Shown: one piece after another, positions 1 to 64,000 of the stretch
Position numbering within the stretch: position 1 is the stretch's first letter
Layout: every line of letters begins with the position of its first letter
Source of the DNA: Escherichia coli
Lineage (GTDB): Bacteria; Pseudomonadota; Gammaproteobacteria; Enterobacterales; Enterobacteriaceae
DNA: 64,000 nucleotides
Direction: 5' to 3' (one strand)
Assembly: GCF_003019035.1 (NCBI RefSeq)
Contig: NZ_CP027447.1
Notes under the pieces: model-generated
The model's input: the letters and a program-made list of their open reading frames with translations, nothing else
The model's database searches: none
What the model was told of the DNA's origin: nothing
Translations under genes and position numbers: made by a program

Positions 1-123
1 TTTGCCCAACATAAAGGGTATCCAACCGCTTTTCATCTGGAAAAACTGGCTGAATATGGCGCGACTGAACATCATCGTCGCAGCTTTGGGCCTGTCAAAC
101 GCGCACTGGGACTTGCGTCCTGA
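1..123 (+). CDS. rnhB: 3' end of ribonuclease HII gene (partial, start outside window)
   Basis: Frame-1 reading ends at TGA 121-123; C-terminal peptide ...[36 protein letters not shown]; sits directly upstream of dnaE as in E. coli. Confidence 0.7.
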
Positions 124-159
124 TTCTTGTGTCGAGATTAAGTAAACCGGAATCTGAAG

Positions 160-3100
160 ATGTCTGAACCACGTTTCGTACACCTGCGGGTGCACAGCGA
201 CTACTCGATGATCGATGGCCTGGCCAAAACCGCACCGCTGGTAAAAAAGGCGGCGGCGTTGGGTATGCCAGCACTGGCGATCACCGATTTCACCAACCTT
301 TGTGGTCTGGTGAAGTTCTACGGAGCGGGACATGGCGCAGGGATTAAGCCTATCGTCGGGGCAGATTTTAATGTCCAGTGTGACCTGCTGGGTGATGAGT
401 TAACCCACCTGACGGTGCTGGCGGCGAACAATACCGGCTATCAGAATCTGACGTTGCTGATCTCAAAAGCGTATCAGCGCGGGTACGGTGCCGCCGGGCC
501 GATCATCGATCGCGACTGGCTTATCGAATTAAACGAAGGGTTGATCCTTCTTTCCGGCGGGCGCATGGGCGACGTCGGACGCAGTCTTTTGCGTGGTAAC
601 AGCGCGCTGGTAGATGAGTGTGTCGCGTTTTATGAAGAACACTTCCCGGATCGCTATTTTCTCGAGCTGATCCGCACCGGCAGGCCGGACGAAGAAAGCT
701 ATCTGCACGCGGCGGTGGAACTGGCGGAAGCGCGCGGTTTACCCGTTGTGGCGACCAACGACGTGCGCTTTATCGACAGCAGCGACTTTGACGCACACGA
801 AATCCGCGTCGCGATCCACGACGGCTTTACCCTCGACGATCCTAAACGCCCGCGTAACTATTCGCCGCAGCAATATATGCGTAGCGAAGAGGAGATGTGT
901 GAGCTGTTTGCCGATATCCCCGAAGCCCTTGCCAACACCGTTGAGATCGCCAAACGCTGTAACGTGACCGTGCGCCTTGGTGAATACTTCCTGCCGCAGT
1001 TCCCGACCGGGGACATGAGCACCGAAGATTATCTGGTCAAGCGTGCAAAAGAAGGCCTGGAAGAGCGTCTGGCCTTTTTATTCCCTGACGAGGAAGAACG
1101 TCTGAAGCGCCGCCCGGAATATGACGAGCGTCTGGAGACTGAACTTCAGGTTATCAACCAGATGGGCTTCCCGGGTTACTTCCTCATCGTTATGGAATTT
1201 ATCCAGTGGTCGAAAGATAACGGCGTACCGGTAGGGCCAGGCCGTGGCTCCGGTGCGGGTTCACTGGTGGCCTACGCGCTGAAAATCACCGACCTCGATC
1301 CGCTGGAATTTGACCTGCTGTTCGAACGTTTCCTTAACCCGGAACGTGTCTCCATGCCTGACTTCGACGTTGACTTCTGTATGGAGAAACGCGATCAGGT
1401 TATCGAACACGTCGCGGACATGTACGGTCGTGATGCGGTATCACAGATCATCACCTTCGGTACGATGGCGGCGAAAGCGGTGATCCGCGACGTAGGCCGC
1501 GTGCTGGGGCATCCGTACGGTTTTGTCGATCGTATCTCGAAACTGATCCCGCCCGATCCGGGGATGACGCTGGCGAAAGCGTTTGAAGCCGAGCCGCAGC
1601 TGCCGGAAATCTACGAAGCGGATGAAGAAGTTAAGGCGCTGATCGACATGGCGCGCAAACTGGAAGGGGTCACCCGTAACGCCGGTAAGCACGCCGGTGG
1701 GGTGGTTATCGCACCGACCAAAATTACCGATTTTGCGCCGCTTTACTGCGATGAAGAGGGCAAACATCCAGTCACCCAGTTTGATAAAAGCGACGTTGAA
1801 TACGCCGGGCTGGTGAAGTTCGACTTCCTCGGTTTGCGTACGCTCACCATCATCAACTGGGCGCTGGAGATGATCAACAAGCGGCGGGCGAAGAATGGCG
1901 AGCCGCCGCTGGATATCGCCGCGATCCCGCTGGATGACAAGAAAAGCTTCGACATGCTGCAACGCTCGGAAACCACGGCGGTATTCCAGCTTGAATCGCG
2001 CGGCATGAAGGACCTGATCAAGCGTCTGCAACCTGACTGCTTCGAAGATATGATCGCACTGGTGGCACTGTTCCGCCCCGGTCCGTTGCAATCAGGGATG
2101 GTGGATAACTTTATCGACCGTAAACATGGTCGCGAAGAGATCTCCTATCCGGACGTGCAGTGGCAGCATGAAAGCCTGAAACCGGTACTGGAGCCAACCT
2201 ACGGCATCATCCTGTATCAGGAACAGGTCATGCAGATTGCCCAGGTGCTTTCTGGTTATACCCTCGGTGGCGCGGATATGCTGCGTCGTGCGATGGGTAA
2301 GAAAAAGCCGGAAGAGATGGCTAAGCAGCGTTCTGTATTTGCTGAAGGTGCAGAAAAGAACGGAATCAACGCCGAACTGGCGATGAAAATCTTCGACCTG
2401 GTGGAGAAATTCGCGGGTTACGGATTTAACAAATCGCACTCTGCGGCCTATGCTTTGGTGTCATATCAAACGTTATGGCTGAAAGCGCACTATCCGGCGG
2501 AGTTTATGGCGGCGGTAATGACCGCCGATATGGACAACACCGAGAAGGTGGTGGGCCTGGTGGATGAGTGCTGGCGGATGGGGCTGAAAATCCTGCCACC
2601 AGATATAAACTCCGGTCTTTACCATTTCCACGTCAACGACGACGGCGAAATCGTGTATGGTATTGGCGCGATCAAAGGGGTAGGTGAAGGTCCGATTGAG
2701 GCGATCATTGAAGCCCGTAATAAAGGCGGCTATTTCCGTGAATTGTTTGATCTCTGCGCCCGTACAGACACCAAAAAGTTAAACCGGCGAGTGCTGGAAA
2801 AACTGATCATGTCCGGGGCGTTTGACCGTCTTGGGCCACACCGCGCGGCGCTGATGAACTCGCTGGGCGATGCGTTAAAGGCGGCTGATCAACACGCGAA
2901 AGCAGAAGCCATCGGTCAGGCCGATATGTTCGGCGTGCTGGCAGAAGAGCCGGAACAAATTGAACAATCCTACGCCAGCTGCCAACCGTGGCCGGAGCAG
3001 GTGGTATTAGATGGGGAACGTGAAACGTTAGGTCTGTACCTGACGGGACACCCTATCAACCAGTATTTAAAAGAGATTGAGCGTTATGTCGGAGGCGTAA

Positions 3101-3642
3101 GGCTGAAAGACATGCACCCGACAGAACGTGGTAAAGTCATCACGGCTGCGGGGCTCGTTGTTGCCGCGCGGGTTATGGTCACCAAGCGCGGCAATCGTAT
3201 CGGTATCTGCACGCTGGATGACCGTTCCGGGCGGCTGGAAGTGATGTTGTTTACTGACGCCCTGGATAAATACCAGCAATTGCTGGAAAAAGACCGCATA
3301 CTTATCGTCAGCGGACAGGTCAGCTTTGATGACTTCAGCGGTGGGCTTAAAATGACCGCTCGCGAAGTGATGGATATTGACGAAGCCCGGGAAAAATATG
3401 CTCGCGGGCTTGCTATCTCGCTGACGGACAGGCAAATTGATGACCAGCTTTTAAACCGACTCCGTCAGTCTCTGGAACCCCACCGCTCTGGGACAATTCC
3501 AGTACATCTCTACTATCAGAGGGCGGATGCACGCGCGCGGTTGCGTTTTGGCGCGACGTGGCGTGTCTCTCCGAGCGATCGTTTATTAAACGATCTCCGT
3601 GGCCTCATTGGTTCGGAGCAGGTGGAACTGGAGTTTGACTAA
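160..3642 (+). CDS. dnaE: DNA polymerase III alpha subunit
   Basis: 1160-aa ORF, N-terminus [24 protein letters not shown] (PHP domain), length and synteny match DnaE. Confidence 0.97.
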
Positions 3643-3654
3643 TACAGGAATACT

Positions 3655-4614
3655 ATGAGTCTGAATTTCCTTGATTTTGAACAGCCGATTGCAGAGCTGG
3701 AAGCGAAAATCGATTCTCTGACTGCGGTTAGCCGTCAGGATGAGAAACTGGATATTAACATCGATGAAGAAGTGCATCGTCTGCGTGAAAAAAGCGTAGA
3801 ACTGACGCGTAAAATCTTCGCCGATCTCGGTGCATGGCAGATTGCGCAACTGGCACGCCATCCACAGCGTCCTTATACCCTGGATTACGTTCGCCTGGCA
3901 TTTGATGAATTTGACGAACTGGCTGGCGACCGCGCGTATGCAGACGATAAAGCTATCGTCGGTGGTATCGCCCGTCTCGATGGTCGTCCGGTGATGATCA
4001 TTGGTCATCAAAAAGGTCGTGAAACCAAAGAAAAAATTCGCCGTAACTTTGGTATGCCAGCGCCAGAAGGTTACCGTAAAGCACTGCGTCTGATGCAAAT
4101 GGCTGAACGCTTTAAGATGCCTATCATCACCTTTATCGACACCCCGGGGGCTTATCCTGGCGTGGGCGCAGAAGAGCGTGGTCAGTCTGAAGCCATTGCA
4201 CGCAACCTGCGTGAAATGTCTCGCCTCGGCGTACCGGTAGTTTGTACGGTTATCGGTGAAGGTGGTTCTGGCGGTGCGCTGGCGATTGGCGTGGGCGATA
4301 AAGTGAATATGCTGCAATACAGCACCTATTCCGTTATCTCGCCGGAAGGTTGTGCGTCCATTCTGTGGAAGAGCGCTGACAAAGCGCCGCTGGCGGCTGA
4401 AGCGATGGGTATCATCGCTCCGCGTCTGAAAGAGCTGAAACTGATCGACTCCATCATCCCGGAACCGCTGGGCGGCGCTCACCGTAACCCGGAAGCGATG
4501 GCGGCATCGTTGAAAGCGCAACTGCTGGCGGATCTGGCCGATCTCGACGTGTTAAGCACTGAAGATTTAAAAAATCGTCGTTATCAGCGCCTGATGAGCT
4601 ACGGTTACGCGTAA
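3655..4614 (+). CDS. accA: Acetyl-CoA carboxylase carboxyltransferase alpha subunit
   Basis: 319-aa [25 protein letters not shown]..., immediately downstream of dnaE. Confidence 0.97.
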
Positions 4615-4632
4615 TCGGCAAATGTTCTGAAA

Positions 4633-4657
4633 AGGGTCACTTCGGTGGCCCTTTTTT
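4633..4657 (+). terminator. Rho-independent terminator after accA
   Basis: GGGTCAC-TTCG-GTGGCCC hairpin followed by TTTTTT. Confidence 0.5.
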
Positions 4658-4711
4658 ATCGCCACGGTTTGAGCAGGCTATGATTAAGGAAGGATTTTCC
4701 AGGAGGAACAC

Positions 4712-6853
4712 ATGAACATCATTGCCATTATGGGACCGCATGGCGTCTTTTATAAAGATGAGCCCATCAAAGAACTGGAGTCGGCGCTGGTGGCGCAAGG
4801 CTTTCAGATTATCTGGCCACAAAACAGCGTTGATTTGCTGAAGTTTATCGAACATAACCCACGAATTTGCGGCGTGATTTTTGACTGGGATGAGTACAGT
4901 CTCGATTTATGTAGCGATATCAATCAACTTAATGAATATCTCCCGCTTTATGCCTTCATCAACACCCACTCGACGATGGATGTCAGCGTGCAGGATATGC
5001 GGATGGCGCTCTGGTTTTTTGAATATGCGCTGGGGCAGGCGGAAGATATCGCCATTCGTATGCGTCAGTACACCAACGAATATCTTGATAACATTACGCC
5101 GCCGTTCACGAAAGCCTTGTTTACCTACGTCAAAGAGCGGAAGTACACCTTTTGTACGCCGGGTCATATGGGCGGCACCGCATATCAAAAAAGCCCGGTT
5201 GGCTGTCTGTTTTATGATTTTTTCGGCGGGAATACTCTTAAGGCTGATGTCTCTATTTCGGTTACCGAGCTTGGTTCGTTGCTCGACCACACCGGGCCAC
5301 ACCTGGAAGCGGAAGAGTACATCGCGCGGACTTTTGGCGCGGAACAGAGTTATATCGTTACCAACGGAACATCGACGTCGAACAAAATTGTGGGTATGTA
5401 CGCCGCGCCATCCGGCAGTACGCTGTTGATCGACCGCAATTGTCATAAATCGCTGGCGCATCTGTTGATGATGAACGATGTAGTGCCAGTCTGGCTGAAA
5501 CCGACGCGTAATGCGTTGGGGATTCTTGGTGGGATCCCGCGCCGTGAATTTACTCGCGACAGCATCGAAGAGAAAGTCGCTGCTACCACGCAAGCACAAT
5601 GGCCGGTTCATGCGGTGATTACCAACTCCACCTATGATGGCTTGCTCTACAACACCGACTGGATCAAACAGACGCTGGATGTCCCGTCGATTCACTTCGA
5701 TTCTGCCTGGGTGCCGTACACCCATTTTCATCCGATCTACCAGGGTAAAAGTGGTATGAGCGGCGAGCGTGTTGCGGGAAAAGTGATCTTCGAAACGCAA
5801 TCGACCCACAAAATGCTGGCGGCGTTATCGCAGGCTTCGCTGATCCACATTAAAGGCGAGTATGACGAAGAGGCGTTTAACGAAGCCTTTATGATGCATA
5901 CCACCACCTCGCCCAGTTATCCCATTGTTGCTTCGGTTGAGACGGCGGCGGCGATGCTGCGTGGTAATCCGGGCAAACGGCTGATTAACCGTTCAGTAGA
6001 ACGAGCGCTGCATTTTCGCAAAGAGGTCCAGCGGCTGCGGGAAGAGTCTGACGGCTGGTTTTTCGATATCTGGCAACCGCCGCAGGTGGATGAAGCCGAA
6101 TGCTGGCCCGTTGCGCCTGGCGAACAGTGGCACGGCTTTAGCGATGCGGATGCCAATCACATGTTTCTCGATCCGGTTAAAGTCACTATTTTGACACCGG
6201 GGATGGACGAGCAGGGCAATATGAGCGAGGAGGGGATCCCGGCGGCGCTGGTGGCAAAATTCCTCGACGGACGTGGGATCGTAGTAGAGAAAACCGGCCC
6301 GTATAACCTGCTGTTTCTTTTTAGTATTGGCATCGATAAAACCAAGGCAATGGGATTATTGCGTGGGTTGACGGAATTCAAACGCTCTTACGATCTCAAC
6401 CTGCGGATCAAAAATATGCTACCCGATCTCTATGCAGAAGATCCCGATTTCTACCGCAATATGCGTATTCAGGATCTGGCGCAAGGGATCCATAAGCTGA
6501 TTCGTAAACACGATCTTCCCGGTTTGATGTTGCGGGCATTCGATACCTTGCCGGAGATGATCATGACGCCACATCAGGCATGGCAGAGACAGATTAAAGG
6601 TGAAGTAGAAACCATTGCGCTGGAACAACTGGTCGGTAGAGTATCGGCAAATATGATCCTGCCTTATCCACCGGGCGTACCGCTGTTGATGCCAGGAGAA
6701 ATGCTGACCAAAGAGAGCCGCACGGTACTCGATTTTCTACTGATGCTTTGTTCCGTAGGGCAACATTACCCCGGTTTTGAAACGGATATTCACGGCGCGA
6801 AACAGGACGAAGACGGCGTTTACCGCGTACGAGTCCTAAAAATGGCGGGATAA
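4712..6853 (+). CDS. ldcC: Lysine decarboxylase, constitutive
   Basis: 713-aa ORF with fold-type I PLP decarboxylase motifs (STHKML), located accA-downstream as ldcC. Confidence 0.93.
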   Translation: MNIIAIMGPHGVFYKDEPIKELESALVAQGFQIIWPQNSVDLLKFIEHNPRICGVIFDWDEYSLDLCSDINQLNEYLPLYAFINTHSTMDVSVQDMRMALWFFEYALGQAEDIAIRMRQYTNEYLDNITPPFTKALFTYVKERKYTFCTPGHMGGTAYQKSPVGCLFYDFFGGNTLKADVSISVTELGSLLDHTGPHLEAEEYIARTFGAEQSYIVTNGTSTSNKIVGMYAAPSGSTLLIDRNCHKSLAHLLMMNDVVPVWLKPTRNALGILGGIPRREFTRDSIEEKVAATTQAQWPVHAVITNSTYDGLLYNTDWIKQTLDVPSIHFDSAWVPYTHFHPIYQGKSGMSGERVAGKVIFETQSTHKMLAALSQASLIHIKGEYDEEAFNEAFMMHTTTSPSYPIVASVETAAAMLRGNPGKRLINRSVERALHFRKEVQRLREESDGWFFDIWQPPQVDEAECWPVAPGEQWHGFSDADANHMFLDPVKVTILTPGMDEQGNMSEEGIPAALVAKFLDGRGIVVEKTGPYNLLFLFSIGIDKTKAMGLLRGLTEFKRSYDLNLRIKNMLPDLYAEDPDFYRNMRIQDLAQGIHKLIRKHDLPGLMLRAFDTLPEMIMTPHQAWQRQIKGEVETIALEQLVGRVSANMILPYPPGVPLLMPGEMLTKESRTVLDFLLMLCSVGQHYPGFETDIHGAKQDEDGVYRVRVLKMAG

Positions 6854-6909
6854 CTTGCCAGAGCGGCTTCCGGGCGAGTAACGTGCTGTTAACAAATAAA
6901 GGAGACGTT

Positions 6910-7299
6910 ATGCTGGGTTTAAAACAGGTTCACCATATTGCGATTATTGCGACGGATTATGCGGTGAGCAAAGCTTTCTACTGCGATATTCTTGGTTTCA
7001 CGCTGCAAAGCGAAGTCTATCGCGAAGCGCGCGACTCGTGGAAAGGGGATTTGGCGCTTAATGGGCAATATGTGATTGAGCTTTTCTCTTTTCCGTTCCC
7101 GCCGGAGCGCCCCAGCCGACCGGAAGCTTGCGGCCTGCGTCATCTGGCTTTTAGCGTTGATGACATCGATGCGGCAGTGGCGCACCTTGAAAGCCATAAC
7201 GTGAAGTGTGAAGCCATCCGTGTCGATCCATACACGCAAAAACGCTTCACCTTCTTTAACGATCCGGACGGGCTGCCGTTGGAACTGTATGAGCAGTAA
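6910..7299 (+). CDS. yaeR: VOC/glyoxalase-family protein YaeR
   Basis: ORF 6883-7299; start chosen at internal Met (MLGLKQVHHIAIIATDYAVSKAFY...) to match the known ~129-aa protein. Confidence 0.85.
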   Translation: MLGLKQVHHIAIIATDYAVSKAFYCDILGFTLQSEVYREARDSWKGDLALNGQYVIELFSFPFPPERPSRPEACGLRHLAFSVDDIDAAVAHLESHNVKCEAIRVDPYTQKRFTFFNDPDGLPLELYEQ

Positions 7300-7363
7300 G
7301 GCTTGTCATCGCCGCATTTGCCCGGTAACGTGCCGGGCATTGCTACTGTAAAATCGCACCATC

Positions 7364-8677
7364 ATGACACTCACGCTCAATAGACAACTTCTCACCTCAC
7401 GCCAGATTCTGGTGGCCTTTAGCGGCGGGCTTGACTCCACCGTTCTGCTGCATCAGTTGGTGCAGTGGCGGACGGAAAATCCGGGCGTCACTCTGCGCGC
7501 TATTCATGTGCATCACGGTTTAAGTGCCAATGCCGATGCCTGGGTTACGCATTGCGAAAACGTCTGCCAACAGTGGCAGGTGCCGCTGGTGGTCGAACGC
7601 GTACAACTTGCGCAAGAGGGGCTGGGGATTGAGGCCCAAGCGCGGCAGGCGCGTTATCAGGCATTTGCCCGTACCCTATTGCCCGGCGAAGTGCTGGTCA
7701 CCGCGCAACATCTCGACGATCAATGTGAAACCTTTCTGCTGGCGCTAAAACGCGGTAGCGGCCCTGCCGGGCTTTCGGCTATGGCGGAAGTTTCGGAGTT
7801 TACCGGAACACGGCTTATCCGCCCGTTGCTTGCCCGCACGCGGGGGGAACTGGAGCAGTGGGCGCGTCAGTATGATTTACGCTGGATTGAAGACGAAAGT
7901 AATCAGGATGACTCATACGATCGTAACTTTCTGCGCCTGCGCGTAGTGCCGTTATTGCAGCAGCGTTGGCCGCATTTTGCCGAAGCAACAGCCCGCAGCG
8001 CCGCACTTTGCGCTGAACAAGAGAGCCTGTTAGATGAACTGCTGTCGGATGATTTAGCGCACTGCCAAACGCAACAGGGAACGTTAAAGATTGCGCCAAT
8101 GGTGGCAATGAGCGATGCCCGTCGCGCGGCGATTATCCGCCGCTGGCTGGCAGGGCAGAATGCACCGATGCCTTCCCGCGACGCGTTGGTGAGGATCTGG
8201 CAGGAAGTGGCGCTGGCGCGAGAAGATGCTTCCCCCTGTTTACGTTTGGGTGCGTTTGAAATCCGCCGCTATCAATCGCAACTGTGGTGGATTAAATCCG
8301 TCACTGGGCAAAGCGAAACCATTCTGCCGTGGCAGACGTGGCTACAACCGCAGGAATTACCGGCGGGGCTGGGAAGTGTACAGCTTACTGCGGGAGGCGA
8401 TATTCGCCCTCCGCGTGCAGACGAAGCGGTCAGCGTGCGTTTCAAAGCGCCAGGATTGCTGCATATTGTCGGGCGCAACGGCGGACGTAAGCTGAAGAAA
8501 ATCTGGCAAGAGTTAGGCGTTCCGCCGTGGCTACGTGACACCACGCCACTGCTGTTTTATGGCGAAACGCTGATTGCGGCGGCAGGGGTATTTGTGACGC
8601 AAGAAGGTGTGGCTGTAGGTGAGAATGGCGTCAGTTTTATCTGGCAGAAAACGCTTAGTCAAGTGAAAGCCGGATAA
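7364..8677 (+). CDS. tilS: tRNA(Ile)-lysidine synthetase
   Basis: 437-aa ORF with PP-loop motif SGGLDS near the N-terminus. Confidence 0.92.
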
Positions 8678-8710
8678 GACGCATCAAACGTCGCATCCGG
8701 CGAAAGTCAA

Positions 8711-8971
8711 TCAGGACTCGCTCACCACCACCGTACCGATTTCCGGGTGGCTAAAGCTGGTAATTTTATCCAGACGCAGCTCGCGGGTTGCACCAGCGGC
8801 CTCGACGACCAGATACTCCACATTTTTGCGGGAGACTAAATCGCTGGCCTTCGCCTGCAATTTTTCGCCATCTTTCAGCTCAAGTGTCAGCATTAAATGA
8901 TGCTGGCAGGCGAGCTCAAGATTATCGTAATCATCACAATTGATTGGTTGATACGTATCATTCATTGACAT
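8711..8971 (-). CDS. rof: Rho-binding anti-terminator Rof
   Basis: 86-aa [29 protein letters not shown]... Confidence 0.9.
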
Positions 8972-9158
8972 AATCGCTCACCAGTAAGTTTGCCGCAGCG
9001 TATGCTGCTTTTTCCCTGACAGCCTCAGAAAGGGCGTCGTCGGCAGCCATTTCATTCAGCACTTTCAAAACGCAGCCCAGCGCGTCCGGAACGTATCCTA
9101 AGTCTCCGCTGGCGATTTCCGCGTACCGCTTGCGTATTAACTCACAATATTTTTCCAC
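8958..9158 (-). CDS. yaeP: UPF0253 protein YaeP
   Basis: ORF 8958-9176; GTG at 9158 gives the 66-aa (M)[22 protein letters not shown]... protein; overlaps rof start. Confidence 0.8.
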
Positions 9159-9323
9159 ATGCCCTCCTGTCAGCACTCTGACTTAACCGTGGATGCAAGT
9201 CTAAGCCTACGAAGATAAACTCTGTTTCGCAAGGTGACTATACCACACTCATTTCTGCAATATCAGCGCCGCAACTGCACGTATTCCGTTACAATGGCCT
9301 CCTGATTCGAAAGGAGTTTTCTT

Positions 9324-9869
9324 ATGGCGCTTAAAGCGACAATTTATAAAGCGACGGTTAATGTGGCCGATCTCGACCGCAACCAGTTTCTCGATGCCTC
9401 TCTGACGCTGGCGCGCCATCCTTCAGAAACCCAGGAGCGCATGATGCTGCGCCTGCTGGCGTGGCTAAAATATGCCGATGAACGTCTGCAATTTACCCGT
9501 GGTTTGTGTGCCGATGATGAGCCGGAAGCGTGGCTGCGTAACGATCATTTGGGTATTGATTTGTGGATTGAGCTGGGGCTGCCGGATGAGCGACGGATTA
9601 AGAAAGCCTGCACCCAGGCCGCAGAAGTGGCGCTGTTTGCCTATAATAGTCGGGCGGCGCAAATCTGGTGGCAGCAAAATCAGAGCAAATGTGCGCAGTT
9701 TGCCAATCTTTCCATCTGGTATCTGGACGATGAACAACTGGCGAAAGTAAGCGCTTTTGCCGATCGTACCATGACGCTGCAGGCAACGATTCAGGATGGC
9801 GTGATCTGGTTATCGGATGATAAGAATAATCTGGAAGTGAACTTAACCGCCTGGCAACAACCTTCATGA
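9324..9869 (+). CDS. yaeQ: YaeQ family protein
   Basis: 181-aa [25 protein letters not shown]... Confidence 0.9.
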
Positions 9870-10288
9870 TTGTGATTTCCCGACATGTTGCTATCCCCGA
9901 TGGTGAGCTTGAGATCACCGCCATTCGTGCGCAGGGCGCGGGCGGGCAGCATGTTAATAAGACCTCAACGGCTATTCATCTGCGTTTTGACATTCGGGCG
10001 TCCAGCCTACCAGAGTATTACAAAGAACGTCTGCTCGCCGCCAGCCATCACTTGATCAGCAGTGATGGGGTGATTGTCATTAAGGCACAGGAATACCGCA
10101 ATCAGGAGCTCAACCGCGAAGCGGCGCTGGCCCGGCTGGTGGCAGTGATTAAAGATTTAACAACAGAACAAAAAGCCCGACGACCCACGCGGCCCACCCG
10201 CGCATCAAAAGAGCGCAGGCTGGCATCGAAAGCACAAAAATCAAGCGTGAAGGCGATGCGCGGCAAAGTGCGCAGCGGTCGGGAATAA
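9866..10288 (+). CDS. arfB: Alternative ribosome-rescue factor / peptidyl-tRNA hydrolase ArfB (YaeJ)
   Basis: 140-aa ORF with GGQ motif ([15 protein letters not shown]) and basic C-terminal tail; 4-nt overlap with yaeQ. Confidence 0.92.
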
Positions 10289-10301
10289 AAAGAAGGAATG
10301 G

Positions 10302-11012
10302 ATGGTGAAAAAAGCGATAGTGACAGCGATGGCTGTAATCAGCCTCTTTACTCTGATGGGATGTAATAATCGGGCCGAAGTCGATACGCTTTCTCCGGCA
10401 CAGGCTGCCGAACTGAAACCGATGCCGCAAAGTTGGCGCGGCGTGCTGCCGTGTGCTGATTGCGAAGGAATCGAAACCTCTCTGTTCCTCGAAAAAGACG
10501 GAACCTGGGTGATGAATGAGCGTTATCTGGGGGCTCGTGAAGAACCTTCCTCCTTCGCTTCCTACGGTACATGGGCGCGAACCGCTGACAAGCTGGTATT
10601 AACCGACAGCAAAGGTGAAAAGTCATATTATCGCGCGAAAGGAGATGCGCTGGAGATGCTCGATCGTGAAGGTAATCCGATTGAATCGCAGTTCAACTAT
10701 ACGCTGGAACCGGCACAATCCAGCTTACCCATGACACCGATGACCCTGCGGGGCATGTATTTTTATATGGCTGATGCGGCGACCTTCACTGATTGCGCGA
10801 CCGGAAAACGTTTCATGGTGGCGAATAACGCAGAGCTGGAGCGTGGCTACCTGGCTGCGCGCGGTAACAGTGAAAAACCGGTGTTACTGTCAGTAGAAGG
10901 TCACTTTACGCTTGAGGCTAATCCGGATACTGGTGCGCCAACCAAAGTATTAGCGCCCGATACGGCGGGTAAATTTTACCCGAATAAGGATTGCAGTAGT
11001 TTGGGGCAGTAA
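10302..11012 (+). CDS. nlpE: Outer-membrane lipoprotein NlpE (CutF)
   Basis: 236-aa ORF, lipoprotein signal ...LMGCNN, CxxC motif (LPCADCEG). Confidence 0.92.
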   Translation: MVKKAIVTAMAVISLFTLMGCNNRAEVDTLSPAQAAELKPMPQSWRGVLPCADCEGIETSLFLEKDGTWVMNERYLGAREEPSSFASYGTWARTADKLVLTDSKGEKSYYRAKGDALEMLDREGNPIESQFNYTLEPAQSSLPMTPMTLRGMYFYMADAATFTDCATGKRFMVANNAELERGYLAARGNSEKPVLLSVEGHFTLEANPDTGAPTKVLAPDTAGKFYPNKDCSSLGQ

Positions 11013-11043
11013 ACCTGCTTAAGGCAGAAACAAACGCAAAATT

Positions 11044-11143
<100 letters not shown>

Positions 11144-11166
11144 TTTTGTGCACGAGGCTGGCTTTA

Positions 11167-12000
11167 TCACTGAGTCAGCCCAACAAAGCGACCCGCCTTG
11201 ATATAAATCCCAGGCTTCAGGTGCCCAACATACTGTAACTGCGTTTCTGGCTTAAACGCAGAGACATCACCAATACGCATATGCATCAGATCGGCAGGGC
11301 TAATCCAGCCCGATTGCGCCAGTGTAAGTGGATGCCCGGCTTTGGCAAAGGCATCCGTGACAAATTCCGAACAAAACCACGACTTTTTGTCTCCTTCGCC
11401 CACACTGCTTAACTGCGCTTTCGCCAGGCCGCTGACGCACTGTTGACGAAAATCCTCGGAGAACGGATTTAGTGAGCACATCTGGCGAGTCACCATAAAT
11501 GGAATAAATTCGACAATGCCGCGATAGTTGTAACCGCTATCTTTAATTTTGTTGGCGAACGCGGTGATTTCTGTGGCTTGTTGCGGGGTAAGATCCGGGA
11601 CCCGTAAGACGAAAAGCTTATCACTATGCTTTATGGCTTTTTTAAGGGAAACAATCTGGACGCCAGCGCCTGTCGCTTCTGCAACGTTATTATCACCCAG
11701 AAAGATTGCAACGTGACTCACAGAGGAAGTGCTGAAGACGCGGATTCCAAATGAGGTTACCCCAAGGCTTGAGGAGAACAGCAAATCGCCGGGTTTGAGA
11801 TCAGGTGCCGTTATTTCTTTTATTGATTGTTCGGTGAAAGAGCTTTGATGCTGGAATTTGACAGCCCATGTTTTTGCCTCGGCATCTACTGCTGTGGCTG
11901 ATGGGTCTGGCTGGCTGATATCAACGGTACAAGCCGAAAGTAAAAGAAAGCTGGGGAGAAACAGGCGGCAGTACGCCTTTGGTTTATCCATTTTATACAA
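11167..12000 (-). CDS. yaeF: NlpC/P60-family putative lipoprotein YaeF
   Basis: 277-aa ORF with signal peptide/lipobox (LLLSACT); exact start (12000 vs 11991) uncertain. Confidence 0.8.
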   Translation of the reverse strand: MYKMDKPKAYCRLFLPSFLLLSACTVDISQPDPSATAVDAEAKTWAVKFQHQSSFTEQSIKEITAPDLKPGDLLFSSSLGVTSFGIRVFSTSSVSHVAIFLGDNNVAEATGAGVQIVSLKKAIKHSDKLFVLRVPDLTPQQATEITAFANKIKDSGYNYRGIVEFIPFMVTRQMCSLNPFSEDFRQQCVSGLAKAQLSSVGEGDKKSWFCSEFVTDAFAKAGHPLTLAQSGWISPADLMHMRIGDVSAFKPETQLQYVGHLKPGIYIKAGRFVGLTQ

Positions 12001-12007
12001 TCCATGT

Positions 12008-12038
12008 AAAAAAAGGCCCTGAAATTCAGGACCCTTTC
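12008..12038 (-). terminator. Candidate rho-independent terminator downstream of proS
   Basis: Imperfect hairpin GGCCCTGAAATTCAGGACC with T-run on the minus strand. Confidence 0.4.
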
Positions 12039-12043
12039 TGGCA

Positions 12044-13762
12044 TCAGCCTTTAATCTGTTTCACCAGATATTCGACGATGTCACCAGTCTTAATTAACTG
12101 TTTCTCGCCGTTGCGACGATATTTATATTCGATATCGTCGTTGTCGAGGTTACGGTCGCCCAGCACAATAGTGTGCGGAATACCGATCAGTTCCATATCA
12201 GCAAACATCACGCCCGGACGCTCTTTGCGGTCATCCAGCAGCACTTCGATACCTTGTGCACGCAGTTCGCTGTACAGTTTCTCAGCAAGCTCTTGTACGC
12301 GGAAGGATTTGTGCATGTTCATCGGCAGAATCGCCACCTGGAACGGCGCGATAGCGTCAGGCCATACGATGCCGCGTTCGTCGTAGTTCTGCTCAATCGC
12401 CGCAGCTACCACACGCGTTACCCCGATACCGTAGCAACCCATCGTCAGGATTTGGTTACGGCCATCTTCACCCTGTACGGAGGCTTTCAGTGCTTCGGAG
12501 TACTTGGTACCCAGCTGGAAGATGTGACCAACTTCGATACCACGTTTGATCAGCAGCGTACCCTGGCCATCCGGGCTTGGATCGCCAGCCACCACGTTAC
12601 GGATATCTGCAACTTCCGGGGTAGCGACATCGCGATCCCAGTTGATACCGAAGTAGTGTTTACCATCGATGTTAGCACCAGCAGCGAAATCACTCATCGC
12701 CGCAACGGTACGGTCAATCACCACCGGAATCGGCATGTTTACCGGACCCAGTGAACCCGGACCGGCTTTAACCACAGCACGAATTTCTTCTTCGGTCGCG
12801 AAAGTCAGCGGGCTTGCAACCTGCGGCAGTTTTTCTGCTTTAACTTCGTTCAGCTCGTGATCACCGCGCACCAGCAGCGCAACCAGCGGGAAGCTGCTGC
12901 CTTCAACCGCTTTAACCAGCAGAGTCTTAACCGTTTTCTCAATCGGCAGATTGAACTGTTCAACCAGTTCCGCGATGGTTTTCGCGTTCGGCGTATCAAC
13001 CAGCGTCATTTCCTGGGTAGCAGCAGCGCGCGGTTCTTTCGGCGCGATAGCTTCTGCCAGTTCAATGTTCGCTGCATAGTCAGAGGTGTCGGAGAAGACC
13101 ACATCGTCTTCACCGCTCTGCGCCAGCACCTGGAATTCGTGAGAGGCGCTGCCGCCGATAGAACCGGTGTCGGCTTGTACGGCGCGGAAATCCAGCCCCA
13201 TGCGGCTGAAGATTTTGCTGTAGGCCGCATACATTGCATCGTAGGTTTCCTGCAGGGATTCCTGAGAAGTATGGAAAGAGTAAGCATCTTTCATCAGGAA
13301 TTCGCGGGAACGCATGACGCCGAAACGCGGACGCACTTCGTCGCGGAACTTGGTCTGGATCTGATAGAAGTTCAGCGGCAGCTGTTTGTAAGAGCTAAGC
13401 TCGTTACGAATCAGGTCAGTGATAACTTCTTCATGAGTTGGGCCGAGTACGAACGGACGCTCGCCACGGTCAACAAAACGCAGCAGTTCCGGACCGTACT
13501 GTTCCCAACGACCACTCTCTTGCCACAAATCGGCTGGCTGAACCACCGGCATCGACACCTCGATCGCACCGGCGTTGTTCATCTCTTCACGCACGATGTT
13601 TTCGACTTTTTTCAGAACGCGCACGCCGGTCGGCAGCCAGGTATATAACCCGGAGGCCAGCTTGCGGATCATCCCGGCGCGCAGCATCAGCTGATGGCTG
13701 ATCACCTCGGCGTCGGCAGGTGTCTCCTTGAGAGTGGAGAGCAGGTATTGGCTAGTACGCAT
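12044..13762 (-). CDS. proS: Prolyl-tRNA synthetase
   Basis: ORF 12044-13816; start set at internal Met [20 protein letters not shown]... giving the known 572-aa protein. Confidence 0.95.
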
Positions 13763-13873
13763 GTTGTTACGGTTCCAGTTGGAAGGTAGAACAGGCTCAA
13801 GGCGAGCCTGGGACAAAAAAAAGTGATTTAGTTTACCAGTGCAAAAGAAATGTCAAAAGAGAAGGGCGTGAAT

Positions 13874-14581
13874 TTAACGCGGTTCCAGCGCAAAGACTTC
13901 AAAACCTGCGTCGGTGACGCGCCAGCGAACGTTAAAATCATGTAGCCAGACGGCATAGGTTTTGCCCGTTTCCTCACCTTTACGATAGGCCGGGCGCGGG
14001 TCCTGCGCCAGTACTTCGCGGATAAACAGCGTTAACTGCGGATAACGCTTCTCCAGCGTCAAAAGCTGCTTTTCGACCTCTGCGGTAAAACTCACAGCCA
14101 TCTCTGCCGCTGGCGCACTTTGCGCATAGCTGGCACTGGCATCGGGAAGCGATTCGGCAAAGGGGAGATACGGTTTGATATCCACCACCGGCGTACCATC
14201 GACCAGATCCAGACTGCCGAGCTTCAGAATCACGCTGTCTTTATGGCAAACAACCTCTTTCAGCTCTACCAGCGACATACCAATTGGGTTAGGGCGAAAA
14301 GTGGAGCGCGTAGCGAAAACACCCATTCTGGCATTACCGCCAAGACGAGGCGGACGCACAGTCGGACGCCAGCCGCCTTCCATCGTTTGATGAAAGACGA
14401 AAAGGATCCATAAATGGCTGAATGCTTCCAGGCCGCGAACGGCGTCGGCCTGGTTGTAGGGAGCAATGAGATGCAGTTCGCCGTTGGCGCTTTTTACCAG
14501 ACCTGGCTGGCGCGGAACGGCGAACTTTTCTTTATAGGGCGAGCGAATAACGCCTATTTGCTCGAACTGGAAACTGCTCAT
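13874..14581 (-). CDS. tsaA: tRNA (adenine37-N6)-methyltransferase TsaA (YaeB)
   Basis: 235-aa ORF MSSFQFEQIGVIRSPYKEKFAVPRQPG... Confidence 0.92.
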   Translation of the reverse strand: MSSFQFEQIGVIRSPYKEKFAVPRQPGLVKSANGELHLIAPYNQADAVRGLEAFSHLWILFVFHQTMEGGWRPTVRPPRLGGNARMGVFATRSTFRPNPIGMSLVELKEVVCHKDSVILKLGSLDLVDGTPVVDIKPYLPFAESLPDASASYAQSAPAAEMAVSFTAEVEKQLLTLEKRYPQLTLFIREVLAQDPRPAYRKGEETGKTYAVWLHDFNVRWRVTDAGFEVFALEPR

Positions 14582-14982
14582 TTCGCCGTAATGTTAAGCG
14601 CAGAACCGATACATACAGCCTGACGATAGCAGCCTGGCGTACCGCTGGTGACTTCGCAGCTATGCAGTAATACCGCATTGGCTTTCATTTTCGAGGCGTT
14701 GATTTGCATCCGCTTACGTGCGGTTGGAATGCTCGGCGGAGAGTCCTGATTAGAGGCCTGGCAAGAGTCGCCACTGACTTCGCCGAGATCGCGGAACGGT
14801 TTGCCGACTAATTCTTCTGCATTGGTATAAATTCGGACCGGCGTGGCGCGCGGCGCTTTCGGTTTTGCAGGCTCCGCTTTCGGCTGGGGTGCAGTGCTTT
14901 GAACGGGTTCGACAGGGGATCTGCTTAACATGGAACAGCCGCTTAGCATGAGTGCTACTAAACAGATCGGTAAAGCACGCAT
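14578..14982 (-). CDS. rcsF: Rcs phosphorelay outer-membrane lipoprotein RcsF
   Basis: 134-aa ORF, lipobox LSGCSM, Pro-rich linker; 4-nt overlap with tsaA. Confidence 0.92.
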   Translation of the reverse strand: MRALPICLVALMLSGCSMLSRSPVEPVQSTAPQPKAEPAKPKAPRATPVRIYTNAEELVGKPFRDLGEVSGDSCQASNQDSPPSIPTARKRMQINASKMKANAVLLHSCEVTSGTPGCYRQAVCIGSALNITAK

Positions 14983-15032
14983 AGTATTTCCTCAATGTAT
15001 GATCAAAACGTCAATATTGAATCAGGCGCTTG

Positions 15033-15063
15033 TAAAAATGACAAGACGGGCAAGCGCCCGTCC
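15033..15063 (-). terminator. Candidate terminator downstream of metQ
   Basis: GACGGGC-AAGC-GCCCGTC hairpin with T-run on the minus strand. Confidence 0.45.
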
Positions 15064-15099
15064 TGAATGATATTACAAATTGTGGAAACAGCCTAAAAA

Positions 15100-15915
15100 T
15101 TACCAGCCTTTAACAGCGCCGCCGTTAAACACTTTGTTTGCTGCTTCGTAAACTTCATCAGACTGATAAGCCTGGACGAATTTCTTCACGTTCTCGGCGT
15201 CTTTGTTATCTTCACGCGTTACGATCAGGTTTACGTACGGGGAGTCTTTATCTTCGACAAAGATACCGTCTTTCGCTGGAGTCAGGCCAATCTGGCTGGC
15301 ATAGGTGGTATTGATAACTGCCAGAGCGATTTGCGCGTCGTCCAGAGATCGAGGCAGCTGCGGTGCTTCCAGCTCAACAATTTTCAGATTTTTTGGGTTC
15401 TCAACAACATCAAGAACGGTCGGCAGCAGGCCAACGCCATCTTTCAGTTTGATCAAGCCCACTTTTTGCAGCAGCAGCAGTGAACGACCAAGATTAGTTG
15501 GATCGTTTGGCACGGCAACCTGCGAACCATCCTGCAGTTCATCCAGTGATTTGATTTTCTTGGAGTAACCAGCAATCGGATAAACAAAAGTGTTGCCTAC
15601 TGCGACCAGTTTGTAGCCACGATCTTTCAGTTGCTGATCAAGGTACGGTTTATGCTGGAAGGCGTTGGCGTCGATATCGCCTTTGCTCAATGCTTCGTTT
15701 GGCAGAACATAGTCGTTGAAGGTTACCAGCTCAACGTCCAGGCCATATTTGTCTTTCGCAACTTTCTGCGCGACTTCTGCTACCTGCTGTTCGGCACCAA
15801 CAATCACGCCGACTTTAATGTGGTTTGGATCTTTTTCATCCTGACCGCAGCCTACCAGTGCCAGTGATCCAATCAGGGCTCCCACTGCCGCAAAGGTTTT
15901 GAATTTGAACGCCAT
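15100..15915 (-). CDS. metQ: D-methionine ABC transporter substrate-binding lipoprotein
   Basis: 271-aa ORF, lipobox LVGCGQ, NlpA family. Confidence 0.95.
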   Translation of the reverse strand: MAFKFKTFAAVGALIGSLALVGCGQDEKDPNHIKVGVIVGAEQQVAEVAQKVAKDKYGLDVELVTFNDYVLPNEALSKGDIDANAFQHKPYLDQQLKDRGYKLVAVGNTFVYPIAGYSKKIKSLDELQDGSQVAVPNDPTNLGRSLLLLQKVGLIKLKDGVGLLPTVLDVVENPKNLKIVELEAPQLPRSLDDAQIALAVINTTYASQIGLTPAKDGIFVEDKDSPYVNLIVTREDNKDAENVKKFVQAYQSDEVYEAANKVFNGGAVKGW

Positions 15916-15954
15916 ACCTTATTCCTTCTTCAATTATTTATGTTGTGTTGAACG

Positions 15955-16608
15955 TTACTTGCGAGTGACAGCCCGGACGATGCGGTCGCCTGCGAACTGA
16001 ATTAAATAAACCAGAATGACTAGCAATACCAGTACCGTATTCATCACCGTCGCGTTATAGCCGATGTAGCCATACTGATAGCCAATCTGACCTAAACCAC
16101 CGGCACCGACTGCACCACCCATCGCGGAATAACCGACCAGGGTAATCAGGGTGATAGTTGCCGCATTCACCAGACCCGGCAGTGCTTCCGGTAACAGCAC
16201 CTTACGGACGATCTGCATCGGCGTGGCACCCATTGCGCGGGAAGCTTCAATTAACCCGGTTGGGATCTCCAGCAGAGCGTTCTCGACCATACGGGCAATA
16301 AACGGTGCTGCACCAACGGTTAACGGAACAATCGCTGCCTGCAAACCAATCGATGTACCGACAATAACGCGGGTAAACGGAATCATCCATACCAGCAAGA
16401 TAATGAACGGGATGGAACGGAAAATGTTCACAATCGCAGAAACGGTACGATACAGCTTCGCGTTAGCAATAATTTGCCCCGGGCGCGTAACATAAAGCAG
16501 GACGCCGACCGGCAGACCAATCACAAAGCCAAAAAATCCGGATACGAAGGTCATTGCCAGCGTTTCCCATACGCCACGAACCAGCAACCACATCATCGGC
16601 TCAGACAT
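15955..16608 (-). CDS. metI: D-methionine ABC transporter permease
   Basis: 217-aa hydrophobic ORF between metN and metQ. Confidence 0.95.
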
Positions 16609-17632
16609 AACCCAGTACCTCTACTTTTACATGGTGTTCCTGCAGCCAGGCAATGGCGGCTTGCGTATCTTGTTGTGTGCCGTGCATTTCAGTCAGCATG
16701 ATGCCGAACTTAACGCCACCGGCGTAATCCATCTGCGCGCTAATAATGTTGTTGTTGACGTTGAAACGACGCGCGGTTTCAGAAAGCAGCGGGGCATCGA
16801 CCGATTGACCGGTAAACTCCAGGCGCAACATCGGCACGCAGTCAGTAAATGGCTCCGCTTGCAGACGTTCCTGGTAATCTTCCGGGATATCCAGATGCAG
16901 GGTCGACTGAATAAACTTCTGCGCCAGCGGCGTTTTCGGATGCGAGAACACTTCACTTACCGTGTCCTGCTCGATCAGTTCGCCATTGCTGATGACCGCC
17001 ACGCAATCACAAATACGCTTCACAACGTCCATTTCGTGGGTGATCAACAGAATCGTCAAACCCAGACGGCGGTTAATGTCTTTCAGCAGTTCGAGAATAG
17101 AACGTGTCGTTGCCGGGTCCAGCGCGCTGGTGGCTTCATCACACAGCAATACTTTGGGATTGCTGGCTAATGCACGGGCAATCGCCACACGTTGTTTCTG
17201 CCCACCGGAAAGATTCGACGGGTAGCTATCATGCTTATCGCCAAGACCAACCAATGACAGCAATTCCGTCACGCGACGTTTGATCTCGTCTTTCGGTGTG
17301 TTGTCCAGCTCCAGCGGCAGAGCCACGTTGCCAAAAACAGTACGCGAAGAGAGCAGGTTAAAATGCTGGAAAATCATACCAATCTGGCGGCGAGCTTTGG
17401 TCAACTCGGATTCTGACAGCGTGGTCAGTTCCTGGCCATCGACCAGCACGCTACCCTCGGTTGGGCGCTCCAGCAGGTTTACACAACGTATAAGCGTACT
17501 CTTACCCGCGCCTGAGGCACCGATAACGCCATAAATTTGTCCAGCTGGCACATGCAGGCTGACGTTGTTCAACGCCTGGATGGTGCGGGTGCCCTGGTGG
17601 AACACTTTGGTGATATTCGAAAGTTTTATCAT
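16601..17632 (-). CDS. metN: D-methionine ABC transporter ATP-binding protein
   Basis: 343-aa ORF with Walker [10 protein letters not shown] and ABC signature LSGGQKQR. Confidence 0.95.
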
Positions 17633-17722
17633 TGATTATTTATTATCGTCATTAAGTTAGTCGTGGCATCTCGAATGCCTGAAACGGGCAACGCCGTCAA
17701 TGAAATGGATGTTAAGGCATCC

Positions 17723-17730
17723 AGACGTCT
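17723..17730. promoter_or_regulatory. Candidate MetJ box upstream of metN
   Basis: Exact AGACGTCT palindrome in the metN-gmhB intergenic region; only one clean box seen. Confidence 0.35.
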
Positions 17731-17819
17731 AAATCAATCAGGTTTATGCGAAGAGCACTTTCTTGCAGGTCGAAACATGCGATACTAGCGTCACATGCCT
17801 TATTAAGGAGCTATAAAAG

Positions 17820-18395
17820 GTGGCAAAGAGCGTACCCGCAATTTTTCTTGACCGTGATGGCACCATTAATGTCGATCACGGCTATGTCCATGAGATCGAC
17901 AACTTTGAATTTATCGACGGTGTTATTGACGCCATGCGCGAGCTAAAAAAAATGGGCTTTGCGCTGGTGGTAGTAACCAACCAGTCTGGCATTGCTCGCG
18001 GTAAATTTACCGAAGCACAGTTTGAAACGCTGACCGAGTGGATGGACTGGTCGCTGGCGGACCGAGATGTCGATCTGGATGGTATCTATTATTGCCCGCA
18101 TCATCCGCAGGGTAGTGTTGAAGAGTTTCGCCAGGTCTGCGACTGCCGTAAACCACATCCGGGGATGCTTTTGTCAGCACGCGATTATTTGCATATTGAT
18201 ATGGCCGCTTCTTATATGGTGGGCGATAAATTAGAAGATATGCAGGCAGCGGCTGCGGCGAACGTGGGAACAAAAGTGCTGGTGCGTACGGGTAAACCTA
18301 TTACGCCTGAAGCAGAAAACGCGGCAGATTGGGTGTTAAATAGCCTGGCAGACCTGCCGCAAGCGATAAAAAAGCAGCAAAAACCGGCGCAATGA
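17820..18395 (+). CDS. gmhB: D-glycero-beta-D-manno-heptose-1,7-bisphosphate 7-phosphatase
   Basis: 191-aa ORF with GTG start, HAD motif FLDRDGTIN. Confidence 0.93.
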
Positions 18396-18435
18396 TTAAA
18401 AGATGAGCGGTTGAAATAAAAATGCATTTTTCCGC

Positions 18436-18574
18436 TTGTCTTCCTGAGCCGACTCCCTATAATGCGCCTCCATCGACACGGCGGATGTGAATCACTTCAC
18501 ACAAACAGCCGGTTCGGTTGAAGAGAAAAAATCCTGAAATTCAGGGTTGACTCTGAAAGAGGAACGCGTAATAT
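18436..18574 (+). promoter_or_regulatory. Tandem rRNA operon promoters P1 and P2
   Basis: P1 TTGTCT-16nt-TATAAT (18436-18463) with GC-rich discriminator; P2 TTGACT-16nt-TAATAT (18547-18574); AT-rich UP-like region upstream. Confidence 0.7.
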
Positions 18575-18614
18575 ACGCCACCTCGCGACAGTGAGCTGAA
18601 AGCTGCGTCGCAAC

Positions 18615-18627
18615 TGCTCTTTAACAA
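18615..18627 (+). promoter_or_regulatory. rRNA antitermination boxA
   Basis: TGCTCTTTAACAA matches the boxA consensus in the 16S leader. Confidence 0.75.
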
Positions 18628-18758
18628 TTTATCAGACAATCTGTGTGGGCACTCGAAGATACGGATTCTTAACGTCGCAAGACGAAAAATGAATACCAAG
18701 TCTCAAGAGTGAACACGTAATTCATTACGAAGTTTAATTCTTTGAGCATCAAACTTTT

Positions 18759-20300
<1,542 letters not shown>

Positions 20301-20368
20301 CCTTAAAGAAGCGTACTTTGCAGTGCTCACACAGATTGTCTGATGAAAATGAGCAGTAAAACCTCTAC

Positions 20369-20445
<77 letters not shown>

Positions 20446-20487
20446 AATTTGCACCGCAAATTTGAAGAGGTTTTAACTACATGTTAT

Positions 20488-20563
20488 GGGGCTATAGCTC
20501 AGCTGGGAGAGCGCCTGCTTTGCACGCAGGAGGTCTGCGGTTCGATCCCGCATAGCTCCACCA
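20488..20563 (+). tRNA. alaV: tRNA-Ala (UGC) in 16S-23S spacer
   Basis: GGGGCTATAGCTCAGCTGGGAGAGCGCCTGCTTTGCACGCAGGAGG...CTCCACCA, 76 nt. Confidence 0.95.
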
Positions 20564-20746
20564 TCTCTGTAGTGATTAAATAAAAAATACTTCAGAGTGT
20601 ACCTGAAAAGGTTCACTGCGAAGTTTTGCTCTTTAAAAATCTGGATCAAGCTGAAAATTGAAACACTGAACAACGAAAGTTGTTCGTGAGTCTCTCAAAT
20701 TTTCGCAACACGATGATGAATCGCAAGAAACATCTTCGGGTTGTGA

Positions 20747-23650
<2,904 letters not shown>

Positions 23651-23741
23651 ACAACGCCGAAGGTGTTTTGGCGGATGAGAGAAGATTTTCAGCCTGATAC
23701 AGATTAAATCAGAACGCAGAAGCGGTCTGATAAACAGAATT

Positions 23742-23861
23742 TGCCTGGCGGCCTTAGCGCGGTGGTCCCACCTGACCCCATGCCGAACTCAGAAGTGAAA
23801 CGCCGTAGCGCCGATGGTAGTGTGGGGTCTCCCCATGCGAGAGTAGGGAACTGCCAGGCAT
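23742..23861 (+). rRNA. rrfH: 5S ribosomal RNA
   Basis: TGCCTGGCGGCCTTAGCGCGGTGGTCCCACCTGACCCCATGCCGAACTCAG...CTGCCAGGCAT, 120 nt. Confidence 0.93.
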
Positions 23862-23913
23862 CAAATTTAGCAGTAAGCCGGTCATAAAACCGGTGGTTGT
23901 AAAAGAATTCGGT

Positions 23914-23990
23914 GGAGCGGTAGTTCAGTCGGTTAGAATACCTGCCTGTCACGCAGGGGGTCGCGGGTTCGAGTCCCGTCCGTTCCGCCA
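23914..23990 (+). tRNA. aspU: tRNA-Asp (GUC) distal to 5S
   Basis: GGAGCGGTAGTTCAGTCGGTTAGAATACCTGCCTGTCACGCAGGGGGTCGCGGGTTCGAGTCCCGTCCGTTCCGCCA, 77 nt. Confidence 0.95.
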
Positions 23991-24001
23991 CTTATTAAGA
24001 A

Positions 24002-24030
24002 GCCTCGAGTTAACGCTCGAGGTTTTTTTT
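24002..24030 (+). terminator. rRNA operon terminator
   Basis: GCCTCGAG-TTAAC-GCTCGAGG hairpin followed by TTTTTTTT. Confidence 0.75.
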
Positions 24031-24152
24031 CGTCTATATTTCTATTATTGCTTAAATCGCAAAAATCCTCTGCGTTTTACGCCCTTTTTCCGCAACATTC
24101 TAAAGCCCATAATCACTTCAGTTAACGAAAATAGCATTAAAAGAGGCATATT

Positions 24153-24956
24153 ATGGCTACCCCTGCATTTGGTTTAGGTACTTTCCGTCTGAAAGACGAC
24201 GTTGTTATTTCATCTGTGAAAACGGCGCTAGAACTTGGTTATCGCGCAATTGATACCGCACAAATCTATGATAACGAAGCCGCAGTAGGTCAGGCGATTG
24301 CAGAAAGTGGCGTGCCGCGTGATGAACTCTACATCACCACGAAAATCTGGATTGAAAATCTCAACAAAGCTAAATTGATCCCGAGTCTGAAAGAGAGCCT
24401 GCAAAAATTGCGTACCGATTATGTTGATCTGACGCTAATCCACTGGCCGTCACCAAACGATGAAGTCTCTGTTGAAGAGTTTATGCAGGCGCTGCTGGAA
24501 GCCAAAAAAGAAGGGTTGACGCGTGAGATCGGTATTTCCAACTTCACGATCCCATTGATGGAAAAGGCGATTGCTGCTGTTGGCGCTGAAAACATCGCTA
24601 CCAACCAGATTGAACTCTCTCCTTATCTGCAAAACCGTAAAGTGGTTGCCTGGGCTAAACAGCACGGTATTCATATCACTTCCTATATGACGCTGGCTTA
24701 TGGTAAGGCACTGAAAGATGAGGTTATTGCTCGTATTGCAGCTAAACACAATGCGACTCCGGCACAAGTGATTCTGGCGTGGGCTATGGGGGAAGGTTAC
24801 TCAGTAATTCCTTCTTCTACTAAACGTAAAAACCTGGAAAGTAATCTTAAGGCACAAAATTTACAGCTTGATGCCGAAGATAAAAAAGCGATCGCCGCAC
24901 TGGATTGCAACGACCGCCTGGTTAGCCCGGAAGGTCTGGCTCCTGAATGGGATTAA
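24153..24956 (+). CDS. dkgB: 2,5-diketo-D-gluconate reductase B (aldo-keto reductase)
   Basis: 267-aa [45 protein letters not shown]... (AKR family). Confidence 0.93.
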
Positions 24957-25867
24957 GCCTCTCTGACAGCTCCTCCGGGAGCTGTTTTTACATGCTCGCT
25001 AAGGAAATCGATAAAAGCCCGGATGCGCGTACTTACCGCACGGTCGCTGTAATAGACGGCACTGAATGGCATTTCCACTGGCAACACTTTATCTGCCATT
25101 AACTCCACCAATTCTCCGCGAGCGATTTCTTTGTCGATCATGTAGTCGGACAAACACGCAATCCCGTTGCCACTCAGGCAAAGCTGTTTCAGTGTTTCCC
25201 CACTATTGGATGACAAACCGTACTTCACCTCATGTAATTGTCCATCACTACAGGCTATCGGCCAGGTATTGAGGGAAGCGGGTTCAGTGAATCCCAGGCA
25301 AATATGTTGCTTTAAATCGTCGATCGTTTCTGGCTTCCCGTAGCGGGAAATATAATCGGGGGAGGCGATAATTTTTCGATAACTGTTAAATAACGGCCTG
25401 GCACGTAAGCTGGAATCCGTTAACGTACCGGCGCGTATCGCGACATCCACTTTTCTTTCGATCAAATTAATAATCGTTTCGGAGGAGACTAGTGATAAAG
25501 TGACTTCCGGATAGCGTTCACGGAAAGGCTTAATCAACGGCATCAGAAAGTGCAGCACCACTGGAGTTGCGGCATCGATGCGCAACAGTCCACGCGGTGT
25601 ATTACGCGTCTCCATAATTTCTGATTCTGCCGCTGCCATCTCCTGCAAAATTGACTGTACGCGACGAAAATAACGCTCGCCTTCTTCCGTCAGGCTAAGT
25701 TGCCGCGTGGTCCGATTAAGCAGGCTAACGCCAAGTTTCATCTCCAGCTTTTTCACCGCCCGGCTTACCGCTGAGTTTGCTTGCCCTAATTGTTCCGCTG
25801 CCCGGCTAAAGCTGCCGCTTTCGACGACCGAAACAAAAATGGCGAGTTCTTCCGACGTGGCTTTCAT
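24953..25867 (-). CDS. yafC: LysR-family transcriptional regulator
   Basis: 304-aa ORF with N-terminal HTH ([23 protein letters not shown]); convergent 4-nt overlap with dkgB. Confidence 0.9.
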
Positions 25868-26056
25868 TTTTGCTCCTGTTGCAAAATAGATGAGATATTT
25901 TGAATTTATTTGTCATTAAACCATCAGGATGCGTGATATGTCATCCGATTTAATGTTCTCAATAATGAGCAAATTTCTGACCGGTGTAAGCACTTGCTTA
26001 CATAACAATATACAATTGCTCGTTGAAAGAGTGAGCTAAAATCCCTATAACAGTAG

Positions 26057-26908
<852 letters not shown>

Positions 26909-26928
26909 GGTATGTCAGGTCTGCCACA

Positions 26929-26960
26929 GGGCAGACCAACGTTTGGCGCTGCCCTTTTTA
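26929..26960 (+). terminator. Candidate terminator after yafD
   Basis: GGGCAG...CTGCCC hairpin followed by TTTTT. Confidence 0.4.
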
Positions 26961-26984
26961 ATCAAACAATAAAAGGACAGCGCA

Positions 26985-27755
26985 ATGACAACACAATCCC
27001 ACCATGACCACGTAGAAAAGCAGTTTAGCTCGCAGGCCAGTGAGTATTTAACCAGTACCGTACATGCATCCGGGCGAGATTTACAGCGCCTGGCGGTGCG
27101 TCTGGCTGATTATCCTGATGCAAGTGTACTTGATATGGGCAGCGGAGCAGGGCATGCCAGCTTTGTCGCTGCGCAGAACGTGAGCGCGGTGGTGGCGTAT
27201 GACTTATCTGCCCAAATGCTGGATGTCGTGGCACAAGCTGCCGAAGCCCGGCACCTGAAAAATATCGCCACCCGCCAGGGTTATGCCGAAAGTCTGCCAT
27301 TTGCCGATAACGCATTTGATATTGTTATCAGCCGTTATTCTGCCCATCACTGGCATGATGTTGGTGCAGCACTGCGTGAAGTGAATCGGGTATTGAAACC
27401 CGGCGGTAGGCTGATTGTGATGGACGTAATGTCTCCGGGTCACCCAGTGCGCGACGTCTGGTTACAGACGGTAGAAGCATTACGCGATACCTCTCACGTA
27501 CGAAACTACGCCAGCGGTGAGTGGTTGACGTTAATCAATGAAGCCAATCTGATAGTTGATAATTTAATTACAGATAAGTTACCGCTGGAATTTTCTTCAT
27601 GGGTCGCGAGAATGCGTACGCCAGAAGCGTTAGTAGACGCTATTCGCATTTACCAACAGAGCGCATCGACAGAGGTGAGAACGTATTTTGCCTTGCAGAA
27701 TGACGGCTCTTTCACCAGTGATATCATCATGGTAGAAGCACATAAAGCGGCATAA
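26985..27755 (+). CDS. yafE: SAM-dependent methyltransferase
   Basis: 256-aa ORF with methyltransferase motif I (VLDMGSGAGHAS). Confidence 0.88.
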   Translation: MTTQSHHDHVEKQFSSQASEYLTSTVHASGRDLQRLAVRLADYPDASVLDMGSGAGHASFVAAQNVSAVVAYDLSAQMLDVVAQAAEARHLKNIATRQGYAESLPFADNAFDIVISRYSAHHWHDVGAALREVNRVLKPGGRLIVMDVMSPGHPVRDVWLQTVEALRDTSHVRNYASGEWLTLINEANLIVDNLITDKLPLEFSSWVARMRTPEALVDAIRIYQQSASTEVRTYFALQNDGSFTSDIIMVEAHKAA

Positions 27756-27757
27756 AT

Positions 27758-27790
27758 AAAAAAGGCACCGGGGGAATCGGTGCCTTTTGA
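27758..27790. terminator. Bidirectional terminator between yafE and mltD
   Basis: AAAAAAGGCACCG-GGGGAAT-CGGTGCCTTTT hairpin flanked by A-run and T-run. Confidence 0.6.
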
Positions 27791-27802
27791 TTATCTGATT
27801 TG

Positions 27803-29161
27803 TCAGGAATCTGGCATGTTGTTGTTTTTCACAAACAACGTCAGCTTATCGCCTGGTTGCAGATTCGCAGTGTCGCTGTTCCAGCGCATCACATCTTTGA
27901 TGTTCACGCCGTGGCGTTTAGCAATGCTTGAAAGCGAATCGCCTTTGCGCACACGATACGTAATGCTATCGCTGTTGTTTGCCAGTCGCTGTGCGCTACT
28001 ACCTGCGCCAATCGTCAAACTTTGGCCTGGCTTCAGCTTAGATCCGCGCAGTTTGTTCCACTGCTGCAAATCTTTGGTGCTTACGCCGAGACGTGAAGCG
28101 ATACTTGAAAGCGTGTCGCCAGAGCGTACGGTGTAAACACGGCTGTTAAGCGGCGTATTGTCGGCAACCAGCGTCGACTGTACAGCAGCAATTTCGCCTG
28201 AAGCCAGAGATTCACGCAGTTGATCTGCATGCTTCTTTGGCACCATCACGTACTGCGGACCACTCGCGCCCAGCGTGGAGCCTTTTACGCCTGCGTTGAA
28301 TGTCTTCAGCTTGCTGACGGAAATCCCCGCCATATCTGCAACCTTTGCCATTTCAACCGGGCTGCTCAGGTGCACACGCGCCAGAGCACGGCTTTCATCG
28401 GTCGTTGGCAGACGTACGCCATAACGCTTGCTGTTTTTGAGAATATCACTCAATGCCAGCATCTTAGGCACGTACTGCTTCGTTTCCTGCGGCAACGGTA
28501 ACGACCAGAAGTCCGTGGATTTCCCTCGCGCTTTGTTCGTTTTAATTGCCTTCATGACCCGACCTTCGCCGCTGTTATAAGCCGCTACGGTCAGAAGCCA
28601 GTCGCCGTCAAACATCTTGTTCAGACGCTGCATCATATTCAGCGCGGCAGTTGTTGAAGCAACAACATCGCGACGCGCGTCATAATTGCGGGTCTGTTTC
28701 AAACCATAATTGCGCCCCGTGCTCGGAATGATCTGCCAGATGCCTGCGGCATTGGCGCCAGACGTTGCGTGAGGATCAAAAGCGCTCTCCACTATGGGTA
28801 GTAGTACCAGTTCCATAGGCATGTTACGTTTTTTAACTTGCCCGGCTATCCAGTACATATACGGCTCTGCCCGTAAAGTTACATCGTGGAGATAGCTCTT
28901 ATTGCGTAAATATTTCTGTTTCTGTTCGCGAATCCGGTCGTTTTCCGGAATTCCCATCTTTAGCTCGTCGCCAATGAAAGCCCACAAGTCACCATCTGGC
29001 GCGATAGACGTCCCATCGTCCATCCATCGTGCCTGACTTGTAAACTTTGCTGCTTCCCCTTGACCAGCTGCAGAAAGGCTCTGTGCGTGCTGTTGAACGT
29101 TGCCGGTGCTCTGGCAACCCACGAGCAGGACAGAGGCGAGTAATATCGCTTTTGCCTTCAT
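27803..29161 (-). CDS. mltD: Membrane-bound lytic murein transglycosylase D
   Basis: 452-aa ORF, lipobox LLVGCQS, SLT domain and C-terminal LysM repeats. Confidence 0.93.
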   Translation of the reverse strand: MKAKAILLASVLLVGCQSTGNVQQHAQSLSAAGQGEAAKFTSQARWMDDGTSIAPDGDLWAFIGDELKMGIPENDRIREQKQKYLRNKSYLHDVTLRAEPYMYWIAGQVKKRNMPMELVLLPIVESAFDPHATSGANAAGIWQIIPSTGRNYGLKQTRNYDARRDVVASTTAALNMMQRLNKMFDGDWLLTVAAYNSGEGRVMKAIKTNKARGKSTDFWSLPLPQETKQYVPKMLALSDILKNSKRYGVRLPTTDESRALARVHLSSPVEMAKVADMAGISVSKLKTFNAGVKGSTLGASGPQYVMVPKKHADQLRESLASGEIAAVQSTLVADNTPLNSRVYTVRSGDTLSSIASRLGVSTKDLQQWNKLRGSKLKPGQSLTIGAGSSAQRLANNSDSITYRVRKGDSLSSIAKRHGVNIKDVMRWNSDTANLQPGDKLTLFVKNNNMPDS

Positions 29162-29232
29162 GTGTGTGTCAATAGTTGCTTAAAAGACGACCGATCATAA
29201 CGGCGAACGGAGCCGATGACAAGAAAGTTTTA

Positions 29233-29991
<759 letters not shown>

Positions 29992-30021
29992 TTACCTCTC
30001 AGTGTGAAACGGAAGGTTGTG

Positions 30022-30744
30022 ATGAAACCGGCAAGAGTCCCTCAAACTGTCGTGGCTCCTGATTGCTGGGGCGATTTGCCCTGGGGAGAGCTTTATCGCA
30101 AGGCGCTGGAGCGCCAGCTCAACCCGTGGTTCACTAAAATGTATGGTTTTCATCTGCTTAAGATTGGCAATTTAAGCGCAGAAATCAATTGCGAAGCGTG
30201 CGCGGTTTCTCATCAAGTGAATGTTTCTGCGCAAGGAATGCCCGTCCAGGTGCAGGCGGATCCACTTCATCTTCCTTTTGCCGATAAATCCGTTGATGTT
30301 TGTCTACTGGCACATACCTTGCCGTGGTGCACCGATCCGCATCGTTTATTGCGTGAAGCCGATCGGGTACTGATTGATGATGGTTGGCTGGTGATTAGTG
30401 GCTTCAACCCCATCAGTTTAATGGGATTACGCAAACTTGTGCCGGTATTGCGCAAAACCTCGCCCTATAATAGCCGGATGTTTACTCTGATGCGGCAACT
30501 GGACTGGCTCTCTTTGTTGAATTTTGAAGTGCTACACGCCAGCCGTTTCCACGTTCTCCCGTGGAACAAACACGGTGGAAAACTATTGAATGCGCATATT
30601 CCTGCGCTTGGTTGCTTACAACTTATTGTCGCCCGGAAACGGACTATTCCTTTAACGCTAAATCCGATGAAACAGAGTAAAAACAAGCCACGAATTCGCC
30701 AGGCGGTTGGAGCCACCCGGCAATGTCGTAAACCACAGGCTTAA
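30022..30744 (+). CDS. yafS: SAM-dependent methyltransferase YafS
   Basis: ORF 29659-30744 trimmed to ATG at 30022 ([22 protein letters not shown]...), giving about 240 aa and removing the overlap with gloB. Confidence 0.85.
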
Positions 30745-31208
30745 ACTTCGACTTGATAGCCCGTATCTTCCAGTGTGGGATTCATCGCTGCGGCACGAGC
30801 CAGTTCATCGCAACGTTCGTTTTCTGGATGACCGGCATGGCCTTTAACCCATTCCCATTTGATTTGATGCTGCCCCAGCGCAGCATCAAGACGTTGCCAG
30901 AGATCGACATTTTTTACTGGTTTTTTGTCTGCTGTTTTCCAGCCACGTTTTTTCCAGTTATGGATCCACTGGGTGATACCCTGGCGGACATACTGGCTGT
31001 CGGTACTCAAAATAACTTCGCAATGTTCTTTTAACGCCTCCAGCGCGACAATAGCGGCCATCAACTCCATACGGTTGTTGGTGGTGCGGGTGTAGCCTGC
31101 GCTAAAGGTTTTCTCGCGTCCGCGATAGCGTAAAATAGCACCGTATCCCCCCGGTCCTGGATTACCCAGACACGAACCGTCGGTGAAAATTTCTACCTGT
31201 TTAAGCAT
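30741..31208 (-). CDS. rnhA: Ribonuclease HI
   Basis: ORF 30741-31280; start set at [26 protein letters not shown]... (155 aa). Confidence 0.93.
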
Positions 31209-31272
31209 CTCTGGTAGACTTCCTGTAATTGAATCGAACTGTAAAACGACAAGTCTGACATAAATGACCGCT

Positions 31273-32004
31273 ATGAGCACTGCAATTACACGCCAGATCG
31301 TTCTCGATACCGAAACTACCGGTATGAACCAGATTGGTGCGCACTATGAAGGCCACAAGATCATTGAGATTGGTGCCGTTGAAGTGGTGAACCGTCGCCT
31401 GACGGGCAATAACTTCCATGTTTATCTCAAACCCGATCGGCTGGTGGATCCGGAAGCCTTTGGCGTACATGGTATTGCCGATGAGTTTTTGCTCGATAAG
31501 CCCACGTTTGCCGAGGTTGCCGATGAGTTCATGGACTATATCCGCGGCGCGGAGCTCGTGATCCATAACGCAGCGTTCGATATCGGCTTTATGGACTACG
31601 AGTTTTCGTTGCTTAAGCGCGATATTCCGAAGACCAATACCTTCTGTAAGGTCACCGATAGCCTTGCGGTGGCGAGGAAAATGTTTCCCGGTAAGCGCAA
31701 CAGCCTCGATGCGTTATGTGCCCGCTACGAAATAGATAACAGTAAACGAACGCTGCACGGGGCATTACTCGATGCCCAGATCCTTGCGGAAGTTTATCTG
31801 GCGATGACCGGTGGTCAAACGTCGATGGCTTTTGCGATGGAAGGAGAGACACAACAGCAACAAGGTGAAGCAACAATTCAGCGCATTGTGCGTCAGGCAA
31901 GTAAGTTACGCGTTGTTTTTGCGACAGATGAAGAGCTTGCGGCACATGAAGCCCGTCTCGATCTGGTGCAGAAAAAGGGCGGAAGCTGCCTCTGGCGGGC
32001 ATAA
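31273..32004 (+). CDS. dnaQ: DNA polymerase III epsilon subunit (3'-5' proofreading exonuclease)
   Basis: ORF 31264-32004; start at [20 protein letters not shown]... (Exo I motif DTETTG), divergent from rnhA. Confidence 0.93.
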
Positions 32005-32079
32005 ATACCTGTAAAAGGCGCTAAAAATAGCGACTTGGGCGATTTTTGCAGCAAACGATTCAAAAGATGAGAAAAACCG

Positions 32080-32108
32080 TTGACGAAGGTCGAGGCAATC
32101 CGTAATAT
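32080..32108 (+). promoter_or_regulatory. Candidate sigma-70 promoter for aspV
   Basis: TTGACG-17nt-TAATAT about 30 nt upstream of the tRNA. Confidence 0.45.
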
Positions 32109-32136
32109 TCGCCTCGTTCCCAACGGAACACAACGC

Positions 32137-32213
32137 GGAGCGGTAGTTCAGTCGGTTAGAATACCTGCCTGTCACGCAGGGGGTCGCGGGTTCGAGTCCC
32201 GTCCGTTCCGCCA
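32137..32213 (+). tRNA. aspV: tRNA-Asp (GUC), stand-alone copy; left boundary of accessory island
   Basis: 77 nt, identical to the rrn-distal tRNA-Asp at 23914-23990. Confidence 0.95.
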
Positions 32214-32243
32214 CTATTCACTCATAAAAATGAGTTCAGAGAG

Positions 32244-32273
32244 CCGCAAGATTTTTAATTTTGCGGTTTTTTT
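32244..32273 (+). terminator. Terminator after aspV
   Basis: CCGCAAGATTTTTAATTTTGCGG hairpin followed by TTTTTTT. Confidence 0.5.
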
Positions 32274-32540
32274 GTATTTGAATTCCACCATTTCTCTGTT
32301 CAATGATTTTACTCTGGCGTAAGTGCGTGATTCTCGCTTGTTGTCTCATTCATTAAAATTCAATAATGATATCGAACCATTCAGCTTAAATATATTTCCA
32401 GAGAATAAATTTATATTGATTAAATGAATGTATATTTCAAATTGATTTTGTTTGTTATTATTTAAGTGAGGTATATAATTAGAGTCCGTTATCAATGCTA
32501 AATATTCTAATCATTATGACAGGCGAGGGAGTGTCCAATT

Positions 32541-33326
32541 ATGAATTCAAAAAAGCTTTGTTGCATATGTGTGTTATTCTCGCTGCTTGCAGGATGTGCC
32601 TCTGAATCTTCTATTGATGAAAAGAAGAAAAAAGCTCAAGTCACACAAAGTAATATTAATAAAAACACTCCCCAGCAACTGACAGACAAAGATTTATTCG
32701 GTAATGAAACCACTCTGGCCGTATCCGAGGAGGATATTCAAGCTGCGCTTGATGGAAATGAGTTCCGCGTTCCCCTTAATTCTCCTGTAATACTTGTTCA
32801 ATCCGGCAACCGCGCACCGGAAACCATTATGCAGGAGGAGATGCGAAAATATTATACTGTTTCCACATTCTCTGGTATCCCGGACAGGCAAAAGCCTCTG
32901 ACTTGTAACAAAAACAAAGATAAAAATGAGAACGAGGATGTTGCCAGTGCTGAAAATATGAACTGGATGCAGGCATTGCGTTTTGTGGCTGCGAAAGGGC
33001 ATCAGAAAGCGATTATTGTTTACCATGATACGTTGCAGACAGGAAAATATGACACTGCACTGAAATCAACAGTATGGTCCGACTATAAAAATGACAAACT
33101 CACTGACGCTATCTCCCTGCGCTACCTGGTACGTTTCACGCTGGTGGATGTGGCAACAGGTGAGTGGGCTACCTGGTCGCCGGTGAATTATGAATATAAA
33201 GTGCTTCCACCATTGCCCGACAAGAATGAAGCCAGTACGACTGATATGACAGAGCAGCAAATCATGCAACTTAAGCAAAAGACCTATAAAGCGATGGTAA
33301 AAGATTTGGTTAACCGCTATCAATAA
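32541..33326 (+). CDS. yafT: Lipoprotein YafT-like, unknown function
   Basis: 261-aa ORF, lipobox LLAGCAS, AT-rich gene preceded by a very AT-rich 330-bp region. Confidence 0.75.
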
Positions 33327-33462
33327 TAAATTATATCTGCCGCCAGGAATTTCTGGCGGAAATAATACAAAATTCTTTGCATAAGAAATTTTTCTTGACA
33401 AAGACAGTGCAAGAAAGGACATGGAATCCGGAGTTAAAAACTGTTTGTTTTAGAATATTTAA

Positions 33463-33942
33463 TTATTTAACTGCTGAATCTTCCTTGCGAGAAATATATC
33501 CATTATTACATTTCATGCCATTTTTAATATAGATTGCTCCTGGGAAAATTCCCGTATTATTACCGCAGGGGTGATAATTAGTATTGACATATCCTGTGAC
33601 AAAAGGAGCTATTAAAGGTGCTATTACGATAGCTATTAGTAAAAATATAAGAGTTAGCTGTATTGTTATGTCTGTGGCGAAATTGACTACCTTCGTTTTT
33701 TTGATTAAGAATGATTTTATTATCGTAAGTAAAATTACATGAATATTTAAAAAGGAAAACGACATGAAACCGAAGCACAGAATCAACATTCTCCAATCAT
33801 AAAATATTTCCGTGGAGCATTTTATTATTGAATATAGAGGTTTAACTCCGGTAAAAAACAAAGAAGCATTGAATGCAGGGAAAAATAATATGGCCATAAA
33901 AAACATCGAAAGAAACTCTTTTAATTTAACATGTAAACGCAT
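33463..33942 (-). CDS. ykfM: Small polytopic inner-membrane protein (YkfM-like); candidate immunity protein
   Basis: 159-aa ORF, very hydrophobic with several predicted TM segments, AT-rich; 9 nt downstream of the 309-aa ORF. Confidence 0.55.
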   Translation of the reverse strand: MRLHVKLKEFLSMFFMAILFFPAFNASLFFTGVKPLYSIIKCSTEIFYDWRMLILCFGFMSFSFLNIHVILLTIIKSFLIKKTKVVNFATDITIQLTLIFLLIAIVIAPLIAPFVTGYVNTNYHPCGNNTGIFPGAIYIKNGMKCNNGYISRKEDSAVK

Positions 33943-33951
33943 GGTTAATCC

Positions 33952-34881
33952 TCATATCACGGGTGGAGTGTTAAGAACATACATAAATGGAGTCATGTTT
34001 TCCCTTTTCCATTTATCAAGTTCCTGTTGCCGTTTTAGTCCATCTCTAATTGCATATTTTAATTTTTCTGATAAATGGCATTGAGCATCGATTTCATTTA
34101 AAACAACTGTACACACTATCCCTGTCAGTAAAATTGCTCCTCCGACAAGAATTACTGGAAAGCCAAAGCTAACACAGGCAAAAGAAGCCAGGCTTCCAAT
34201 AGCGGTTGCAACACCACCGGCTATAACTGCTTTGGCCACATCCATTGAAAAATCGCCAAGAAAATTAACCAGATCTCGCTCTGAACTCATAATAAATTCT
34301 ATGGTTCTCCAGGCTACTGAAAACCAGATACAGAACTTAACTCCTTTTATTGATTCAGATAAAGCTCCTCGCCAGCCAATAGCGAGTTCCAGAACTTGAG
34401 GCGCTCGTGAAGAGAAAATATATTTACCGAGCTTTTCTAAAAGCCAGGGGCTGGATGTTGTGATTTTTATATATTTCTCTCCAAGTATTTCAAAGTAACT
34501 TGCTTTTGTATACTTTAAGGCATTAAGGTTAAATATAATTTTCCCATTGTCATCAAACTCAGTCATTAATTTACCCGCGTTAACTAACCAGGCGAGTGTA
34601 TCTTTTATACCTGAAGGATGTGTAGTGATAAAATGAATGTAATCAAATGATGTTATTGGGCTGAGTATTTTTTTTGCAACATCAAGTGTCAAGAGAATAA
34701 CATGATGAGTGTTCTGATGCCTTAACTCATCAATGAGTGGGACGTCGTTAAGATAAGGGTGCTGAGGTACTAGCTGGTTTATCGGCTGAGCCCCCCGAAG
34801 AATGTCACCCACATAATCAGCCCACTGTGCATTCTGTGTGTTGTTGTTATTCCTTAAACCAGCCATTTTATCTCTCCGCAA
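33952..34881 (-). CDS. Membrane-anchored hypothetical protein (apparent full-length YafU-like); candidate Hcp-associated effector
   Basis: 309-aa ORF with soluble N-terminal region and C-terminal Gly/Ala-rich hydrophobic hairpin (VAKAVIAGGVATAIGSLASFACVSFGFPVILVGGAILLTGIVCTVVL); 28 nt downstream of the Hcp paralog. Confidence 0.55.
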   Translation of the reverse strand: MRRDKMAGLRNNNNTQNAQWADYVGDILRGAQPINQLVPQHPYLNDVPLIDELRHQNTHHVILLTLDVAKKILSPITSFDYIHFITTHPSGIKDTLAWLVNAGKLMTEFDDNGKIIFNLNALKYTKASYFEILGEKYIKITTSSPWLLEKLGKYIFSSRAPQVLELAIGWRGALSESIKGVKFCIWFSVAWRTIEFIMSSERDLVNFLGDFSMDVAKAVIAGGVATAIGSLASFACVSFGFPVILVGGAILLTGIVCTVVLNEIDAQCHLSEKLKYAIRDGLKRQQELDKWKRENMTPFMYVLNTPPVI

Positions 34882-34909
34882 TAGTAATTTATTATGTTAT
34901 TACAGTAAG

Positions 34910-35392
34910 TTACTGTACACGATCCTGCCATTTACTCATTGCATTCGTACCGGCTAACGTATGCTCCCAGGAAATATCTTCATAAATAAAGGCAATTCTC
35001 TCCTGTGGTTCCAGTTCTTTTTCCAGGACAGCATGCGGTGTGACAAAATCAATACTTGATATTCGGGCTTTTGACAGATTTATTTTATAATAAGGCTGGT
35101 AAATACCCGCTTTACTGGTTCGGTAGAGTATAAATTCACATAATGCCATTTTTTCATTGTCACTAAGTGCTTTTGCCAGCAATGGTGAGGATTTATCAAC
35201 CGGTTTGGTGATAATTAATTCATGATGATTGACATTTTGACTTCTTGAGATGGAATGCATTAACGCATAAACCATGATCTGATCTTTATGTTCTGGCTGC
35301 GCTTTGTTTCCGACAGAATCAAGCGTTGAGCAACCTGCTGAAATTAGCCCTTGTGTCTCTCCACTCAAAGATAAATAACTTATATTTGCCAT
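34910..35392 (-). CDS. Hcp-family protein (divergent TssD paralog)
   Basis: 160-aa ORF; YLSLSGETQGLISAGCSTLDSVGN aligns with canonical Hcp YISITGQTQGNITAGAFTADSVGN at 55478; similar C-terminal ...SWEH... motif. Confidence 0.75.
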   Translation of the reverse strand: MANISYLSLSGETQGLISAGCSTLDSVGNKAQPEHKDQIMVYALMHSISRSQNVNHHELIITKPVDKSSPLLAKALSDNEKMALCEFILYRTSKAGIYQPYYKINLSKARISSIDFVTPHAVLEKELEPQERIAFIYEDISWEHTLAGTNAMSKWQDRVQ

Positions 35393-35415
35393 GATAATCT
35401 CCTTTAATTAAATAA

Positions 35416-36769
35416 TTATTTTTCGGCCGTGGTACCGGTTGCCGCCTCTGGCATGACGTTATTCTTCAGCAGCAGCCAGCGGCTTAACACGCCTTCGAGT
35501 CGCTCATTAATTTGTTTTTCCAGCGCATCTGTATTCTGCTTCTGCGCACGGGCATCCTGGTACTGCGTCAACAGAGACTCAACGGGTGTTTCCTGCCCCA
35601 GTCCCCGCTCCGCCTGCCAGATGACATTTTTGATATAGGAAAGGGTTAGTCCCTCTTTCTCGCGCTGCATCACTAGATCTGCAAAAGCATGTAAGTCCTG
35701 GCGGGTCTGCAACCAGCCACGCAACTGCGGGCTACTCTGTGCGCGGGTTTTGAGTGCCTCATTCCATTGTGTCGAGGCCTGTTGCTGTTGCAGGCTTTCC
35801 GGCCAGCGACTGTCGGCAACACGCATCATCTGCATCCCGGTTTCCAGCGGCTGTACCGGGGAGGTATCAAGAAGTTGTTGCAGCCTGCGCTCATAGTTTT
35901 CGAGTTCAGGTGAGGCCATCCACACCGTTGCTGCGCCCTGAGCGGTGTCGTTAACCTGTAACAGTTGCTGCTGCACCGGATAGACCTGCCACCACCACAA
36001 TGCTGAGGCGACAGCCACTGAACAGGCGATCCCTGCGATAAACCCTCTTACCATACTGCCTTGCTTTATCACACTGGCCTGTGGGGGATTCTCTGTCAGA
36101 CTGCGCACTTCCACTTTCATCTCAGGCAGGCCAGGCAGGGGAGGCACTACCGCTTCTGGTGTGGAAGATGCCTGTGTTTCCGGGGCATAAATCAGCGTTC
36201 TGACCGTGGTCTGTGCGGCGTTCTCAGTGTTACTCTTCAGCTGGGGTTCAAGCCGTTTACGCGTGTTCTGCATAAAATAGAGCAGATTCTCCACGCGCGG
36301 AACGCGCTTCAGTTCCACCTGCTGGAGCTTATCGCAGATAAGCTGCAATGCCCGCTCTGTGCGGTAGATCAGTGGTAGGTCGGATTCCGCAAAGGAGATT
36401 TGCTGACGCAGAATATTGCCGGTTCGGGAGTTAAACCAGTCCAGCATTTCAGTACGCGCCGGGCCGCCCTGCGGCCAGAACTTATCCCAGTCGTGGCTTA
36501 CCATTGCCGCCAGCAGTTCCGCACCTTCGCAGAATCCCGCCAGTCCCTGTGTCCGTGTCCGGGCAAGCGTATAGTAGGTGGCGGTGTGTAAATCCACACC
36601 GTTGGCTTTAAAAATCGCCAGCGCCAGCGACTCCACCAGTTTCCAGTTCAGCTCAGGCTGTGACGGGTGGCTGGCTTTGTTTATTTCCTCGCGGATGGCG
36701 CTGAATTCCGGCAGCCCGCGCGGGTCACTGCCGGTAACGATAGTTTGTGTCAGTACGTTACTATTCATC
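35416..36769 (-). CDS. T6SS-associated ImpA_N-domain membrane protein (VasL/TagA-like)
   Basis: ORF 35416-36858; likely start MNSNVLTQ at 36769 behind a GGAGG RBS; N-terminal TssA-like region (DPRGLPEFSAIREEINKASHPSQPELNWKLV...) plus one TM segment (GFIAGIACSVAVASALWWW); last gene of a V. cholerae-like cluster order. Confidence 0.7.
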
Positions 36770-36778
36770 CCTGCCTCC

Positions 36779-39700
36779 TCAGTACAGTGTGTCTGACAGA
36801 CCAAACTGGCTGAACAACCCACCGCTGAACGGGTTATCTTCCGTGTCGGTATGCACACGGTAGGTCATCGCGCCACCGTCCACGCTAAAGCGCACGGTAA
36901 AGTTGCCATCCTGTACTCCGGTCAGTTGTCCGGCCCCGAACAGGCGGAACTGCGCCCACGGCCCGCTGAAGCTGATACTGCGCGGCGCGTTGCCGCTGGT
37001 GCCGATGAGCGTCAGCTTACTTTCGTTGCCTTCGCGCATGTTGTTAGGCCAGACCAGATGGGCGGTATAGTTACGGCCCTGGCTGTAATCGACTAACTGA
37101 CCGTCAAGGTTCAGTACACTGCGGCGTTTATTGCCTGAAAGCGATACCGTTTCCACGGCAAAGGATGTTCCCAGACCGTTCTGTTTGCTGAAGAAGATGT
37201 CACGGATTTTCTGCGCAGTTTCCAGTTGCGCAATAATATCTTCGCGAATAATGACGTTGTTATCGCCGTCTTCCAGGCTCAGATCATTGTCGATAAACAG
37301 TTTCAGGTTCTGCTGGTAGAAGGTATCCAGTATGCCATCCGGTTTAAAGAATCGTTCGAAGGCATCCAGTGAGGCATCCTGTGCAGAACGTGGATTAAAC
37401 GGATAGTTATTTGCCAGTTGCTCGTTAAACGGTTTCACCACGCTGTCGCGCCAGTCCACTTCCATATAGTGAACGGCTTCCACCATCACCACATGCCAGG
37501 CCTGGTCAGCCAGCCTGCCTACCCAGCGGTTGAGCGGAGCAGGCAGTGTTTTTGCCATCTGGCGGGTGGCGAATATTGGATCGCTGCTGTTCTGATCAAG
37601 CCTTAACTGCACGGCTTTCAGCGCCGATTTCCCTGGTACAGGCGCGTTCTGGATTGCCAGCAGGTAGCGGTGTAACTCGGTGAGCTGCTGGTATACGGCC
37701 TGCATCGTGCTTTCTTTGTCTTTCTGTACTGTCAGGGTACTGTTTTCCGGGGCGAATTCATGCCCGAGGCGGGTAAGTAACTGGTAATCCGGCTCTGCCA
37801 GGGCCTCATCCCGCTCTTTGGCAGAGAGTTTTTCAGAAAAGACTCCTGGCTGTGTGTTGTCACGCAGCACGGTCAGCGCCCGCTGCAAAGGCTGGTCGCC
37901 GCTGATAACCTGCTCCAGAGTGCCAGTCAGTTGTCCAATGGACTCAAAATTGCGGATATTGAGATTGTCCATCCCGGCCCGCCAGGTGGCGGTGTAGTCG
38001 CTGATATACTGCTCGGTCAACTGGCGCTGAATTTCCGCGCGGTCGGCGTCACTGTATTTCACGCTGCGGGTGAGGTTGAGTACCCAGGAATCCATCGCCG
38101 TCAGTTCAACCAGTTCATCGCGCTGTTTTACAAAATAGCTTTGCAGGCCGTAACGGGTAAGAAACTGTGGAACAACCAGTTTGTTATCATCGGCAGATGT
38201 AAACACCTGGTCAAAGGTTGGCCCTACCTGGTCACGCAGATTGAGGTCAGCAGGAAGAACGCCCAGCGCCCGCGTTTTCAGGCTCTGATAAACCCGCTGG
38301 TAGACAGGCAGTTTGCTCAGTTCTTTCTGTGCTGATACCACGGGCTTGTCATATGGCGTCCAGCGGCTGATGGCATCACCGTCGCCCGCCTGACGCTCTG
38401 CATGCCAGTCAGTATGAGCCAGCGCGTAGTCAAGATGGGACATCAGTTGTGTCTGGATATCGCGCTGTCCGTGGAACTTTTCGCTCCAGCGTTTTGCCAT
38501 ATACTGCTTCACCACCTCATTGTTACGTCCGCTTTTGTCCTCCAGCATTCGCATCACGCGCAGCACCGCGAGTTTTTCTTCACTCTCCGGCGGCGCGGCA
38601 TTCATCGCTTTGACCAGCCCGTTAAACAGCGAGGGCAGGTAACGCTGCTCCAGAAGTTGCAGATAGGTCTGTTCCACATATGGCCCGATACGTCTCCCCT
38701 GGTACAGGCCCATATCGGCCAGACGGCTGCGCTCGCCCCAGTCGCCATAGGCCAGTGTTGCATCGCGTACCGGGTTCAGCAGTGGCAGTTGCAGGTTGCC
38801 AAAGTCATCTTCCCCCTGCGGAGGCGGCACGTCCATAAAGGCTTTGGCCTGCTTAAGCACGGTGATGCCGGACTGATAGTTACCGTTGTAATAGTGATGC
38901 CAGCCGGTGATGAGCAGCAGTGCCGCCACGCCGCCTGTGGCAGAGAAAACCGTCAGGCGGCGACGGGAACGCATCAGCCAGGCGCTGCTCTCTGTTGCCA
39001 GATTAGGCTCTGCGAGTAATGCCTGCGGGAACAGGCTGCGGGTGAAATAAGGCGCGGTGTCCACCAGAGGCCAGGACGCCAGTGGGTTATTGCCCAGTCG
39101 GTACTGGCGGGCAGCAGACTGGGTGAATATATCATCCATCTGTCCACGCTGAAGCGAAGAGGTGAGATAGACACCACGCAGCATCACGTTCATATTTTCG
39201 CCGTCAAGCAGACCCTCAAGCAGTGACACCAGCGGCTCACGGCTTCCCTGCATCTGGCGGGAAAAACTGAATAAAGACGCGCGGGTGTGAGTCTGGGTGA
39301 CCATCAGATCCGGCAACGCCAGATTCATTCGATCCACCCATGTCTGCCAGAAAGCATTCAACTCTGTTCGCCAGTCATCATTTTCATGAGCACGGCGGGT
39401 GAACGTAACACCCAGAATCGCATCGCGATCCTGTCTGTTCAGTGACTGAAACAGGGCGGCAAAACCCTGCAATAAATCAAGCCGGGTCAGTACCACGTAA
39501 ACCGGTAACTGGCAATGAAGATGCTGGCGTATATCCTGTAAGCGGCTGCGCAGCGTCTGTAACAGATGCTCGCGGCGGCGTTTGTCTGCGGTCAGCAGAT
39601 CGGGTAAATCGAGTGTCAGAATAATCCCGTTCAGCGGCTGGCGCGCGCGCTTTTCCTTCAGCCAGCCGAGGGCATGTTCCCACAGACGGCGATGCAGGAT

Positions 39701-40303
39701 ATCCGCATCAGCGGGAGCGCAGAGTGTGCCGTCGATATCAAAGATCACCGCCTGTTTACCGACATGGGGCGTGAGGTACAGGCGTTGTTCTGCGCCGCGC
39801 GCGCCCTCCGGGGCATAAATAATGTCTGACGGAAACCCCTCGCGCAGCAGTGTCGTTTTGCCACTGCCCACAGGACCGATGACCATATACCACGGCAACT
39901 GCCACAGGAAACGGCGGTTGTCGAGATGGCGTTGCAGGCGCAGCAGCCAGCGGTCGAGGTAACGCTGCTGGGCGTTCAGTTCCACACTGAGCGCATCAAC
40001 GGCTTCCTCGCGCTGTTGCTTTTGCATTTTTTCAAGCTGTTGCAGGCGCTTCATTACCCGGACGGTAAGCCACACCAGGGCAATAATCCCCCACGCCGCC
40101 GTTGCCAGCCAGCGGTTCGCCAGTGGTTTGAGCCACTGCTCTTCATACAGCGTCCATGTCGGGCCTTTCCACCAGATCCATACCAGCAGGAAAATCCACG
40201 CCAGTATCAGCAGCCAGAATGCAGAAACTTTAAACCGGGGCATCGCCGGGCGCAGGGCTGATTTGAGTTCGCTGAATAGTCGGGGTGTTGGTAATCTGAA
40301 CAC
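36779..40303 (-). CDS. tssM: T6SS membrane-complex protein TssM (IcmF)
   Basis: 1174-aa ORF, N-terminal TM segments, Walker A GPVGSGKTT. Confidence 0.93.
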   Translation of the reverse strand: MFRLPTPRLFSELKSALRPAMPRFKVSAFWLLILAWIFLLVWIWWKGPTWTLYEEQWLKPLANRWLATAAWGIIALVWLTVRVMKRLQQLEKMQKQQREEAVDALSVELNAQQRYLDRWLLRLQRHLDNRRFLWQLPWYMVIGPVGSGKTTLLREGFPSDIIYAPEGARGAEQRLYLTPHVGKQAVIFDIDGTLCAPADADILHRRLWEHALGWLKEKRARQPLNGIILTLDLPDLLTADKRRREHLLQTLRSRLQDIRQHLHCQLPVYVVLTRLDLLQGFAALFQSLNRQDRDAILGVTFTRRAHENDDWRTELNAFWQTWVDRMNLALPDLMVTQTHTRASLFSFSRQMQGSREPLVSLLEGLLDGENMNVMLRGVYLTSSLQRGQMDDIFTQSAARQYRLGNNPLASWPLVDTAPYFTRSLFPQALLAEPNLATESSAWLMRSRRRLTVFSATGGVAALLLITGWHHYYNGNYQSGITVLKQAKAFMDVPPPQGEDDFGNLQLPLLNPVRDATLAYGDWGERSRLADMGLYQGRRIGPYVEQTYLQLLEQRYLPSLFNGLVKAMNAAPPESEEKLAVLRVMRMLEDKSGRNNEVVKQYMAKRWSEKFHGQRDIQTQLMSHLDYALAHTDWHAERQAGDGDAISRWTPYDKPVVSAQKELSKLPVYQRVYQSLKTRALGVLPADLNLRDQVGPTFDQVFTSADDNKLVVPQFLTRYGLQSYFVKQRDELVELTAMDSWVLNLTRSVKYSDADRAEIQRQLTEQYISDYTATWRAGMDNLNIRNFESIGQLTGTLEQVISGDQPLQRALTVLRDNTQPGVFSEKLSAKERDEALAEPDYQLLTRLGHEFAPENSTLTVQKDKESTMQAVYQQLTELHRYLLAIQNAPVPGKSALKAVQLRLDQNSSDPIFATRQMAKTLPAPLNRWVGRLADQAWHVVMVEAVHYMEVDWRDSVVKPFNEQLANNYPFNPRSAQDASLDAFERFFKPDGILDTFYQQNLKLFIDNDLSLEDGDNNVIIREDIIAQLETAQKIRDIFFSKQNGLGTSFAVETVSLSGNKRRSVLNLDGQLVDYSQGRNYTAHLVWPNNMREGNESKLTLIGTSGNAPRSISFSGPWAQFRLFGAGQLTGVQDGNFTVRFSVDGGAMTYRVHTDTEDNPFSGGLFSQFGLSDTLY

Positions 40304-40321
40304 AAAAACTCCTGTTCTCTT

Positions 40322-41737
40322 TTATTGTTCTGCCGTGAATTTTTGTTCTAGCTGCTCAAGCAGGGACGGCTCCCAGTCTGCCACCATCATCTGCAATCCC
40401 ATCCTGAACAACATCCGGTACTGTTGCTGCGCAAGCTGTATCAGCCCCGCCTCCTCCGTCAACTGTGCGGCAAGGTACTGGCGGTGAAACTGATCGCGGG
40501 GTTCACCGGCGGGCAACGTATCCAGATACCGTAAGGCGGCTTCCAGCCCCTGTTCATCAAAACACAACCGCGCAGCCTGAATATCTTCATTACTCACCTG
40601 TATGACTGGCGCGGCCTGGTTACCTGGCTGAGTTGCAAGCCATTGCTTCGTTTTTTCAGAAACAAACGGTGTGTGGTCGTTAAACAGAAGATCGGCAAGA
40701 GCGGGCAGACGGCCAAGGAAGGAAACGACTTCATCGCGGATGGCATCGGCCACGGCGGTATAGCCAAGACGGTGCGCCGTCTGTGCAGAAATGCAGTGAC
40801 CGTCCAGCCAGTAGGGTGCCAGCAATACGCTTTTTTCCACCTGCTGCCACAGCGCCATATCGGCACTACCGAGCTGAGCATGGTAATCCGCCACCATATC
40901 GGCAGAGACCGCAGCCAGTGGGGTACGTCCATCGCTTTCCGCCTGGGGCGTACTGGTGATGGATTGCCACAGGGCATGGCGGCGGAGGCGATAGCCCAGC
41001 GGCGAGTCCGGCTGGCGTTCACATAAAATAGCCGCCACTTTTAACAGCGTGTCGCGCCAGGCTTTGTCGTCGTGACTGTCGATGGCGATCTGTAGAGCCG
41101 GAGCACTGGTTTGCGTCATGCTGCTTTCAGACGTGACGGTGGTTTGTGGTGAACTACCGGAGGCCGCCGGAGTGGGGACCGGAGCAGGAGCCGCACGATT
41201 AAACGTACGCTGGTACAGGGCAAAAAGATCATCGGTAGCCTGTGCCAGTTCCGGGACGTTATGTGACTGCCAGCACTGTGCCAGTTTCGCCAGTTCACCT
41301 AATAGCGCATCGCGCTGCGCTGTGGCGGCGTTCTGTGAAAAGCCTTCAATACCTGTTTCAAAGCGTTTAATGACCTGGCTGGCGAAGCGTTTTTTATGTG
41401 CCATATTCTGCGGCGCGGCCACCGCCCAGTAATGTTCCACATACAGTGCCAGCAGGCGCAAGGCCAGAAGCGGATCACCGGCATGTTGCAGGGTTCTCAG
41501 CAGATGCGCCAGCAGACGAAAATCCTTACTCTCCGAAGCCAGAATGACCAGCCCCCGGCGCTGGAGTTCCGGGATATCCAGTTGGCTGTGGGCCAGTGAA
41601 CCCAGTTTGACGATTTCGCCGTCGATATACTCCCAGTCCGGGTTGTCATCTTTTAGCGCCGATGCCTGTTTTTCTTCAGGCAGGTTTTCCAGCAGGTGCG
41701 ATATCCAGACATTCGGATCGCGTAAGTCCATTGCCAT
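40322..41737 (-). CDS. tssA: T6SS baseplate/cap protein TssA
   Basis: ORF 40322-41803; probable start MAMDLRDPNVW at 41737; ImpA_N-type N-terminal domain. Confidence 0.85.
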   Translation of the reverse strand: MAMDLRDPNVWISHLLENLPEEKQASALKDDNPDWEYIDGEIVKLGSLAHSQLDIPELQRRGLVILASESKDFRLLAHLLRTLQHAGDPLLALRLLALYVEHYWAVAAPQNMAHKKRFASQVIKRFETGIEGFSQNAATAQRDALLGELAKLAQCWQSHNVPELAQATDDLFALYQRTFNRAAPAPVPTPAASGSSPQTTVTSESSMTQTSAPALQIAIDSHDDKAWRDTLLKVAAILCERQPDSPLGYRLRRHALWQSITSTPQAESDGRTPLAAVSADMVADYHAQLGSADMALWQQVEKSVLLAPYWLDGHCISAQTAHRLGYTAVADAIRDEVVSFLGRLPALADLLFNDHTPFVSEKTKQWLATQPGNQAAPVIQVSNEDIQAARLCFDEQGLEAALRYLDTLPAGEPRDQFHRQYLAAQLTEEAGLIQLAQQQYRMLFRMGLQMMVADWEPSLLEQLEQKFTAEQ

Positions 41738-41741
41738 ATTT

Positions 41742-42485
41742 TTATTCTCCCGCCCAGTGGCAGGCGTCGCGTAGCGGCGCAATAACCCGTGCCAGCCCGT
41801 CAATGTTAAAGGTCAGCTTTCCGGCTGCGTTGTCTGCGCCGGTATCCACCGTCAGCGTTGTTGCGCCGAACAGTTGCTTAATTTCATCAATCCCGGACAG
41901 CCCCCGGCTGGACTCCAGCAGGGTGCCGTTCTCGCGCACAAACCAGTGGCTGCGCAATACCCGGCTGTCGGCATTCAGGGTGACGGCGATATCATGGACA
42001 TCCAGAGGGTGCACCAGCGCCACCTGCATCCGGGTGATATTGTCCACACAGCTGAACATCAGCACCGGGCGAGGCGGAACATGGCCGATAGCCGGGGTGG
42101 TTACCACCACCGTCGGGCGTTCCCCCGGCACCTGCGTCACCAGCAGCTCTGTGGTGTTGCCCTGGCGACGTTTTTCCTGCTCTATGGCACGGGTCCAGGC
42201 TTCGCCCACAAAACTGGCTTTGACCAGCGCCCCGTCAAACCCTGACGGGGACAGCGGTTCCAGCAGGCGGTCATAGCAGTCAAGCCGCTCCAGCGCCGCG
42301 AACTCCCGCCGACAGGACTGCATGGCCTGTAATGTGGCTGTCGCATCCGGCGGGGTCGCTGTGGCGACGGCTACCGCCACACCGGCCATTGACGATGTTT
42401 CTGCGGGCGCGGCACTGGCGGGTAAGCCCGCCATCAGGCCCGCAATAAACCATCCTGTCTGCCGGAAAACGCGCAACCTGCTCAT
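41742..42485 (-). CDS. T6SS-associated secreted/periplasmic protein (VasI-like by position)
   Basis: 247-aa ORF with signal peptide (…LMAGLPASAAPA); sits between clpV and tssA as vasI does in V. cholerae. Confidence 0.5.
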   Translation of the reverse strand: MSRLRVFRQTGWFIAGLMAGLPASAAPAETSSMAGVAVAVATATPPDATATLQAMQSCRREFAALERLDCYDRLLEPLSPSGFDGALVKASFVGEAWTRAIEQEKRRQGNTTELLVTQVPGERPTVVVTTPAIGHVPPRPVLMFSCVDNITRMQVALVHPLDVHDIAVTLNADSRVLRSHWFVRENGTLLESSRGLSGIDEIKQLFGATTLTVDTGADNAAGKLTFNIDGLARVIAPLRDACHWAGE

Positions 42486-45241
42486 AAAACCGTTTCATCT
42501 TCTGTGACGGACTCGTCGTCCAGAGCATCTTCCACATCTGCTGTGAACGTGCCGTCTGCCGCCGACAGCCGAATCCGGGCAATCGCCGTGTTGGCTGCCA
42601 TCTTCTGCAACAGCAGCAGGGAGAGCGGCGGCAGCATGTCGCCGTCAATGACCGATTCGAGCATCCTCGCGCCGTTTTCCGCTCGGGTGACGCGGCTCAT
42701 GATTTCGTCCGTCACTTCCGGCTCAATAATCACTTCCGCGCCAAAGCGACTGCGCAGCACGTTATCCAGACGGGTGAGTTTCCCGGCAATAATGGTGGCG
42801 AGCGTCTCTTTCGACAACGGCAGGTACGGCACCACTTCCATACGCGCCAGCAGGGCAGGTTTAAAGAAGTCCGCCAGCACCGGATAGAGGGCTTCCTGCA
42901 TGGTCTCCGGGTCATCGGCGTGTTCGACAATCACCTGGTAGCCAAGGTTGGAGGTGAGGAAGAAGACGATGTTTTTACAGTCAATCAGGCGACCTTCGCC
43001 GTCTGCCATCTCGCCCTTGTCAAACGCCTGGTAGAACAGGTTGAGGACATCCGGGTGCGCTTTTTCCACTTCATCGAGTAGCACCACCGAGTACGGTTTC
43101 TGGCGAATCGCTTCGGTCAGCACGCCGCCTTCGCCATAGCCAACGTAGCCCGGAGGCGAACCAATCAGGCGTGAAACGGTGTGTTTCTCCTGGAACTCGG
43201 ACATATTAATGGTGGTCAGGTACTGGCGACCGCCGTAGAGCAGTTCTGCCAGTTGCAGAACGGTTTCGGTTTTACCCACGCCGCTGGGGCCAGCCAGCAG
43301 GAACGCGCCGAGCGGGCGTCCCGGGCGGCGCAGGTCGGCGCGTGCAGTCAGCAGATGCTTATGCAGGCTGGCAATCGCCAGATCCTGGCCTTTGATGGTG
43401 TCGCCCAGCCATTTCGGCAGGTCGGTGATGACCGACATTTCATTCTGCGACAGGCGGTTAAGCGGAACGCCAGTCCATTCGGCAATCACCGCCGCAATCT
43501 GTTTTTTATCGACGTGCGGGGAGACCTGCAACCGGTCGTTATGCAGGGCGTCCAGTTCGGCAGTAAGCTGTGCCAGCCGTTGTACCGGGGAAACTGTTTC
43601 AGCGGTCTCTTCCGGCTGTTCGCTGCCAGCTTCATCAGCCGGTTCGGCATCGGTATTATCCTGTTCTGCCTCAGACGGCGTATCCTCCGCGGCATCTGCG
43701 TCCGGCAACGACGCCGCATCGTCTTCTGCCATACCCAGTAACTGCTGGCGCAGCGCGATAATTTCCTGTACCAGCGTCTGTTGCTGATGCCAGGCGGCTT
43801 CCAGTTCGTCCAGCGCCGTCAGCGTTTCATCATACTGCACCAGCACCTCCGTCATCCGTGAGGTGTCGGTACGCAGCCCGATGCGAAGCTCGCGCTCAAG
43901 CTGGCGAATTTCCGCCTCCTGCTGGTGGCTCAGGGTGGTCAGCGCCGAGATTTGCTTCGGTGGCGATGAAAGGTTAATGGCCACGCGGGCGCAGGCCGTA
44001 TCCAGCACATCAATGGCTTTGTCCGGCAACTGACGTCCGGAGAGATAACGCTCGCTTAATGTCGCAGCGGCCTGCAAGGCATCATCGTCAATCAGGACGC
44101 CGTGAGACTGTTCATAGACCGCCGACAGACCACGCAGAATAATGGTGGCTTCGGCGGCACTGGGTTCGCTGACCTTCACCAACTGGAAGCGGCGCGACAG
44201 GGCGGCATCTTTCTCGAAGTATTTTTTGTACTCGCTCCAGGTGGTGGCGGCGATGGTTTTCAGCTCGCCGCGCGCCAGTGCCGGTTTGAGCAGGTTGGAG
44301 ATATCCAGCCCGCCCTGCTGGTTGCCCGCCCCAATCAGGGTATGCGCTTCGTCGATAAACAGAATGACCGGCACCGGGGAGGATATGACCTCCGCCATCA
44401 GCCCCTTGAAGCGTTTTTCAAACTCACCTTTCACCGATGCCCCGGCCTGCAATGCACCCAGGTCAAGGGTCATAATGTCGGTGTTTTTCAGTTTGTCCGG
44501 CACCTGGCCTGCCACGATGCGCAGCGCCAGCCCTTCAATCAGCGCGCTTTTACCCACACCCGCTTCACCCACCACCACCGGATTGTTTTTACGACGGCGG
44601 CAGAGAATGTCGATCATCAGGTCGATTTCGTGGTCGCGGCACAGTACCGGATCAAGCCTGCCGTTACGGGCATCTTCGGTCATGTTTTTGGCGTAGCGGG
44701 CAAGCAGGGTGTCAGCAGCGTCCGTCAGTGTGCCTGCGCCTTTACCGTCTGCATCCGGCACGACTGATTCCGCCGACTCCTGTGTCCACTGCACAAAGTC
44801 CTGCTGCAGACGGTCACGGTTAATGCCGGTCAACAGCCGGGCGGCAGCAGGCGGTATATAACGCAGCGGCGAATGCAGCAGGGCCAGCAGCAACACGCCG
44901 CCGCGCAGTTCGCTGTGCTGCATCTCAGCCGACGCCAGCAGCCAGCCCTCTTTCAGCCACTCAACCAGCATCGGGGAAAACGCCGGGTAGCTGTCCGCAG
45001 AACGGGCGGTTGTGTAGTTCTCCACCGTCAGTGCCAGGCGCAACTCTTCCATGCCAATATCGCCCTGGCGGGTAATAACCCGCAGGTCACTGCGTGGCAT
45101 GGCGAGCATCTGAATAAGCACATGGCTGACGGTAATTTCCGCTGCCTGCTGGCTCATACATTCAGAGGCGGCCATCTCCAGCGCCTGGCGGGAGAACAGG
45201 TTAAGCCGTTTTACCAGCGTGGGAAGATCAATCTGGATCAT
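42482..45241 (-). CDS. clpV: T6SS AAA+ ATPase ClpV (TssH)
   Basis: ORF 42482-45355; start set at MIQIDLPTLVKRLN (45241); two AAA+ modules (Walker A GEAGVGKS and GPSGVGKT). Confidence 0.93.
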   Translation of the reverse strand: MIQIDLPTLVKRLNLFSRQALEMAASECMSQQAAEITVSHVLIQMLAMPRSDLRVITRQGDIGMEELRLALTVENYTTARSADSYPAFSPMLVEWLKEGWLLASAEMQHSELRGGVLLLALLHSPLRYIPPAAARLLTGINRDRLQQDFVQWTQESAESVVPDADGKGAGTLTDAADTLLARYAKNMTEDARNGRLDPVLCRDHEIDLMIDILCRRRKNNPVVVGEAGVGKSALIEGLALRIVAGQVPDKLKNTDIMTLDLGALQAGASVKGEFEKRFKGLMAEVISSPVPVILFIDEAHTLIGAGNQQGGLDISNLLKPALARGELKTIAATTWSEYKKYFEKDAALSRRFQLVKVSEPSAAEATIILRGLSAVYEQSHGVLIDDDALQAAATLSERYLSGRQLPDKAIDVLDTACARVAINLSSPPKQISALTTLSHQQEAEIRQLERELRIGLRTDTSRMTEVLVQYDETLTALDELEAAWHQQQTLVQEIIALRQQLLGMAEDDAASLPDADAAEDTPSEAEQDNTDAEPADEAGSEQPEETAETVSPVQRLAQLTAELDALHNDRLQVSPHVDKKQIAAVIAEWTGVPLNRLSQNEMSVITDLPKWLGDTIKGQDLAIASLHKHLLTARADLRRPGRPLGAFLLAGPSGVGKTETVLQLAELLYGGRQYLTTINMSEFQEKHTVSRLIGSPPGYVGYGEGGVLTEAIRQKPYSVVLLDEVEKAHPDVLNLFYQAFDKGEMADGEGRLIDCKNIVFFLTSNLGYQVIVEHADDPETMQEALYPVLADFFKPALLARMEVVPYLPLSKETLATIIAGKLTRLDNVLRSRFGAEVIIEPEVTDEIMSRVTRAENGARMLESVIDGDMLPPLSLLLLQKMAANTAIARIRLSAADGTFTADVEDALDDESVTEDETVL

Positions 45242-45249
45242 AAACGTCC

Positions 45250-46011
45250 TTATCGAAGTAATTTGTTTAGCTGGTGCAGGATGTCCTGCGTCTGGCTGTC
45301 CAGCCGCAACAGATAGAACAGGTAAAACAACGCCAGCACGACAACGCCACCACAAAAAATATGTTTAATGGTCAGGTGACTGATGAGCTGATAACGCCCG
45401 CCCTGGTTTTTTTTGTCCTGGTGTAACAGCGGGAAAGGGGCATCGCCGCGTAGTTTATGCAGGACGTGGTACAGGCGGCGGTAGATCTGCTCAAATTCTC
45501 CCTGATCCTGTGCTGCCACTTTGTAGCGCCCGCGAAATCCCAGAGAAAAACAGAGCCAGAGAAATTCCAGCAGATCCTGGTAACGTTTGGGTTCACGGAT
45601 CAGGCGCTCCAGCAGGATGAAAACTTTCTCGCCACCCCAGGCTTCGTTGTGGAAATGGACCAGCAATGACTGCTTGATCCACTCGTTCTTGTTCGACCAG
45701 CCGTTACCGAGCGCCGCTTCATCAATAAACGTGCAGAGGATGTAGCGAAACGAGATAATCACGCCCGGTTCGTAGCCCTGCTCCTGAAGCAGTTGCTCCA
45801 CGGCCTGAACATCCGTCACCACCTGAGCAAAAAGATGCTCCGGCATCGTCTGGCTGTTCATGGTTGAAAGGCGCATCACCATACCGAGGAGCGGCGTGGC
45901 TGCGTCGATCATCGGATTCAGGCTGTTGCCACGAAGCGCGAGATGGTAGTCGCGCTGGCCTTTTTCGTCGTGTCCGATAAATGGTGGCAGAGACAGTGAC
46001 TCCTCATCCAT
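45250..46011 (-). CDS. tssL: T6SS membrane-complex protein TssL (DotU family)
   Basis: 253-aa ORF with DotU-like cytoplasmic domain and single C-terminal TM segment; no peptidoglycan-binding extension. Confidence 0.85.
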   Translation of the reverse strand: MDEESLSLPPFIGHDEKGQRDYHLALRGNSLNPMIDAATPLLGMVMRLSTMNSQTMPEHLFAQVVTDVQAVEQLLQEQGYEPGVIISFRYILCTFIDEAALGNGWSNKNEWIKQSLLVHFHNEAWGGEKVFILLERLIREPKRYQDLLEFLWLCFSLGFRGRYKVAAQDQGEFEQIYRRLYHVLHKLRGDAPFPLLHQDKKNQGGRYQLISHLTIKHIFCGGVVVLALFYLFYLLRLDSQTQDILHQLNKLLR

Positions 46012-46015
46012 CGTC

Positions 46016-47347
46016 TTACCCTCTTATAGCCCACAGTTGCATATTCAGGTCCGGAAAACTGCCGGAGACATGCAGTGCAACGGCCCCGGCGGCAGCTATT
46101 TCAGCCCAGGCCTGGCCGCTTTTGTCGAGTTCGAAATAGCTGAACCCGGAATGGTAGGGAAGCTGGCGGGGAGCCACCATCAGTGCACGCAGAGGAATAC
46201 CGGGGATCTGCACACTGACCATATTGCGGATTTTTTCCGGCGAGGAAATTTTCGACTGCTGGATAAACTGGCGCTGGATCTGATCGACCGGCATGTTTGC
46301 CGCCACGGCCAGCACAAAGGTGGCAGATTGCAGCAGTTCTGTGTCATGGATATCGGCCTGCCAGATACCGTCACGCAGATGCAGCGGCAGATTGACGGCT
46401 CTTGGCGACAGTACGGTATGCAGCGCCCGTTTGACTTCCGGTAACAGCGTTTTAAATGTTTTGGTCAGGTCATGATGATCATACACATCAAGCGGGCAGG
46501 GCAGGCGCGACGGCTCGGTAAAGGTCATCAGTTCACCCAGCAACCCCGCAAGATCAAGGTAGAAATCTTCCGGGTGGAGCTGGGATCGACGAGCGCGATG
46601 GGTAAACCGGGTCTGGTTACGGTTAAGTAACTGCAACATCATAAATTCCGCCACATCCGCGATGCCGCTCTGCGCCGGAGAGCCAATGCGGTTTGCCAGA
46701 TCGCTTGCCCGTCCGCCAATGGCCCCCTGTACCTCTTTGAGATAAACACGCAGTTTCTTACTGACCTGAATATTCTGGCAGGAGGGGATAAAATCGTCAT
46801 CCAGCGTCAGGGAGCCGTCGGCATGGCGATCGCTGATACGGCAAAGCGGGAGCGTAATATAGGCGCTCATATCTTCTGCACCGCTCATAATGCGCGGCGT
46901 AAGTTGACCCAGCGTCAGTGTTCGCGCGTCACCTTCTTCTGAATGCAAATCCCGGACATCGGCATAATTCAGCCGGTAACGCCCGATTCGCCGCCCGTCG
47001 CTGATTTCATTTCTCACATCACTGGCGACCGGCAGAGCGAGGTAAATATTGCGGCTTCTTTCGTCCGGAAAATTTTGCGGGTGCAGCGGATCGGGCAGTG
47101 CGTCCTGGTCGGGGATAGAAAAGACGGTGCCGTCGGGCAGTGTGCCTGACGCGCTGTCAATCATGATCTTACCCTGCGCCAGCAGTTCATTGTTGAGGGT
47201 GAGTTCGGTAAATCCCCAGGATAAATCATTCATGGCCCGGAAACGCTGGTTATCCAGGTAGTCGTTGTAACGCTGCTGTTGCTGGAAATGGTGTGGGCGC
47301 ATCAGCATCCCTTCCTGCCACATCACCTTGTTGCGGGTGGTTGCCAT
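46016..47347 (-). CDS. tssK: T6SS baseplate protein TssK
   Basis: 443-aa ORF; N-terminus ...VMWQEGMLMRPHHFQQQQRY typical of TssK. Confidence 0.88.
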   Translation of the reverse strand: MATTRNKVMWQEGMLMRPHHFQQQQRYNDYLDNQRFRAMNDLSWGFTELTLNNELLAQGKIMIDSASGTLPDGTVFSIPDQDALPDPLHPQNFPDERSRNIYLALPVASDVRNEISDGRRIGRYRLNYADVRDLHSEEGDARTLTLGQLTPRIMSGAEDMSAYITLPLCRISDRHADGSLTLDDDFIPSCQNIQVSKKLRVYLKEVQGAIGGRASDLANRIGSPAQSGIADVAEFMMLQLLNRNQTRFTHRARRSQLHPEDFYLDLAGLLGELMTFTEPSRLPCPLDVYDHHDLTKTFKTLLPEVKRALHTVLSPRAVNLPLHLRDGIWQADIHDTELLQSATFVLAVAANMPVDQIQRQFIQQSKISSPEKIRNMVSVQIPGIPLRALMVAPRQLPYHSGFSYFELDKSGQAWAEIAAAGAVALHVSGSFPDLNMQLWAIRG

Positions 47348-47349
47348 AA

Positions 47350-47874
47350 TTATTCATCCTCTTTTTTCATTTCGATGCTGCTTTGACGTACATGCACCAG
47401 CAGGCGGTAATGGTGGCCGGTTCCTTCCACCGTCTCGATTTGTTTCCATTCAGTGGCCTGGTCATCGGAGAAATAGGCCACGACACCAATAAACTGCGTT
47501 TTCTCATCCAGCTTTACCGGCGGCAGGGTTTTGATGGTGTCCGGCAACAGGTTGAAATCCTGGTGGTCGATATAGTTTTTACCCAGCACATCCGGTAGCG
47601 GCGTACTGGCTATCTGGTCATAGTCGGCTGCCAGCAATTTTGAGTCGTCAGTCAGGTACACCAGTTGCACATCCACGGCGGCTGATTCACCCTCCGCATT
47701 GGTATTGGTGTCCGGTTCGGTCAGCAGGGTGACGGTTATTTCCGAAGGTTGCTCCTTCAGGCTCCCGACCTGGATATCCGGGTTTTTGATCACCTCACTG
47801 ATTTTTTTCGCCGTTTCGCAGCCGGTTAATATGACGCACATCAGCACGCAGGCCAGAAACGCCTTCCTGTTCAT
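47350..47874 (-). CDS. tssJ: T6SS outer-membrane lipoprotein TssJ
   Basis: 174-aa ORF with lipobox ILTGCE; position between tagH and tssK. Confidence 0.85.
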   Translation of the reverse strand: MNRKAFLACVLMCVILTGCETAKKISEVIKNPDIQVGSLKEQPSEITVTLLTEPDTNTNAEGESAAVDVQLVYLTDDSKLLAADYDQIASTPLPDVLGKNYIDHQDFNLLPDTIKTLPPVKLDEKTQFIGVVAYFSDDQATEWKQIETVEGTGHHYRLLVHVRQSSIEMKKEDE

Positions 47875-49172
47875 GCTTCCGGCTCCCGCTGTTTTTCACG
47901 AAGCACCCGGTCATAGACCTGGGCGTAGACCTCGTTAAACAGCATCTCAAACCCCTGCTGGCGATCGGAGGCCAGCTCTTCGTAATAATGGCTGTACATT
48001 TGCCATGCTCCGGCATCATCCAGCGGCTGGCGCAGTTCATGGCTGCGGCGGTACTGCACAAAGCGGCGCAGCAGATTTTGTGGTGAGAAGGCGTCCAGCA
48101 GGACACGAAGCGACTCCACAATCGCCGCCCGGTTAGCTTCTTCGTGGTGGCGGACATTGCGCAGGCTTTCACTGACAGCGGCGGGAGCCGCCAGATGTAC
48201 CGGACTTTTACCTTCGGCAAACATCACGTCGAGCGCGGTGGCGTAATCCATGTTCAGGCGCAGCGGGTTATCTTCCAGCGGGCGCAAATGTTTGTCTGAG
48301 AGGCTGTTACGCTGCTGCTGCAAATCAAGCAGACCTTTTATTGCGGCCTGTAACGTGCGTCCGGCCTCCTCCAGAAAATCATCCGCATCGTCGGAATTGC
48401 TCACGGTAAGCGAGCCGCCAAGACCGCGCAGTAAGGGGGTGACCGCAAGGTGGCGTTGCGCCATTTCTGCCACAGAGACGTCATCATTACGCTCGCCGGG
48501 GCTGGCATAAATGGGCGGCAGATCCATAAACGGCGTATTGATCCCCCCATTACTTGCCGGATCGGACAGCGGTGCCGATGGCCGGACAGCCGCAATGCCT
48601 GAAAGCGGATCGCCCGCGGTAATCAGGCTTTCGGACTGAAGTGCCTGGAGTGGATCGGCAGAAAAACCGTTTACCACGGTGTCTGCAAGCTGATGCCGGT
48701 GAGTCATTCCCGGATAGTGTGGCGCACCCTCCGTTGACAGCAGGGTATCCGTGAGCATATCGCGATTGGTGACGATGGTTTCGGGAGTGGCCATTTCCTC
48801 ATCGTAATGGGGGATATCTCCCCGGTTCAGATGAACCCTCACCATCAGACGCCCTATCTGGATCTCATCGCCCTGGCGCAGCTGTATCAGGTCTGATGTT
48901 GCTGTGACTTTTGCCTGGTTCAGCCACAGTTGTGCCGTCTGCGGGCGCAGACAAAATGTGCCATCGTGCAGGATAACGGTAAAGGCCTGAGCCGGAATGC
49001 TCTGCTGACGATCCTGTACCGACCAGTGGCATTCGGGGCCATGGCCGACATTTCCCTGCTGCGTGAACAGACAGCGCGCCGCCCGCCCGCTTTCCAGCTC
49101 ACTGCCGTTAATGACCTGCAATGAAAGCGTCTGTAGTTTCTCTTCCGGCATATTCTGCTCCGTGATTATCAT
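47871..49172 (-). CDS. tagH: T6SS FHA-domain protein TagH (Fha)
   Basis: 433-aa ORF with N-terminal FHA domain; ATGA overlap with tssJ. Confidence 0.85.
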   Translation of the reverse strand: MIITEQNMPEEKLQTLSLQVINGSELESGRAARCLFTQQGNVGHGPECHWSVQDRQQSIPAQAFTVILHDGTFCLRPQTAQLWLNQAKVTATSDLIQLRQGDEIQIGRLMVRVHLNRGDIPHYDEEMATPETIVTNRDMLTDTLLSTEGAPHYPGMTHRHQLADTVVNGFSADPLQALQSESLITAGDPLSGIAAVRPSAPLSDPASNGGINTPFMDLPPIYASPGERNDDVSVAEMAQRHLAVTPLLRGLGGSLTVSNSDDADDFLEEAGRTLQAAIKGLLDLQQQRNSLSDKHLRPLEDNPLRLNMDYATALDVMFAEGKSPVHLAAPAAVSESLRNVRHHEEANRAAIVESLRVLLDAFSPQNLLRRFVQYRRSHELRQPLDDAGAWQMYSHYYEELASDRQQGFEMLFNEVYAQVYDRVLREKQREPEA

Positions 49173-49175
49173 AAT

Positions 49176-50264
49176 TTACGACCGTACCCTGATGGTGACT
49201 GAGGGTCGTTCTTCCGGTGTGCCGAGGAAGCTGGTCCAGCCCAGCAGCGCACTTTTGTTATCGCCCAGGCGCATTGCGCCCACCTGCTCCGGTGCCAGCC
49301 CCAGATGTAAGTCCCAGGCAAGCTGATCGCGCAGGATGAAGGACACAAACATCGTCAGTGGCAGGAAGTTTTCGCCGGACGGCAGAAAAGAGAGGAGCTG
49401 TTTTCGGGTCAGGCTGGTAATACTGAGCTGGAATTTTCCGCTGAGATCGGGCACCCGTGTACCCAGAACAAAGTTGCCCAGTACCGATCTTCCGGCCAGT
49501 TTTTCGCCATTTTTAAGGGAATAGCTCCCCAGGCTGTTTTGCTGATCCGGTTCAATATCCACCTTGCGACGTTGCCAGTTTTGCAGCGTCACGTCTGACA
49601 AGTCAAAACAGTGTGACACCAGGCCGCAGATGATTTCCGGGGATCGTCCCGGATTTGCCAGGATCCCGGAATACGCCAGCATTTTGCTGTGATTAATCGC
49701 CAGCTTATCGCGAAGCTGGCGGTGGCCCAGCCCGACAAGGGAGTACATGCGCTGCGAGAACGCATCCACACCGCCGTTACGAAAACTGATGTGATAGCGG
49801 TACTTACGCCAGATATGCCAGACAAACTGGGTCAGGCGGTGGCTGAACATATCCAGAAAATCGCCTACCGGACTTTGTTCATGTACCGCTTTCCAGGCCA
49901 GGTGATCCAGGTAATAACCGGGGAGAGGCGACTGGCTCCCCTGTAACCCCATAAAGGTGGTGGTCATCCTGAATGCCCCTGACGTATCCCGTTTCAGCCC
50001 ACTGATATCACTGCACGGGAAGGCAAGGCTGGCATCGGCGCTGAAACGCAGGGTTTCCTGTGCCGGATCATCGCGCAGGGATAATTCCGGTGTCCCCTTT
50101 TCACCCTGTGCCAGGCGGTGCAACAGCTCCGCCATCGCAAAAAAATTGTAAGAGCAGGCGTTATGGAAAACCTGTGCCAGCGGATCATTCTGCTCTTTAT
50201 CTGCCGGGGGATGTCCCGGACTCAGATAAGAGGATGCTGCCCGGTTCTTTCCGTCCATTTCCAT
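49176..50264 (-). CDS. tssG: T6SS baseplate protein TssG
   Basis: 362-aa ORF directly downstream of tssF; start may be internal (43-nt overlap with tssF as drawn). Confidence 0.85.
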   Translation of the reverse strand: MEMDGKNRAASSYLSPGHPPADKEQNDPLAQVFHNACSYNFFAMAELLHRLAQGEKGTPELSLRDDPAQETLRFSADASLAFPCSDISGLKRDTSGAFRMTTTFMGLQGSQSPLPGYYLDHLAWKAVHEQSPVGDFLDMFSHRLTQFVWHIWRKYRYHISFRNGGVDAFSQRMYSLVGLGHRQLRDKLAINHSKMLAYSGILANPGRSPEIICGLVSHCFDLSDVTLQNWQRRKVDIEPDQQNSLGSYSLKNGEKLAGRSVLGNFVLGTRVPDLSGKFQLSITSLTRKQLLSFLPSGENFLPLTMFVSFILRDQLAWDLHLGLAPEQVGAMRLGDNKSALLGWTSFLGTPEERPSVTIRVRS

Positions 50265-52072
50265 GTCTCCTGGCTTTCTGTGTTCACAACGGTCAGCATG
50301 TGGAATGAGTTAACGCTGGCGTACAGCGACAGAAAATGCGAAAGCACCGTACCGAGCAGATACATTTCCCCTTCACAGACAAACGGCTCCGGGTGCAGAT
50401 ACAGCGTGGAGGCCAGCCCCCGGACGGGAATGCCCGTAAACAGGCGATCGACAGGGCGGGTCTCCAGACGCTCAATGGCATCCAGCTTTTGTTGTGACAG
50501 CCGCGCCGTCTGCGGATGATGGATTGCGTGGCGATCAAAGTTGGCGATGACCTGCTTCAGCGCGTCCGTATCTAGTAATGACAGATAATTCAGGTTCATG
50601 GCGGAGAGCAGGGACCAGTGCAGGCTGCCATCAATGACCGGCCAGAGCGGTTGCGTCGGGCGGGTAATGTTGCGAAATGAAGCAACAGCCGCATTTTTAC
50701 CGGTTGTGCCGGTGATATCGCCGGAACGAATTTGTGACGGAAGCTCACGGTTGGTACAGGTCAGCGATACCGAAACCACTTCATTACTGAGCAGCGATTC
50801 GTCTGACGGATAACTGCCATCAGCATGTATAAAAGCAAGGGTATGATCAAAGCCGCGATGGAACAGGGATGTTTTGGTCCGGTGATGCCAGTACACCACT
50901 TCCCGCTTCCGGCTGTATTCCATCTGATGGCTGAAACTTTCAAAGGCAGGCCACTGGCGCGCGGCCTGCGTCGAAACAGGACGCCCCAGATCTTTTTTCC
51001 TGAACATATCCTGCACCTGGCTCACCACGCCGTTAACGGAAAAGACATCGTAATGTTCCGGATAGTGGCGGCTGGGAACCAGCGGATAGTCTGCCCGCCG
51101 GTTGTCCAGCGTGATGGCTTCTGCATGGTGGATAAATAAATTAATGGCAGGTGCGCAATACAGGCGCAGAGAATCGCGGCGCAGCCGGATGTCCACGGGC
51201 AATGGGCGCGAAAAACGCAGTTGCAGGGTAAAGGATTCAGCCTGCAATCCGTCAGGCAACGCCGGGCAACCACAAAGATCAAAAAAGAGAAACGCATCCG
51301 GGTAACAGAAATACTCCTGAAGGATCCGGTAGCCGCTGTGGACGTTTTTCGGCCAGGGCAGCATGGCATCCTGCGGCTCAAAACCGACAGCTTTCAGCAT
51401 AAACTCAGGCAGGCGAATATGCTGTTCACCCACAGTCAGGTCGGCACCCTGCAAGTATTCACAGAACCATAAATAAAGCTGGTCACGGGTATAGTTGTCG
51501 TCATTGCCGAGCCAGAAGCGAAGTTTGTTCAGATCCAGCGTGCGGAAGTCCGTTCCCGGTGCGACCGAAAAGGTGATGTTGATAACACCATTACGGGTCG
51601 TACTGCGGTTTTCAATCTGCTCCAGGCGAACGGGCAGCAGCCAGATATCCCGGCAGAGGGTGAAGGTACAGGGAGGCGGCTCCTCCTTTTTAGCATCGGA
51701 GGGCAGCACTTCATCGACTCTAATTTCCCCGGCGTTGGTTGTAAACTGCTCATTACGGGGGATTAACACCGGCACAGAAGACTTATCCATATCCGGCGTA
51801 TATTCAATAAGGGTCATTGCCGGAACCGGACGCAGGTAATTAGGCCACAGCATCTTAATAAGCCCGTGCGTCAGTTCTGGGAATTCATCCTCAATTTTCT
51901 GGCGGAGATTGCCGGTAAGAAAAGCCACGCCTTCCAGCAGGCGTTCAATATCCGGATCCGCATCTTTTTCGGCCAGGAAGCGGGCCAGATGGGGTTTTTC
52001 CGTTGCCAGCAGCTTGCTGAGCTGGCGCAGGTAATCGAGTTCTTCCCGGAAATAGCGTTCTTCAAATTCCAT
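50222..52072 (-). CDS. tssF: T6SS baseplate protein TssF
   Basis: 616-aa ORF MEFEERYFREELDYLRQLSKLLATEKPHLARFL... Confidence 0.88.
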   Translation of the reverse strand: MEFEERYFREELDYLRQLSKLLATEKPHLARFLAEKDADPDIERLLEGVAFLTGNLRQKIEDEFPELTHGLIKMLWPNYLRPVPAMTLIEYTPDMDKSSVPVLIPRNEQFTTNAGEIRVDEVLPSDAKKEEPPPCTFTLCRDIWLLPVRLEQIENRSTTRNGVINITFSVAPGTDFRTLDLNKLRFWLGNDDNYTRDQLYLWFCEYLQGADLTVGEQHIRLPEFMLKAVGFEPQDAMLPWPKNVHSGYRILQEYFCYPDAFLFFDLCGCPALPDGLQAESFTLQLRFSRPLPVDIRLRRDSLRLYCAPAINLFIHHAEAITLDNRRADYPLVPSRHYPEHYDVFSVNGVVSQVQDMFRKKDLGRPVSTQAARQWPAFESFSHQMEYSRKREVVYWHHRTKTSLFHRGFDHTLAFIHADGSYPSDESLLSNEVVSVSLTCTNRELPSQIRSGDITGTTGKNAAVASFRNITRPTQPLWPVIDGSLHWSLLSAMNLNYLSLLDTDALKQVIANFDRHAIHHPQTARLSQQKLDAIERLETRPVDRLFTGIPVRGLASTLYLHPEPFVCEGEMYLLGTVLSHFLSLYASVNSFHMLTVVNTESQETWKWTERTGQHPLI

Positions 52073-52075
52073 CTG

Positions 52076-52489
52076 TCAGTCCACCCGGTAATGCTGGCTG
52101 CCATTCGGTGCCATATCAAATTCAAGCACTTCATGCGTTTCGTTAAATGTCACCCAGGCTGTAATATGAAACGTCATATCCAGCGGGCTGGCGGCGGATG
52201 AAACCACAGCCTGCACTTCAGCGTGTGAGATCCGGGGTTCATAGCGTTCTATACATTGCGCGATGGCCCGACTCATTGATTGGCGGAAGTTTTCAGCCCC
52301 TTCCGGTTCATCAATGCCCAGTTCAGGCGCACCCCGGCAACTACCGGACCGGGTATTAAGAATGTTTCGCAGGTTCTGGCGAATGGACTGCCTGAGCGCA
52401 TGAATACTGCTTCCCTGCCGGTTTCTGGCCGGTGAGGCTTCCATACGCTCAAAAAGAGAACCTGTGGTTCTTTCCCGATCCGGTATCAT
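52076..52489 (-). CDS. tssE: T6SS baseplate protein TssE (gp25-like)
   Basis: 137-aa ORF between tssC and tssF. Confidence 0.85.
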   Translation of the reverse strand: MIPDRERTTGSLFERMEASPARNRQGSSIHALRQSIRQNLRNILNTRSGSCRGAPELGIDEPEGAENFRQSMSRAIAQCIERYEPRISHAEVQAVVSSAASPLDMTFHITAWVTFNETHEVLEFDMAPNGSQHYRVD

Positions 52490-52495
52490 GGCGTG

Positions 52496-53971
52496 TTACT
52501 CCCTGTCTAACCGGCCAACCAGGGAAAGCTCAAAGTTTGCCCCCATAAATTTAAAATGGGGCCGCACGCTCAGCGCGACCTGGTACCAGCCGGGTTCGCC
52601 TTCCACATCCATAACCTCAACTTTGGCAGCGCGCAGAGGTTTACGGCTGCGCACGTCCGCAGGCGGGTTTTCCTGGTCGGCAACATACTGACGGATCCAG
52701 GTATTAAGCTCTCTTTCTAAGTCGCTCCTTTCTTTCCATGACCCCAGTTGTTCACGCTGCAACACCTTGATGTAGTGCGCTAACCGGTTGATGATGAAGA
52801 GATAAGGAAGCTGCGTACCCAGCTTATAGTTGGTTTCTGCGTCTTTGCCCGGAAAGTGCTTCGGTTTTTGTACCGAGTTTGCAGAGAAAAAGGCTGCATT
52901 ATCAGAGTCTTTACGCATGGTAAGGGTGATAAAACCCTCTTCAGCCAGTTCAAATTCGCGGCGATCGGTGACCAGCACCTCGGTTGGGATTTTGGCCTGA
53001 ATCTGACCCATCGTTTCGAACAGATGCACCGGCAGATCTTTCACTGCGCCGCCGCTTTGCGGACCGATGATATTTGGACACCAGCGGTATTTGGCAAAAC
53101 TGTCTGCGACATTGCACGCCAGCATCCAGGCCGTATTACCCCACAGATAATCTTCGTGGTTCCGGCTGACATCTTCGTGATAGTTAAAGTTCTTAACAGG
53201 GTTATCTGTTGGTGAATAAGGCTGGCGAAGCAGGAAGCGGGGTGCCGTAAGCCCTAAATAGCGCGAATCTTCCGAGTCACGCAGGGCGCGCCATTTGGTG
53301 TAGGCCGGACCTTCAAAGATGGCATAAAGATCTTTGATATTAGGCAGTTCGGTCCACGAGTTCAGCCCCATAAATTCCGGGGAAACGGAGGACAGGAACG
53401 GTGCGTGCGCCATTGCGCCCACGGCACTGACGTATTGCAGCAGTTTCATGTCAGGCGCGGTATTTTTGAACTCATAAGCGCCCAGCACGGCAGCGATGGG
53501 TTCACCGCCAAACTGTCCGAAACCGGACGAATAAACGTGCTTATAAAATCCGGACTGAATAATTTCTGGCGCAAACTCAAAGTCTTCCAGAAGTTCCTGC
53601 TTGGTGACATGAAGCACGTTGACCTTGATGTTTTCACGGAAATCAACGCGATCCACCATTGTTTTCAGTGAGCGCCAGAACGACTCGACCTGCTGAAAGG
53701 CAGGCGCATGGATGATGACATCCATCTGGCGGCTGATGCGTTCATCAATATCTGCAATCATGCTGTCCACGGCCAGTTTATTGACCGGTTCGGCAGATGC
53801 AGTGGATTGCAGGATGCTGGCAATAAAGGCTGTCACACCCTGGCGGGCAACGTCATAACCTTCCGAACCGGGCTGAATACGGGTCTGTGCCATGATTTGA
53901 TCAAGCAGCGACGATGCCTGCTCAGGCTGCCCGGCATGACTGGAAACGAGTTCCTCTTCCTGTAAAGACAT
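52496..53971 (-). CDS. tssC: T6SS contractile sheath large subunit TssC (VipB)
   Basis: 491-aa ORF with conserved TssC core. Confidence 0.93.
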   Translation of the reverse strand: MSLQEEELVSSHAGQPEQASSLLDQIMAQTRIQPGSEGYDVARQGVTAFIASILQSTASAEPVNKLAVDSMIADIDERISRQMDVIIHAPAFQQVESFWRSLKTMVDRVDFRENIKVNVLHVTKQELLEDFEFAPEIIQSGFYKHVYSSGFGQFGGEPIAAVLGAYEFKNTAPDMKLLQYVSAVGAMAHAPFLSSVSPEFMGLNSWTELPNIKDLYAIFEGPAYTKWRALRDSEDSRYLGLTAPRFLLRQPYSPTDNPVKNFNYHEDVSRNHEDYLWGNTAWMLACNVADSFAKYRWCPNIIGPQSGGAVKDLPVHLFETMGQIQAKIPTEVLVTDRREFELAEEGFITLTMRKDSDNAAFFSANSVQKPKHFPGKDAETNYKLGTQLPYLFIINRLAHYIKVLQREQLGSWKERSDLERELNTWIRQYVADQENPPADVRSRKPLRAAKVEVMDVEGEPGWYQVALSVRPHFKFMGANFELSLVGRLDRE

Positions 53972-54021
53972 ACTGAAAATCCTTCTGTTTTAGCTGTGTT
54001 TCTGAAACCGGCTTTTCGCCA

Positions 54022-54246
54022 TCAGTGAAGTACGCGCTGCCAGTGCGACGCGCTCTGCTGAAACTCACAAAAATGGATAATCTCATCCAATAGATCACTG
54101 ATACGGCGATCCAGTGTTGTAATCAGCGCAGCCACACCATCCTGGTTGATTTCAACGGACGGGCTGAAACATACCTGGTAAACCACCTGCAGAATGTCTG
54201 CAACAGAGAGGTGGTATGTCCCGGAGATATTTTTGTGTGCCGTCAT
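54022..54246 (-). other. Short ORF (74 aa) resembling the N-terminal segment of TssC; possible gene fragment
   Basis: ...VAALITTLDRRISDLLDEIIHFCEFQQSASHWQRVL aligns by eye (about 40% identity) with TssC residues ...VDSMIADIDERISRQMDVIIHAPAFQQVESFWRSL. Confidence 0.3.
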
Positions 54247-54280
54247 GCCTGGATAACCCTGTTTAATGAAATAGTGGTGG

Positions 54281-54781
54281 TTATTTATTGCTCACCCGGC
54301 CGATTTCTTTGAGCAACTGCTCGCGGGACTCCTCATTTTCCAACAATGCCTGGAGCTGGGTACGGAATGCCGGAAGGTTACCCATCGGCCCCTTCAGTGC
54401 AGTCAGTGCTTCACGCAGTTCCAGCAATTTATTCACTTCCGGAACCTGCCGGGCCACGCTATCTGGTGAAAAATCATCCAGTGATTTGATATTCAGCGCC
54501 ACATTCAGTTCATCGTCTGTTGTGCTTCCCTTCAGCGTGGCGGGGACAGTAAAATTGAGGCCAATGGCTGCTTCAGCCATCACTGCACCGAAATTGTGCT
54601 TGTTAACGGAAACTGCCTGACGTTCATCCAGTGGGGATGTTTCCTGCGTATTTCCGGTATCGCCGACAACGAGCATGTTAAGCGGAAGTTCCACTTCAGC
54701 CGTCTGGCCATCTGTTTTTGGGACATACGATATATTAATACGCTCGCGAGGCGCGACGCTGCCTTCAAATTTTTTGCTCAT
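54281..54781 (-). CDS. tssB: T6SS contractile sheath small subunit TssB (VipA)
   Basis: 166-aa ORF MSKKFEGSVAPRERINISYVPKTDGQTAEVELPLNMLVVGD... Confidence 0.9.
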   Translation of the reverse strand: MSKKFEGSVAPRERINISYVPKTDGQTAEVELPLNMLVVGDTGNTQETSPLDERQAVSVNKHNFGAVMAEAAIGLNFTVPATLKGSTTDDELNVALNIKSLDDFSPDSVARQVPEVNKLLELREALTALKGPMGNLPAFRTQLQALLENEESREQLLKEIGRVSNK

Positions 54782-55165
54782 AAAAGTGATCCGTCATGTT
54801 ATCTCGTACAGGCCATGAACACGGCATATTTGTACCGAAAAAAAATATCGGCAATGCCGCCCTAATGGCGGTGAAAATAAAATCACCACTCCTTCATCAC
54901 CCCGCATTCTACGCTTCAAAATAAATAAGAAAAGGACTTTTTATCGATCGTAAAGAGGGGTATTCTGCAAGCGTTAAATAGATTGTGTGAACCTGTGCAA
55001 TTCGCGCCAGGTGTATTATGGCAATAATTTAAATATAGAGCTTTTATGTAACTTATTGAATTATATAATAATTTCATTAAACATAAGCTAATCTGATGAT
55101 TGCTTGTTTATATATTTGTTTTGTGATTGATTAAGTGGGTATTTTTAAGGAATATCTCAAAAATT

Positions 55166-55186
55166 ATCAAAATGATAATTCAGAAA
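55166..55186. promoter_or_regulatory. Weak Fur-box-like sequence in the tssB/hcp divergent control region
   Basis: AATGATAAT core matches the central 9 nt of the Fur consensus GATAATGATAATCATTATC; about 11/19 overall. Confidence 0.25.
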
Positions 55187-55477
55187 GGATAAATACAATA
55201 TTTATTCATGATTCAGCTTTGGCCATTTTATGGAGGCAATACGGACTTTGAACAGTTGGGTATGGTTATCCAGATATATATTATTAACTTATTGCTGAAT
55301 AAGAGATTTAATGATTTTAAAAATAGTTTTTACGACAACCGTAAATTCTAGCTCGGTTTGTATGTAAAAAATACTGAAAAATGATGCGGTTCCGTGAAGT
55401 GAGCTGCATCTGCCTGTCTGGGATTAACGGCAGGTCATTGTAAGTAGTAATTAACCACGTTAACAAGGAGTTTACAA

Positions 55478-55996
55478 ATGCCAACACCGTGTTATATCTC
55501 CATCACTGGTCAGACCCAGGGAAATATTACTGCAGGTGCATTTACCGCTGATTCTGTCGGCAACATCTATGTGCAGGGGCACGAAGACGAGATGCTGGTG
55601 CAGGAATTCCTGCATAACGTTACTGTCCCGACCGATCCTCAGTCCGGCCAGCCTGCGGGTCAGCGTGCTCACAAGCCGTTCATTTTTACCGTGGCGCTGA
55701 ACAAAGCTGTTCCGCTGATGTACAACGCACTGGCCTCCGGCGAAATGCTGCCAACCACTGAACTTCACTGGTGGCGTACCTCTGTGGAAGGCAAACAGGA
55801 GCATTATTTCACCACCCGCCTGACCGATTCGACGATTGTCGATATGAAACTGCATATGCCGCATTGCCAGGATCCGGCGAAACGCGAGTTCACCCAGTTG
55901 CTCGAAGTTTCACTGGCCTACCGCAAAATAGAGTGGGAACACGTCAAATCTGGCACCTCCGGTGCCGACGACTGGCGCGCACCGCTGGAAGCATAA
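55478..55996 (+). CDS. hcp: T6SS inner tube protein Hcp (TssD)
   Basis: 172-aa ORF MPTPCYISITGQTQGNITAGAFTADSVGNIYVQGHEDE... Confidence 0.93.
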   Translation: MPTPCYISITGQTQGNITAGAFTADSVGNIYVQGHEDEMLVQEFLHNVTVPTDPQSGQPAGQRAHKPFIFTVALNKAVPLMYNALASGEMLPTTELHWWRTSVEGKQEHYFTTRLTDSTIVDMKLHMPHCQDPAKREFTQLLEVSLAYRKIEWEHVKSGTSGADDWRAPLEA

Positions 55997-56007
55997 GTTA
56001 AGCCAAC

Positions 56008-56040
56008 AGCATCCGGCTATCAGGCCGGATGCTGTTTTTG
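56008..56040 (+). terminator. Candidate intrinsic terminator/attenuator between hcp and vgrG
   Basis: GCATCCGGC-TATCAG-GCCGGATGC hairpin followed by TGTTTTTG. Confidence 0.5.
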
Positions 56041-56205
56041 TATTACGCCGTAAAAAGAAAGGTTGTCAGTAAGGGGTTACGTTCACGGGAGATGGCGGAT
56101 GCCGGAAACTTCGGCGGTAGCGTGCCTGAACGCAAGCGTAACACTGTACTGTTACAGCCGCTTTAACAGCGAACTGTCTGTTTTTCCTTAAACCCGGAGG
56201 TTGCT

Positions 56206-58314
56206 ATGTCAACCGGATTACGTTTCACGCTGGAAGTGGACGGCCTGCCACCGGACGCGTTTGCGGTGGTCTCCTTTCATCTGAACCAGTCACTCTCTTC
56301 GCTCTTTTCCCTCGATCTCTCTCTGGTCAGCCAGCAGTTTCTCTCCCTTGAATTTGCGCAGGTGCTGGACAAAATGGCCTACCTGACGGTATGGCAGGGC
56401 GATGACGTACAGCGCCGGGTGAAAGGTGTGGTGACCTGGTTTGAACTGGGGGAGAACGACAAAAACCAGATGCTGTACAGCATGAAGGTGTGCCCACCGC
56501 TGTGGCGCACAGGGCTGCGCCAGAACTTCCGTATCTTCCAGAATGAGGACATCGAAAGCATACTCGCGACGATCCTGAAAGAAAACGGGGTGACCGAGTG
56601 GAGTCCGCTGTTCAGCGAGCCGCATCCTTCCCGTGAGTTTTGTGTCCAGTACGGCGAAACCGATTACGATTTCCTGTGCCGGATGGCGGCGGAGGAAGGC
56701 ATCTTCTTTTATGAGGAGCACGCGCAAAAAAGTACCGACCAGAGCCTGGTCCTGTGCGACACCGTGCGTTATCTGCCGGAGTCCTTTGAGATCCCCTGGA
56801 ATCCGAACACCCGTACCGAGGTGAGCACCCTATGCATCAGCCAGTTCCTCTACAGCGCACAAATCCGCCCATCTTCCGTGGTGACCAAAGACTACACCTT
56901 TAAACGACCCGGCTGGGCAGGGCGTTTTGATCAGGAAGGCCAGCACCAGGATTACCAGCGCACACAGTATGAAGTGTATGACTACCCCGGACGTTTCAAG
57001 GGTGCCCACGGGCAGAACTTTGCCTGCTGGCAGATGGATGGCTGGCGAAACAACGCAGAAGTGGCGCGCGGAACAAGCCGTTCGCCGGAGATATGGCCGG
57101 GACGGCGAATTGCGCTGACGGGGCATCCGCAGGCGAACCTGAACCGGGAATGGCAGGTGGTGGCAAGTGAACTGCACGGCGAGCAGCCGCAGGCGGTGCC
57201 GGGACGCAGTGGTTCAGGTACCACGCTGAATAACCACTTTGCGGTAATACCGGCAGACAGAACATGGCGGCCACAGCCGTTGCTGAAACCGCTGGTGGAC
57301 GGCCCGCAGAGCGCCGTCGTGACGGGACCGGCAGGAGAAGAAATCTTCTGTGATGAACATGGCCGCGTGCGGGTGAAATTTAACTGGGACCGTTATAACC
57401 CGTCAAACCAGGACAGTTCATGCTGGATCCGTGTGGCACAGGCGTGGGCAGGCACCGGGTTTGGTAACCTGGCGATACCGCGTGTGGGTCAGGAGGTCAT
57501 TGTGGACTTCCTCAACGGCGATCCGGACCAGCCGATTATTATGGGGCGCACCTACCACCAGGAAAACCGCACCCCCGGCAGCCTGCCGGGAACAAAGACG
57601 CAAATGACCATTCGTTCAAAAACCTATAAGGGCAGCGGGTTTAATGAACTGAAGTTTGACGATGCGACAGGGAAAGAACAGGTCTACATCCACGCGCAGA
57701 AGAACATGAACACCGAGGTGCTGAATAACCGCACCACAGATGTGATAAACAACCATGCTGAGACCATCGGCAACAATCAGGTGATTGCGGTTACCAACAA
57801 TCAGATACAGACGGTGGGCGTTAACCAGATAGAGACGGTGGGCAGTAACCAGATCATTAAAGTGGGCTCTGTTCAGGTGGAAACGATTGGACTTGTTCGT
57901 GCGCTGACTGTGGGCGTGGCGTATCAGACGACGGTAGGTGGCATTATGAACACCTCGGTGGCCCTGATGCAGTCCTCGCAGATCGGTTTGCATAAATCGT
58001 TGATGGTCGGGCTGGGTTATGACGTCAAAGTCGGAAATAACGTTACCTTCACCGTTGGTAAAACGAAAAAGGATGATACCGGGCAGACCGCGATTTACTC
58101 CGCCGGTGAGCATCTGGAACTCTGCTGTGGTAAGGCAAGGCTGGTGCTGACTAAGGACGGACAAATTTTTCTCAACGGCACAAAAATTCATTTGCAGGGT
58201 AAGGAGCAGGTTAATGGTGACTCACTGTTGATTAACTGGAACTGTGCAGCCTCGAAATCCCCACCGAAGACCCCTGATGAAAAGCAGGATACGCCGGATA
58301 TGAGAGAGTACTGA
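56206..58314 (+). CDS. vgrG: T6SS spike protein VgrG (TssI)
   Basis: 702-aa ORF, N-terminus MSTGLRFTLEVDGLPPDAFAVVSFHLNQSLSSLFSLDLSLVSQQ, beta-helix repeat region (TVGVNQIETVGSNQIIKVGSVQVETIG). Confidence 0.93.
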   Translation: MSTGLRFTLEVDGLPPDAFAVVSFHLNQSLSSLFSLDLSLVSQQFLSLEFAQVLDKMAYLTVWQGDDVQRRVKGVVTWFELGENDKNQMLYSMKVCPPLWRTGLRQNFRIFQNEDIESILATILKENGVTEWSPLFSEPHPSREFCVQYGETDYDFLCRMAAEEGIFFYEEHAQKSTDQSLVLCDTVRYLPESFEIPWNPNTRTEVSTLCISQFLYSAQIRPSSVVTKDYTFKRPGWAGRFDQEGQHQDYQRTQYEVYDYPGRFKGAHGQNFACWQMDGWRNNAEVARGTSRSPEIWPGRRIALTGHPQANLNREWQVVASELHGEQPQAVPGRSGSGTTLNNHFAVIPADRTWRPQPLLKPLVDGPQSAVVTGPAGEEIFCDEHGRVRVKFNWDRYNPSNQDSSCWIRVAQAWAGTGFGNLAIPRVGQEVIVDFLNGDPDQPIIMGRTYHQENRTPGSLPGTKTQMTIRSKTYKGSGFNELKFDDATGKEQVYIHAQKNMNTEVLNNRTTDVINNHAETIGNNQVIAVTNNQIQTVGVNQIETVGSNQIIKVGSVQVETIGLVRALTVGVAYQTTVGGIMNTSVALMQSSQIGLHKSLMVGLGYDVKVGNNVTFTVGKTKKDDTGQTAIYSAGEHLELCCGKARLVLTKDGQIFLNGTKIHLQGKEQVNGDSLLINWNCAASKSPPKTPDEKQDTPDMREY

Positions 58315-58380
58315 TCCCGTACCTGTTCAGTATTCAGTAACAAACAAGCATTAAAAATAAACAGAAGAAGGAATTGAATC

Positions 58381-61300
58381 ATGAGCGGAAAACCGGCGGC
58401 GCGTCAGGGAGATATGACCCAGTATGGCGGTCCCATTGTCCAGGGTTCGGCAGGTGTAAGAATTGGCGCGCCCACCGGCGTGGCCTGTTCAGTGTGCCCG
58501 GGCGGAGTCACTTCCGGCAACCCGGTAAACCCGCTGCTGGGAGCGAAGGTGCTGCCCGGTGAGACGGATGTTGCGCTGCCCGGTCCGCTGCCGTTCATTC
58601 TCTCCCGCACCTACAGCAGCTACCGGACCCGGACGCCTGCACCGGTGGGCGTTTTCGGCCCCGGCTGGAAAGCGCCTTCTGATATCCGCTTACAGCTACG
58701 TGATGACGGACTGATACTCAACGACAACGGCGGGCGGAGCATTCACTTTGAGCCGCTGCTGCCGGGGGAGGCGGTGTACAGCCGCAGCGAGTCAATGTGG
58801 CTGGTGCGTGGCGGTAAGGCAACGCAGCCGGACGGCCACACGCTGGCACGGCTGTGGGCGTCGCTGCCGCCGGATATCCGGTTAAGCCCGCATCTTTACC
58901 TGGCGACCAACAGCGCACAGGGGCCGTGGTGGATACTCGGCTGGTCAGAGCGGGTGCCGGGTACTGAGGACGTACTGCCAGCGCCGCTGCCGCCGTACCG
59001 GGTGCTTACCGGGCTGGCGGACCGCTTCGGGCAGACGCTGACGTACCGGCGTGAGGCCGCCGGTGACCTGGCCGGGGAAATCACCGGCGTGACGGACGGT
59101 GCCGGGCGGAAGTTCCGTCTGGTGCTGACCACACAGGCGCAGCGGGCGGAAGAGGCCCGTAAACAGCACACCGCTTCCTTATCTTCCCCTGACACCCCCC
59201 GCCCTCTTTCAGACTCAGCTTTCCCCGACACACTGCCCGGTACGGAATACGGCCCCGACAGGGGTATCCGCCTTTCGGCGGTGTGGCTGATGCACGACCC
59301 GGCATACCCGGAAAGCCTGCCCGGTGCGCCACTGGCGCGGTACACGTATACGGAAGCCGGTGAACTGCTGGCGGTATATGACCGCAGCAATACGCAGGTG
59401 CGCGCTTTCACGTATGACGTGCAGCACCCGGGCCGGATGGTGGGGCACCGTTATGCGGGAAGGCCGGAGATGCGCTACCGCTACGACAATACCGGGCGGG
59501 TGGTGGAGCAGCTGAACCCGGCAGGGTTAAGCTATCGCTATCTTTATGAGCAGGACCGCATCACCATCACGGACAGCCTGAACCGGCGAGAGGTGCTGCA
59601 TACAGAAGGCGGGGCCGGGCTGAAGCGGGTGGTGAAAAAAGAACTGGCGGACGGCAGCGTCACGCACAGCGGGTATGACGCGGCAGGAAGGCTCACGGCA
59701 CAGACGGACGCGGCGGGACGGCAGACAGAGTACGGTCTGAATGTGGTGTCAGGCGATATCACGGACATCACCACGCCGGACGGGCGGGAGACGAAATTTT
59801 ACTATAACGACGGGAACCAGGTGACGGCAGTGGTGTCCCCGGACGGGCTGGAGAGCCGCCGGGCGTATGATGAGCGGGACAGGCTGGTAACGGAGACATC
59901 GCGCAGTGGGGACGTCATCCGGTATGCTTATGATAATCCGCACAGTGAATTACCGGCCACGACAACAGATGCGACGGGCAGCACCCGGCAGATGACCTGG
60001 AGCCGCTACGGGCAGTTGCTGGCGTTCACCGACTGCTCGGGCTACCAGACCCGCTATGAGTACGACCGCTTCGGCCAGATGACGGCGGTCCACCGCGAGG
60101 AAGGCATCAGCCTTTACCGCCGCTATGACAACCGTGGCCGGTTAACCTCGGTGAAAGACGCACAGGCCCGTGAAACGCAGTATGAGTACAACGCCGCAGG
60201 CGACCTGACTGCCGTTATCACCCCGGATGGCAACCGGAGTGAGACACAGTACGATGGGTGGGGAAAGGCCATCAGCACCACGCAGGGCGGGCTGACGCGC
60301 AGTATGGAGTACGATGCTGCCGGACGTATCACCACGCTGACTAACGAGAACGGCAGCCACAGCGACTTTAGTTACGATGCGCTGGACCGCCTGATACAGC
60401 AGGGCGGCTTTGACGGGCGGACGCAACGTTATCATTATGACCTGACCGGAAAACTCACGCAGAGTGAAGATGAGGGGCTTGTCATCCTCTGGTACTACGA
60501 TGAATCGGACCGTATTACTCACCGCACGGTAAACGGTGAACCGGCAGAACAGTGGCGGTATGACGGCCACGGCTGGCTGAGAGAAATCAGCCACCTGAGC
60601 GAAGGCCACCGTGTTGCCGTCCACTATGGCTATGATAATAAAGGCCGCCTGACCAGTGAGCGCCAGACGGTGCATCACCCGGAGACGGGAGAGCTGCTCT
60701 GGCAGCATGAGACCGGACATGCGTACAACGAACAGGGGCTGGCAAACCGCGTCACGCCGGACAGTCTGCCGCCGGTGGAGTGGCTGACCTATGGTAGCGG
60801 TTATCTGGCAGGCATGAAGCTGGGCGGGACGCCGCTGCTGGAGTTCACGCGCGACCGCCTGCACCGTGAGACGGTGCGCAGCTTCGGCAGCATGGCAGGC
60901 AGTAATGCCGCATACGAACTGACCAGCACATACACCCCTGCAGGCCAGTTACAGAGTCAGCACCTGAACAGCCTGGTGTATGACCGTGACTACGGGTGGA
61001 ATGACAACGGAGACCTGGTGCGCATCAGCGGCCCGCGACAGACGCGGGAATACGGCTACAGCGCCACGGGCAGGCTGGAGAGTGTGCGCACCCTCGCACC
61101 GGACCTGGACATCCGCATCCCGTATGCCACGGACCCGGCGGGCAACCGGCTGCCGGACCCGGAGCTGCACCCGGACAGTACACTCACAGTGTGGCCGGAT
61201 AACCGCATCGCGGAGGATGCGCACTATGTCTACCGCCACGATGAATACGGCAGGCTGACGGAGAAGACGGACCGCATCCCGGCGGGTGTGATACGGACGG

Positions 61301-61989
61301 ACGACGAGCGGACCCACCACTACCACTACGACAGCCAGCACCGCCTGGTGTTCTACACGCGGATACAGCATGGCGAGCCACTGGTCGAGAGCCGCTACGT
61401 CTACGACCCGCAGGGACGGCGAATGGCGAAACGGGTATGGCGGCGGGAGCGTGACCTGACGGGGTGGATGTCGCTGTCGCGTAAACCGGAGGTGACGTGG
61501 TACGGCTGGGACGGCGACCACCTGACGACGGTGCAGACCGACAGCACACGTATCCAGACGGTATACGAGCCGGGAAGCTTCACACCGCTCATCCGCATCG
61601 AAACAGACAACGGCGAGCGGGAGAAAACGCAGCGGCGGAGCCTGGCGGAGAAGCTCCAGCAGGAAGGGAGCGAGGACGGACACGGTGTGGTGTTCCCGGC
61701 TGAACTGGTGAGGATGCTGGACAGGCTGGAGGAAGAAATCCGGGCAGACCGCGTGAGCGGTGAAAGCCGGACGTGGCTTGCACAGTGCGGGCTGGCGGTG
61801 GAGCAACTGGAAAAACAGGTGGAGCCGGAATACACGCCGGAACGCACACTGCATCTTTACCACTGCGACCATCGGGGACTGCCGCTGGCGCTTATCAGCG
61901 AAGACGGCAATACGGTGTGGAGCGCGGAGTATGATGAATGGGGAAACCTGCTTAATGAGGAGAACCCGCATCATGTGTATCAGTCATAG
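58381..61989 (+). CDS. rhs: PAAR-domain Rhs protein, core region, terminated by in-frame TAG
   Basis: 1202-aa ORF; N-terminal PAAR-like region ([42 protein letters not shown]) then YD/RHS repeats; ends ...[11 protein letters not shown] at TAG 61987-61989. Confidence 0.9.
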
Positions 61990-62598
61990 CGTCTGCCGGG
62001 GCAGCAGCATGATGAGGAGTCGGGGCTGTATTATAACCGGAACCGGTACTACAATCCGTTGCTGGGGAGGTATATTACCCAGGATCCAATTGGGCTGGAG
62101 GGGGGATGGAACCTGTATAATTACCCACTGAATCCGATAATAAGGATGGATCCTTTGGGTTTGTATAATTTATATCAATTATTATATGATGTTTGGCATG
62201 ATGATTCATATGGAACATCATCAATTGATATTACTGGCAGTGGAGATCTAATATCATTAGGTGGTCATGCAGGACTTGGCGTTGCGTTTGCTAAAAAGAA
62301 AGGTGAAATGTTATCTGATATTTGTATTTATGCTACAGCATGCGGACATGCAGGAATTGGTGGTGGGATAAATGCGGCTATCACATATTCTGAGACCAAG
62401 TCTTTACCTACATCGGGAGTCAGCAATTCAGTAGGTGTAACGGTTGGCGGCGGAGTTGGGGGGCATTTTGCGTATACTTATGTAGTGGATGTTGATAATC
62501 CAGAATCATCGACAGAATCTGTTGGTATCGGTGCAGGTGTTGACGCTTCAGTTATGACTCTGGCTTGTAGAACGTGGCAAGAATGCTGGGTCAATTAA
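61990..62598 (+). other. Rhs C-terminal region in frame with the core: conserved junction (DPxGL motif) plus glycine-rich candidate toxin domain
   Basis: Same frame as 58381 ORF; [58 protein letters not shown] then an AT-rich, Gly-rich tail; track ORF 62059 begins at TTG, no ATG. Confidence 0.6.
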
Positions 62599-62609
62599 CA
62601 GGAGGAAAT

Positions 62610-63005
62610 ATGAAAGAATATATATTTTTAGTTTTATTTTTATTGTGTGGTTGTTCTCCAGTGGACATAGAGCCAGCTAGACAAGAAGTTAATATCTTTC
62701 GTGGTTTATATCAGACAGGAAAATACAGTGATATATATAAAATCACTTCAAGTGATTTTCAGACTGCCACATCTGAAAAAAAATTTATCGACATAATGAG
62801 CGAAGCAAAAGGAAAAGATCTTGGGACTTATAAAAAATCAACCCTTAAAACTGAAAAAATCACTCGCGGATTATTTTCAAACGATGAAATTACATTGATA
62901 TATTTCTCAGAATATTCAAAAAGAATTGTCCAAGAGGTTTTTGTGTTTAATGTTGAAGACAAAAAAGTAAAATTAAAAGGTTATAGGTATGATTCGATTA
63001 ATTAA
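62610..63005 (+). CDS. Putative lipoprotein, candidate Rhs immunity protein
   Basis: ORF 62574-63005; ATG at 62610 behind AGGAGG; MKEYIFLVLFLLCGCSP lipoprotein signal; AT-rich; immediately after the Rhs C-terminal domain. Confidence 0.6.
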   Translation: MKEYIFLVLFLLCGCSPVDIEPARQEVNIFRGLYQTGKYSDIYKITSSDFQTATSEKKFIDIMSEAKGKDLGTYKKSTLKTEKITRGLFSNDEITLIYFSEYSKRIVQEVFVFNVEDKKVKLKGYRYDSIN

Positions 63006-63297
63006 ATTTTTTGATGATGACTTCAATTAGTAGAACATGTATTTTTCGATAAAAGCACCGATGACTTTTTCATGAAGTTCTACAGAGCGCGAGAAACAGA
63101 TGGTTCTGCGAGTCAGACGTTTGATTCAGGTTCTCAGGGGCAGATTCAGGGACAGGGAAAGATCATCAGAAGTTCACTTTTTGCACTAAATAATTCGCAT
63201 TTTATGTTTAAAAATTGAGATATTTCTCATTACCTGAAACTGTTTTTTTATTGCTTATACATGATCAAATACTCCTTACATAATTAAGGAGAACAAA

Positions 63298-64000
63298 ATG
63301 GAACTTAAAAAATTGATGGAACATATTTCTGTTATCCCCGATTACAGACAAGCCTGGAAAGTGGAACATAAATTATCGGATATTCTACTGTTGACTATTT
63401 GTGCCGTTATTTCGGGTGCAGAAGGCTGGGAAGATATAGAGGATTTTGGGGAAACACATCTCGATTTTTTGAAGCAATATGGTGATTTTGATAATGGTAT
63501 TCCTGTTCACGATACCATTGCCAGAGTTGTATCCTGTATCAGTCCTGCAAAATTTCACGAGTGCTTTATTAACTGGATGCGTGACTGCCATTCTTCAGAT
63601 GATAAAGACGTCATCGCAATTGATGGAAAAACACTCCGGCATTCTTATGACAAGAGTCGCCGCAGGGGAGCGATTCATGTCATTAGTGCGTTCTCAACAA
63701 TGCACAGTCTGGTCATCGGACAGATCAGGACGGATGAGAAATCCAATGAGATTACAGCTATCCCTGAACTTCTTAACATGGTGGATATTAAAGGAAAAAT
63801 CATCACAACTGATGCGATGGGTTGCCAGAAAGATATAGCAGAGAAGATACAAAAACAGGGCGGTGATTATTTATTCGCTGTAAAAGGAAATCAGGGTCGG
63901 CTAAATAAAGCCTTTGAGGAAAAATTCCCACTGAAAGAATTAAATAATCCAGAACATGACAGTTACGCAATTAGTGAAAAGAGTCACGGCAGAGAAGAAA
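63298..64000 (+). mobile_element. ISAs1-family transposase (H-repeat-associated protein), 5' part; continues beyond window
   Basis: ATG at 63298 behind AAGGAG; [58 protein letters not shown]... matches E. coli H-rpt proteins; typical position downstream of Rhs elements. Confidence 0.85.

What the first reader, a model, noticed from the sequence alone, without database searches (positions are those of the whole stretch)
47871..52076. Tight junctions and overlaps indicate translational coupling in the T6SS operon
tagH/tssJ overlap by 4 nt (ATGA), tssE and tssF are 3 nt apart, clpV/vasI-like overlap by 4 nt, and tssF/tssG overlap by up to 43 nt depending on the true tssG start. Together with the 5-9 nt gaps elsewhere this supports one long polycistronic unit from tssB to the small membrane protein, about 21 kb.
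Basis: seen in the sequence. Interest (0 to 1): 0.2.

Follow-up and report, generated by a model that had tools for sequence, protein, structure and literature searches.

The report
Compact junctions in E. coli T6SS operon
The tightly packed and overlapping gene boundaries are real, but they are the ordinary, already described layout of a well-known E. coli type VI secretion operon, including a conserved 37-base tssF/tssG overlap previously proposed to couple translation of two partner proteins.

Summary
The window's minus strand, 54781 to 33463, carries the aspV-island type VI secretion cluster of E. coli (APEC "T6SS2", the EHEC EDL933 cluster). It is 100% identical to strain SCU-301.

- tssE/tssF has a 3-nt spacer.
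- tagH/tssJ shares ATGA.
- clpV/vasI shares ATGA.
- tssF/tssG overlaps by 37 nt, or 43 nt from the alternative ATG.

"5-9 nt gaps elsewhere" is only partly true. The other spacers are 2, 4, 4, 6, 8, 9, 10, 18, 23, 24, 34, 43 and 50 nt.

Comparison with 80 related loci, 10 distant TssG homologues and the unrelated CFT073 cluster places the tssG start at ATG 50258. The 37-nt overlap holds in 64 of 78 related loci, 9 of 10 distant homologues and CFT073. The Shine-Dalgarno (SD) sequence and start codon of tssG are built from invariant Glu and Trp codons of the TssF C-terminus.

This overlap, with putative coupling, was published for Serratia in 2014.

Translational coupling is plausible at the ATGA and short-spacer junctions. 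It is most plausible for vasI, which has no SD. It remains unproven, because nearly every gene has its own SD.

A single 21-kb transcript fits published operon predictions but was not tested here. The finding is ordinary and already known.

The parts
33463..54781 (-). Main T6SS unit: tssB, hyp74, tssC, tssE, tssF, tssG, tagH, tssJ, tssK, tssL, clpV(tssH), vasI, tssA(vasJ), tssM, vasL, hcp2A, a 304-aa ORF and ykfM. It holds 18 co-directional ORFs over 21,319 nt.
   Evidence: ORF list and translations. PGAP annotation of the 100%-identical SCU-301 record and of strain 1428. Pfam hits.
52076..52489 (-). tssE, a gp25-like baseplate wedge protein of 137 aa.
   Evidence: PF04965, E = 3.5e-15. PGAP names it tssE.
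52073..52075 (-). 3-nt spacer (CAG) between the tssE stop TGA and the tssF ATG.
   Evidence: The homologous junction is -1 to +9 nt in 74 of 75 related loci.
50222..52072 (-). tssF, 616 aa.
   Evidence: PF05947, E = 2.5e-130.
50222..50258 (-). 37-nt tssF/tssG overlap. The tssG ATG at 50258-50256 is formed by the last base of a Lys codon plus the TG of the invariant Trp codon of TssF.
   Evidence: The same 37-nt overlap appears in 64 of 78 related loci, in 9 of 10 distant homologues and in the CFT073 cluster.
50267..50271 (-). AGGAG Shine-Dalgarno sequence for tssG, 8 nt upstream of ATG 50258. It is encoded by the Gln-Glu codons of TssF.
   Evidence: Anti-SD duplex of -7.4 kcal/mol at 7-8 nt spacing. 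An SD-like core at 6-10 nt is present in 76 of 77 non-redundant junctions.
49176..50258 (-). tssG, 360 aa, starting MDGKNR.
   Evidence: PF06996, E = 3.9e-86. The N-terminal M-x-G-x-N/D-R is conserved in homologues at 54-81% identity. No other in-frame start lies upstream of the conserved NFF motif.
47871..49151 (-). tagH (Fha), 426 aa. The start is ATG 49151 (MPEEK), 24 nt after the tssG stop. The alternative ATG at 49172 is not conserved.
   Evidence: PF00498 and PF20232. N-terminal comparison across related loci. SD of -5.8 kcal/mol.
47871..47874 (-). ATGA: the tagH stop TGA overlaps the tssJ ATG.
   Evidence: The junction is -4 in 38 and -1 in 30 of 74 related loci. tssJ also has its own SD (GGGAG, -6.6 kcal/mol).
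47350..47874 (-). tssJ lipoprotein, 174 aa.
   Evidence: PF12790, E = 6.1e-23.
42482..42485 (-). ATGA: the clpV stop overlaps the vasI ATG. vasI has no SD.
   Evidence: Anti-SD duplex of only -2.4 kcal/mol, close to the background mean of -2.9.
54022..54246 (-). 74-aa ORF in the 309-nt tssB-tssC spacer. It is a diverged copy of TssC residues 50-102.
   Evidence: BLASTP E = 2e-8 against the window's TssC. tblastn hits fall inside tssC of other loci, and the long spacer is confined to one clade.
54782..55477 (.). 696-nt AT-rich divergent control region between tssB (minus strand) and hcp2B (plus strand).
   Evidence: Promoter-like sites on both strands. No sigma-54 consensus in this region. H-NS and CpxR control is reported for the homologous APEC and EHEC region (PMC5874247, PMC6534853, PMC5363993).

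Best explanation
The stretch is the baseplate and membrane-anchor segment (tssE-tssF-tssG-tagH-tssJ) of the main minus-strand operon of the E. coli aspV-island T6SS (APEC T6SS2, the EHEC cluster).

Its junctions have the compact geometry typical of operons that encode multi-subunit machines.

Shown here:
- The genes are co-directional, with no spacer longer than 50 nt.
- Two junctions share ATGA, and eight more are 2-10 nt apart.
- tssG starts at ATG 50258, 37 nt inside tssF.
- The tssG start uses an AGGAG and an ATG supplied by the invariant Glu and Trp codons of the TssF C-terminus.
- This 37-nt arrangement is conserved from 100% down to about 29% TssG identity and across different cluster architectures.

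Inferred:
- Ribosomes finishing tagH and clpV reinitiate at the overlapping AUG of tssJ and vasI. For vasI this may be the main route, because it has no SD.
- At the 2-10 nt spacers, reinitiation and SD-driven de novo initiation both contribute.
- tssG is initiated mainly through its own SD. That SD is kept unstructured by tssF-translating ribosomes and is intermittently occluded by them.
- Placing the nascent TssG next to freshly made TssF suits two proteins that are unstable alone and assemble 2:1.
- The whole set is most likely transcribed from the AT-rich, H-NS-silenced region upstream of tssB.
For: Identity:
- The region is 100% identical to E. coli SCU-301, with PGAP tss annotations.
- Pfam hits support tssE, tssF, tssG, tagH, tssJ, vasI, tssA and vasL.
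- The EHEC and APEC literature describes the same aspV cluster.

Geometry:
- Junctions were read directly from the sequence.

Conservation:
- Junction statistics cover 72-78 loci from Enterobacterales, Aeromonas and Pasteurellaceae.
- Nine of 10 distant homologues show the 37-nt overlap in independent gene calls.
- CFT073's differently ordered cluster also shows a 37-nt overlap.

Selection on the tssG start:
- The Trp codon TGG is invariant in 77 of 77 non-redundant junctions.
- The preceding codon ends in A in 69 of 77 and in G in 8 of 77. It never ends in C or T.
- When that residue is Arg, the codon is CGA in 9 of 9 cases, although CGA makes up 5.5% of Arg codons in tssF.
- The Glu codon that supplies the SD is GAG in 70% of cases, against 43% across tssF.

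SD strengths:
- Measured.

Literature:
- The tssF/tssG overlap and putative coupling were described in Serratia (PMC4072051).
- TssF and TssG stabilise each other (PMC4604203).
- The wedge stoichiometry is (TssK)6(TssF)2(TssG)1(TssE)1 (PMC6300606).
- Reinitiation works at -8..+10 nt, and such pairs are enriched for complex subunits (PMC10666635).
Against:
- Fifteen of 18 genes have their own SD, so coupling is not required for their translation.
- Five spacers exceed 20 nt.
- The -37 overlap lies outside the distance range where reinitiation was measured to work.
- No structure sequesters the tssG ribosome-binding site.
- Within one genome, the enrichment of very short spacers over the E. coli background is weak (P = 0.08).
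- The related loci share ancestry, so their counts are not independent events.
- The low-GC 3' module may have its own promoter.
Confidence: 0.78

Rival explanations
1. Compactness without functional coupling. Every cistron is initiated independently from its own SD. The short spacers and overlaps are inherited genome economy and have no regulatory role.
For: - Fifteen of 18 starts have an SD of -5 to -12 kcal/mol at canonical spacing.
- E. coli pairs 9-12 nt apart are thought to initiate independently (PMC10666635).
- The enrichment of -8..+6 junctions is modest (7 of 17 against 24%, P = 0.08).
- No RNA structure masks the tssG site.
Against: - vasI has no SD yet shares ATGA with clpV.
- The tagH/tssJ, tssJ/tssK and tssF/tssG distances stay fixed across genera while tssG/tagH drifts from 2 to 40 nt.
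- Codon choice at the tssG start is biased well beyond what the protein sequence requires.
- Overlapping pairs tested in native E. coli genes are tightly coupled (PMC10666635).
Confidence: 0.3
2. The 21 kb is not one transcription unit. It is a main operon plus one or more internal units. In particular, the low-GC cargo module (hcp2A, the 304-aa ORF, ykfM) would be driven by its own promoter. The unit may also be subdivided at the 309-nt tssB-tssC spacer.
For: - GC falls to 35-39% at 33-35 kb, against 53-61% in the core.
- Promoter-like hexamers lie at 34919-34891, in the hcp2A/304-aa spacer, and at 34692-34664 (10 of 12 matches).
- The spacers here are 23 and 43 nt.
- K-12 retains only a yafU pseudogene and ykfM without any upstream T6SS genes.
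- The tssB-tssC spacer is unusually long in this clade.
Against: - Promoter-like hits are expected by chance in AT-rich DNA. The region as a whole has 16 against 10.3 +/- 3.3 in shuffles.
- No terminator-like site precedes these genes on the minus strand.
- The APEC literature draws vipA2-to-hcp2A as one cluster (PMC5874247).
- Internal promoters would add to read-through transcription, not exclude it.
Confidence: 0.35
3. tssG starts elsewhere: at ATG 50264 (43-nt overlap), or at the downstream ATG 50135, as some gene callers predict with their 314-319 aa products. The second choice would remove the overlap.
For: - ATG 50264 is in frame and is the first start of the ORF.
- Database clusters of 314-aa products exist (P0005 and P0006).
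Against: - The AGGAG lies only 2 nt from 50264 but 8 nt from 50258.
- Homologues at 54-81% identity align their Met with 50258.
- Most related loci have no ATG at the -43 position.
- ATG 50135 has no SD (+2.2 kcal/mol) and would delete the conserved NFF motif at Pfam model positions 4 onwards.
Confidence: 0.05

Closest known systems
E. coli aspV-island T6SS: APEC/NMEC 'T6SS2' and the EHEC EDL933 z0243-z0275 cluster (Vibrio cholerae VAS-like gene order)
   Same: - Same chromosomal site, next to tRNA-Asp aspV at 32137-32210.
- Same gene order: tssB-tssC-tssE-tssF-tssG-tagH-tssJ-tssK-tssL-clpV-vasI-vasJ-tssM-vasL-hcp.
- A divergent hcp2B-vgrG-Rhs arm.
- 95-100% DNA identity to more than 2,000 complete E. 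coli genomes.
   Different: Nothing of substance. This allele has an intact clpV where SCU-301 has a 1-nt deletion. Its clpV-vasI segment is a rarer allele: at least 99% identity in 83 records and 90-95% in 2,691.
Serratia marcescens Db10 tssF/tssG overlapping pair, proposed to be translationally coupled (English et al. 2014, PMC4072051)
   Same: The tssG start and ribosome-binding site lie inside the 3' end of tssF. The products form a TssF2-TssG1 complex and are unstable alone.
   Different: That paper describes one organism and states that adjacency is conserved. The overlap is exactly 37 nt in most clusters examined. The SD and start codon are built from invariant TssF codons. Coupling was not tested experimentally in either case.
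Termination-reinitiation (TeRe) coupled gene pairs with ATGA or TGATG overlaps (Huber et al. 2019 and 2023)
   Same: tagH/tssJ and clpV/vasI have the canonical -4 ATGA. The partners belong to one machine.
   Different: The dependence of downstream translation on upstream translation is untested here. tssJ also carries a good SD. tssF/tssG (-37) falls outside the TeRe distance class.
Phage fr/MS2 coat-lysis overlap, the classic long overlap behind the 'scanning' reinitiation model (Adhin and van Duin 1990, as summarised in PMC10666635)
   Same: The downstream start lies roughly 34-37 nt upstream of the upstream gene's stop, in another reading frame.
   Different: tssG has a strong SD at ideal spacing, so it does not need scanning ribosomes. 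No experiment links tssF termination to tssG initiation.

Membership tests
Canonical proteobacterial T6SS (T6SSi) main gene cluster | Presence of the core genes tssA, B, C, E, F, G, J, K, L, M, clpV/tssH, hcp and vgrG. | tested here: met
   - Pfam hits for TssE, TssF, TssG, TssJ, TssA/VasJ and VasL, plus the accessory TagH and VasI.
- PGAP names for tssB, C, E, F, G, J, K, L (icmH), H, A, M, hcp and vgrG on the identical record.
E. coli aspV-island T6SS (APEC T6SS2 / EHEC cluster) | Insertion next to tRNA-Asp aspV, with V. cholerae-like gene order and a divergent hcp2B-vgrG arm. | tested here: met
   - A tRNA lies at 32137-32210 and is annotated tRNA-Asp in the identical record.
- The order matches.
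Operon (single polycistronic transcription unit) | All genes on one strand with spacers too short for a terminator plus a promoter. | tested here: met
   Eighteen ORFs lie on the minus strand, and the largest spacer between ORFs is 50 nt.
Operon (single polycistronic transcription unit) | No internal terminators or promoters. | tested here: inconclusive
   - The consensus scans find no more sites than in shuffles: terminator-like 15 against 12.7 +/- 3.5, and 9 against 12.9 +/- 4.2.
- One promoter-like site lies in the core, at 51745-51717.
- Several lie in the AT-rich 3' module.
- Consensus scans neither prove nor exclude function.
Operon (single polycistronic transcription unit) | Physical co-transcription of all genes on one RNA. 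| not testable with these tools
   No transcript data were available. The papers found report RT-PCR only for the divergent hcp2B operon (PMC5874247).
Translationally coupled pair by termination-reinitiation | Stop and start overlap (-4 or -1), or a distance within about -8 to +10 nt. | tested here: met
   Met for 10 of 17 junctions, including tssE/F (+3), tagH/tssJ (-4) and clpV/vasI (-4). Not met for tssF/G (-37), tssG/tagH (+24) and five others (criteria from PMC10666635).
Translationally coupled pair by termination-reinitiation | Downstream translation depends on translation of the upstream gene. | not testable with these tools
   This needs reporter fusions with premature stops. The indirect hint is that vasI lacks an SD (-2.4 kcal/mol), while the other downstream genes have one.
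Conserved tssF/tssG overlapping pair (as in Serratia Db10) | The tssG start codon and ribosome-binding site lie inside the 3' end of tssF, conserved among T6SS clusters. | tested here: met
   - ATG 50258 and AGGAG 50267-50271 lie inside tssF.
- The overlap is -37 in 64 and -34 in 12 of 78 related loci.
- It is -37 in 9 of 10 distant homologues and in CFT073.
Fha/TagH 'gene-in-gene' dual isoform (V. cholerae, PMC13389060) | An in-frame internal start codon with its own ribosome-binding site just before the C-terminal domain. | tested here: not met
   - An in-frame ATG exists at residue 230 (window 48464), 12 residues before the T6SS_FHA_C domain.
- It has no SD (-1.5 kcal/mol).
- Met occupies that column in only 33 of 72 homologues.
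- Alignment to the V. cholerae protein itself was not done.

The most novel reading that the evidence does not exclude
The exact 37-nt tssF/tssG overlap is a near-universal, selected feature of proteobacterial T6SS clusters. In it, the tssG SD and start codon are written into the invariant Glu and Trp codons of the TssF C-terminus. It would act as a stoichiometry and assembly device. tssF-translating ribosomes would keep the tssG site open but partly occluded, or would reinitiate backwards inefficiently. That would yield roughly one TssG per two TssF, made side by side for co-translational formation of the TssF2-TssG1 wedge core.
Probability: 0.2. Interest if true: 0.4.

Novelty: already known. 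Interest (0 to 1): 0.14.

Why it matters
It matters little beyond annotation hygiene.

The locus is a well-studied E. coli T6SS. Its compact operon layout is what one expects for a multi-subunit machine. The one unusual junction, tssF/tssG, has already been flagged in the literature as a likely coupled pair.

The useful by-products are practical:
- The TssG start (ATG 50258) and TagH start (ATG 49151) can be fixed by comparative evidence.
- PGAP's CTG start for TssM looks wrong.
- Gene callers that trim TssG to avoid the overlap produce truncated proteins.

If the conserved 37-nt overlap were shown to set the 2:1 TssF:TssG ratio, it would be a neat example of stoichiometry encoded in gene overlap. 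That would be an incremental advance.

Tried and rejected
- **RNA structure masking the tssG ribosome-binding site.** This would make tssG translation depend on tssF ribosomes. The 131-nt fold around it is no more stable than shuffles (z = +0.88). Rejected.
- **Sigma-54 promoter.** V. cholerae T6SS genes use VasH and RpoN. No TGGCAC-N5-TTGCW-like site lies in the tssB upstream region, the window-wide count equals chance (40 against 42.9), and the cluster has no vasH. Rejected.
- **Known RNA elements.** Rfam finds only rRNA, tRNA and StyR-44 elsewhere in the window, and nothing in the T6SS cluster.
- **Internal terminators or promoters splitting the core.** The consensus scans are not above shuffle expectation. 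This neither supports nor excludes them.
- **A downstream tssG start that would abolish the overlap (ATG 50135).** Rejected on SD, Pfam coverage and homologue N-termini.
- **An upstream tagH start (49172) that would make a 3-nt tssG/tagH spacer.** Not conserved in more distant homologues.
- **V. cholerae-type internal Fha isoform in tagH.** No SD before the positionally plausible Met230.
- **Literature search for operon mapping of this cluster's main unit.** None found. Only the divergent hcp2B operon has RT-PCR support.
- **Within-genome statistical enrichment of short spacers.** Weak (P = 0.08), so I relied on cross-species conservation instead.

Full report
**What the locus is**

The region 47000-53000 is 100% identical to E. 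coli strain SCU-301. It matches more than 2,000 complete E. coli genomes at 95% identity or more. The whole 33000-56000 stretch is 100% identical to SCU-301 apart from one base.

PGAP annotates these genes there and in strain 1428: tssB, a 74-aa hypothetical, tssC, tssE, tssF, tssG, tagH, tssJ, tssK, icmH/tssL, tssH/clpV, vasI, tssA, tssM, a VasL-domain protein, an Hcp, a hypothetical and ykfM. All lie on one strand. They sit next to tRNA-Asp, dnaQ and rnhA on one side and a divergent hcp-vgrG-Rhs arm on the other.

Pfam independently confirms TssE, TssF, TssG, TagH (FHA plus T6SS_FHA_C), TssJ, VasI, VasJ/TssA and VasL.

This is the aspV-island T6SS described in EHEC EDL933, where it is H-NS-silenced (PMC5363993). 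In APEC it is called T6SS2. There the literature draws a major vipA2-to-hcp2A cluster transcribed opposite to an hcp2B-vgrG-xmtU/V operon (PMC5874247 and PMC6534853).

E. coli K-12 retains only aspV-yafT-ykfM-yafU' at this site.

**The observation**

I read every junction on the minus strand. Negative values are overlaps.

| Junction | Distance (nt) | Note |
|---|---|---|
| tssB/hyp74 | +34 | |
| hyp74/tssC | +50 | |
| tssC/tssE | +6 | |
| tssG/tagH | +24 | +3 from the alternative ATG 49172 |
| tssJ/tssK | +2 | |
| tssK/tssL | +4 | |
| tssL/clpV | +8 | |
| vasI/tssA | +4 | |
| tssA/tssM | +18 | from GTG 40303 |
| tssM/vasL | +10 | |
| vasL/hcp2A | +23 | |
| hcp2A/304-aa ORF | +43 | |
| 304-aa ORF/ykfM | +9 | |

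The span from 54781 to 33463 is 21,319 nt. "5-9 nt gaps elsewhere" is a simplification, since six spacers are 18-50 nt.

**Is it more than chance?**

Inside one genome, the answer is only weakly yes. In E. coli, 24% of all unidirectional gene pairs fall between -8 and +6 nt (PMC10666635). Here 7 of 17 do, giving a binomial P of 0.08.

The stronger test is comparative. A scan of species-representative genomes with a TssG alignment returned 80 loci. They come from Citrobacter, Yokenella, Buttiauxella, Rahnella, Yersinia, Serratia, Photorhabdus, Morganella, Aeromonas, Pasteurellaceae and others, at 47-100% TssG identity. About 75 of them keep the order tssC-E-F-G-tagH-J-K-L.

Starts were picked by homology, codon type and SD:

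| Junction | Result across related loci |
|---|---|
| tssC/E | +2 to +10 in 71 of 74 |
| tssE/F | -1 to +9 in 74 of 75 |
| tssF/G | -37 in 64 and -34 in 12 of 78 |
| tagH/tssJ | -4 in 38 and -1 in 30 of 74 |
| tssJ/K | +1 or +2 in 68 of 74 |
| tssG/tagH | drifts from +2 to +40 |
| tssK/L | ranges from -4 to +23 (outliers to +79) |

Some junctions are therefore held fixed while neighbours drift. That argues for constraint and not mere inheritance. The loci share ancestry, so the counts are not independent events.

**The tssF/tssG overlap and the true tssG start**

Four lines of evidence point to ATG 50258:

- Homologues at 54-81% identity begin M-x-G-x-N/D-R, aligned with the second ATG.
- AGGAG at 50267-50271 is 8 nt from that ATG and only 2 nt from ATG 50264.
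- The next in-frame start, ATG 50135, has no SD and would delete the conserved NFF motif where the Pfam TssG model begins.
- Most related loci have no start at -43.

The overlap is therefore 37 nt.

Ten distant TssG representatives (29-41% identity) came from an all-against-library HMMER search. They sit in differently organised clusters, such as tssE-tssF-tssG-clpV. Independent gene calls give a 37-nt overlap in nine of them and a 4-nt overlap in one. PGAP's annotation of the unrelated Sci-1-type cluster of CFT073 also gives 37 nt.

The reason is visible in the sequence. TssF ends with the motif [Q/K/G]-E-x-[Y/W]-x-W-x4-G-Q-x2-[L/I]-[I/M]-stop.

- The Glu codon, usually GAG, supplies the SD together with the preceding codon.
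- The invariant Trp codon is TGG in 77 of 77 non-redundant junctions. It supplies the TG of the start codon.
- The third base of the preceding codon supplies the A (69 of 77) or G (8 of 77). It is never C or T.
- Where that residue is Arg, the codon is the rare CGA in 9 of 9 cases, against 5.5% of Arg codons across tssF.
- GAG is used at the SD-forming Glu in 70% of junctions, against 43% tssF-wide.

Codon choice is thus biased beyond what the TssF protein requires. That is evidence for selection on the tssG initiation site itself.

**How it probably works**

Native E. coli gene pairs show efficient termination-reinitiation only for overlaps or very short spacers. There is a 40-80% loss at +14 nt and near-abolition at +38 nt. 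Pairs at -8..+10 nt are 4.5-fold enriched for subunits of heteromeric complexes (PMC10666635).

By that yardstick, 10 of the 17 junctions here are reinitiation-competent.

Anti-SD duplex energies show that almost every gene also has its own SD. Values are -5.0 to -12.1 kcal/mol at 4-9 nt spacing, against a background mean of -2.9. Coupling is therefore permitted but not required.

The exception is vasI (-2.4 kcal/mol), which shares ATGA with clpV. It is the best candidate for obligatory reinitiation.

For tssF/tssG, the distance is outside the measured reinitiation range. tssG has a strong, well-spaced SD, and no RNA structure sequesters it (z = +0.88).

The most likely mechanism for tssG is SD-driven initiation inside a region kept single-stranded, and intermittently occluded, by tssF-translating ribosomes. 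Back-scanning reinitiation may contribute. The classic 34-nt fr coat-lysis overlap is the precedent (summarised in PMC10666635).

The biological logic is established. TssF and TssG are unstable alone and stabilise each other (PMC4604203; PMC4072051). They form a TssF2-TssG1 heterotrimer within a (TssK)6(TssF)2(TssG)1(TssE)1 wedge (PMC6300606).

Whether the overlap tunes the 2:1 ratio is inference only.

**The polycistronic claim**

Support:

- All 18 ORFs are co-directional with spacers of 50 nt or less.
- Consensus scans find no excess of terminator-like or promoter-like sites.
- No sigma-54 site lies upstream of tssB.
- No Rfam element lies in the cluster.
- Published APEC work treats vipA2-to-hcp2A as one cluster.

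Cautions:

- The last three genes sit in 35-39% GC DNA, against 53-61% for the core.
- The spacers there are 23 and 43 nt.
- Promoter-like hexamers lie at 34919-34891 and 34692-34664.
- The tssB-tssC spacer is 309 nt in this clade.

I found no transcript mapping of the main unit in the searchable literature. One long transcript, possibly supplemented by internal promoters, remains the default reading but is unproven.

**Comparison with what is known, and verdict**

The cluster is a known one. The compact junctions are typical of operons for protein machines.

The tssF/tssG overlap, with its internal ribosome-binding site and "likely translational coupling", was drawn for Serratia marcescens Db10 in 2014 (PMC4072051, Figure 6A legend). 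That paper also remarked that tssF-tssG adjacency is conserved.

- A firm assignment of the TssG and TagH starts.
- The exact 37-nt conservation across subtypes.
- The codon-level explanation for it.
- A sober classification of which junctions could support reinitiation.

None of this changes the category. The finding is real, ordinary and already known, and its interest is low.

Noticed in passing
window 54022-54246 (-), within the 309-nt tssB-tssC spacer: The 74-aa 'hypothetical' ORF is a diverged copy of TssC residues about 50-102 (BLASTP E = 2e-8). The long tssB-tssC spacer (293-312 nt) occurs only in the E. coli T6SS2/Citrobacter/Yokenella/Atlantibacter clade. In 69 other loci the spacer is 17-62 nt. 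It looks like a remnant of a partial tssC 5' duplication or recombination.
   Followed up: partly
window 40213-40303 (-), tssM start: PGAP starts tssM at a CTG (40213) that has no SD (-0.9 kcal/mol) and would cut into the first hydrophobic segment. GTG 40303 has AGGAG 5 nt upstream (-6.9 kcal/mol) and lies 18 nt after the tssA stop. The annotated start is probably wrong.
   Followed up: partly
window 42482-42505 (-), vasI start: vasI is the only core-cluster gene that combines an ATGA overlap with no detectable SD (-2.4 kcal/mol against a background mean of -2.9). It is the best candidate for obligatory termination-reinitiation.
   Followed up: partly
window about 43385, inside clpV: The window has one base (T in GATCCTGGCC) that is missing in the otherwise identical SCU-301 record, where PGAP flags tssH as frameshifted. 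clpV is intact in the window (919 aa from ATG 45241).
   Followed up: yes
window 33463-35392 (-): The 3' module is 35-39% GC, against 53-61% for the T6SS core. It holds hcp2A, a 304-aa ORF with no Pfam hit and the small membrane protein YkfM. It looks like a separately acquired Hcp-effector-immunity cargo. K-12 keeps only a yafU pseudogene (the 3' part of the 304-aa gene) and ykfM at this site.
   Followed up: partly
window 56005-56036 (+): A strong terminator-like hairpin (14-bp stem with 8 GC pairs, followed by TTTGTATT) sits directly after hcp2B (55478-55996) and before vgrG (56206). Yet APEC RT-PCR reports hcp2B-to-xmtV as one operon. It may be an attenuator that sets a high Hcp:VgrG ratio.
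   Followed up: no
window 48462-48464 (-), tagH codon 230: A 2026 paper shows that V. cholerae Fha makes a second isoform from an internal start (M262) with its own ribosome-binding site. E. coli tagH has an in-frame ATG 12 codons before the T6SS_FHA_C domain but no SD. Met occupies that column in 33 of 72 homologues, so conservation outside Vibrio is unclear.
   Followed up: partly
window 42000-43200 compared with 47000-53000: The cluster is allelically mosaic among E. coli. The tssE-tssJ segment is 95-99% identical in about 2,250 genomes. The clpV-vasI segment is at least 99% identical in only 83 records and 90-95% identical in 2,691.
   Followed up: no
L094 (E. coli CFT073, NZ_CP058222.1 1137999-1170220): In this CFT073 record PGAP annotates separate tssF and tssG genes overlapping by 37 nt. 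Brunet et al. 2015 describe a tssF'-'tssG fusion in CFT073. A single indel inside the 37-nt overlap would fuse the frames, so this may reflect strain or sequencing differences.
   Followed up: no

What the first reader, a model, noticed from the sequence alone, without database searches (positions are those of the whole stretch)
53972..54280. TssC-N-terminus-like fragment ORF in a 310-bp gap between tssB and tssC
tssB and tssC are normally adjacent. Here a 310-bp spacer carries a 74-aa ORF whose C-terminal half resembles the N-terminal helix of TssC encoded just downstream (shared D-RIS, IIH, FQQ, W, L positions). That looks like a partial duplication or a remnant of a replaced tssC allele. 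It could be a recombination scar from sheath-gene exchange, or an expressed small protein that affects sheath assembly.
Basis: seen in the sequence. Interest (0 to 1): 0.45.

Follow-up and report, generated by a model that had tools for sequence, protein, structure and literature searches.

The report
Old tssC fragment between sheath genes
The 74-codon reading frame between the two sheath genes of this E. coli type VI secretion cluster is an ancient partial copy of the start of the large sheath gene; in Escherichia it now drifts like dead DNA, though related Salmonella/Citrobacter clusters may still translate it.

Summary
On the minus strand, tssB (54281-54781) and tssC (52496-53971) are separated by 309 bp. 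That spacer holds a 74-aa ORF (54022-54246). ORF residues 31-72 are homologous to TssC residues 61-102 (profile-profile E 6e-13; 0 of 2000 shuffles reach the observed score).

It is neither strain-specific nor a recent scar. The same spacer is present in 2226 of 5426 complete E. coli genomes, where RefSeq annotates it as a hypothetical protein. It also occurs in E. albertii, Salmonella, Citrobacter, Atlantibacter and Yokenella. These are exactly the loci whose TssC is at least 87% identical to this one. All more distant relatives have tssB and tssC 2-141 bp apart. The fragment scores best against the TssC of its own lineage. One ancient partial duplication of tssC is therefore the simplest origin.

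Between lineages the ORF shows a weak coding signature. In the Salmonella/Citrobacter group it keeps a strong ribosome-binding site and dN/dS of about 0.55. In Escherichia the ribosome-binding site is gone and dN/dS is about 1.3, against 0.03-0.09 for the flanking genes. Nonsense, frameshift and start-loss alleles also occur there.

Verdict: in this window the ORF is a drifting relic. A role as a small protein is not excluded in other genera. Interest is modest.

The parts
54281..54781 (-). tssB (small sheath subunit, 166 aa), upstream gene of the pair
   Evidence: TIGR03358 E 1.4e-50; annotated tssB in RefSeq relatives.
53972..54280 (-). 309-bp tssB-tssC spacer: 34 nt, then the 74-aa ORF, then 50 nt that carry the tssC ribosome-binding site
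   Evidence: The same spacer (290-316 bp) occurs only in loci whose TssC is at least 87% identical; other relatives have a 2-141 bp gap. No promoter-like or terminator-like site and no Rfam match inside it.
54022..54246 (-). 74-aa ORF (stop codon included), RefSeq hypothetical protein WP_000123970.1; presumably Z0263 of EDL933 (inferred from locus numbering)
   Evidence: Z0262 = vipB and Z0264 = tssB. Within Escherichia there are 22 non-synonymous, 5 synonymous and 1 nonsense change, giving omega ~1.3. The anti-SD duplex upstream of its ATG is -3.8 kcal/mol against a background mean of -2.7.
54031..54156 (-). TssC-homologous core of the ORF (residues 31-72: VEINQDGVAALITTLDRRISDLLDEIIHFCEFQQSASHWQRV)
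   Evidence: hhalign probability 97.9%, E 6.3e-13; profile against PDB TssC/VipB chains E 6e-5 to 1e-3; predicted long helix at residues 35-73.
53666..53791 (-). Parental segment in the intact tssC (codons 61-102: EPVNKLAVDSMIADIDERISRQMDVIIHAPAFQQVESFWRSL)
   Evidence: DNA identity of the two copies in this block is about 55%.
53980..53986 (-). Shine-Dalgarno sequence AGAAGGA of tssC; the last ~20 nt of the spacer match the whole tssB-tssC intergenic region of sister lineages
   Evidence: It is invariant in all spacer-bearing loci. Anti-SD duplex -5.5 kcal/mol.
52496..53971 (-). tssC (large sheath subunit, 491 aa), intact
   Evidence: TIGR03355 E 2e-211, full length; dN/dS 0.03-0.09.

Best explanation
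The ORF is an old partial paralogue of tssC. In the ancestor of one enterobacterial T6SS lineage (E. coli 'T6SS-2' at aspV, with its relatives in E. albertii, Salmonella, Citrobacter, Atlantibacter and Yokenella), a piece of the 5' part of tssC was duplicated just upstream of the gene. Codons ~61-102 of that piece are still recognisable. The copy has been inherited ever since, between tssB and tssC, inside the same transcript.

For much of that history it was kept open and weakly constrained as a coding sequence. It probably still is in the Salmonella/Citrobacter-type loci.

In Escherichia, including this window, it has lost its ribosome-binding site. It accumulates amino-acid changes at the neutral rate and is broken in some strains. 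Here it is most likely a non-functional, slowly decaying relic that gene callers still report as a hypothetical protein. The only part of the spacer under clear constraint in E. coli is its 3' end, which carries the tssC ribosome-binding site.

Shown: the homology, the phyletic distribution, the substitution patterns and the Shine-Dalgarno strengths. Inferred: a single duplication event, past translation and present lack of function.
For: Homology.

Single old origin:
- The spacer occurs only in loci with TssC at least 87% identical. Every sister locus (Rahnella, Buttiauxella, Yersinia, Trabulsiella, Halomonas and others) has a 2-141 bp gap.
- The last ~20 nt of the spacer equal the whole intergenic region of sister lineages.
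- The fragment profile scores best on its own lineage's TssC, and the score declines with distance.
- There is no own-versus-other excess of DNA identity, so no recent gene conversion.

Past coding constraint:
- In a DNA-aligned gap-free block, between-group pS is 0.55-0.89 against pN 0.29-0.37 in the ORF frame only. The two control frames show pS about equal to pN.
- Variable sites by codon position are 38/69, 32/69 and 50/68.
- The three between-group indels inside the ORF are -12, +6 and +6 nt.
- In a neutral simulation the ORF survives 60 substitutions with P = 0.046 and 100 substitutions with P = 0.007.
- The C group has 36 non-synonymous and 18 synonymous changes, omega ~0.55, P = 0.029 against neutrality. 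Its anti-SD duplex is -8.2 to -11.8 kcal/mol.

Relic status in Escherichia:
- Pairwise dN/dS is 0.9-1.5 against 0.03-0.09 for tssB and tssC.
- Variable sites by codon position are 11/12/5, against 6/4/28 for tssB and 5/4/54 for tssC.
- Parsimony counts give 22 non-synonymous, 5 synonymous and 1 nonsense change; the TssC-like part has 13 non-synonymous to 1 synonymous.
- The anti-SD duplex is -3.3 to -3.8 kcal/mol, against a background mean of -2.7.
- Broken alleles include W69* in strain WP4-S18-ESBL-07 and start loss plus frameshifts and stops in E. albertii NBRC 107761. Many frameshifted or truncated E. coli variants are in the protein database.
- An ORF still open after the 18-25 substitutions seen within Escherichia is expected by chance (P = 0.27-0.38).
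Against: - The ORF is intact and annotated in all 30 evenly sampled E. coli genomes and in most database clusters.
- The long-term coding signature and the C-group omega below 1 show that it was not junk for most of its history. Loss of function in Escherichia is therefore inferred from few substitutions (27 events) and essentially three haplotypes.
- Overall divergence of the ORF is somewhat lower than the synonymous divergence of the flanking genes. Some constraint at the nucleotide level is therefore not excluded.
- A weak Shine-Dalgarno sequence does not prevent translation by re-initiation 34 nt after the tssB stop.
- The duplication boundaries could not be demonstrated. Neither the first 30 codons nor the ~30 nt after the ORF match tssC or tssB significantly.
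Confidence: 0.6

Rival explanations
1. The ORF is a working small protein in E. coli too. It would be a free-standing copy of the first core helix of TssC, part of the T6SS-specific surface domain 3, which is built from N-terminal TssC helices and C-terminal TssB helices. It could bind free TssB or compete with TssC, and so tune sheath assembly or ClpV-dependent recycling.
For: - The ORF start, frame and stop have been kept across about 0.6 substitutions per site between lineages, which is improbable under neutrality.
- There is a frame-specific excess of synonymous change and the indels are in frame.
- The residues kept in all groups (L-D-x-R-I, L/M-D-E/G-I-I-H, F/Y-Q/R-Q, W-R/Q) are those conserved in real TssC.
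- AlphaFold predicts a helical hairpin with mean pLDDT 75.
- The Shine-Dalgarno sequence is strong and omega is ~0.55 in the Salmonella/Citrobacter group.
- The composition of domain 3 is taken from PMC4632598.
Against: - Within Escherichia omega is ~1.3 and the TssC-like part shows 13 non-synonymous to 1 synonymous change.
- There is no third-position bias and the Shine-Dalgarno sequence is at background strength.
- Disabling alleles occur in E. coli and E. albertii, C. youngae and Y. regensburgei.
- Even in the C group the constraint is five to six times weaker than on the flanking genes.
- No interaction or expression data exist.
Confidence: 0.2
2. What matters is the act of translation, not the product. 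Keeping ribosomes on the 309-nt stretch between tssB and tssC would prevent Rho-dependent polarity or mRNA decay from reaching tssC and the dozen downstream genes. Selection would then keep an open frame but care little about its amino acids.
For: - This reconciles long-term preservation of start, frame and stop and the in-frame indels with weak or absent constraint on the amino-acid sequence.
- The spacer has no terminator-like or promoter-like site, so it is read through as part of the operon.
- The mechanism itself is inference from general knowledge of Rho-dependent polarity.
Against: - The between-group pattern is not just stop avoidance. pN is half of pS in the ORF frame only.
- C. youngae carries a stop at codon 21 and E. 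albertii NBRC has lost the start codon, yet both keep an intact tssC next door.
- The Shine-Dalgarno sequence is lost in Escherichia.
- The spacer mRNA is not C-rich or G-poor (74 C, 73 G).
Confidence: 0.1
3. The spacer is kept for a cis-acting RNA or DNA element, such as a structure that sets the TssB:TssC translation ratio or a regulator-binding site. On this view the ORF is incidental.
For: - Spacer length is stable (290-316 bp) in all carriers, even where the frame is broken.
- Within Escherichia a 66-nt stretch has 2 variable sites where 8.2 are expected.
- The inverted repeat TGGAT-N6-ATCCA is kept in all groups.
- The MFE z-score is -1.8.
Against: - No Rfam family matches.
- The consensus structure is weak: -22 kcal/mol over 343 columns, with a covariation term of only -1.8.
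- The low-variation window is not significant after correcting for window choice (P = 0.058).
- The inverted repeat is simply the coding sequence of M/L-D-E-I-I-H and is also present in tssC.
- The codon-position signal between groups points to protein-level rather than RNA-level constraint.
Confidence: 0.06
4. The fragment is a scar of allele replacement. A foreign tssC (and downstream genes) would have been recombined in, leaving the 5' end of the resident tssC behind.
For: - This gives the same anatomy as a partial duplication: an old 5' piece, then a complete gene with its own ribosome-binding site.
- The two copies are only 34-38% identical in protein.
Against: - The fragment profile scores highest on its own lineage's TssC and the score falls with distance.
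- The fragment shares lineage-specific states (R-I in D-x-R-I-S, and I-I-H) with the resident TssC, not with sister lineages.
- TssB and TssC show parallel divergence from every outgroup.
- The event is ancient and single, not a recurrent exchange.
- With only about 42 alignable residues this cannot be excluded rigorously.
Confidence: 0.04

Closest known systems
TssC/VipB, the large subunit of the T6SS contractile sheath (TIGR03355; Pfam PF05943 + PF18945)
   Same: ORF residues 31-72 are homologous to TssC residues 61-102, the helix that opens PF05943. The same conserved residues are present (L-D-x-R-I-S, D-E-I-I-H, F-Q-Q, W-R). The ORF lies in a T6SS cluster directly next to tssC.
   Different: The ORF is 74 aa rather than ~490. 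It lacks the ClpV-binding N-terminal helix, the whole sheath core and the C-terminal domain. It scores 19 bits against the curated cutoff of 271.5. It cannot form a sheath subunit.
Gene remnants (partial-duplication pseudogenes) in bacterial operons
   Same: It is a partial copy of a neighbouring functional gene. In Escherichia it evolves at dN/dS of about 1. Several lineages carry disabling mutations. Annotation pipelines call it a hypothetical protein.
   Different: It is unusually long-lived, being shared by at least five genera. It has kept an open frame, in-frame indels and a codon-position signature over that time. In the Salmonella/Citrobacter group it has a strong Shine-Dalgarno sequence and omega of about 0.55, so it was probably a translated gene for most of its existence.
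Small T6SS accessory proteins that act on the sheath, such as TagJ/HsiE1, which binds the TssB N-terminus and ClpV in P. aeruginosa H1-T6SS (PMC4632598)
   Same: It is a non-essential small gene inside a T6SS cluster and could in principle contact a sheath subunit.
   Different: There is no sequence or fold relationship. No interaction or phenotype is known. This comparison is a functional analogy only and applies to the rival reading, not to the best explanation.

Membership tests
TssC/VipB sheath large subunit (TIGR03355 / PF05943 + PF18945) | Whole-protein score above the curated family cutoff | tested here: not met
   TIGR03355 scores 19.1 bits against the cutoff of 271.5. The neighbouring real TssC scores 702.9.
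TssC/VipB sheath large subunit (TIGR03355 / PF05943 + PF18945) | Full architecture: N-terminal ClpV-binding helix, PF05943 domain (301 positions) and PF18945 C-terminal domain | tested here: not met
   Only PF05943 model positions 2-33 of 301 are matched. hhalign covers TssC 61-102 only, and residues 1-30 of the ORF have no match.
TssC/VipB sheath large subunit (TIGR03355 / PF05943 + PF18945) | Significant sequence homology to TssC | tested here: met
   BLASTP E 2e-8; z = 11.3 against shuffles; hhalign E 6.3e-13; matches to PDB TssC/VipB chains at E 6e-5 to 1e-3.
Pseudogene / gene remnant | Partial copy of a functional parent gene | tested here: met
   The ORF covers about 42 of the 491 codons of the adjacent tssC.
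Pseudogene / gene remnant | Neutral substitution pattern (dN/dS about 1, no third-position excess) | tested here: inconclusive
   Met within Escherichia: omega 0.9-1.5 and codon-position counts 11/12/5. Not met in the Salmonella/Citrobacter group, where omega is ~0.55 with P = 0.029. Not met between groups, where pS exceeds pN in the ORF frame only.
Pseudogene / gene remnant | Disabling mutations in independent lineages | tested here: met
   - W69* in E. coli WP4-S18-ESBL-07.
- A stop at codon 21 in C. youngae.
- A frameshift plus a stop in Y. regensburgei.
- Start loss plus frameshifts in E. albertii NBRC 107761.
- An early stop in L011 and a lost stop in L012.

- Frameshifted E. coli variants in the protein database.
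Translated small protein (microprotein) gene | Ribosome-binding site at the start codon | tested here: not met
   In this window the anti-SD duplex is -3.8 kcal/mol, against a background mean of -2.7 and a 10th percentile of -6.0. Relatives do have a site: -8.2 to -11.8 in the C group and -6.4 to -8.4 in the T group.
Translated small protein (microprotein) gene | Purifying selection on the amino-acid sequence | tested here: not met
   Escherichia: 22 non-synonymous, 5 synonymous and 1 nonsense change, omega ~1.3. Selection is weakly met in the C group only.
Translated small protein (microprotein) gene | Direct evidence of translation (ribosome footprints, peptides) | not testable with these tools
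   No expression data are available here. T6SS-2 is reported to be repressed in vitro (abstract of PMC13141884).

The most novel reading that the evidence does not exclude
In the Salmonella/Citrobacter/Atlantibacter-type clusters, and ancestrally in Escherichia, the ORF encodes a genuine TssC-derived microprotein. It would be a stand-alone copy of a domain-3 helix that docks on the C-terminal helices of TssB, or on assembling sheath ends. It would modulate sheath polymerisation or ClpV-mediated recycling. That would make it a T6SS regulator born by partial duplication of a structural gene, and E. coli would be caught in the act of losing it.
Probability: 0.22. Interest if true: 0.6.

Novelty: new member of a known kind. 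Interest (0 to 1): 0.3.

Why it matters
For annotation: a 'hypothetical protein' present in about 40% of complete E. coli genomes, and listed among T6SS-associated genes (probably Z0263), can now be described as a TssC-derived fragment. In Escherichia it shows no sign of being under selection.

For T6SS biology: the fragment is a clean lineage marker for the enterobacterial T6SS-2-type cluster. It is also a rare example of a partial duplicate of a structural gene that stayed open for a long time.

If the product is functional in Salmonella or Citrobacter, it would be a new kind of sheath modulator. That is cheap to test with a start-codon mutant and a TssB interaction assay.

Otherwise the finding is an ordinary, if old, gene remnant.

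Tried and rejected
1. Duplication boundaries.
- I tested whether the ORF's ATG and upstream 22 nt are the old tssC start and intergenic region. Anchored identity was 7-12 of 27 nt downstream and 5-10 of 22 nt upstream, with a best P of about 0.05. This is not significant.
- I tested whether the ~30-50 nt after the ORF copy the tssB 3' end or tssC codons 103 onward. Scores were at shuffle level.
- A MAFFT alignment looked suggestive of both, so I do not claim either.

2. An alternative alignment of ORF residues 13-24 to the ClpV-binding helix of TssC (SLLDQIMAQ). hhalign and HMM searches do not support it.

3. Gene conversion by tssC as the cause of the coding-like pattern. Fragment blocks are no closer to their own tssC than to other tssC genes (0.49-0.59 in all comparisons).

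4. A structured RNA or known RNA family. There is no Rfam hit at E <= 1. The consensus fold is weak and the single-sequence z-score is -1.8.

5. An internal promoter or terminator in the spacer. None was found.

6. Fold search with the AlphaFold model. There were only non-specific helical hairpin matches, with no E <= 0.001.

7. Defence-system models (PADLOC). No hit.

8. Literature search for a described tssC fragment or pseudogene. No papers were found. EHEC T6SS papers name Z0262 as vipB and Z0264 as tssB but do not discuss the ORF between them.

9. The simple reading 'dead pseudogene everywhere'. I first favoured this from the within-Escherichia dN/dS. I revised it after the between-group and C-group analyses showed a coding signature.

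Full report
**What is there.**
All genes of this part of the window lie on the minus strand. tssB is 54281-54781 (166 aa) and tssC is 52496-53971 (491 aa). The 309 bp between them (53972-54280) hold one ORF of 74 codons, at 54022-54246. NCBIfam identifies the flanking genes unambiguously: TIGR03358 at E 1.4e-50 and TIGR03355 at E 2e-211. The locus is the E. coli T6SS island next to tRNA-Asp (aspV, 32137-32213) and yafT. The literature calls this cluster T6SS-2 (PMC7216683).

**Is the similarity real?**
Yes.
- BLASTP of the ORF against the downstream TssC gives 20/58 identities, E 2e-8.
- The Smith-Waterman score of 76 is 11.3 standard deviations above 2000 shuffles, and none of them reaches it.
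- Two curated profiles pick up the same segment: TIGR03355 at E 5e-4 and PF05943 model positions 2-33.
- A profile of the fragment family matches solved TssC/VipB chains at E 6e-5 to 1e-3.
- It also matches a panel of TssC proteins, down to E 5e-14.
- Profile-profile comparison gives 97.9% probability and E 6.3e-13 for ORF 31-72 against TssC 61-102.

At the DNA level the two copies are only about 55% identical. The first 30 residues of the ORF have no significant counterpart in TssC.

The matched TssC segment is not the extreme N-terminal ClpV-binding helix (VipB 15-28). It is the following helix, where the modelled VipB chain of 3J9G begins. According to the review PMC4632598, the N-terminal helices of VipB together with C-terminal helices of VipA form the T6SS-specific surface domain 3.

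**How widespread is it?**
The 451 bp around the spacer match 2267 of 5426 complete E. coli genomes, 2226 of them over at least 80% of the query. Identities range from 93% to 100%. In every sampled record RefSeq annotates a hypothetical protein between tssB and tssC, for example WP_000123970.1. EDL933 papers call vipB Z0262 and tssB Z0264. The ORF is therefore presumably Z0263, and no paper I found discusses it.

A scan of one genome per species with TssC as the query returned 68 loci. I measured the tssB-tssC gap in each.
- Loci whose TssC is at least 87% identical have a 290-316 bp spacer with the fragment. These are E. coli, E. albertii, Citrobacter youngae, Atlantibacter subterranea and Yokenella regensburgei. 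Additional Salmonella enterica and Citrobacter portucalensis loci were found through the protein searches.
- Every more distant relative has a gap of 2-141 bp, mostly 9-55 bp. These include Rahnella, Buttiauxella, Lonsdalea, Yersinia, Trabulsiella, Halomonas, Photobacterium and Helicobacter.

The carriers fall into three groups:
- E: Escherichia, 74 aa.
- C: Salmonella, Citrobacter, Atlantibacter and Yokenella, 70 aa.
- T: two metagenome-derived loci, 66 and 105 aa.

**Origin.**
The last ~20 nt of the spacer (AGAAGGATTTTCAGT-ATG) correspond to the entire tssB-tssC intergenic region of sister lineages. The intact tssC therefore kept its own translation start, and the extra DNA lies upstream of it.

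The fragment-family profile scores highest on the TssC of the carrier lineage (39.5-43.2 bits). It scores lower on the nearest sister lineages (33-37 bits) and lower still with distance. The fragment shares R-I (in D-x-R-I-S) and I-I-H with the carrier TssC, where sister lineages have K-L/I and I-L-H. TssB and TssC diverge in parallel from all outgroups.

The simplest history is one partial duplication of the resident tssC 5' region on the stem of this lineage. An alien-allele scar is not strictly excluded, because only 42 residues are alignable. The exact boundaries could not be shown. Resemblances of the ORF start to the tssC start, and of the post-ORF 30-50 nt to the tssB 3' end or to tssC codons 103 onward, are at chance level.

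**Is it a gene? Recent evolution in Escherichia says no.**
- Between the window and a 93%-identical E. coli allele, and between the window and E. albertii, dN/dS of the ORF is 1.5 and 0.9. For tssB and tssC it is 0.03-0.09.
- Variable sites by codon position are 11/12/5 in the ORF, against 6/4/28 for tssB and 5/4/54 for tssC.
- Parsimony counts give 22 non-synonymous, 5 synonymous and 1 nonsense change. The TssC-like part has 13 non-synonymous to 1 synonymous.
- Strain WP4-S18-ESBL-07 has W69*.
- The type strain of E. albertii has lost the start codon and carries several frameshifts and stops.
- The protein database holds many frameshifted or truncated E. coli versions.
- The sequence upstream of the ATG pairs with the anti-Shine-Dalgarno at -3.3 to -3.8 kcal/mol. 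That is background level: the mean is -2.7 and the 10th percentile is -6.0.
- That the frame is still open in most Escherichia is uninformative. After the 18-25 substitutions observed, a neutral sequence keeps start, frame and stop with P = 0.27-0.38.

**Deep evolution and the other genera say it was a gene.**
- Between the three groups, synonymous sites of the flanking genes are saturated (dS 1.4 to above 3). The ORF remains alignable at 54-60% nucleotide identity.
- In a DNA-aligned, gap-free block (codons 36-72), pS is 0.55-0.89 and pN is 0.29-0.37 in the ORF frame. The two other frames show pS about equal to pN.
- The fraction of variable sites is 38/69, 32/69 and 50/68 for codon positions 1, 2 and 3.
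- The three between-group indels inside the ORF are -12, +6 and +6 nt, whereas indels in the flanking spacer parts are not multiples of three.
- A neutral sequence would keep the ORF with P = 0.046 after 60 substitutions and P = 0.007 after 100.
- Gene conversion from tssC does not explain this, because there is no own-versus-other excess of identity.
- Within the C group, seven loci give 36 non-synonymous and 18 synonymous changes. Omega is ~0.55 (P = 0.029 against neutrality). It is 0.44 in the TssC-like part (P = 0.037) and 0.09 in the flanking genes.
- The C and T groups have strong Shine-Dalgarno sequences (GGGAG or GGGAGG, -6.4 to -11.8 kcal/mol), stronger than those of tssB and tssC.
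- Even so, C. youngae has a stop at codon 21 and Y. regensburgei has a frameshift and a stop. The ORF is therefore dispensable there as well.

**Other possibilities examined.**
- There is no promoter-like or terminator-like site in the spacer.
- No Rfam family matches.
- The consensus RNA structure is weak, with little covariation, and the single-sequence z-score is -1.8.
- AlphaFold predicts two helices (15-27 and 35-73, mean pLDDT 75). The fold search returned only generic hairpins.
- PADLOC found nothing.

**Conclusion.**
The event is ancient and lineage-wide. It is not a recent recombination scar.

The copy behaved as a weakly constrained, dispensable coding sequence for a long time, and it may still be translated in Salmonella/Citrobacter-type clusters. 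In Escherichia, and hence in this window, the evidence points to a relic. The ribosome-binding site is lost, change is neutral and broken alleles are present.

I put 0.6 on that reading. I put 0.2 on a still-functional TssC-mimicking microprotein and 0.1 on a 'translated spacer' that protects the operon from polarity. The remaining 0.1 is split between a cis-acting element and an allele-replacement scar.

The decisive experiments are translation evidence and start-codon mutants.

Noticed in passing
related proteins P0033, P0049, P0020; locus L004 4994-5080: Several deletion variants of the T6SS-2 cluster have an end point inside the small ORF.
- P0033 joins ORF residues 1-26 to the last ~74 residues of TssC (seen on 7 contigs).
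- P0049 joins the middle of TssB to the fragment's C-terminal half.
- E. coli PI6 has a deletion from inside the ORF to the FHA-domain gene (tagH).
- E. marmotae P0020 has an in-frame 16-aa deletion.
Whether the fragment/tssC repeat promotes these deletions was not examined.
   Followed up: no
window 54073-54090 (fragment) and the homologous codons of tssC (about 53708-53725): The codons for (L/M)-D-E/V-I-I-H form a short inverted repeat, TGGAT-N6-ATCCA. It is present in both tssC and the fragment and is retained in all three fragment groups. It is probably just a by-product of the conserved peptide, but it is the best-conserved stretch of the fragment.
   Followed up: partly
window 54782-55477: The 696-bp divergent intergenic region between tssB and the hcp-vgrG-rhs operon is only 33% G+C, against 51-52% for tssB and tssC. 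It contains several sigma-70-like matches. A 2026 paper describes a bidirectional promoter and H-NS repression for the T6SS in EHEC (PMC13141884, abstract only read).
   Followed up: no
window 32137-33326: tRNA-Asp (GTC) at 32137-32213, followed by yafT, marks the chromosomal border of the T6SS island. A second tRNA-Asp (23914-23990) and tRNA-Ile/Ala (20369-20563) lie in a stretch without long ORFs, which is presumably an rRNA operon (not checked).
   Followed up: no
locus L010 1767-2653: In this metagenome-assembled relative, tssC is cut to 234 aa and abuts a gene with a YafT domain, so most of the T6SS cluster has been deleted. The 70-aa fragment ORF next to it is still intact. Intactness of the ORF is therefore not tied to a working T6SS.
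   Followed up: no
locus L001 8307-12451 (E. coli SCU-301, identical to the window over the 451-bp query): In that strain RefSeq marks vgrG and the Rhs core gene as frameshifted or partial. The window has an uninterrupted 702-aa VgrG ORF (56206-58314) and a 1202-aa Rhs ORF (58381-61989). T6SS-2 effector genes therefore degenerate independently of the sheath genes.
   Followed up: no

What the first reader, a model, noticed from the sequence alone, without database searches (positions are those of the whole stretch)
54782..55477. 696-bp AT-rich divergent control region between tssB and hcp with a weak Fur-box-like site
The region has no ORF, is extremely AT-rich (a likely H-NS target) and separates the divergently transcribed structural operon and hcp-vgrG-rhs operon. 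It contains an AATGATAAT core at 55171-55179 that matches the centre of the Fur consensus, and a GATC/CGATCG site near 54945. E. coli T6SS loci are known from the literature to be silenced by H-NS and, for at least one locus, controlled by Fur and Dam methylation; whether that applies here is untested.
Basis: partly seen in the sequence, partly recalled or inferred. Interest (0 to 1): 0.45.

Follow-up and report, generated by a model that had tools for sequence, protein, structure and literature searches.

The report
Known H-NS-silenced T6SS-2 divergent promoter
This 696-bp AT-rich gap is the already-studied two-way promoter region of the E. coli type VI secretion system 2, which the nucleoid protein H-NS keeps silent; the "Fur-box-like" site is no better than chance, and published in vivo data show no Fur binding there.

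Summary
The gap between tssB (54281-54781, -) and hcp (55478-55996, +) is 54782-55477. It has 33% GC against 52% for the window, no conserved ORF, AATGATAAT at 55171-55179 and CGATCG at 54945-54950.

This is the aspV-island T6SS-2 bidirectional promoter region, called "t6sP" in EHEC. It occurs at >=95% identity in 2228 of 5426 complete E. coli genomes. Published work on near-identical copies in EHEC and Shigella sonnei shows H-NS silencing, and the activating signal remains unknown.

The Fur/Dam idea is not supported:
The best site in the gap matches 13/19, a score that 39% of shuffles reach.
- GATC occurs twice against 1.8 expected, never near a Fur-like site, and is not conserved.
- Published Fur ChIP-exo in O157:H7 Sakai, where these sites are identical, has no peak within about 25 kb of the region.
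- T6SS-2 genes are absent from the nine-strain Fur pan-regulon.

What selection does preserve across eight lineages:
- AT-richness and length.
- A -10-like TAGAAT (54906-54911, -) for tssB.
- A -10-like TACAAT/TATAAT element (55189-55216, +) about 280 nt upstream of hcp.
- Structured leaders on both sides.

Verdict: ordinary and already known; low interest.

The parts
54281..54781 (-). tssB (TssB/VipA sheath small subunit), first gene of the structural operon
   Evidence: 166-aa ORF. 98% identical to proteins named T6SS contractile sheath small subunit, PF05591. Equals ECs_0233 in Sakai.
55478..55996 (+). hcp (hcp3/hcp2B type), first gene of the hcp-vgrG-rhs operon
   Evidence: 172-aa ORF. 100% identical to Sakai ECs_0234 by tblastn. 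PF05638 in orthologous loci.
54782..55477 (.). 696-bp intergenic region, the T6SS-2 bidirectional promoter region ('t6sP')
   Evidence: >=95% identical in 2228 of 5426 complete E. coli genomes, one copy each. The S. sonnei reporter primers match both of its ends.
54961..55400 (.). AT-rich core, the proposed H-NS silencing platform
   Evidence: GC 28.4%, with the lowest-GC 200-bp window of the 64 kb. The 15 distinct orthologous IGRs from the related lineages are 625-705 bp and 28.5-34% GC, although distant pairs share only about 50% identity.
54906..54911 (-). -10-like hexamer TAGAAT, candidate tssB core promoter (inferred)
   Evidence: GTA(A/G)AAT is present in all eight related lineages examined, 84-124 nt upstream of the tssB ATG. 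The TSS was not mapped here.
54929..54945 (-).
   Evidence: Phylogenetic footprint 54929-54943 shared with 5-6 of 7 other lineages, against a null rate of 0.06%; alignment.
54782..54899 (-). tssB 5' leader, predicted to be strongly structured; contains the conserved CATGGCCTGTACG
   Evidence: RNA fold of 54900->54765 gives -39.9 kcal/mol, z = -2.9, 0 of 200 shuffles as stable. Footprint 54805-54822. A long hairpin is also predicted in the L039 type and partly in the APEC type.
54946..54949 (.).
   Evidence: Two GATC observed against 1.76 expected. GATC 54946 is TCGAAC in E. albertii and absent in the other lineages.
55146..55160 (+). Conserved motif TAAGGAATATCTCAA, function unknown
   Evidence: 16/18 shared with APEC O1. 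Also present in Salmonella IGRs. Footprint 55148-55161. Two matches at <=2 mismatches in the 64-kb window against 0.13 expected.
55163..55179 (.).
   Evidence: three perfect 7-bp-arm palindromes against 0.74 expected, reached by 6% of shuffles. Kept as TTATCAAAGTGATAA in the L039 type, broken by a 4-nt insertion in E. albertii, absent elsewhere. Overlaps the -35 position (ATGATA) of the scanner's promoter call.
55189..55216 (+). Most deeply conserved central element, ATAAATACAATATTTATTCATGATTCAG, with -10-like TACAAT (55194-55199); candidate distal hcp promoter (inferred)
   Evidence: 17/18 identical to Salmonella and lgn18 IGRs; 0 of 200 and 1 of 200 shuffles reach this. TATAAT in Salmonella, lgn18 and L039 types. 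Lies 240-284 nt upstream of the hcp ATG in every lineage that has it. Unique in the window. Promoter scan ATGATA-16-TACAAT. This element is also the best Fur-consensus match (13/19).
55383..55410 (+). Hairpin HP1 in the hcp leader (GAUGCGGUUC...GAGCUGCAUC)
   Evidence: Present in the MFE and centroid folds. 79% of cells paired over 12 sequences. Pair-preserving G-U/G-C changes in the E. coli, E. albertii, L039 and APEC clade; register not kept in the Salmonella clade.
55412..55435 (+). Hairpin HP2 in the hcp leader (CCUGUC...GGCAGG) with GGGA in the loop
   Evidence: The only helix RNAalifold predicts on 7 lineages. 90.6% of cells paired against 34-45% when partners are slid; 3 pairs changed on both sides. 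The covariation score is not beyond shuffles (69 of 500).
55465..55470 (+). Shine-Dalgarno AAGGAG of hcp
   Evidence: Invariant in all lineages.

Best explanation
The region is the bidirectional promoter and leader region of the E. coli T6SS-2 cluster on the aspV island.

Shown in the literature on near-identical copies: H-NS keeps both promoters silent under laboratory conditions, and removing H-NS raises the mRNAs but is not enough for full protein expression.

Inferred here:
- The AT-rich centre (about 28% GC) is the silencing platform. It is conserved in composition and length, not in sequence.
- Embedded in it are two back-to-back core promoters about 280 bp apart. One drives tssB from a conserved -10-like TAGAAT (54906-54911, minus strand) with a leader of roughly 120 nt. 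The other drives hcp from a deeply conserved TACAAT/TATAAT element (55194-55199) with a leader of roughly 270 nt.
- Both leaders are structured: the tssB leader has z = -2.9, and the hcp leader carries hairpins HP1 and HP2 just upstream of the ribosome-binding site. This may add post-transcriptional control.

Fur and Dam methylation play no detectable part.
For: Identity of the locus:
- 97% identical to the Sakai tssB-hcp gap, with the same gene order.
- The S. sonnei reporter primers match both ends.

H-NS silencing:
- hns deletion raises T6SS transcripts about 60-fold, and complementation reverses it (PMC5363993).
- PMC13141884 confirms this and reports that both promoter reporters are nearly silent in wild type and rise in the hns mutant.
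- The same holds in the APEC T6SS2 type.

Composition:
- Lowest GC of the whole 64 kb.
- The 15 distinct orthologous gaps from the related lineages keep 28.5-34% GC and 625-705 bp while sequence identity between distant pairs falls to about 50%.

Promoter elements:
- GTA(A/G)AAT is present in all eight related lineages, 84-124 nt from the tssB ATG.
- The central 18-mer is 17/18 identical between E. coli and Salmonella (0 of 200 shuffles) and sits at a constant 240-284 nt from hcp.
- Footprints were scored against a null rate of 0.06%.

Leaders.

Post-transcriptional layer: in the hns mutant, hcp3/tssB mRNA rises but protein is barely detected. Replacing the whole gap with Ptac/PBAD gives Hcp3 and TssB protein.

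Against Fur.
Against: - No transcription start site was available to me. Kim et al. 2022 (PMID 35984617), which mapped several, is not held.
- The simple promoter scan finds no more sites than shuffles do (5 against 3.4 +/- 2.0).
- The -35 regions are weak and not conserved.
- In APEC, a 215-bp hcp2B-proximal fragment that excludes the central element still has promoter activity, so a proximal hcp promoter may exist as well or instead.
- The H-NS high-affinity motif is not enriched beyond composition.
- H-NS binding itself was not testable here.
- Covariation support for the hairpins is modest, and the long tssB-leader hairpin is not predicted in E. albertii.
Confidence: 0.8

Rival explanations
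1. Fur represses one or both promoters in iron-replete cells by binding the AATGATAAT-containing site, the reader's hypothesis modelled on EAEC sci1.
For: - The sites validated in sci1 match the consensus at only 13/19 and 11/19, so a weak match does not exclude binding.
- The two best Fur-like matches here overlap the -35-like ATGATA (55172-55177) and the -10-like TACAAT (55194-55199) of the candidate hcp promoter. That is the classical position for a repressor.
- TGATAAT is conserved in the L039 type.
Against: - Matches are at chance level: 39% of shuffles reach 13/19.
- The best 7-1-7 match is 10/14, and my hand alignment of the 13/19 site to the 7-1-7 core finds neither its G nor its C.
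- No ortholog carries a strong, positionally conserved Fur box.
- Fur ChIP-exo in Sakai, where these sites are identical, finds no peak between 193,075 and 288,115 under iron-replete or iron-starved conditions.
- ECs0231-0236 are not in the ChIP table or the pan-regulon table.
- Iron limitation and fur deletion have no effect on APEC T6SS2.
- The low-iron sci1-inducing medium did not activate the EHEC reporters.
- The published virtual footprint of t6sP lists ArgP, CysB, CytR, Fis, LeuO and NarL/P, not Fur.
Confidence: 0.05
2. A sci1-type epigenetic switch in which Dam methylation of a GATC and Fur binding exclude each other.
For: Two GATC sites exist. One (54946) lies in a conserved box upstream of the candidate tssB promoter.
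Against: - GATC is not over-represented (2 against 1.76 expected). sci1 has three within 53 nt, one of them inside the Fur box at the -10.
- The GATCs here are at least 190 bp from every Fur-like match.
- GATC 54946 is lost in E. albertii and absent in all other lineages, although the surrounding box is kept.
Confidence: 0.02
3. The conserved central motifs (55146-55160, palindrome 55163-55179, 55189-55216) are operator sites for a still-unidentified activator or anti-silencer that displaces H-NS, rather than plain promoter hexamers, or in addition to them. This is compatible with the main explanation.
For: - Conservation far above the surrounding AT-rich DNA.
- Palindromic architecture.
- The conserved part extends 12 nt downstream of the -10-like hexamer.
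- hns deletion alone is not enough; DMEM or MM9 medium adds expression only in the hns mutant.
- CpxR-P activates and binds the APEC-type hcp2B promoter.
Against: - No known factor's motif fits convincingly. CpxR-like sites number 3 against 0.83 +/- 0.92 expected, and none is in a homologous position.
- Comparisons by eye with RcsB, IHF, ArgR and PhoP consensus sequences all failed on spacing or key bases.
- AT-rich DNA easily yields palindromes.
- No regulator gene lies in the island.
Confidence: 0.3
4. The gap hides an unannotated small gene (small ORF or small RNA).
For: - Short ORFs exist, for example 55208-55351 (47 aa), which starts at the conserved ATG of TTCATGA.
- The candidate promoter at 55194 would transcribe it.
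Against: - By my hand translation of the aligned orthologs, the ORF shrinks to 9, 7 and 4 codons in the E. albertii, L039 and APEC types, and lgn18 has no ATG.
- No Rfam family matches with E < 1.
- No terminator lies inside the gap.
- RefSeq annotates nothing there in 28 of the 30 genomes listed.
Confidence: 0.04

Closest known systems
EHEC O157:H7 T6SS-2 bidirectional promoter 't6sP' (z0264/tssB - hcp3), together with the same region in Shigella sonnei
   Same: The same locus: 97% identical DNA, identical flanking genes, the same aspV island. Shown to be H-NS-repressed, nearly silent in vitro, reported to have several start sites, and replaced by Ptac/PBAD in promoter-swap studies.
   Different: Only strain-level polymorphism. 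The window is 100% identical to E. coli SCU-301. The conserved elements and leader hairpins mapped here do not appear in the papers I could read.
EAEC sci1 (T6SS-1) promoter: Fur plus Dam epigenetic switch (Brunet et al. 2011, PMC3145626)
   Same: An E. coli T6SS promoter upstream of tssB with weak-consensus Fur-like sequences (13/19 and 11/19 there; 13/19 and 11/19 here).
   Different: A different T6SS family (T6SS-1 against T6SS-2) and a different gene order; here hcp is divergent. sci1 has three GATCs in 53 nt, one of them inside the Fur box at the -10. Here there are two GATCs in 696 bp, neither near a Fur-like site. Fur binding is proven for sci1 and absent in vivo for the Sakai copy of this region.
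APEC/ExPEC (phylogroup B2) T6SS2 vipA2-hcp2B intergenic region
   Same: The orthologous position at aspV, 705 bp, 31.5% GC, H-NS-repressed and independent of Fur and iron.
   Different: Only about 53% identical overall. Just the roughly 100 nt next to each gene, plus the TAAGGAATATCT motif, can be aligned. CpxR-P binds a site there that has no positional counterpart here.
H-NS-silenced T6SS clusters in other bacteria (Salmonella SPI-6, Vibrio parahaemolyticus, Edwardsiella), as cited in PMC5363993
   Same: AT-rich, horizontally acquired promoter DNA silenced by H-NS, with derepression on hns deletion.
   Different: Unrelated sequences. Where the counter-silencing signals are known, they differ.

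Membership tests
E. coli T6SS-2 (aspV island) bidirectional promoter region | Lies between divergently transcribed tssB (structural operon) and hcp-vgrG-rhs | tested here: met
   ORFs and orientation. The Sakai and APEC O1 annotations show the same layout.
E. coli T6SS-2 (aspV island) bidirectional promoter region | Sequence homology to the experimentally studied EHEC and S. sonnei region | tested here: met
   97.1% identity over all 696 bp to Sakai. The S. sonnei reporter primers match both ends.
H-NS xenogeneic-silencing target | AT content well above that of the surrounding genome | tested here: met
   33% GC (core 28%, minimum 21%) against 52% for the window. AT-richness is conserved across the eight related lineages.
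H-NS xenogeneic-silencing target | Derepression when hns is deleted | not testable with these tools
   Published for the 97%-identical EHEC copy: about 60-fold, and complementable (PMC5363993; PMC13141884). Also published for APEC T6SS2.
H-NS xenogeneic-silencing target | Physical H-NS binding to the region | not testable with these tools
   PMC13141884 states that H-NS is bound between hcp3 and tssB, citing Wan 2017 and Kim 2022. I could not read the primary binding data.
H-NS xenogeneic-silencing target | High-affinity nucleation motif TCGATAAATT (helpful, not required) | tested here: inconclusive
   No site with <=1 mismatch. Four sites with <=2 mismatches against 2.25 +/- 1.39 in shuffles.
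Fur-repressed promoter | A Fur box (19-bp consensus or 7-1-7 inverted repeat) better than chance | tested here: not met
Best 7-1-7 match 10/14.
Fur-repressed promoter | Fur occupancy in vivo | tested here: not met
   Looked up in a published dataset. Fur ChIP-exo in O157:H7 Sakai has no peak between 193,075 and 288,115; the region lies at 263,438-264,133, and the Fur-like sites are identical to those in the window.
Fur-repressed promoter | Expression dependent on iron or fur | tested here: not met
   Looked up. ECs0231-0236 are absent from the nine-strain Fur pan-regulon table. No effect in APEC T6SS2. The low-iron SIM medium did not activate the EHEC reporters. Caveat: H-NS silencing could mask a Fur effect in wild type.
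Fur-repressed promoter | Conservation of the site among orthologous promoters | tested here: not met
   AATGATAAT is broken in E. albertii and absent in the APEC, Salmonella, Yokenella and C. youngae types.
sci1-type Fur/Dam epigenetic switch | A GATC inside the Fur box that overlaps the -10, within a local GATC cluster | tested here: not met
   GATCs occur only at 54788 and 54946, at least 190 bp from any Fur-like match. Two observed against 1.76 expected. sci1 features are.
sigma-54 / enhancer-binding-protein-dependent T6SS promoter | GG-N10-GC (-24/-12) element | tested here: not met
   The single GG-N10-GC candidate scores 5 of 11 specified positions. No bEBP gene is annotated in the island.
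CsrA/RsmA-bound leader (considered only) | Two or more GGA motifs, one in a hairpin loop and one at the Shine-Dalgarno sequence | tested here: inconclusive
   GGGA in the HP2 loop (55420-55423) and AAGGAG at 55465-55470. GGA is kept at the HP2 loop in 6 of 7 lineages. GGA within a Shine-Dalgarno sequence is trivial, and no binding data exist.

The most novel reading that the evidence does not exclude
The short elements that survive in otherwise scrambled AT-rich DNA across E. coli, E. albertii, Salmonella and Citrobacter-like lineages are the missing activation and gating hardware of T6SS-2. These elements are TAAGGAATATCTYAA, the palindrome ATTATCA-N3-TGATAAT, and TAYAATATTTATTCATGA. They would form an operator for an unidentified anti-silencer. 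In addition, the conserved hcp-leader hairpins, with GGA in the loop and at the SD, would impose a translational block, for example through CsrA. That would explain why hns mutants make mRNA but little protein.
Probability: 0.25. Interest if true: 0.45.

Novelty: already known. Interest (0 to 1): 0.17.

Why it matters
As stated, the finding adds nothing. The region, its divergent layout and its H-NS silencing are published, and the Fur/Dam suggestion is contradicted by published genome-wide data.

One thing of residual value comes from the comparison made here. T6SS-2 is the most prevalent E. coli T6SS, and it cannot be switched on in the laboratory in EHEC or S. sonnei; the natural signal is an acknowledged open question. 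The comparison narrows 696 bp of AT-rich DNA down to a handful of conserved elements of 15-28 bp and two structured leaders. These are concrete targets for mutagenesis and pull-down experiments.

Tried and rejected
- **Rfam, permissive threshold, 54300-56300:** only chance hits with E >= 1.1.
- **Simple sigma-70 and terminator scan:** not above shuffles.
- **Repeat search:** only short AT-rich pairs.
- **sigma-54:** none.
- **H-NS motif TCGATAAATT:** not enriched.
- **CpxR consensus:** three weak sites, none positionally homologous to the APEC site.
- **RcsB, IHF, ArgR, PhoP and LexA consensus, compared by eye:** each failed on spacing or key bases, so none is claimed.
- **Small ORFs:** not conserved.
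- **Kim et al. 2022 (TSS mapping):** not held.
- **Journet & Cascales review:** not held.
- **Sy et al. 2020 dRNA-seq supplements:** not held.
- **Genome-contig scan with TssB:** only 4 loci.
- **Metagenome scan:** mostly E. coli-type copies plus one new lineage, L039.
- **Variation within E. coli:** too low to be informative.
- **Real Fur weight matrix:** not built, because I could not assemble trusted sites. The consensus counts were calibrated against the validated sci1 boxes instead.
- **Transfer of the APEC 'no Fur effect' result:** weakened after I found that the APEC-type gap is only about 53% identical. The Sakai ChIP-exo data replaced it as the main evidence.
Full report
**Observation.** The window has tssB on the minus strand (54281-54781) and hcp on the plus strand (55478-55996). 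The gap between them is exactly 54782-55477, 696 bp. GC is 33.3% overall and 28.4% for 54961-55400, against 52.3% for the whole window. The lowest-GC 200-bp stretch of the entire 64 kb (21%) lies at 55021-55220. AATGATAAT is at 55171-55179 and CGATCG at 54945-54950. Only unconserved ORFs of 30-56 aa occur, and RefSeq annotates nothing under the match in 28 of the 30 genomes listed. The descriptive part of the finding is correct.

**Is the Fur-like site more than chance?** No.
- The best match in the gap is 13/19 (55188-55206). In 1000 dinucleotide-preserving shuffles, 39% reach 13 or more.
- GATC occurs twice against 1.76 +/- 1.3 expected.
- An exact 9-mer from the consensus is rare (0.046 per shuffle), but it was picked after the fact from many possible sub-words.
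- The Fur boxes validated in EAEC sci1 also match at only 13/19 and 11/19 (PMC3145626). Consensus counting therefore cannot decide the question either way, and other evidence is needed.

**What the locus is.**
- The gap is present once per genome, at 95% identity or more, in 2228 of 5426 complete E. coli genomes. It is 100% identical in strain SCU-301 and 97.1% in O157:H7 Sakai.
- In Sakai it separates ECs_0233 (impB/tssB) from ECs_0234 (hcp), within the aspV-linked island ECs_0215-0238. The layout is tssB-tssC-tssE-F-G-tagH-tssJ-K-L-clpV-vasI-tssA-tssM-...-hcp on one side and hcp-vgrG-rhs on the other.
- The literature calls this cluster T6SS-2. The Fur/Dam-controlled sci1 cluster is T6SS-1.

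**What is already published on this region.**
- In EHEC EDL933, deleting hns raises T6SS transcripts about 60-fold, and complementation reverses this (PMC5363993).
- A 2026 study names the gap the 'unknown bidirectional promoter' t6sP. It states that H-NS is bound there and that Kim et al. 2022 found several start sites. It shows that both directions are nearly silent in wild type and rise in the hns mutant. It found no medium that consistently activates either promoter, and the low-iron sci1-inducing medium was among those tried. A virtual footprint predicted ArgP, CysB, CytR, Fis, LeuO and NarL/P sites, but not Fur (PMC13141884).
- A Shigella sonnei study cloned exactly this gap; its primers match both ends of 54782-55477. 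It saw no induction by osmolarity, nutrients, temperature or polymyxin B (PMC10924462).

**Direct evidence on Fur.**
- The nine-strain Fur pan-regulon study includes O157:H7 Sakai, with Fur ChIP-exo under iron-replete and iron-starved conditions and RNA-seq of wild type against a fur deletion (PMC10164565).
- Its Sakai peak table jumps from P10 at 193,075 to P11 at 288,115. The gap is at 263,438-264,133, so no peak lies within about 25 kb of it.
- None of ECs0231-0236 appears in the ChIP table or in the pan-regulon table, and both files are held uncut.
- The Sakai sequence is identical to the window across all the Fur-like matches at 55138-55206.
- In APEC, iron limitation and fur deletion left clpV2 and hcp2B unchanged, while hns deletion raised them (PMC5874247). 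This transfers only indirectly, because the APEC O1-type gap is just 53% identical to the window's.
- One caveat remains: H-NS occupancy might mask Fur in wild-type cells.

**Comparative anatomy.** I collected orthologous gaps from these sources:
- a Citrobacter MAG (98% identical);
- E. albertii (about 70%);
- a metagenomic lineage I call L039 (62%);
- APEC O1 (53%);
- Yokenella, Citrobacter youngae, Salmonella enterica and an unnamed lineage, lgn18 (all about 50%).

The 15 distinct gaps from these lineages are 625-705 bp long and 28.5-34% GC. Length and AT-richness are therefore conserved, while most of the sequence is not. That fits a composition-dependent silencing platform.

Against this background, a footprint scan was run with 14-mers, at most 2 mismatches, shared with at least 3 of 7 lineages, and a null rate of 0.06%. 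It picks out only a few blocks:
- 54805-54822;
- 54915-54943;
- 55148-55161;
- 55189-55216;
- the hcp ribosome-binding region, 55457-55477.

**tssB side.**
- On the tssB-sense strand, GTA(A/G)AAT occurs in all eight related lineages, 84-124 nt upstream of the ATG. In the window it is TAGAAT at 54911->54906. It is preceded by the conserved box GA(T/A)AAAAGTnCTTyTC (54929-54945). I read this as the tssB core promoter with a leader of roughly 120 nt (inference).
Its GATC is TCGAAC in E. albertii and is missing elsewhere.
- The leader folds much better than shuffles: -39.9 kcal/mol, z = -2.9, 0 of 200.

**hcp side.**
- The strongest central footprint is ATAAATACAATATTTATTCATGATTCAG (55189-55216).
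- Its 18-mer is 17/18 identical in Salmonella and lgn18 (0 of 200 and 1 of 200 shuffles). It lies 240-284 nt from the hcp ATG in each lineage that has it, and it is unique in the window.
- It contains TACAAT, which is a perfect TATAAT in Salmonella, lgn18 and L039. The promoter scanner pairs it with ATGATA at a 16-nt spacing.
- I read this as a distal hcp promoter (inference). In APEC, a proximal 215-bp fragment that lacks the element is still active, so a second promoter is possible.

**How the Fur-like matches relate to the conserved elements.**
- The best 'Fur' match (13/19) is this -10-like element. In my hand alignment of it to the 7-1-7 core it has neither the G nor the C of that core, and the best 7-1-7 match anywhere in the gap is only 10/14.
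Its half-sites are in the opposite order and at a different spacing from a Fur 7-1-7 site.
- That palindrome is kept in L039, broken by a 4-nt insertion in E. albertii, and absent in the remaining lineages.

**hcp leader.**
- Two hairpins precede the ribosome-binding site: HP1 (55383-55410) and HP2 (55412-55435).
- HP2 is the only helix RNAalifold predicts across seven lineages.
- On 12 sequences, 90.6% of HP2 cells pair, against 34-45% when partners are slid, and three pairs change on both sides. The covariation score is not beyond column shuffles (69 of 500).
- By my reading of the alignment, all wobble pairs are G-U on the hcp-sense strand. That points to RNA rather than to a DNA or protein site, but the support is modest.
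- A GGA in the HP2 loop together with AAGGAG at the Shine-Dalgarno sequence resembles a CsrA-type arrangement. This is speculation only.
- It would fit the published observation that hns mutants accumulate hcp3/tssB mRNA with little protein, whereas replacing the whole gap gives protein.

**Mechanism.**
- Shown in the literature: the promoter region is bidirectional and silenced by H-NS.
- Inferred here: the positions of the two core promoters, the AT-rich centre as the silencing platform, and the structured leaders.
- Not supported: Fur and Dam.
- Open: the counter-silencing signal and factor.

**Novelty and score.** The feature is already known, and the Fur-like site is a chance resemblance contradicted by in vivo data. 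Interest is low (0.17). The conserved-element map is a modest, testable by-product.

Noticed in passing
window 54022-54246 (-), within the roughly 300-bp gap between tssB and tssC (53972-54280): A 74-aa ORF, equal to Sakai ECs_0232 'hypothetical'. Its residues 28-67 are 43% identical to TssC residues 57-96, which suggests a relic of a partial tssC 5' duplication. APEC O1 has only 22 bp between tssB and tssC, whereas E. albertii and Salmonella loci keep the gap. This may bear on the published claim that tssB and tssC are separate transcription units.
   Followed up: partly
window 56005-56036 (+), 9 nt after the hcp stop codon: A strong intrinsic terminator with a 14-bp stem (8 G-C pairs) followed by TTTTTGT, in the hcp-vgrG spacer. 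It matches the terminator/stabiliser 'h3R region I' described for EHEC in PMC13141884.
   Followed up: partly
window 54765-54900 (-): The tssB 5' leader is predicted to fold unusually stably (-39.9 kcal/mol, z = -2.9, 0 of 200 shuffles), with a long hairpin closed by GCCAU/AUGGC. The hairpin recurs in the L039 type and partly in the APEC type, but not in E. albertii.
   Followed up: partly
window 55146-55160 and 63215-63229: The conserved motif TAAGGAATATCTCAA has one further 2-mismatch copy (TGAGAAATATCTCAA, minus strand) in the AT-rich stretch downstream of rhs. Two matches were found against 0.13 expected.
   Followed up: no
window 25861-26060, 29161-29580, 32221-32660, 33261-34120, 34421-34720, 35041-35280, 62121-63440: Further islands below 35% GC in the window. 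Exact copies of the H-NS high-affinity motif TCGATAAATT occur at 17908 and 62782. None was examined.
   Followed up: no
loci L003-L019, hcp genes: Hcp is 97-100% identical in protein between E. coli, Yokenella, C. youngae and Salmonella, although the adjacent TssB is only 74-77% identical and the gap only about 50%. hcp is under far stronger constraint than its neighbours, or has been exchanged more recently.
   Followed up: no

What the first reader, a model, noticed from the sequence alone, without database searches (positions are those of the whole stretch)
56008..56040. Hairpin plus T-tract between hcp and vgrG
A perfect 9-bp stem (GCATCCGGC/GCCGGATGC) followed by a T-run lies in the 209-bp hcp-vgrG spacer. 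This may act as a partial terminator so that Hcp, needed in large amounts, is made in excess over VgrG and Rhs.
Basis: seen in the sequence. Interest (0 to 1): 0.3.

Follow-up and report, generated by a model that had tools for sequence, protein, structure and literature searches.

The report
Terminator hairpin after T6SS hcp gene
The hairpin is a real, evolutionarily conserved transcription terminator at the end of the E. coli type VI secretion tube gene hcp; its EHEC counterpart was characterised experimentally in 2026, so it is ordinary, apart from an RfaH anti-terminator loading site that sits about 75 bases downstream of it.

Summary
The stem is 14 bp (56005-56018 / 56023-56036), the loop is ATCA, and a T-run follows at 56035-56039. 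It starts 8 nt after the hcp stop codon and folds at -25.8 kcal/mol (z = -6.4).

It occurs once per E. coli genome, so it is not a REP element. Across 22 orthologous spacers from more than 10 genera, 8 of 12 stem pairs show compensatory changes and the T-run is kept. Among hcp homologues in general, 51 of 82 carry such a terminator, against about 6 in shuffled controls.

The identical hairpin is "region I" of the EHEC hcp3-vgrG3 spacer "h3R" (Vazquez-Lopez et al. 2026). There it limits read-through and stabilises hcp3 mRNA. The finding is therefore already known.

The "partial terminator" reading is partly supported. vgrG3 mRNA rises when a swapped hcp3 promoter is induced, but junction RT-PCR is negative in wild type.

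About 75 nt downstream lies an exact RfaH ops site, GGCGGTAGCGTG (56113-56124), inside a strongly conserved core. The same terminator-then-ops tandem follows hcp in the unrelated CFT073 T6SS-1 cluster, where RfaH binding at the tssH ops site has been shown by others.

Best model: most transcripts stop after hcp, and the polymerases that read through acquire RfaH for vgrG-rhs.

The parts
55478..55996 (+). hcp (TssD tube protein, 172 aa); stop codon TAA at 55994-55996
   Evidence: PF05638 E=5e-31; annotated as an Hcp family effector in identical E. coli records
56005..56036 (+). Terminator hairpin: 5' arm 56005-56018, loop ATCA 56019-56022, 3' arm 56023-56036 (14 pairs)
   Evidence: -25.8 kcal/mol, z -6.4. 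Covariation in 8 of 12 pairs and 97% of cells paired across 22 orthologues. Identical to the +8, 32-nt, 14-pair hairpin of EHEC h3R region I (PMC13141884)
56035..56044 (+). U-tract TTTTTGTATT (the first two T also pair with AA at the stem base)
   Evidence: T-run columns are nearly invariant in alignment A2
56045..56063 (+). Non-conserved A-rich linker
   Evidence: The wider alignment block that contains it (A2 columns 61-87, roughly window 56040-56063) is 0.29-0.62 identical to the window in the cross-genus comparisons, about the same as hcp four-fold sites at 0.39-0.60
56064..56151 (+). Conserved element that travels with hcp: 5' arm TGTCAGTAAGGGGTTACG (56064-56081), near-invariant core (about 56085-56129), 3' arm CGTAACACTGTACTG (56137-56151)
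   Evidence: Element 0.68-0.92 and core 0.72-0.98 identical to the window in all but the most divergent cross-genus comparison, against 0.39-0.60 at hcp four-fold sites. Single copy per genome. Predicted long hairpin, but little true covariation
56113..56124 (+). RfaH-recruiting ops element GGCGGTAGCGTG on the non-template strand for rightward transcription
   Evidence: Exact 12/12 match to the consensus quoted in bioRxiv 10.1101/2025.02.08.637259. Found at +115 to +133 after the hcp stop in 21 of the 84 sequences scanned (the window plus 20 loci), with only three other strict-pattern matches on either strand of those sequences; variation falls at the degenerate position 10. ops plus CCTGAA is shared with the CFT073 hcp-tssH spacer
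56196..56200 (+). vgrG Shine-Dalgarno GGAGG, 5 nt before the ATG
   Evidence: Read from the sequence
56206..58314 (+). vgrG (TssI), 702 aa
   Evidence: Pfam Phage_GPD, Phage_base_V, Gp5_trimer_C
58381..61989 (+). Rhs core protein ORF (1202 aa)
   Evidence: Pfam RHS_repeat x7, DUF6531, RHS

Best explanation
The hairpin plus U-tract is the intrinsic (Rho-independent) terminator of the hcp transcript. Transcription starts in the AT-rich tssB-hcp divergent promoter region. Most polymerases release about 40 nt after the hcp stop codon, producing an abundant monocistronic hcp mRNA whose 3' hairpin also protects it from decay.

A minority of polymerases read through. About 75 nt later they transcribe a consensus ops site (56113-56124), where RfaH loads in place of NusG. 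RfaH makes them resistant to pausing, Rho and H-NS and helps ribosome recruitment, so the vgrG-rhs genes are expressed at a low, RfaH-dependent level.

Shown here: the structure, its covariation, its enrichment after hcp, and the presence and conservation of ops. Shown by others in EHEC, EAEC or CFT073: hairpin-region effects on hcp3 mRNA and on read-through, ops1/RfaH dependence of genes downstream of hcp in T6SS-1, and RfaH binding at the CFT073 tssH ops site. Inferred: that read-through rather than a spacer promoter feeds ops at this locus, and that RfaH acts here.
For: 1. Canonical anatomy: 14-bp stem, 4-nt loop, five U, starting 8 nt after the stop codon, z = -6.4.
2. Selection on RNA structure: 8 of 12 pairs have double changes, 97% of cells are paired, and G-U cells (24) far outnumber A-C cells (4), which points to plus-strand RNA. 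No shuffle reached the observed covariation score.
3. Generality: 51 of 82 distinct hcp-downstream sequences have a hairpin (dG <= -10) plus T-tract, against 6.35 +/- 2.2 in shuffles.
4. Experiments on the identical EHEC hairpin (PMC13141884): hcp3 mRNA fell to 6% and Hcp3 to 50% when region I was deleted; junction RNA and the downstream reporter rose; vgrG3 mRNA was induced from the swapped hcp3 promoter, but less than hcp3.
5. An exact ops site is conserved in 21 of the 84 sequences scanned, and the core around it is far more conserved than hcp synonymous sites.
6. The same tandem occurs in CFT073 T6SS-1: hairpin GGCAGACAG-GAAA-CTGTCTGCC plus TTTTTG at +8, and ops about 100 nt later, before tssH. 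RfaH ChIP signal at the tssH ops site is reported there (PMC9765446). In EAEC, ops1 and rfaH mutations abolish expression downstream of hcp but not upstream.
7. No convincing promoter lies between the T-tract and ops.
8. In loci with 76-93-nt hcp-vgrG spacers, some carry a hairpin that leaves no room for a promoter.
Against: Junction RT-PCR was negative in wild-type EHEC, and its authors infer a separate vgrG3 promoter. However, the locus is H-NS-silenced in that strain, and a very stable hairpin can block reverse transcriptase.

Deleting the hairpin region only doubled a downstream reporter, so other blocks exist in the spacer.

Termination efficiency cannot be computed from sequence. RfaH binding at this T6SS-2-type hcp-vgrG ops has not been tested by anyone I could find. 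A weak, positionally conserved promoter-like match (TTTACG-17-GAAACT, 7 of 12) exists just upstream of ops.
Confidence: 0.72

Rival explanations
1. The terminator is complete and vgrG has its own promoter. The hairpin ends the hcp operon entirely, and vgrG-rhs is transcribed from an independent, regulated promoter inside the spacer (the 'region II' model of Vazquez-Lopez et al.).
For: Junction RT-PCR was negative in wild-type EHEC while a vgrG3 amplicon was detected. Software predicted a promoter and Fis/NarP/MalT/MelR sites. A weak match, TTTACG-17-GAAACT, recurs at the same aligned position in 12 of 19 orthologues. In CFT073, 'potential promoter regions of tssH' are discussed.
Against: The promoter is a prediction only. 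None of the sugars or amino acids tested activated an h3R reporter by more than two-fold. The tool scan finds no plus-strand sigma-70-like site in 55997-56205. The -35 of the weak match is not conserved, and its start site would fall inside ops, which would make the exactly conserved ops useless. A promoter placed near the end of the spacer ORF would lie downstream of ops, with the same consequence. vgrG3 mRNA rose on induction of the swapped upstream promoter. Replacing h3R with Lac or Ara promoters still gave no VgrG3, which fits loss of ops better than loss of a promoter.
Confidence: 0.2
2. The hairpin is mainly an mRNA-stabilising 3' structure or processing barrier, not a site of RNA polymerase release.
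For: Deleting region I cut hcp3 mRNA to 6% and halved an upstream GFP reporter, regardless of the flanking genes.
Against: A stabiliser does not need a U-tract, yet the five-T run directly after the stem is nearly invariant across genera. Hairpin-plus-T-tract is enriched eight-fold after hcp homologues. Junction RNA increased when the region was deleted. The two roles are not exclusive, and the best explanation includes both.
Confidence: 0.06
3. The palindrome is a chance or repetitive element (REP/BIME-like, because of its GCCGGATGC motif) or a DNA operator, with no transcript-level role.
For: GCCGGATGC resembles the E. coli REP core (from memory). The opposite strand folds equally well as RNA (-23.8 kcal/mol).
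Against: It occurs once per genome in 2193 genomes and only once in the window. Orthologues keep the pairing while the sequence changes, with G-U far more common than A-C. That asymmetry is not expected for a DNA palindrome or for minus-strand RNA. The minus strand has no T-tract after the stem and no convergent gene.
Confidence: 0.02

Closest known systems
h3R region I, the hcp3 3'-UTR terminator hairpin of EHEC EDL933 (Vazquez-Lopez et al., Microbiol Spectr 2026, PMC13141884)
   Same: This is the orthologous sequence. The O157 spacer is about 97-98% identical and the hairpin is identical. It has the same +8 position, 32-nt length and 14 pairs. It sits in the same T6SS-2-type cluster with divergent tssB and hcp-vgrG-rhs.
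   Different: The window comes from a non-O157 E. coli (100% match to strain SCU-301 over 1 kb). That paper does not mention RfaH or ops and interprets the downstream conserved region as a promoter with transcription-factor sites. It reports no cross-genus conservation.
Canonical intrinsic (Rho-independent) terminators that set differential expression inside or at the end of operons
   Same: A G+C-rich stem-loop immediately followed by a U-run, a few nucleotides after a stop codon, preceding genes needed in lower amounts.
   Different: The distal U-tract is interrupted (UUUUUGUAUU). Efficiency at this locus is unmeasured. It is followed by an anti-terminator loading site rather than by a promoter or the next coding sequence.
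RfaH/ops control of T6SS clusters: EAEC Sci-1 ops1 in the hcp-clpV spacer (Taillefer, Desjardins and Cascales, bioRxiv 10.1101/2025.02.08.637259); RfaH ChIP signal at the CFT073 tssH ops site (Hustmyer et al., mBio 2022, PMC9765446)
   Same: A consensus GGCGGTAGCGTG in the untranslated spacer immediately downstream of hcp, on the non-template strand, ahead of a long horizontally acquired gene set. ops plus CCTGAA is shared with CFT073.
   Different: Those data are for T6SS-1, with a different Hcp family and clpV/tssH downstream. Here the cluster is T6SS-2-type and the downstream genes are vgrG-rhs. The preprint says the EDL933 cluster carries ops elements, but the text I read gives neither their position nor a test. 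Neither paper mentions the terminator that precedes ops.
JUMPStart/ops leaders of the rfa, rfb, kps and hly operons
   Same: The ops 12-mer lies in a conserved non-coding leader, at a comparable distance from the start codon (82 nt here; 40-67 nt for wzx, kps and rfa, and about 600 nt for hly, per PMC9765446).
   Different: Here ops is not in a promoter-proximal leader. It lies behind a translated gene and its terminator.

Membership tests
Intrinsic (Rho-independent) terminator | Stable G+C-rich RNA stem-loop on the coding strand | tested here: met
   14 pairs (8 G-C), -25.8 kcal/mol, z -6.4
Intrinsic (Rho-independent) terminator | U-rich tract immediately 3' of the stem | tested here: met
   TTTTTGTATT from 56035; the T-run is nearly invariant in 22 orthologues
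Intrinsic (Rho-independent) terminator | Pairing maintained by compensatory substitutions | tested here: met
   8 of 12 pairs have double changes and 97% of cells are paired; slid controls give 31-48% paired for the whole structure
Intrinsic (Rho-independent) terminator | RNA 3' ends or polymerase release at the U-tract | not testable with these tools
   Only indirect published data exist for the identical EHEC hairpin: junction RT-PCR and reporter assays (PMC13141884). I found no 3'-end mapping.
RfaH ops element | 12-nt consensus GGCGGTAGNNTG | tested here: met
   GGCGGTAGCGTG at 56113-56124, 12 of 12. In the orthologues, substitutions inside the strict pattern fall at the degenerate position 10.
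RfaH ops element | On the non-template strand of a transcribed, untranslated leader or intergenic region | tested here: met
   It is on the plus strand, the same sense as hcp and vgrG. It lies in the 209-nt spacer. The only ORF over it is not conserved: its ATG is lost in Buttiauxella and indels are not multiples of three.
RfaH ops element | RfaH recruitment and RfaH-dependent downstream expression | not testable with these tools
   Shown for the T6SS-1 ops after hcp in EAEC and CFT073, but not for this locus
REP/BIME repetitive extragenic palindrome | Many dispersed copies per genome | tested here: not met
   One place per genome in 2193 genomes; one copy in the window
Any curated Rfam family | Covariance-model match | tested here: not met
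   Only chance-level hits (E about 1 or higher) in 54800-56600
CsrA/RsmA binding hairpin in the conserved core | GGA conserved in a hairpin loop | tested here: not met
   The loop of GGC-GGAU-GCC varies (GGAU, AGAU, AGAC, GAGC, AGAA, GGCU) across orthologues

The most novel reading that the evidence does not exclude
The hcp terminator and the ops site about 75-100 nt behind it form one conserved two-part gate that recurs in at least two unrelated enterobacterial T6SS families. The terminator fixes a high, RfaH-independent output of tube protein and clears the ribosome- and NusG-coupled complex. Only the polymerases that leak through are re-licensed by RfaH for the spike, effector or machinery genes.

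This would reinterpret 'region II' of EHEC h3R as an ops pause and loading site rather than a promoter. It could also explain why promoter swaps, including one that replaced h3R and therefore removed ops, never yielded VgrG3 in EHEC.
Probability: 0.45. Interest if true: 0.45.

Novelty: already known. Interest (0 to 1): 0.27.

Why it matters
Each T6SS firing uses hundreds of Hcp subunits for every VgrG trimer (established knowledge of T6SS architecture), so cells must express adjacent genes at very different levels. A terminator after hcp is the simple solution, and it has now been documented experimentally in EHEC.

The practical value of this re-examination is in linking two recent papers that do not cite each other's mechanism. 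The EHEC h3R study could not obtain VgrG3 by promoter engineering. The EAEC study showed that RfaH/ops is required downstream of hcp.

If read-through plus RfaH feeds vgrG-rhs at this locus, then keeping ops intact and supplying RfaH may be what is needed to switch on the silent EHEC-type T6SS in the laboratory.

Tried and rejected
- **Rfam scan** of 54800-56600 at E <= 10 gave nothing meaningful.
- **REP or MITE idea** rejected: both the hairpin and the downstream element are single copy per genome.
- **Small protein in the spacer** rejected. Candidates were the 45-aa ORF 56029-56166 and an internal ATG at 56092 giving 24 aa. The ATG directly abuts GGAG, it is lost in Buttiauxella brennerae, an 8-nt indel occurs in E. 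whittamii and strain HYM1, and substitutions are not biased to third codon positions.
- **CsrA site in the core** rejected: the loop GGA is not conserved.
- **Sigma-54 promoter** rejected: by eye, the -24/-12 spacing does not fit.
- **Sigma-70 promoter**: no hit from the tool. There is only a 7-of-12 match whose -35 is not conserved and whose start site would fall inside ops.
- **Long RNA hairpin formed by the arms flanking ops**: it is predicted in most orthologues, but the changes are almost all one-sided or absent. I cannot tell whether it is an RNA structure or simply conserved DNA.
- **RfaH evidence at an hcp-less vgrG island in CFT073** (L088): no exact ops there, so it was uninformative. 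L087 was a wrong guess of coordinates.
- **Other RfaH papers**: the Erwinia and Yersinia studies gave no locus-specific support. Gueguen and Cascales 2013 was not available. A Term-seq literature search found no 3'-end data for this locus.

Full report
**Observation**

The window carries an E. coli type VI secretion cluster. The genes tssC (52496-53971) and tssB (54281-54781) are on the minus strand. On the plus strand are hcp (55478-55996), vgrG (56206-58314) and an Rhs core ORF (58381-61989).

A 1-kb stretch around the finding is 100% identical to E. coli SCU-301. At least 80% of it is present in 2095 of 5426 complete E. coli genomes, including O157:H7.

The two 9-mers sit at 56009-56017 and 56024-56032.

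The helix is longer than reported. It has 14 pairs, 56005-56018 with 56023-56036, a 4-nt loop ATCA, and then TTTTTGTATT. The MFE is -25.8 kcal/mol, against -9.7 +/- 2.5 for dinucleotide shuffles (z = -6.4). The hairpin begins 8 nt after the TAA of hcp.

Terminator-like hits as a class are not enriched in this 12-kb region (11 found, 11.7 expected). This one is by far the strongest.

**Is it selected?**

I fetched 80 loci encoding Hcp proteins at least 81% identical to this one.

A hairpin (dG <= -10 kcal/mol) followed by a T-tract, starting within 45 nt of the stop codon, is present in 51 of 82 distinct downstream sequences. Dinucleotide shuffles of the same sequences give 6.35 +/- 2.2.

For 22 spacers that can be aligned, from Escherichia, Citrobacter, Yokenella, Atlantibacter, Pseudocitrobacter, Buttiauxella, Lelliottia, Superficieibacter, Phytobacter and Trabulsiella (alignment A2):
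- RNAalifold recovers the helix.
- 8 of 12 counted pairs show changes on both sides.
- 97% of cells are paired, against 31-48% for the whole counted structure when partners are slid by 1-3 columns.
- G-U cells outnumber A-C cells 24 to 4, which indicates plus-strand RNA rather than a DNA palindrome.
- The T-run is nearly invariant.

The hairpin occurs once per genome, so it is not a REP element despite the GCCGGATGC motif. Rfam has nothing here.

**Already published**

A full-text search found Vazquez-Lopez et al., Microbiol Spectr 2026 (PMC13141884). That paper studies this same spacer in EHEC EDL933 under the name h3R. The O157 spacer is about 97-98% identical to the window, and the hairpin is identical.

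They describe a hairpin at +8 of the hcp3 3' UTR, 32 nt long with 14 pairs, as region I. Their results:
- RT-PCR across hcp3-vgrG3 is negative in wild type and faint from a pTrc plasmid.
- Deleting region I lowers hcp3 mRNA to 6% and Hcp3 to about 50%, and raises junction RNA.
- In a gfp-h3R-mCherry reporter, deleting region I, or regions I and II together, halves GFP and doubles mCherry.
- Regions I and II must both be removed before VgrG3 is clearly detected.
- When the tssB-hcp3 promoter is swapped for inducible promoters, vgrG3 mRNA rises on induction, but less than hcp3 mRNA.

Those authors conclude that the two genes form separate operons and that region II holds a promoter. That promoter rests only on prediction software.

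**What lies behind the terminator**

The spacer is not inert.
- The linker block after the hairpin evolves at about the neutral rate. Against the window it is 0.29-0.62 identical in cross-genus comparisons, while hcp four-fold degenerate sites are 0.39-0.60.
- The stretch 56064-56151 is 0.68-0.92 identical in all but the most divergent comparison (Trabulsiella, 0.45).
- Its core, roughly 56085-56129, is 0.70-0.98 identical.

The core contains GGCGGTAGCGTG at 56113-56124. This is an exact match to the ops element that recruits the anti-terminator RfaH (consensus as quoted in bioRxiv 10.1101/2025.02.08.637259).

The strict ops pattern occurs at +115 to +133 after the hcp stop in 21 of the 84 sequences scanned (the window plus 20 loci), always on the coding-sense strand. 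Only three other matches occur on either strand of all 84 sequences. Within these matches, substitutions fall at the degenerate position 10 of the consensus. A 49-kb control stretch is expected to hold 0.04 exact matches by chance.

The element stays with hcp rather than with vgrG:
- Orphan vgrG loci in E. coli share homology only from about 10 nt before the ATG.
- In two Lelliottia loci and one Citrobacter locus, other genes are inserted between ops and vgrG.

**Published ops/RfaH evidence for T6SS**

Taillefer, Desjardins and Cascales (2025 preprint) found a consensus ops1 in the hcp-clpV spacer of EAEC Sci-1.
- Mutating ops1 or rfaH abolishes expression downstream of hcp, but not upstream.
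- They state that the EDL933 cluster also carries ops elements.

Hustmyer et al. 2022 (PMC9765446) detected RfaH by ChIP at the ops site of the CFT073 T6SS tssH locus in an hns stpA mutant.

The preprint never mentions a terminator. I did not search the Hustmyer paper for that word. The h3R paper never mentions RfaH or ops.

**The same tandem in another T6SS family**

I read the CFT073 hcp-tssH spacer (L086). It shows:
- the hairpin GGCAGACAG-GAAA-CTGTCTGCC plus TTTTTGTTGT, again starting 8 nt after the stop codon (-18 kcal/mol);
- GGCGGTAGCGTG about 100 nt further on, 49 nt before tssH.

Only ops plus CCTGAA aligns with the window; the rest of the spacer is unrelated. This Hcp belongs to a different subfamily and sits in the middle of the cluster, ahead of tssH, vgrG, tssA, tssF, tssG, tssJ and tssE. 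A leaky terminator followed by RfaH loading is the simplest way for those genes to be expressed. I did not exclude an internal promoter there.

**Mechanism favoured**

Most transcripts end at the hairpin, which gives abundant, stabilised hcp mRNA. Polymerases that read through meet ops, load RfaH, and transcribe vgrG-rhs.

Support for read-through at this locus is indirect:
- vgrG3 mRNA responds to the swapped upstream promoter.
- ops is exactly conserved, and ops works only in an elongating complex that started upstream.
- There are only about 75 nt between the T-tract and ops, with no sigma-70-like site by the tool. My looser scan found just a 7-of-12 match (TTTACG-17-GAAACT). Its -35 is not conserved, and its start site would fall inside ops.
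- Replacing h3R with Lac or Ara promoters still gave no VgrG3, as expected if ops was removed.

Against read-through is the negative junction RT-PCR in wild type. However, the locus is H-NS-silenced in that strain, and a -26 kcal/mol hairpin can impede reverse transcriptase.

I give 0.72 to terminator plus stabiliser with leaky read-through feeding ops, and 0.20 to a full stop with an independent promoter.

**Unresolved**

The arms flanking ops (56064-56081 and 56137-56151) are predicted to pair in most orthologues. They show almost no double substitutions, so an RNA structure cannot be distinguished from plain sequence conservation. The function of the conserved core upstream of ops (GGGAGATGGCGGATGCCGGAAAC) is unknown. 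Candidate readings that I tested and rejected are listed under Tried and rejected.

**Verdict**

The hairpin is a real, selected, canonical intrinsic terminator that has already been described experimentally in an orthologous strain. The one addition with some value is the link between this terminator and the RfaH ops site behind it, an arrangement that recurs after hcp in two T6SS families.

Noticed in passing
window 56113-56124 (+): Exact RfaH ops consensus GGCGGTAGCGTG about 75 nt downstream of the terminator. It is conserved at the same place in 21 of the 84 sequences scanned, and it follows hcp in the CFT073 T6SS-1 cluster too.
   Followed up: yes
window 56064-56081 and 56137-56151 (+): Conserved inverted arms (TGTCAGTAAGGGGTTACG / CGTAACACTGTACTG) bracket the ops core. 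They are predicted to form a long hairpin, but there is almost no compensatory variation, so an RNA role is unproven.
   Followed up: partly
window 56184-56200 (+); same position in L002, L009, L010, L012, L015, L006, L007: A short pyrimidine stretch (UUCC / UUUCCUG) can pair with the vgrG Shine-Dalgarno region (GGAGG / CAGGGAGG). This is 3 bp in the window and up to 8 bp in other species. It may be a weak SD-sequestering hairpin, relevant to the reported poor VgrG3 translation.
   Followed up: partly
window 27402-27413 (+): A second exact match to GGCGGTAGNNTG (GGCGGTAGGCTG), lying inside ORF 26985-27755. Published ChIP data say that ops-like sites within coding regions do not bind RfaH, so this is probably chance.
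   Followed up: partly
window 61989-62600: The Rhs ORF stops at 61989, directly after the core RHS motif. G+C drops there from about 0.61 to about 0.40, and short ORFs in other frames follow (61760-62131, 62059-62598). The same gene is annotated as frameshifted in strain SCU-301, so the toxin tip may be disrupted or displaced.
   Followed up: no
window 54782-55477: The roughly 700-bp divergent tssB-hcp intergenic region is very AT-rich (G+C 0.32-0.39). This fits the H-NS-bound bidirectional promoter described for EHEC.
   Followed up: no
window 54022-54246 (-): A 74-aa ORF lies between tssB and tssC. It is annotated as a conserved hypothetical protein (WP_000123970.1) in SCU-301 and O157 records, and it is absent from the HB42 and HYM1 versions of the cluster.
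   Followed up: no
L084 (E. coli HYM1) 3438-3659; 582 E. coli genomes: A second, paralogous tssB / hcp-vgrG-DUF4123 cluster in E. coli carries the same conserved core, 84-86% identical over window 56064-56130. Its ops reads GGCGGTAGCGTA, differing from the consensus only at the last base.
   Followed up: partly
L018 3919-5669 and L021 3833-5121 (Lelliottia): A gene pair that includes a DUF4225 protein is inserted between the hcp terminator-ops module and vgrG. The module therefore stays with hcp while the downstream cargo varies.
   Followed up: partly

Follow-up and report, generated by a model that had tools for sequence, protein, structure and literature searches.

We analysed a 64-kb window, by which we mean the whole stretch of DNA presented here. 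It is part of the Escherichia coli chromosome, and contains dnaE, accA, an rRNA operon, dnaQ and tRNA-Asp, followed by a complete T6SS cluster (Table 1). Every tss gene annotated in the near-identical genome of SCU-301 (NZ_CP051751.1; loci L001, L007 and L040 of our collection) is open in the window, including tssH, which occupies an ORF at 42482-45355. Beside this cluster, at aspV, we identified the gene order hcp-vgrG-rhs-immunity, linking the rhs gene to hcp, vgrG and the full set of tss genes.

The locus contains a YD-repeat shell, a C-terminal core with an autoprotease motif, and a variable tip followed by an immunity gene, as in PAAR-Rhs polymorphic toxins. RefSeq names the homologous genes in other genomes "RHS element core protein" and "RHS element protein dsORF-e4". 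In the upstream part of rhs we detected TIGR01643 YD repeats and a DUF6531 domain (residues 46-123, E = 1e-18), and the extreme N-terminus gave weak matches to the Pfam PAAR_motif family (residues 2-29, E = 0.14 and 1.4). The neighbouring VgrG is represented in two related loci (L004 and L005) by a 702-aa protein with Phage_GPD, Phage_base_V and Gp5_trimer_C domains. We additionally noted long antisense ORFs on the minus strand of the rhs core, where GC content is 62-70% (60949-61974, 60142-60864 and 58896-59411, encoding up to 341 aa), which are probably stop-poor frames arising from base composition, and not genes. Scanning 61800-63300 for promoters and terminators returned no more sites than did shuffled sequence.

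Table 1. Features of the rhs locus and its T6SS surroundings, in coordinates of the window.
Feature	Position	Strand	Description and basis
T6SS structural cluster by tRNA-Asp (aspV)	34910..54781	-	hcp, vasL, tssM, tssA, vasI, tssH, dotU, tssK, tssJ, tagH, tssG, tssF, tssE, tssC, tssB; ORF list compared with SCU-301 RefSeq annotation
hcp	55478..55996	+	172 aa; ORF; annotated as Hcp family T6SS effector in SCU-301 and JNE23-011
vgrG	56206..58314	+	702 aa, intact; ORF
Truncated rhs ORF	58381..61989	+	1202 aa, ATG start, ends at TAG (ORF list); N-terminal PAAR-like/DUF6531 region and YD-repeat shell
Amber codon 1203	61987..61989	+	TAC (Tyr) in close relatives; G in place of C at 61989
Last 58 core codons	61990..62163	+	Untranslated after TAG; autoprotease motif and predicted cleavage site
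C-terminal toxin domain, "e"-type tip	62164..62598	+	144 aa (62164-62595) and TAA; glycine-rich, GC ~40%
Putative immunity gene	62610..63005	+	131 aa; "RHS element protein dsORF-e4" in relatives
IS1 transposase remnant	63027..63125	-	Coordinates transferred from SCU-301 annotation, offset 55699
ISAs1-family (ISEc1, "H-repeat") transposase	from ~63298, runs off window end		SCU-301 annotation

For the toxin tip, none of the Pfam or NCBIfam families was matched, and homologues were found only in the Rhs tips of E. coli, Citrobacter and Enterobacter, forming a shallow set at 75-100% identity. An AF2 model of the tip is all-beta and of low confidence (pLDDT 60), and a Foldseek search with this model against the PDB returned no match with E < 0.001. 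The tip also contains several GxxxG-like runs. The putative immunity gene is preceded by its own Shine-Dalgarno sequence (AGGAGG, 62600-62605), is identical to that of the related loci L004-L006, and gave only weak DUF matches in Pfam. Its product opens with a lipoprotein-like signal, MKEYIFLVLFLLCGC... (..LLCGC), and this, together with the glycine-rich composition of the tip, hints at an envelope or membrane target for the toxin, which we offer as a guess.

Position of the amber codon within the Rhs core

When translated in one frame, 58381-62598 comprises 1405 codons and a terminal TAA, with codon 1203 as its sole internal stop. This codon is a TAG on the plus strand, in the context ...CAT GTG TAT CAG TCA TAG CGT CTG CCG GGG CAG CAG..., and the rhs frame past it stays open to 62598. 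The in-frame stop and the open frame beyond it, both reported in the initial annotation, are borne out by the sequence, the ORF list and the translation, and the YITQDPIGL...DPLGL text that it quoted is present 3' of the TAG. The mechanical ORF list contains a second ORF in this region, of 179 aa, running from a TTG start at 62059 to 62598. This downstream ORF had been said to have no ATG or ribosome-binding site of its own, of which the second part holds; an in-frame ATG does exist, at 62146 (Met1256), and no usable ribosome-binding site accompanies it.

The same annotation had placed the stop at the junction between the Rhs core and its toxin, which the profile and motif positions contradict. 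In an NCBIfam profile search, the TAG falls at position 1203 of the 1261 positions of the RHS_core profile NF041261, and precedes the cleavage site at DPLGL (62149-62163) by 58 codons. The upstream ORF matches positions 1-1202 of this profile (2591 bits, against a cut-off of 2000) and the downstream piece matches positions 1204-1261, so that the match is full length at the DNA level and its last 59 positions are absent from the translated product. Of the 76 positions in the shorter Rhs-associated core profile TIGR03696, the downstream piece covers 19-76 (74.5 bits, cut-off 32.5), and this profile is likewise split by the TAG. GC content falls from ~62% to ~40% only from about 62100.

Three-dimensional homologues give the same placement. 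The last ~105 core residues align to solved Rhs proteins with E = 1e-14 to 1e-26, with the solved cores aligning across the region of the stop and terminating precisely with DPxGL. The aspartyl autoprotease motif, DPIG-x18-DPLG, occupies residues 1235-1260 (62083-62160), with D1235 and D1257 as the catalytic aspartates, the first of them 32 residues after the stop. Cleavage is predicted after L1261 (62163), at the end of the DPLGL boundary. The motif is therefore present in the DNA, and, lying 3' of the TAG, is not expected in the protein. The equivalent aspartates are needed both to release the toxin and for its activity in RhsA (D1324/D1346; PMC8765631), Rhs1 (D1338; PMC8636562) and Tse5 (D1141/D1164; PMC10684867), and in the same three systems the cocoon is closed by a plug formed from the C-terminal region (PMC8765631, PMC8636562, PMC10684867).

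Codon 1203 in related rhs alleles and the reliability of the base call

We investigated which codon stands at position 1203 in other rhs alleles. It is TAC in all of the close relatives SCU-301, JNE23-011 and MLI023K1, in the last of which rhs is annotated as frameshifted. Among 5,426 complete E. coli genomes, none contained exactly the 101 nt that have the TAG at their centre, and the best match, in SCU-301, carried a single mismatch, the C of the TAC allele. With the tyrosine restored, the 1405-aa protein is found with exact identity in GCA_900603765.1, GCA_030294445.1 and the ENA metagenome scaffold LEEM22-1, which are independent, public assemblies. Over 4,959-7,620 aligned bases the DNA of these three differs from the window at only 2-3 positions. 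Two differences are common to all of them, namely 60060, which is synonymous, and 61989 (G in the window, C in the relatives), the sole non-synonymous base difference between the window and the relatives that encode the exact protein. At 60060 the window has G and the three relatives have A. The G is also present in other rhs alleles, and may be an ordinary polymorphism or mark a small gene-conversion tract between rhs paralogues.

Searches of wider collections gave a similar picture. An exact 31-nt pattern containing the TAG matched no contig among metagenomes and GTDB representative genomes, and the same pattern with TAC, used as a control, matched 30 metagenome contigs and 2 GTDB genome contigs. 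Since loci L008-L039 were picked by the TAC pattern, their primary matches are not independent evidence for C at 61989, and we counted as such only loci L001-L007 and secondary copies. Neither the truncated 1202-aa product nor the 179-aa product initiated at TTG had an identical entry in the contig collection, which carries little weight as pseudogenes often have no protein record.

The residue at this position is more variable in the wider family. Among 120 enterobacterial Rhs cluster representatives, the homologous column contains isoleucine in 80, tyrosine in 29, leucine in 8, phenylalanine in 1 and a gap in 2, and in the distant Rhs proteins of solved structure it is leucine or isoleucine. 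The consensus tyrosine given in the initial annotation is thus correct for the close relatives of this allele, and not for the family. None of the 120 representatives ends or begins at this column.

Comparison with SCU-301 bears both on the age of the stop and on the quality of the assembly. Over 31000-56700, a stretch of 25.7 kb upstream of vgrG, we found no substitutions between the two genomes, and in the ~31 kb further upstream, with the rRNA operon excluded, only two (24982 and 30384). SCU-301 is thus a very close relative, and the change at 61989, if real, is recent. We additionally noted a 1.28-kb IS621 element (IS110 family) between yaeF and nlpE in SCU-301, which is absent from the window (~11069-11070).

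The main competing explanation, which we consider unlikely, is an error of sequencing, assembly or polishing, in which case the strain would truly carry TAC and an intact, functional Rhs effector. The TAG allele is known from one assembly only, and, of the handful of positions at which the window departs from near-identical relatives, two fall within the rhs gene. The site moreover lies in the multi-copy rhs core, where assemblies are least reliable and where that of SCU-301 is visibly noisy, with dozens of 1-bp indels (compared over window positions 18500-24000 and 56700-61700). These indels are confined to repeats, namely the rRNA operon, vgrG, rhs and IS elements, indicating that it is the SCU-301 assembly that is noisy, and not the window. 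The annotations of vgrG, rhs and tssH as frameshifted in SCU-301 look, from the sequence comparison, like assembly noise and not biology.

The window, by contrast, is otherwise clean. It shows no indels against loci L004-L006 over 5-7.6 kb, and in unique DNA the single indel against SCU-301 (43386) is the annotated tssH frameshift of SCU-301 itself, a 1-bp deletion there. The typical error of long reads is an indel and not a substitution. Mis-polishing, for its part, would bring in the base of a paralogue, whereas C was found at every homologous place examined, among them loci L001-L007, which were obtained independently, and the diverged secondary copies inside loci; as no examined paralogous copy has G at the site, polishing from paralogues would not create a TAG. 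On these comparisons the window appears to bear no sign of being error-prone, though the site sits in a multi-copy gene, and we infer that the base call at 61989 reflects a true mutation.

Origin and consequences of the stop codon

Our preferred reading, to which we assign a probability of roughly 0.8, is that the stop is a recent nonsense mutation, private to this strain, which would disarm a T6SS-linked Rhs effector and leave a young and otherwise ordinary pseudogene. The gene has one internal stop, the codon is sense in near-identical alleles, and the remaining frame is undegraded, as expected of a recent nonsense pseudogene. Among the explanations offered in the initial annotation it is this one that gains support, from the TAC of close relatives, the exact match of the tyrosine-containing protein and the single non-synonymous base. 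Counting against it, besides the single assembly and the multi-copy setting discussed above, is the nature of the change, as few spontaneous substitutions in E. coli occur less often than G:C to C:G transversions.

Under this reading, a single C-to-G transversion would have converted Tyr1203 (TAC) to amber (TAG) in this strain only. RF1-competent ribosomes would then terminate 58 residues short of the C-terminal end of the Rhs core. In the product, residues 1-1202, the N-terminal region that loads onto VgrG and the greater part of the YD shell would be retained, and the C-terminal plug with D1235 and D1257, the cleavage site at DPLGL and all 144 residues of the toxin would be missing. The Rhs effector would thereby be disarmed, the truncated protein being presumably non-toxic. 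As to spike assembly on such a truncated cage, efficient assembly of the T6SS in Enterobacter cloacae reportedly depends on the PAAR motifs and the cage, according to a later article's citation of that work (Donato et al. 2020, cited in PMC10763514), and in Pseudomonas protegens a truncated RhsA that lacks the toxin (residues 1-1323) is expressed and its N-terminal cleavage still occurs (PMC8765631). Because the immunity gene is intact and has its own strong Shine-Dalgarno sequence, the strain should stay protected from kin that deliver the toxin. The TAG is followed by C, which is not the strong +4U termination context (PMC5289835), and some basal leak-through to full-length Rhs at UAG-C is possible.

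A variant of the nonsense-mutation reading, which we regard as very improbable, holds that the truncation was selected and does not reflect neutral decay, the 1-1202 product acting as a "spike without warhead", a cage-only Rhs. With its VgrG-loading region, the cage would allow the spike to go on being built and other effectors to be fired, and a costly or self-harming membrane-active toxin would be removed, with the retained immunity gene guarding against toxin-proficient kin. Low leak-through at UAG-C could still supply a little full-length toxin. On this account, recurrent selection would explain why e-type rhs genes have been broken again and again, in independent events (frameshift, deletion and nonsense mutation), close to where the core ends on the 3' side.

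Still less credible is the proposal, also made in the initial annotation, that the TAG is decoded by a suppressor tRNA encoded elsewhere in the genome, or is efficiently read through, so as to yield a functional full-length Rhs. The frame downstream is fully open and identical to that of functional-looking alleles, which is expected anyway for so recent a stop, and the C at +4 is not the strongest termination context; the stop itself, however, is conserved in none of the relatives, which have TAC, and the genome search described above found no exact TAG match. Nor did we find a stimulatory RNA, as the 100 nt from the TAG (61987-62086) fold less well than shuffled sequences (z = +1.23) and the only Rfam match, at 20 bits where the gathering score is 100, was a chance one. 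The four tRNAs of the 64-kb window (Ile-GAT, Ala-TGC and two Asp-GTC) include none with a CUA anticodon, and hence no amber suppressor. To our knowledge natural E. coli isolates normally have no amber suppressors, and we know of no programmed UAG readthrough in Rhs genes.

The least probable explanation is a functional split, in which the truncated cage would serve as a PAAR/VgrG tip adaptor and the toxin would be made separately, from the ATG at 62146 or by reinitiation: this ATG stands five codons before the cleavage site, gene callers report a 150-aa ORF from it in hundreds of assemblies (697 index blocks), and the toxin-less RhsA of P. protegens cited above is expressed and N-terminally cleaved, but the ATG has no properly spaced Shine-Dalgarno sequence (a TAAGG abuts it, with zero spacing), the TTG at 62059 has none, later in-frame starts fall inside the toxin, intact fused genes exist, the 150-aa calls arise behind several different lesions and so result from gene decay, not from a conserved two-gene layout, and a toxin made outside the cage would have no known route onto the T6SS.

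Taking the stop as a nonsense mutation, the rhs gene would be best annotated as one pseudogene with an internal stop, and not as two genes, and the 179-aa TTG ORF would not be entered as a protein. The strain probably cannot deliver the toxin of its own T6SS cluster and should still be immune to it, which matters only for phenotypes of competition at the strain level. The stop is real in the sequence but ordinary, and the intact form of the allele is already in public databases. Pseudogenes and relics of rhs were scored across E. coli by Jackson et al. (PMC2935791), and as broken rhs genes are common, the disruption described here is one further case of a well-documented decay, and opens no new question.

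Comparison with other Rhs loci and solved Rhs systems

The closest counterpart of the interrupted gene is the intact allele in GCA_030294445.1, GCA_900603765.1 and LEEM22-1, encoding the 1405-aa "RHS element core protein", in which the other 1404 residues are identical to those encoded in the window. Its neighbours are also the same, as a 702-aa VgrG is encoded upstream, and the immunity gene (131 aa) and a transposase gene of the ISAs1 family follow. The intact allele differs in having TAC (Tyr) in place of TAG at codon 1203, and in the one synonymous position, 60060.

The tip also occurs at a different chromosomal locus, rhsE, which is annotated as a pseudogene in K-12. The genes at this locus have the same e-type tip and dsORF-e4/YdcD as the window, with DNA that is identical from ~62095 (checked to 62200), and they too are often disrupted towards the 3' end of the core. 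Their cores differ, being ~5-12% diverged, and their lesions are frameshifts or deletions and not the nonsense codon of the window. Most of the places where gene callers list the toxin-only ORF (62146-62598 in the window, beginning MDPLGL...) as a gene in its own right belong to the rhsE locus, which lies between yncH and pptA. In loci L041-L046, where the ORF lies at 5001-5453, the cores upstream are broken in different ways, L042 by an insertion of 1 nt, and L041, L043, L045 and L046 by an internal deletion. We considered the 150-aa toxin-only ORF as a natural split architecture and rejected it, as the calls sit behind these different lesions.

Finally, the layout encoded at this locus is that of the solved Rhs systems, namely P. 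protegens RhsA (7Q97), Pseudomonas aeruginosa Tse5 (8CP6), Photorhabdus Rhs1/Tre23 (7PQ5) and Salmonella bongori Rhs (8QJB-D), all of which comprise a YD-repeat cocoon, a C-terminal plug with a DPxG-x18/19-DPxG aspartyl autoprotease and an encapsulated toxin of ~15 kDa. The toxin domains of these proteins are unrelated to the tip encoded in the window. In all four systems the plug and the toxin are translated, whereas in the window translation stops earlier, within the core.
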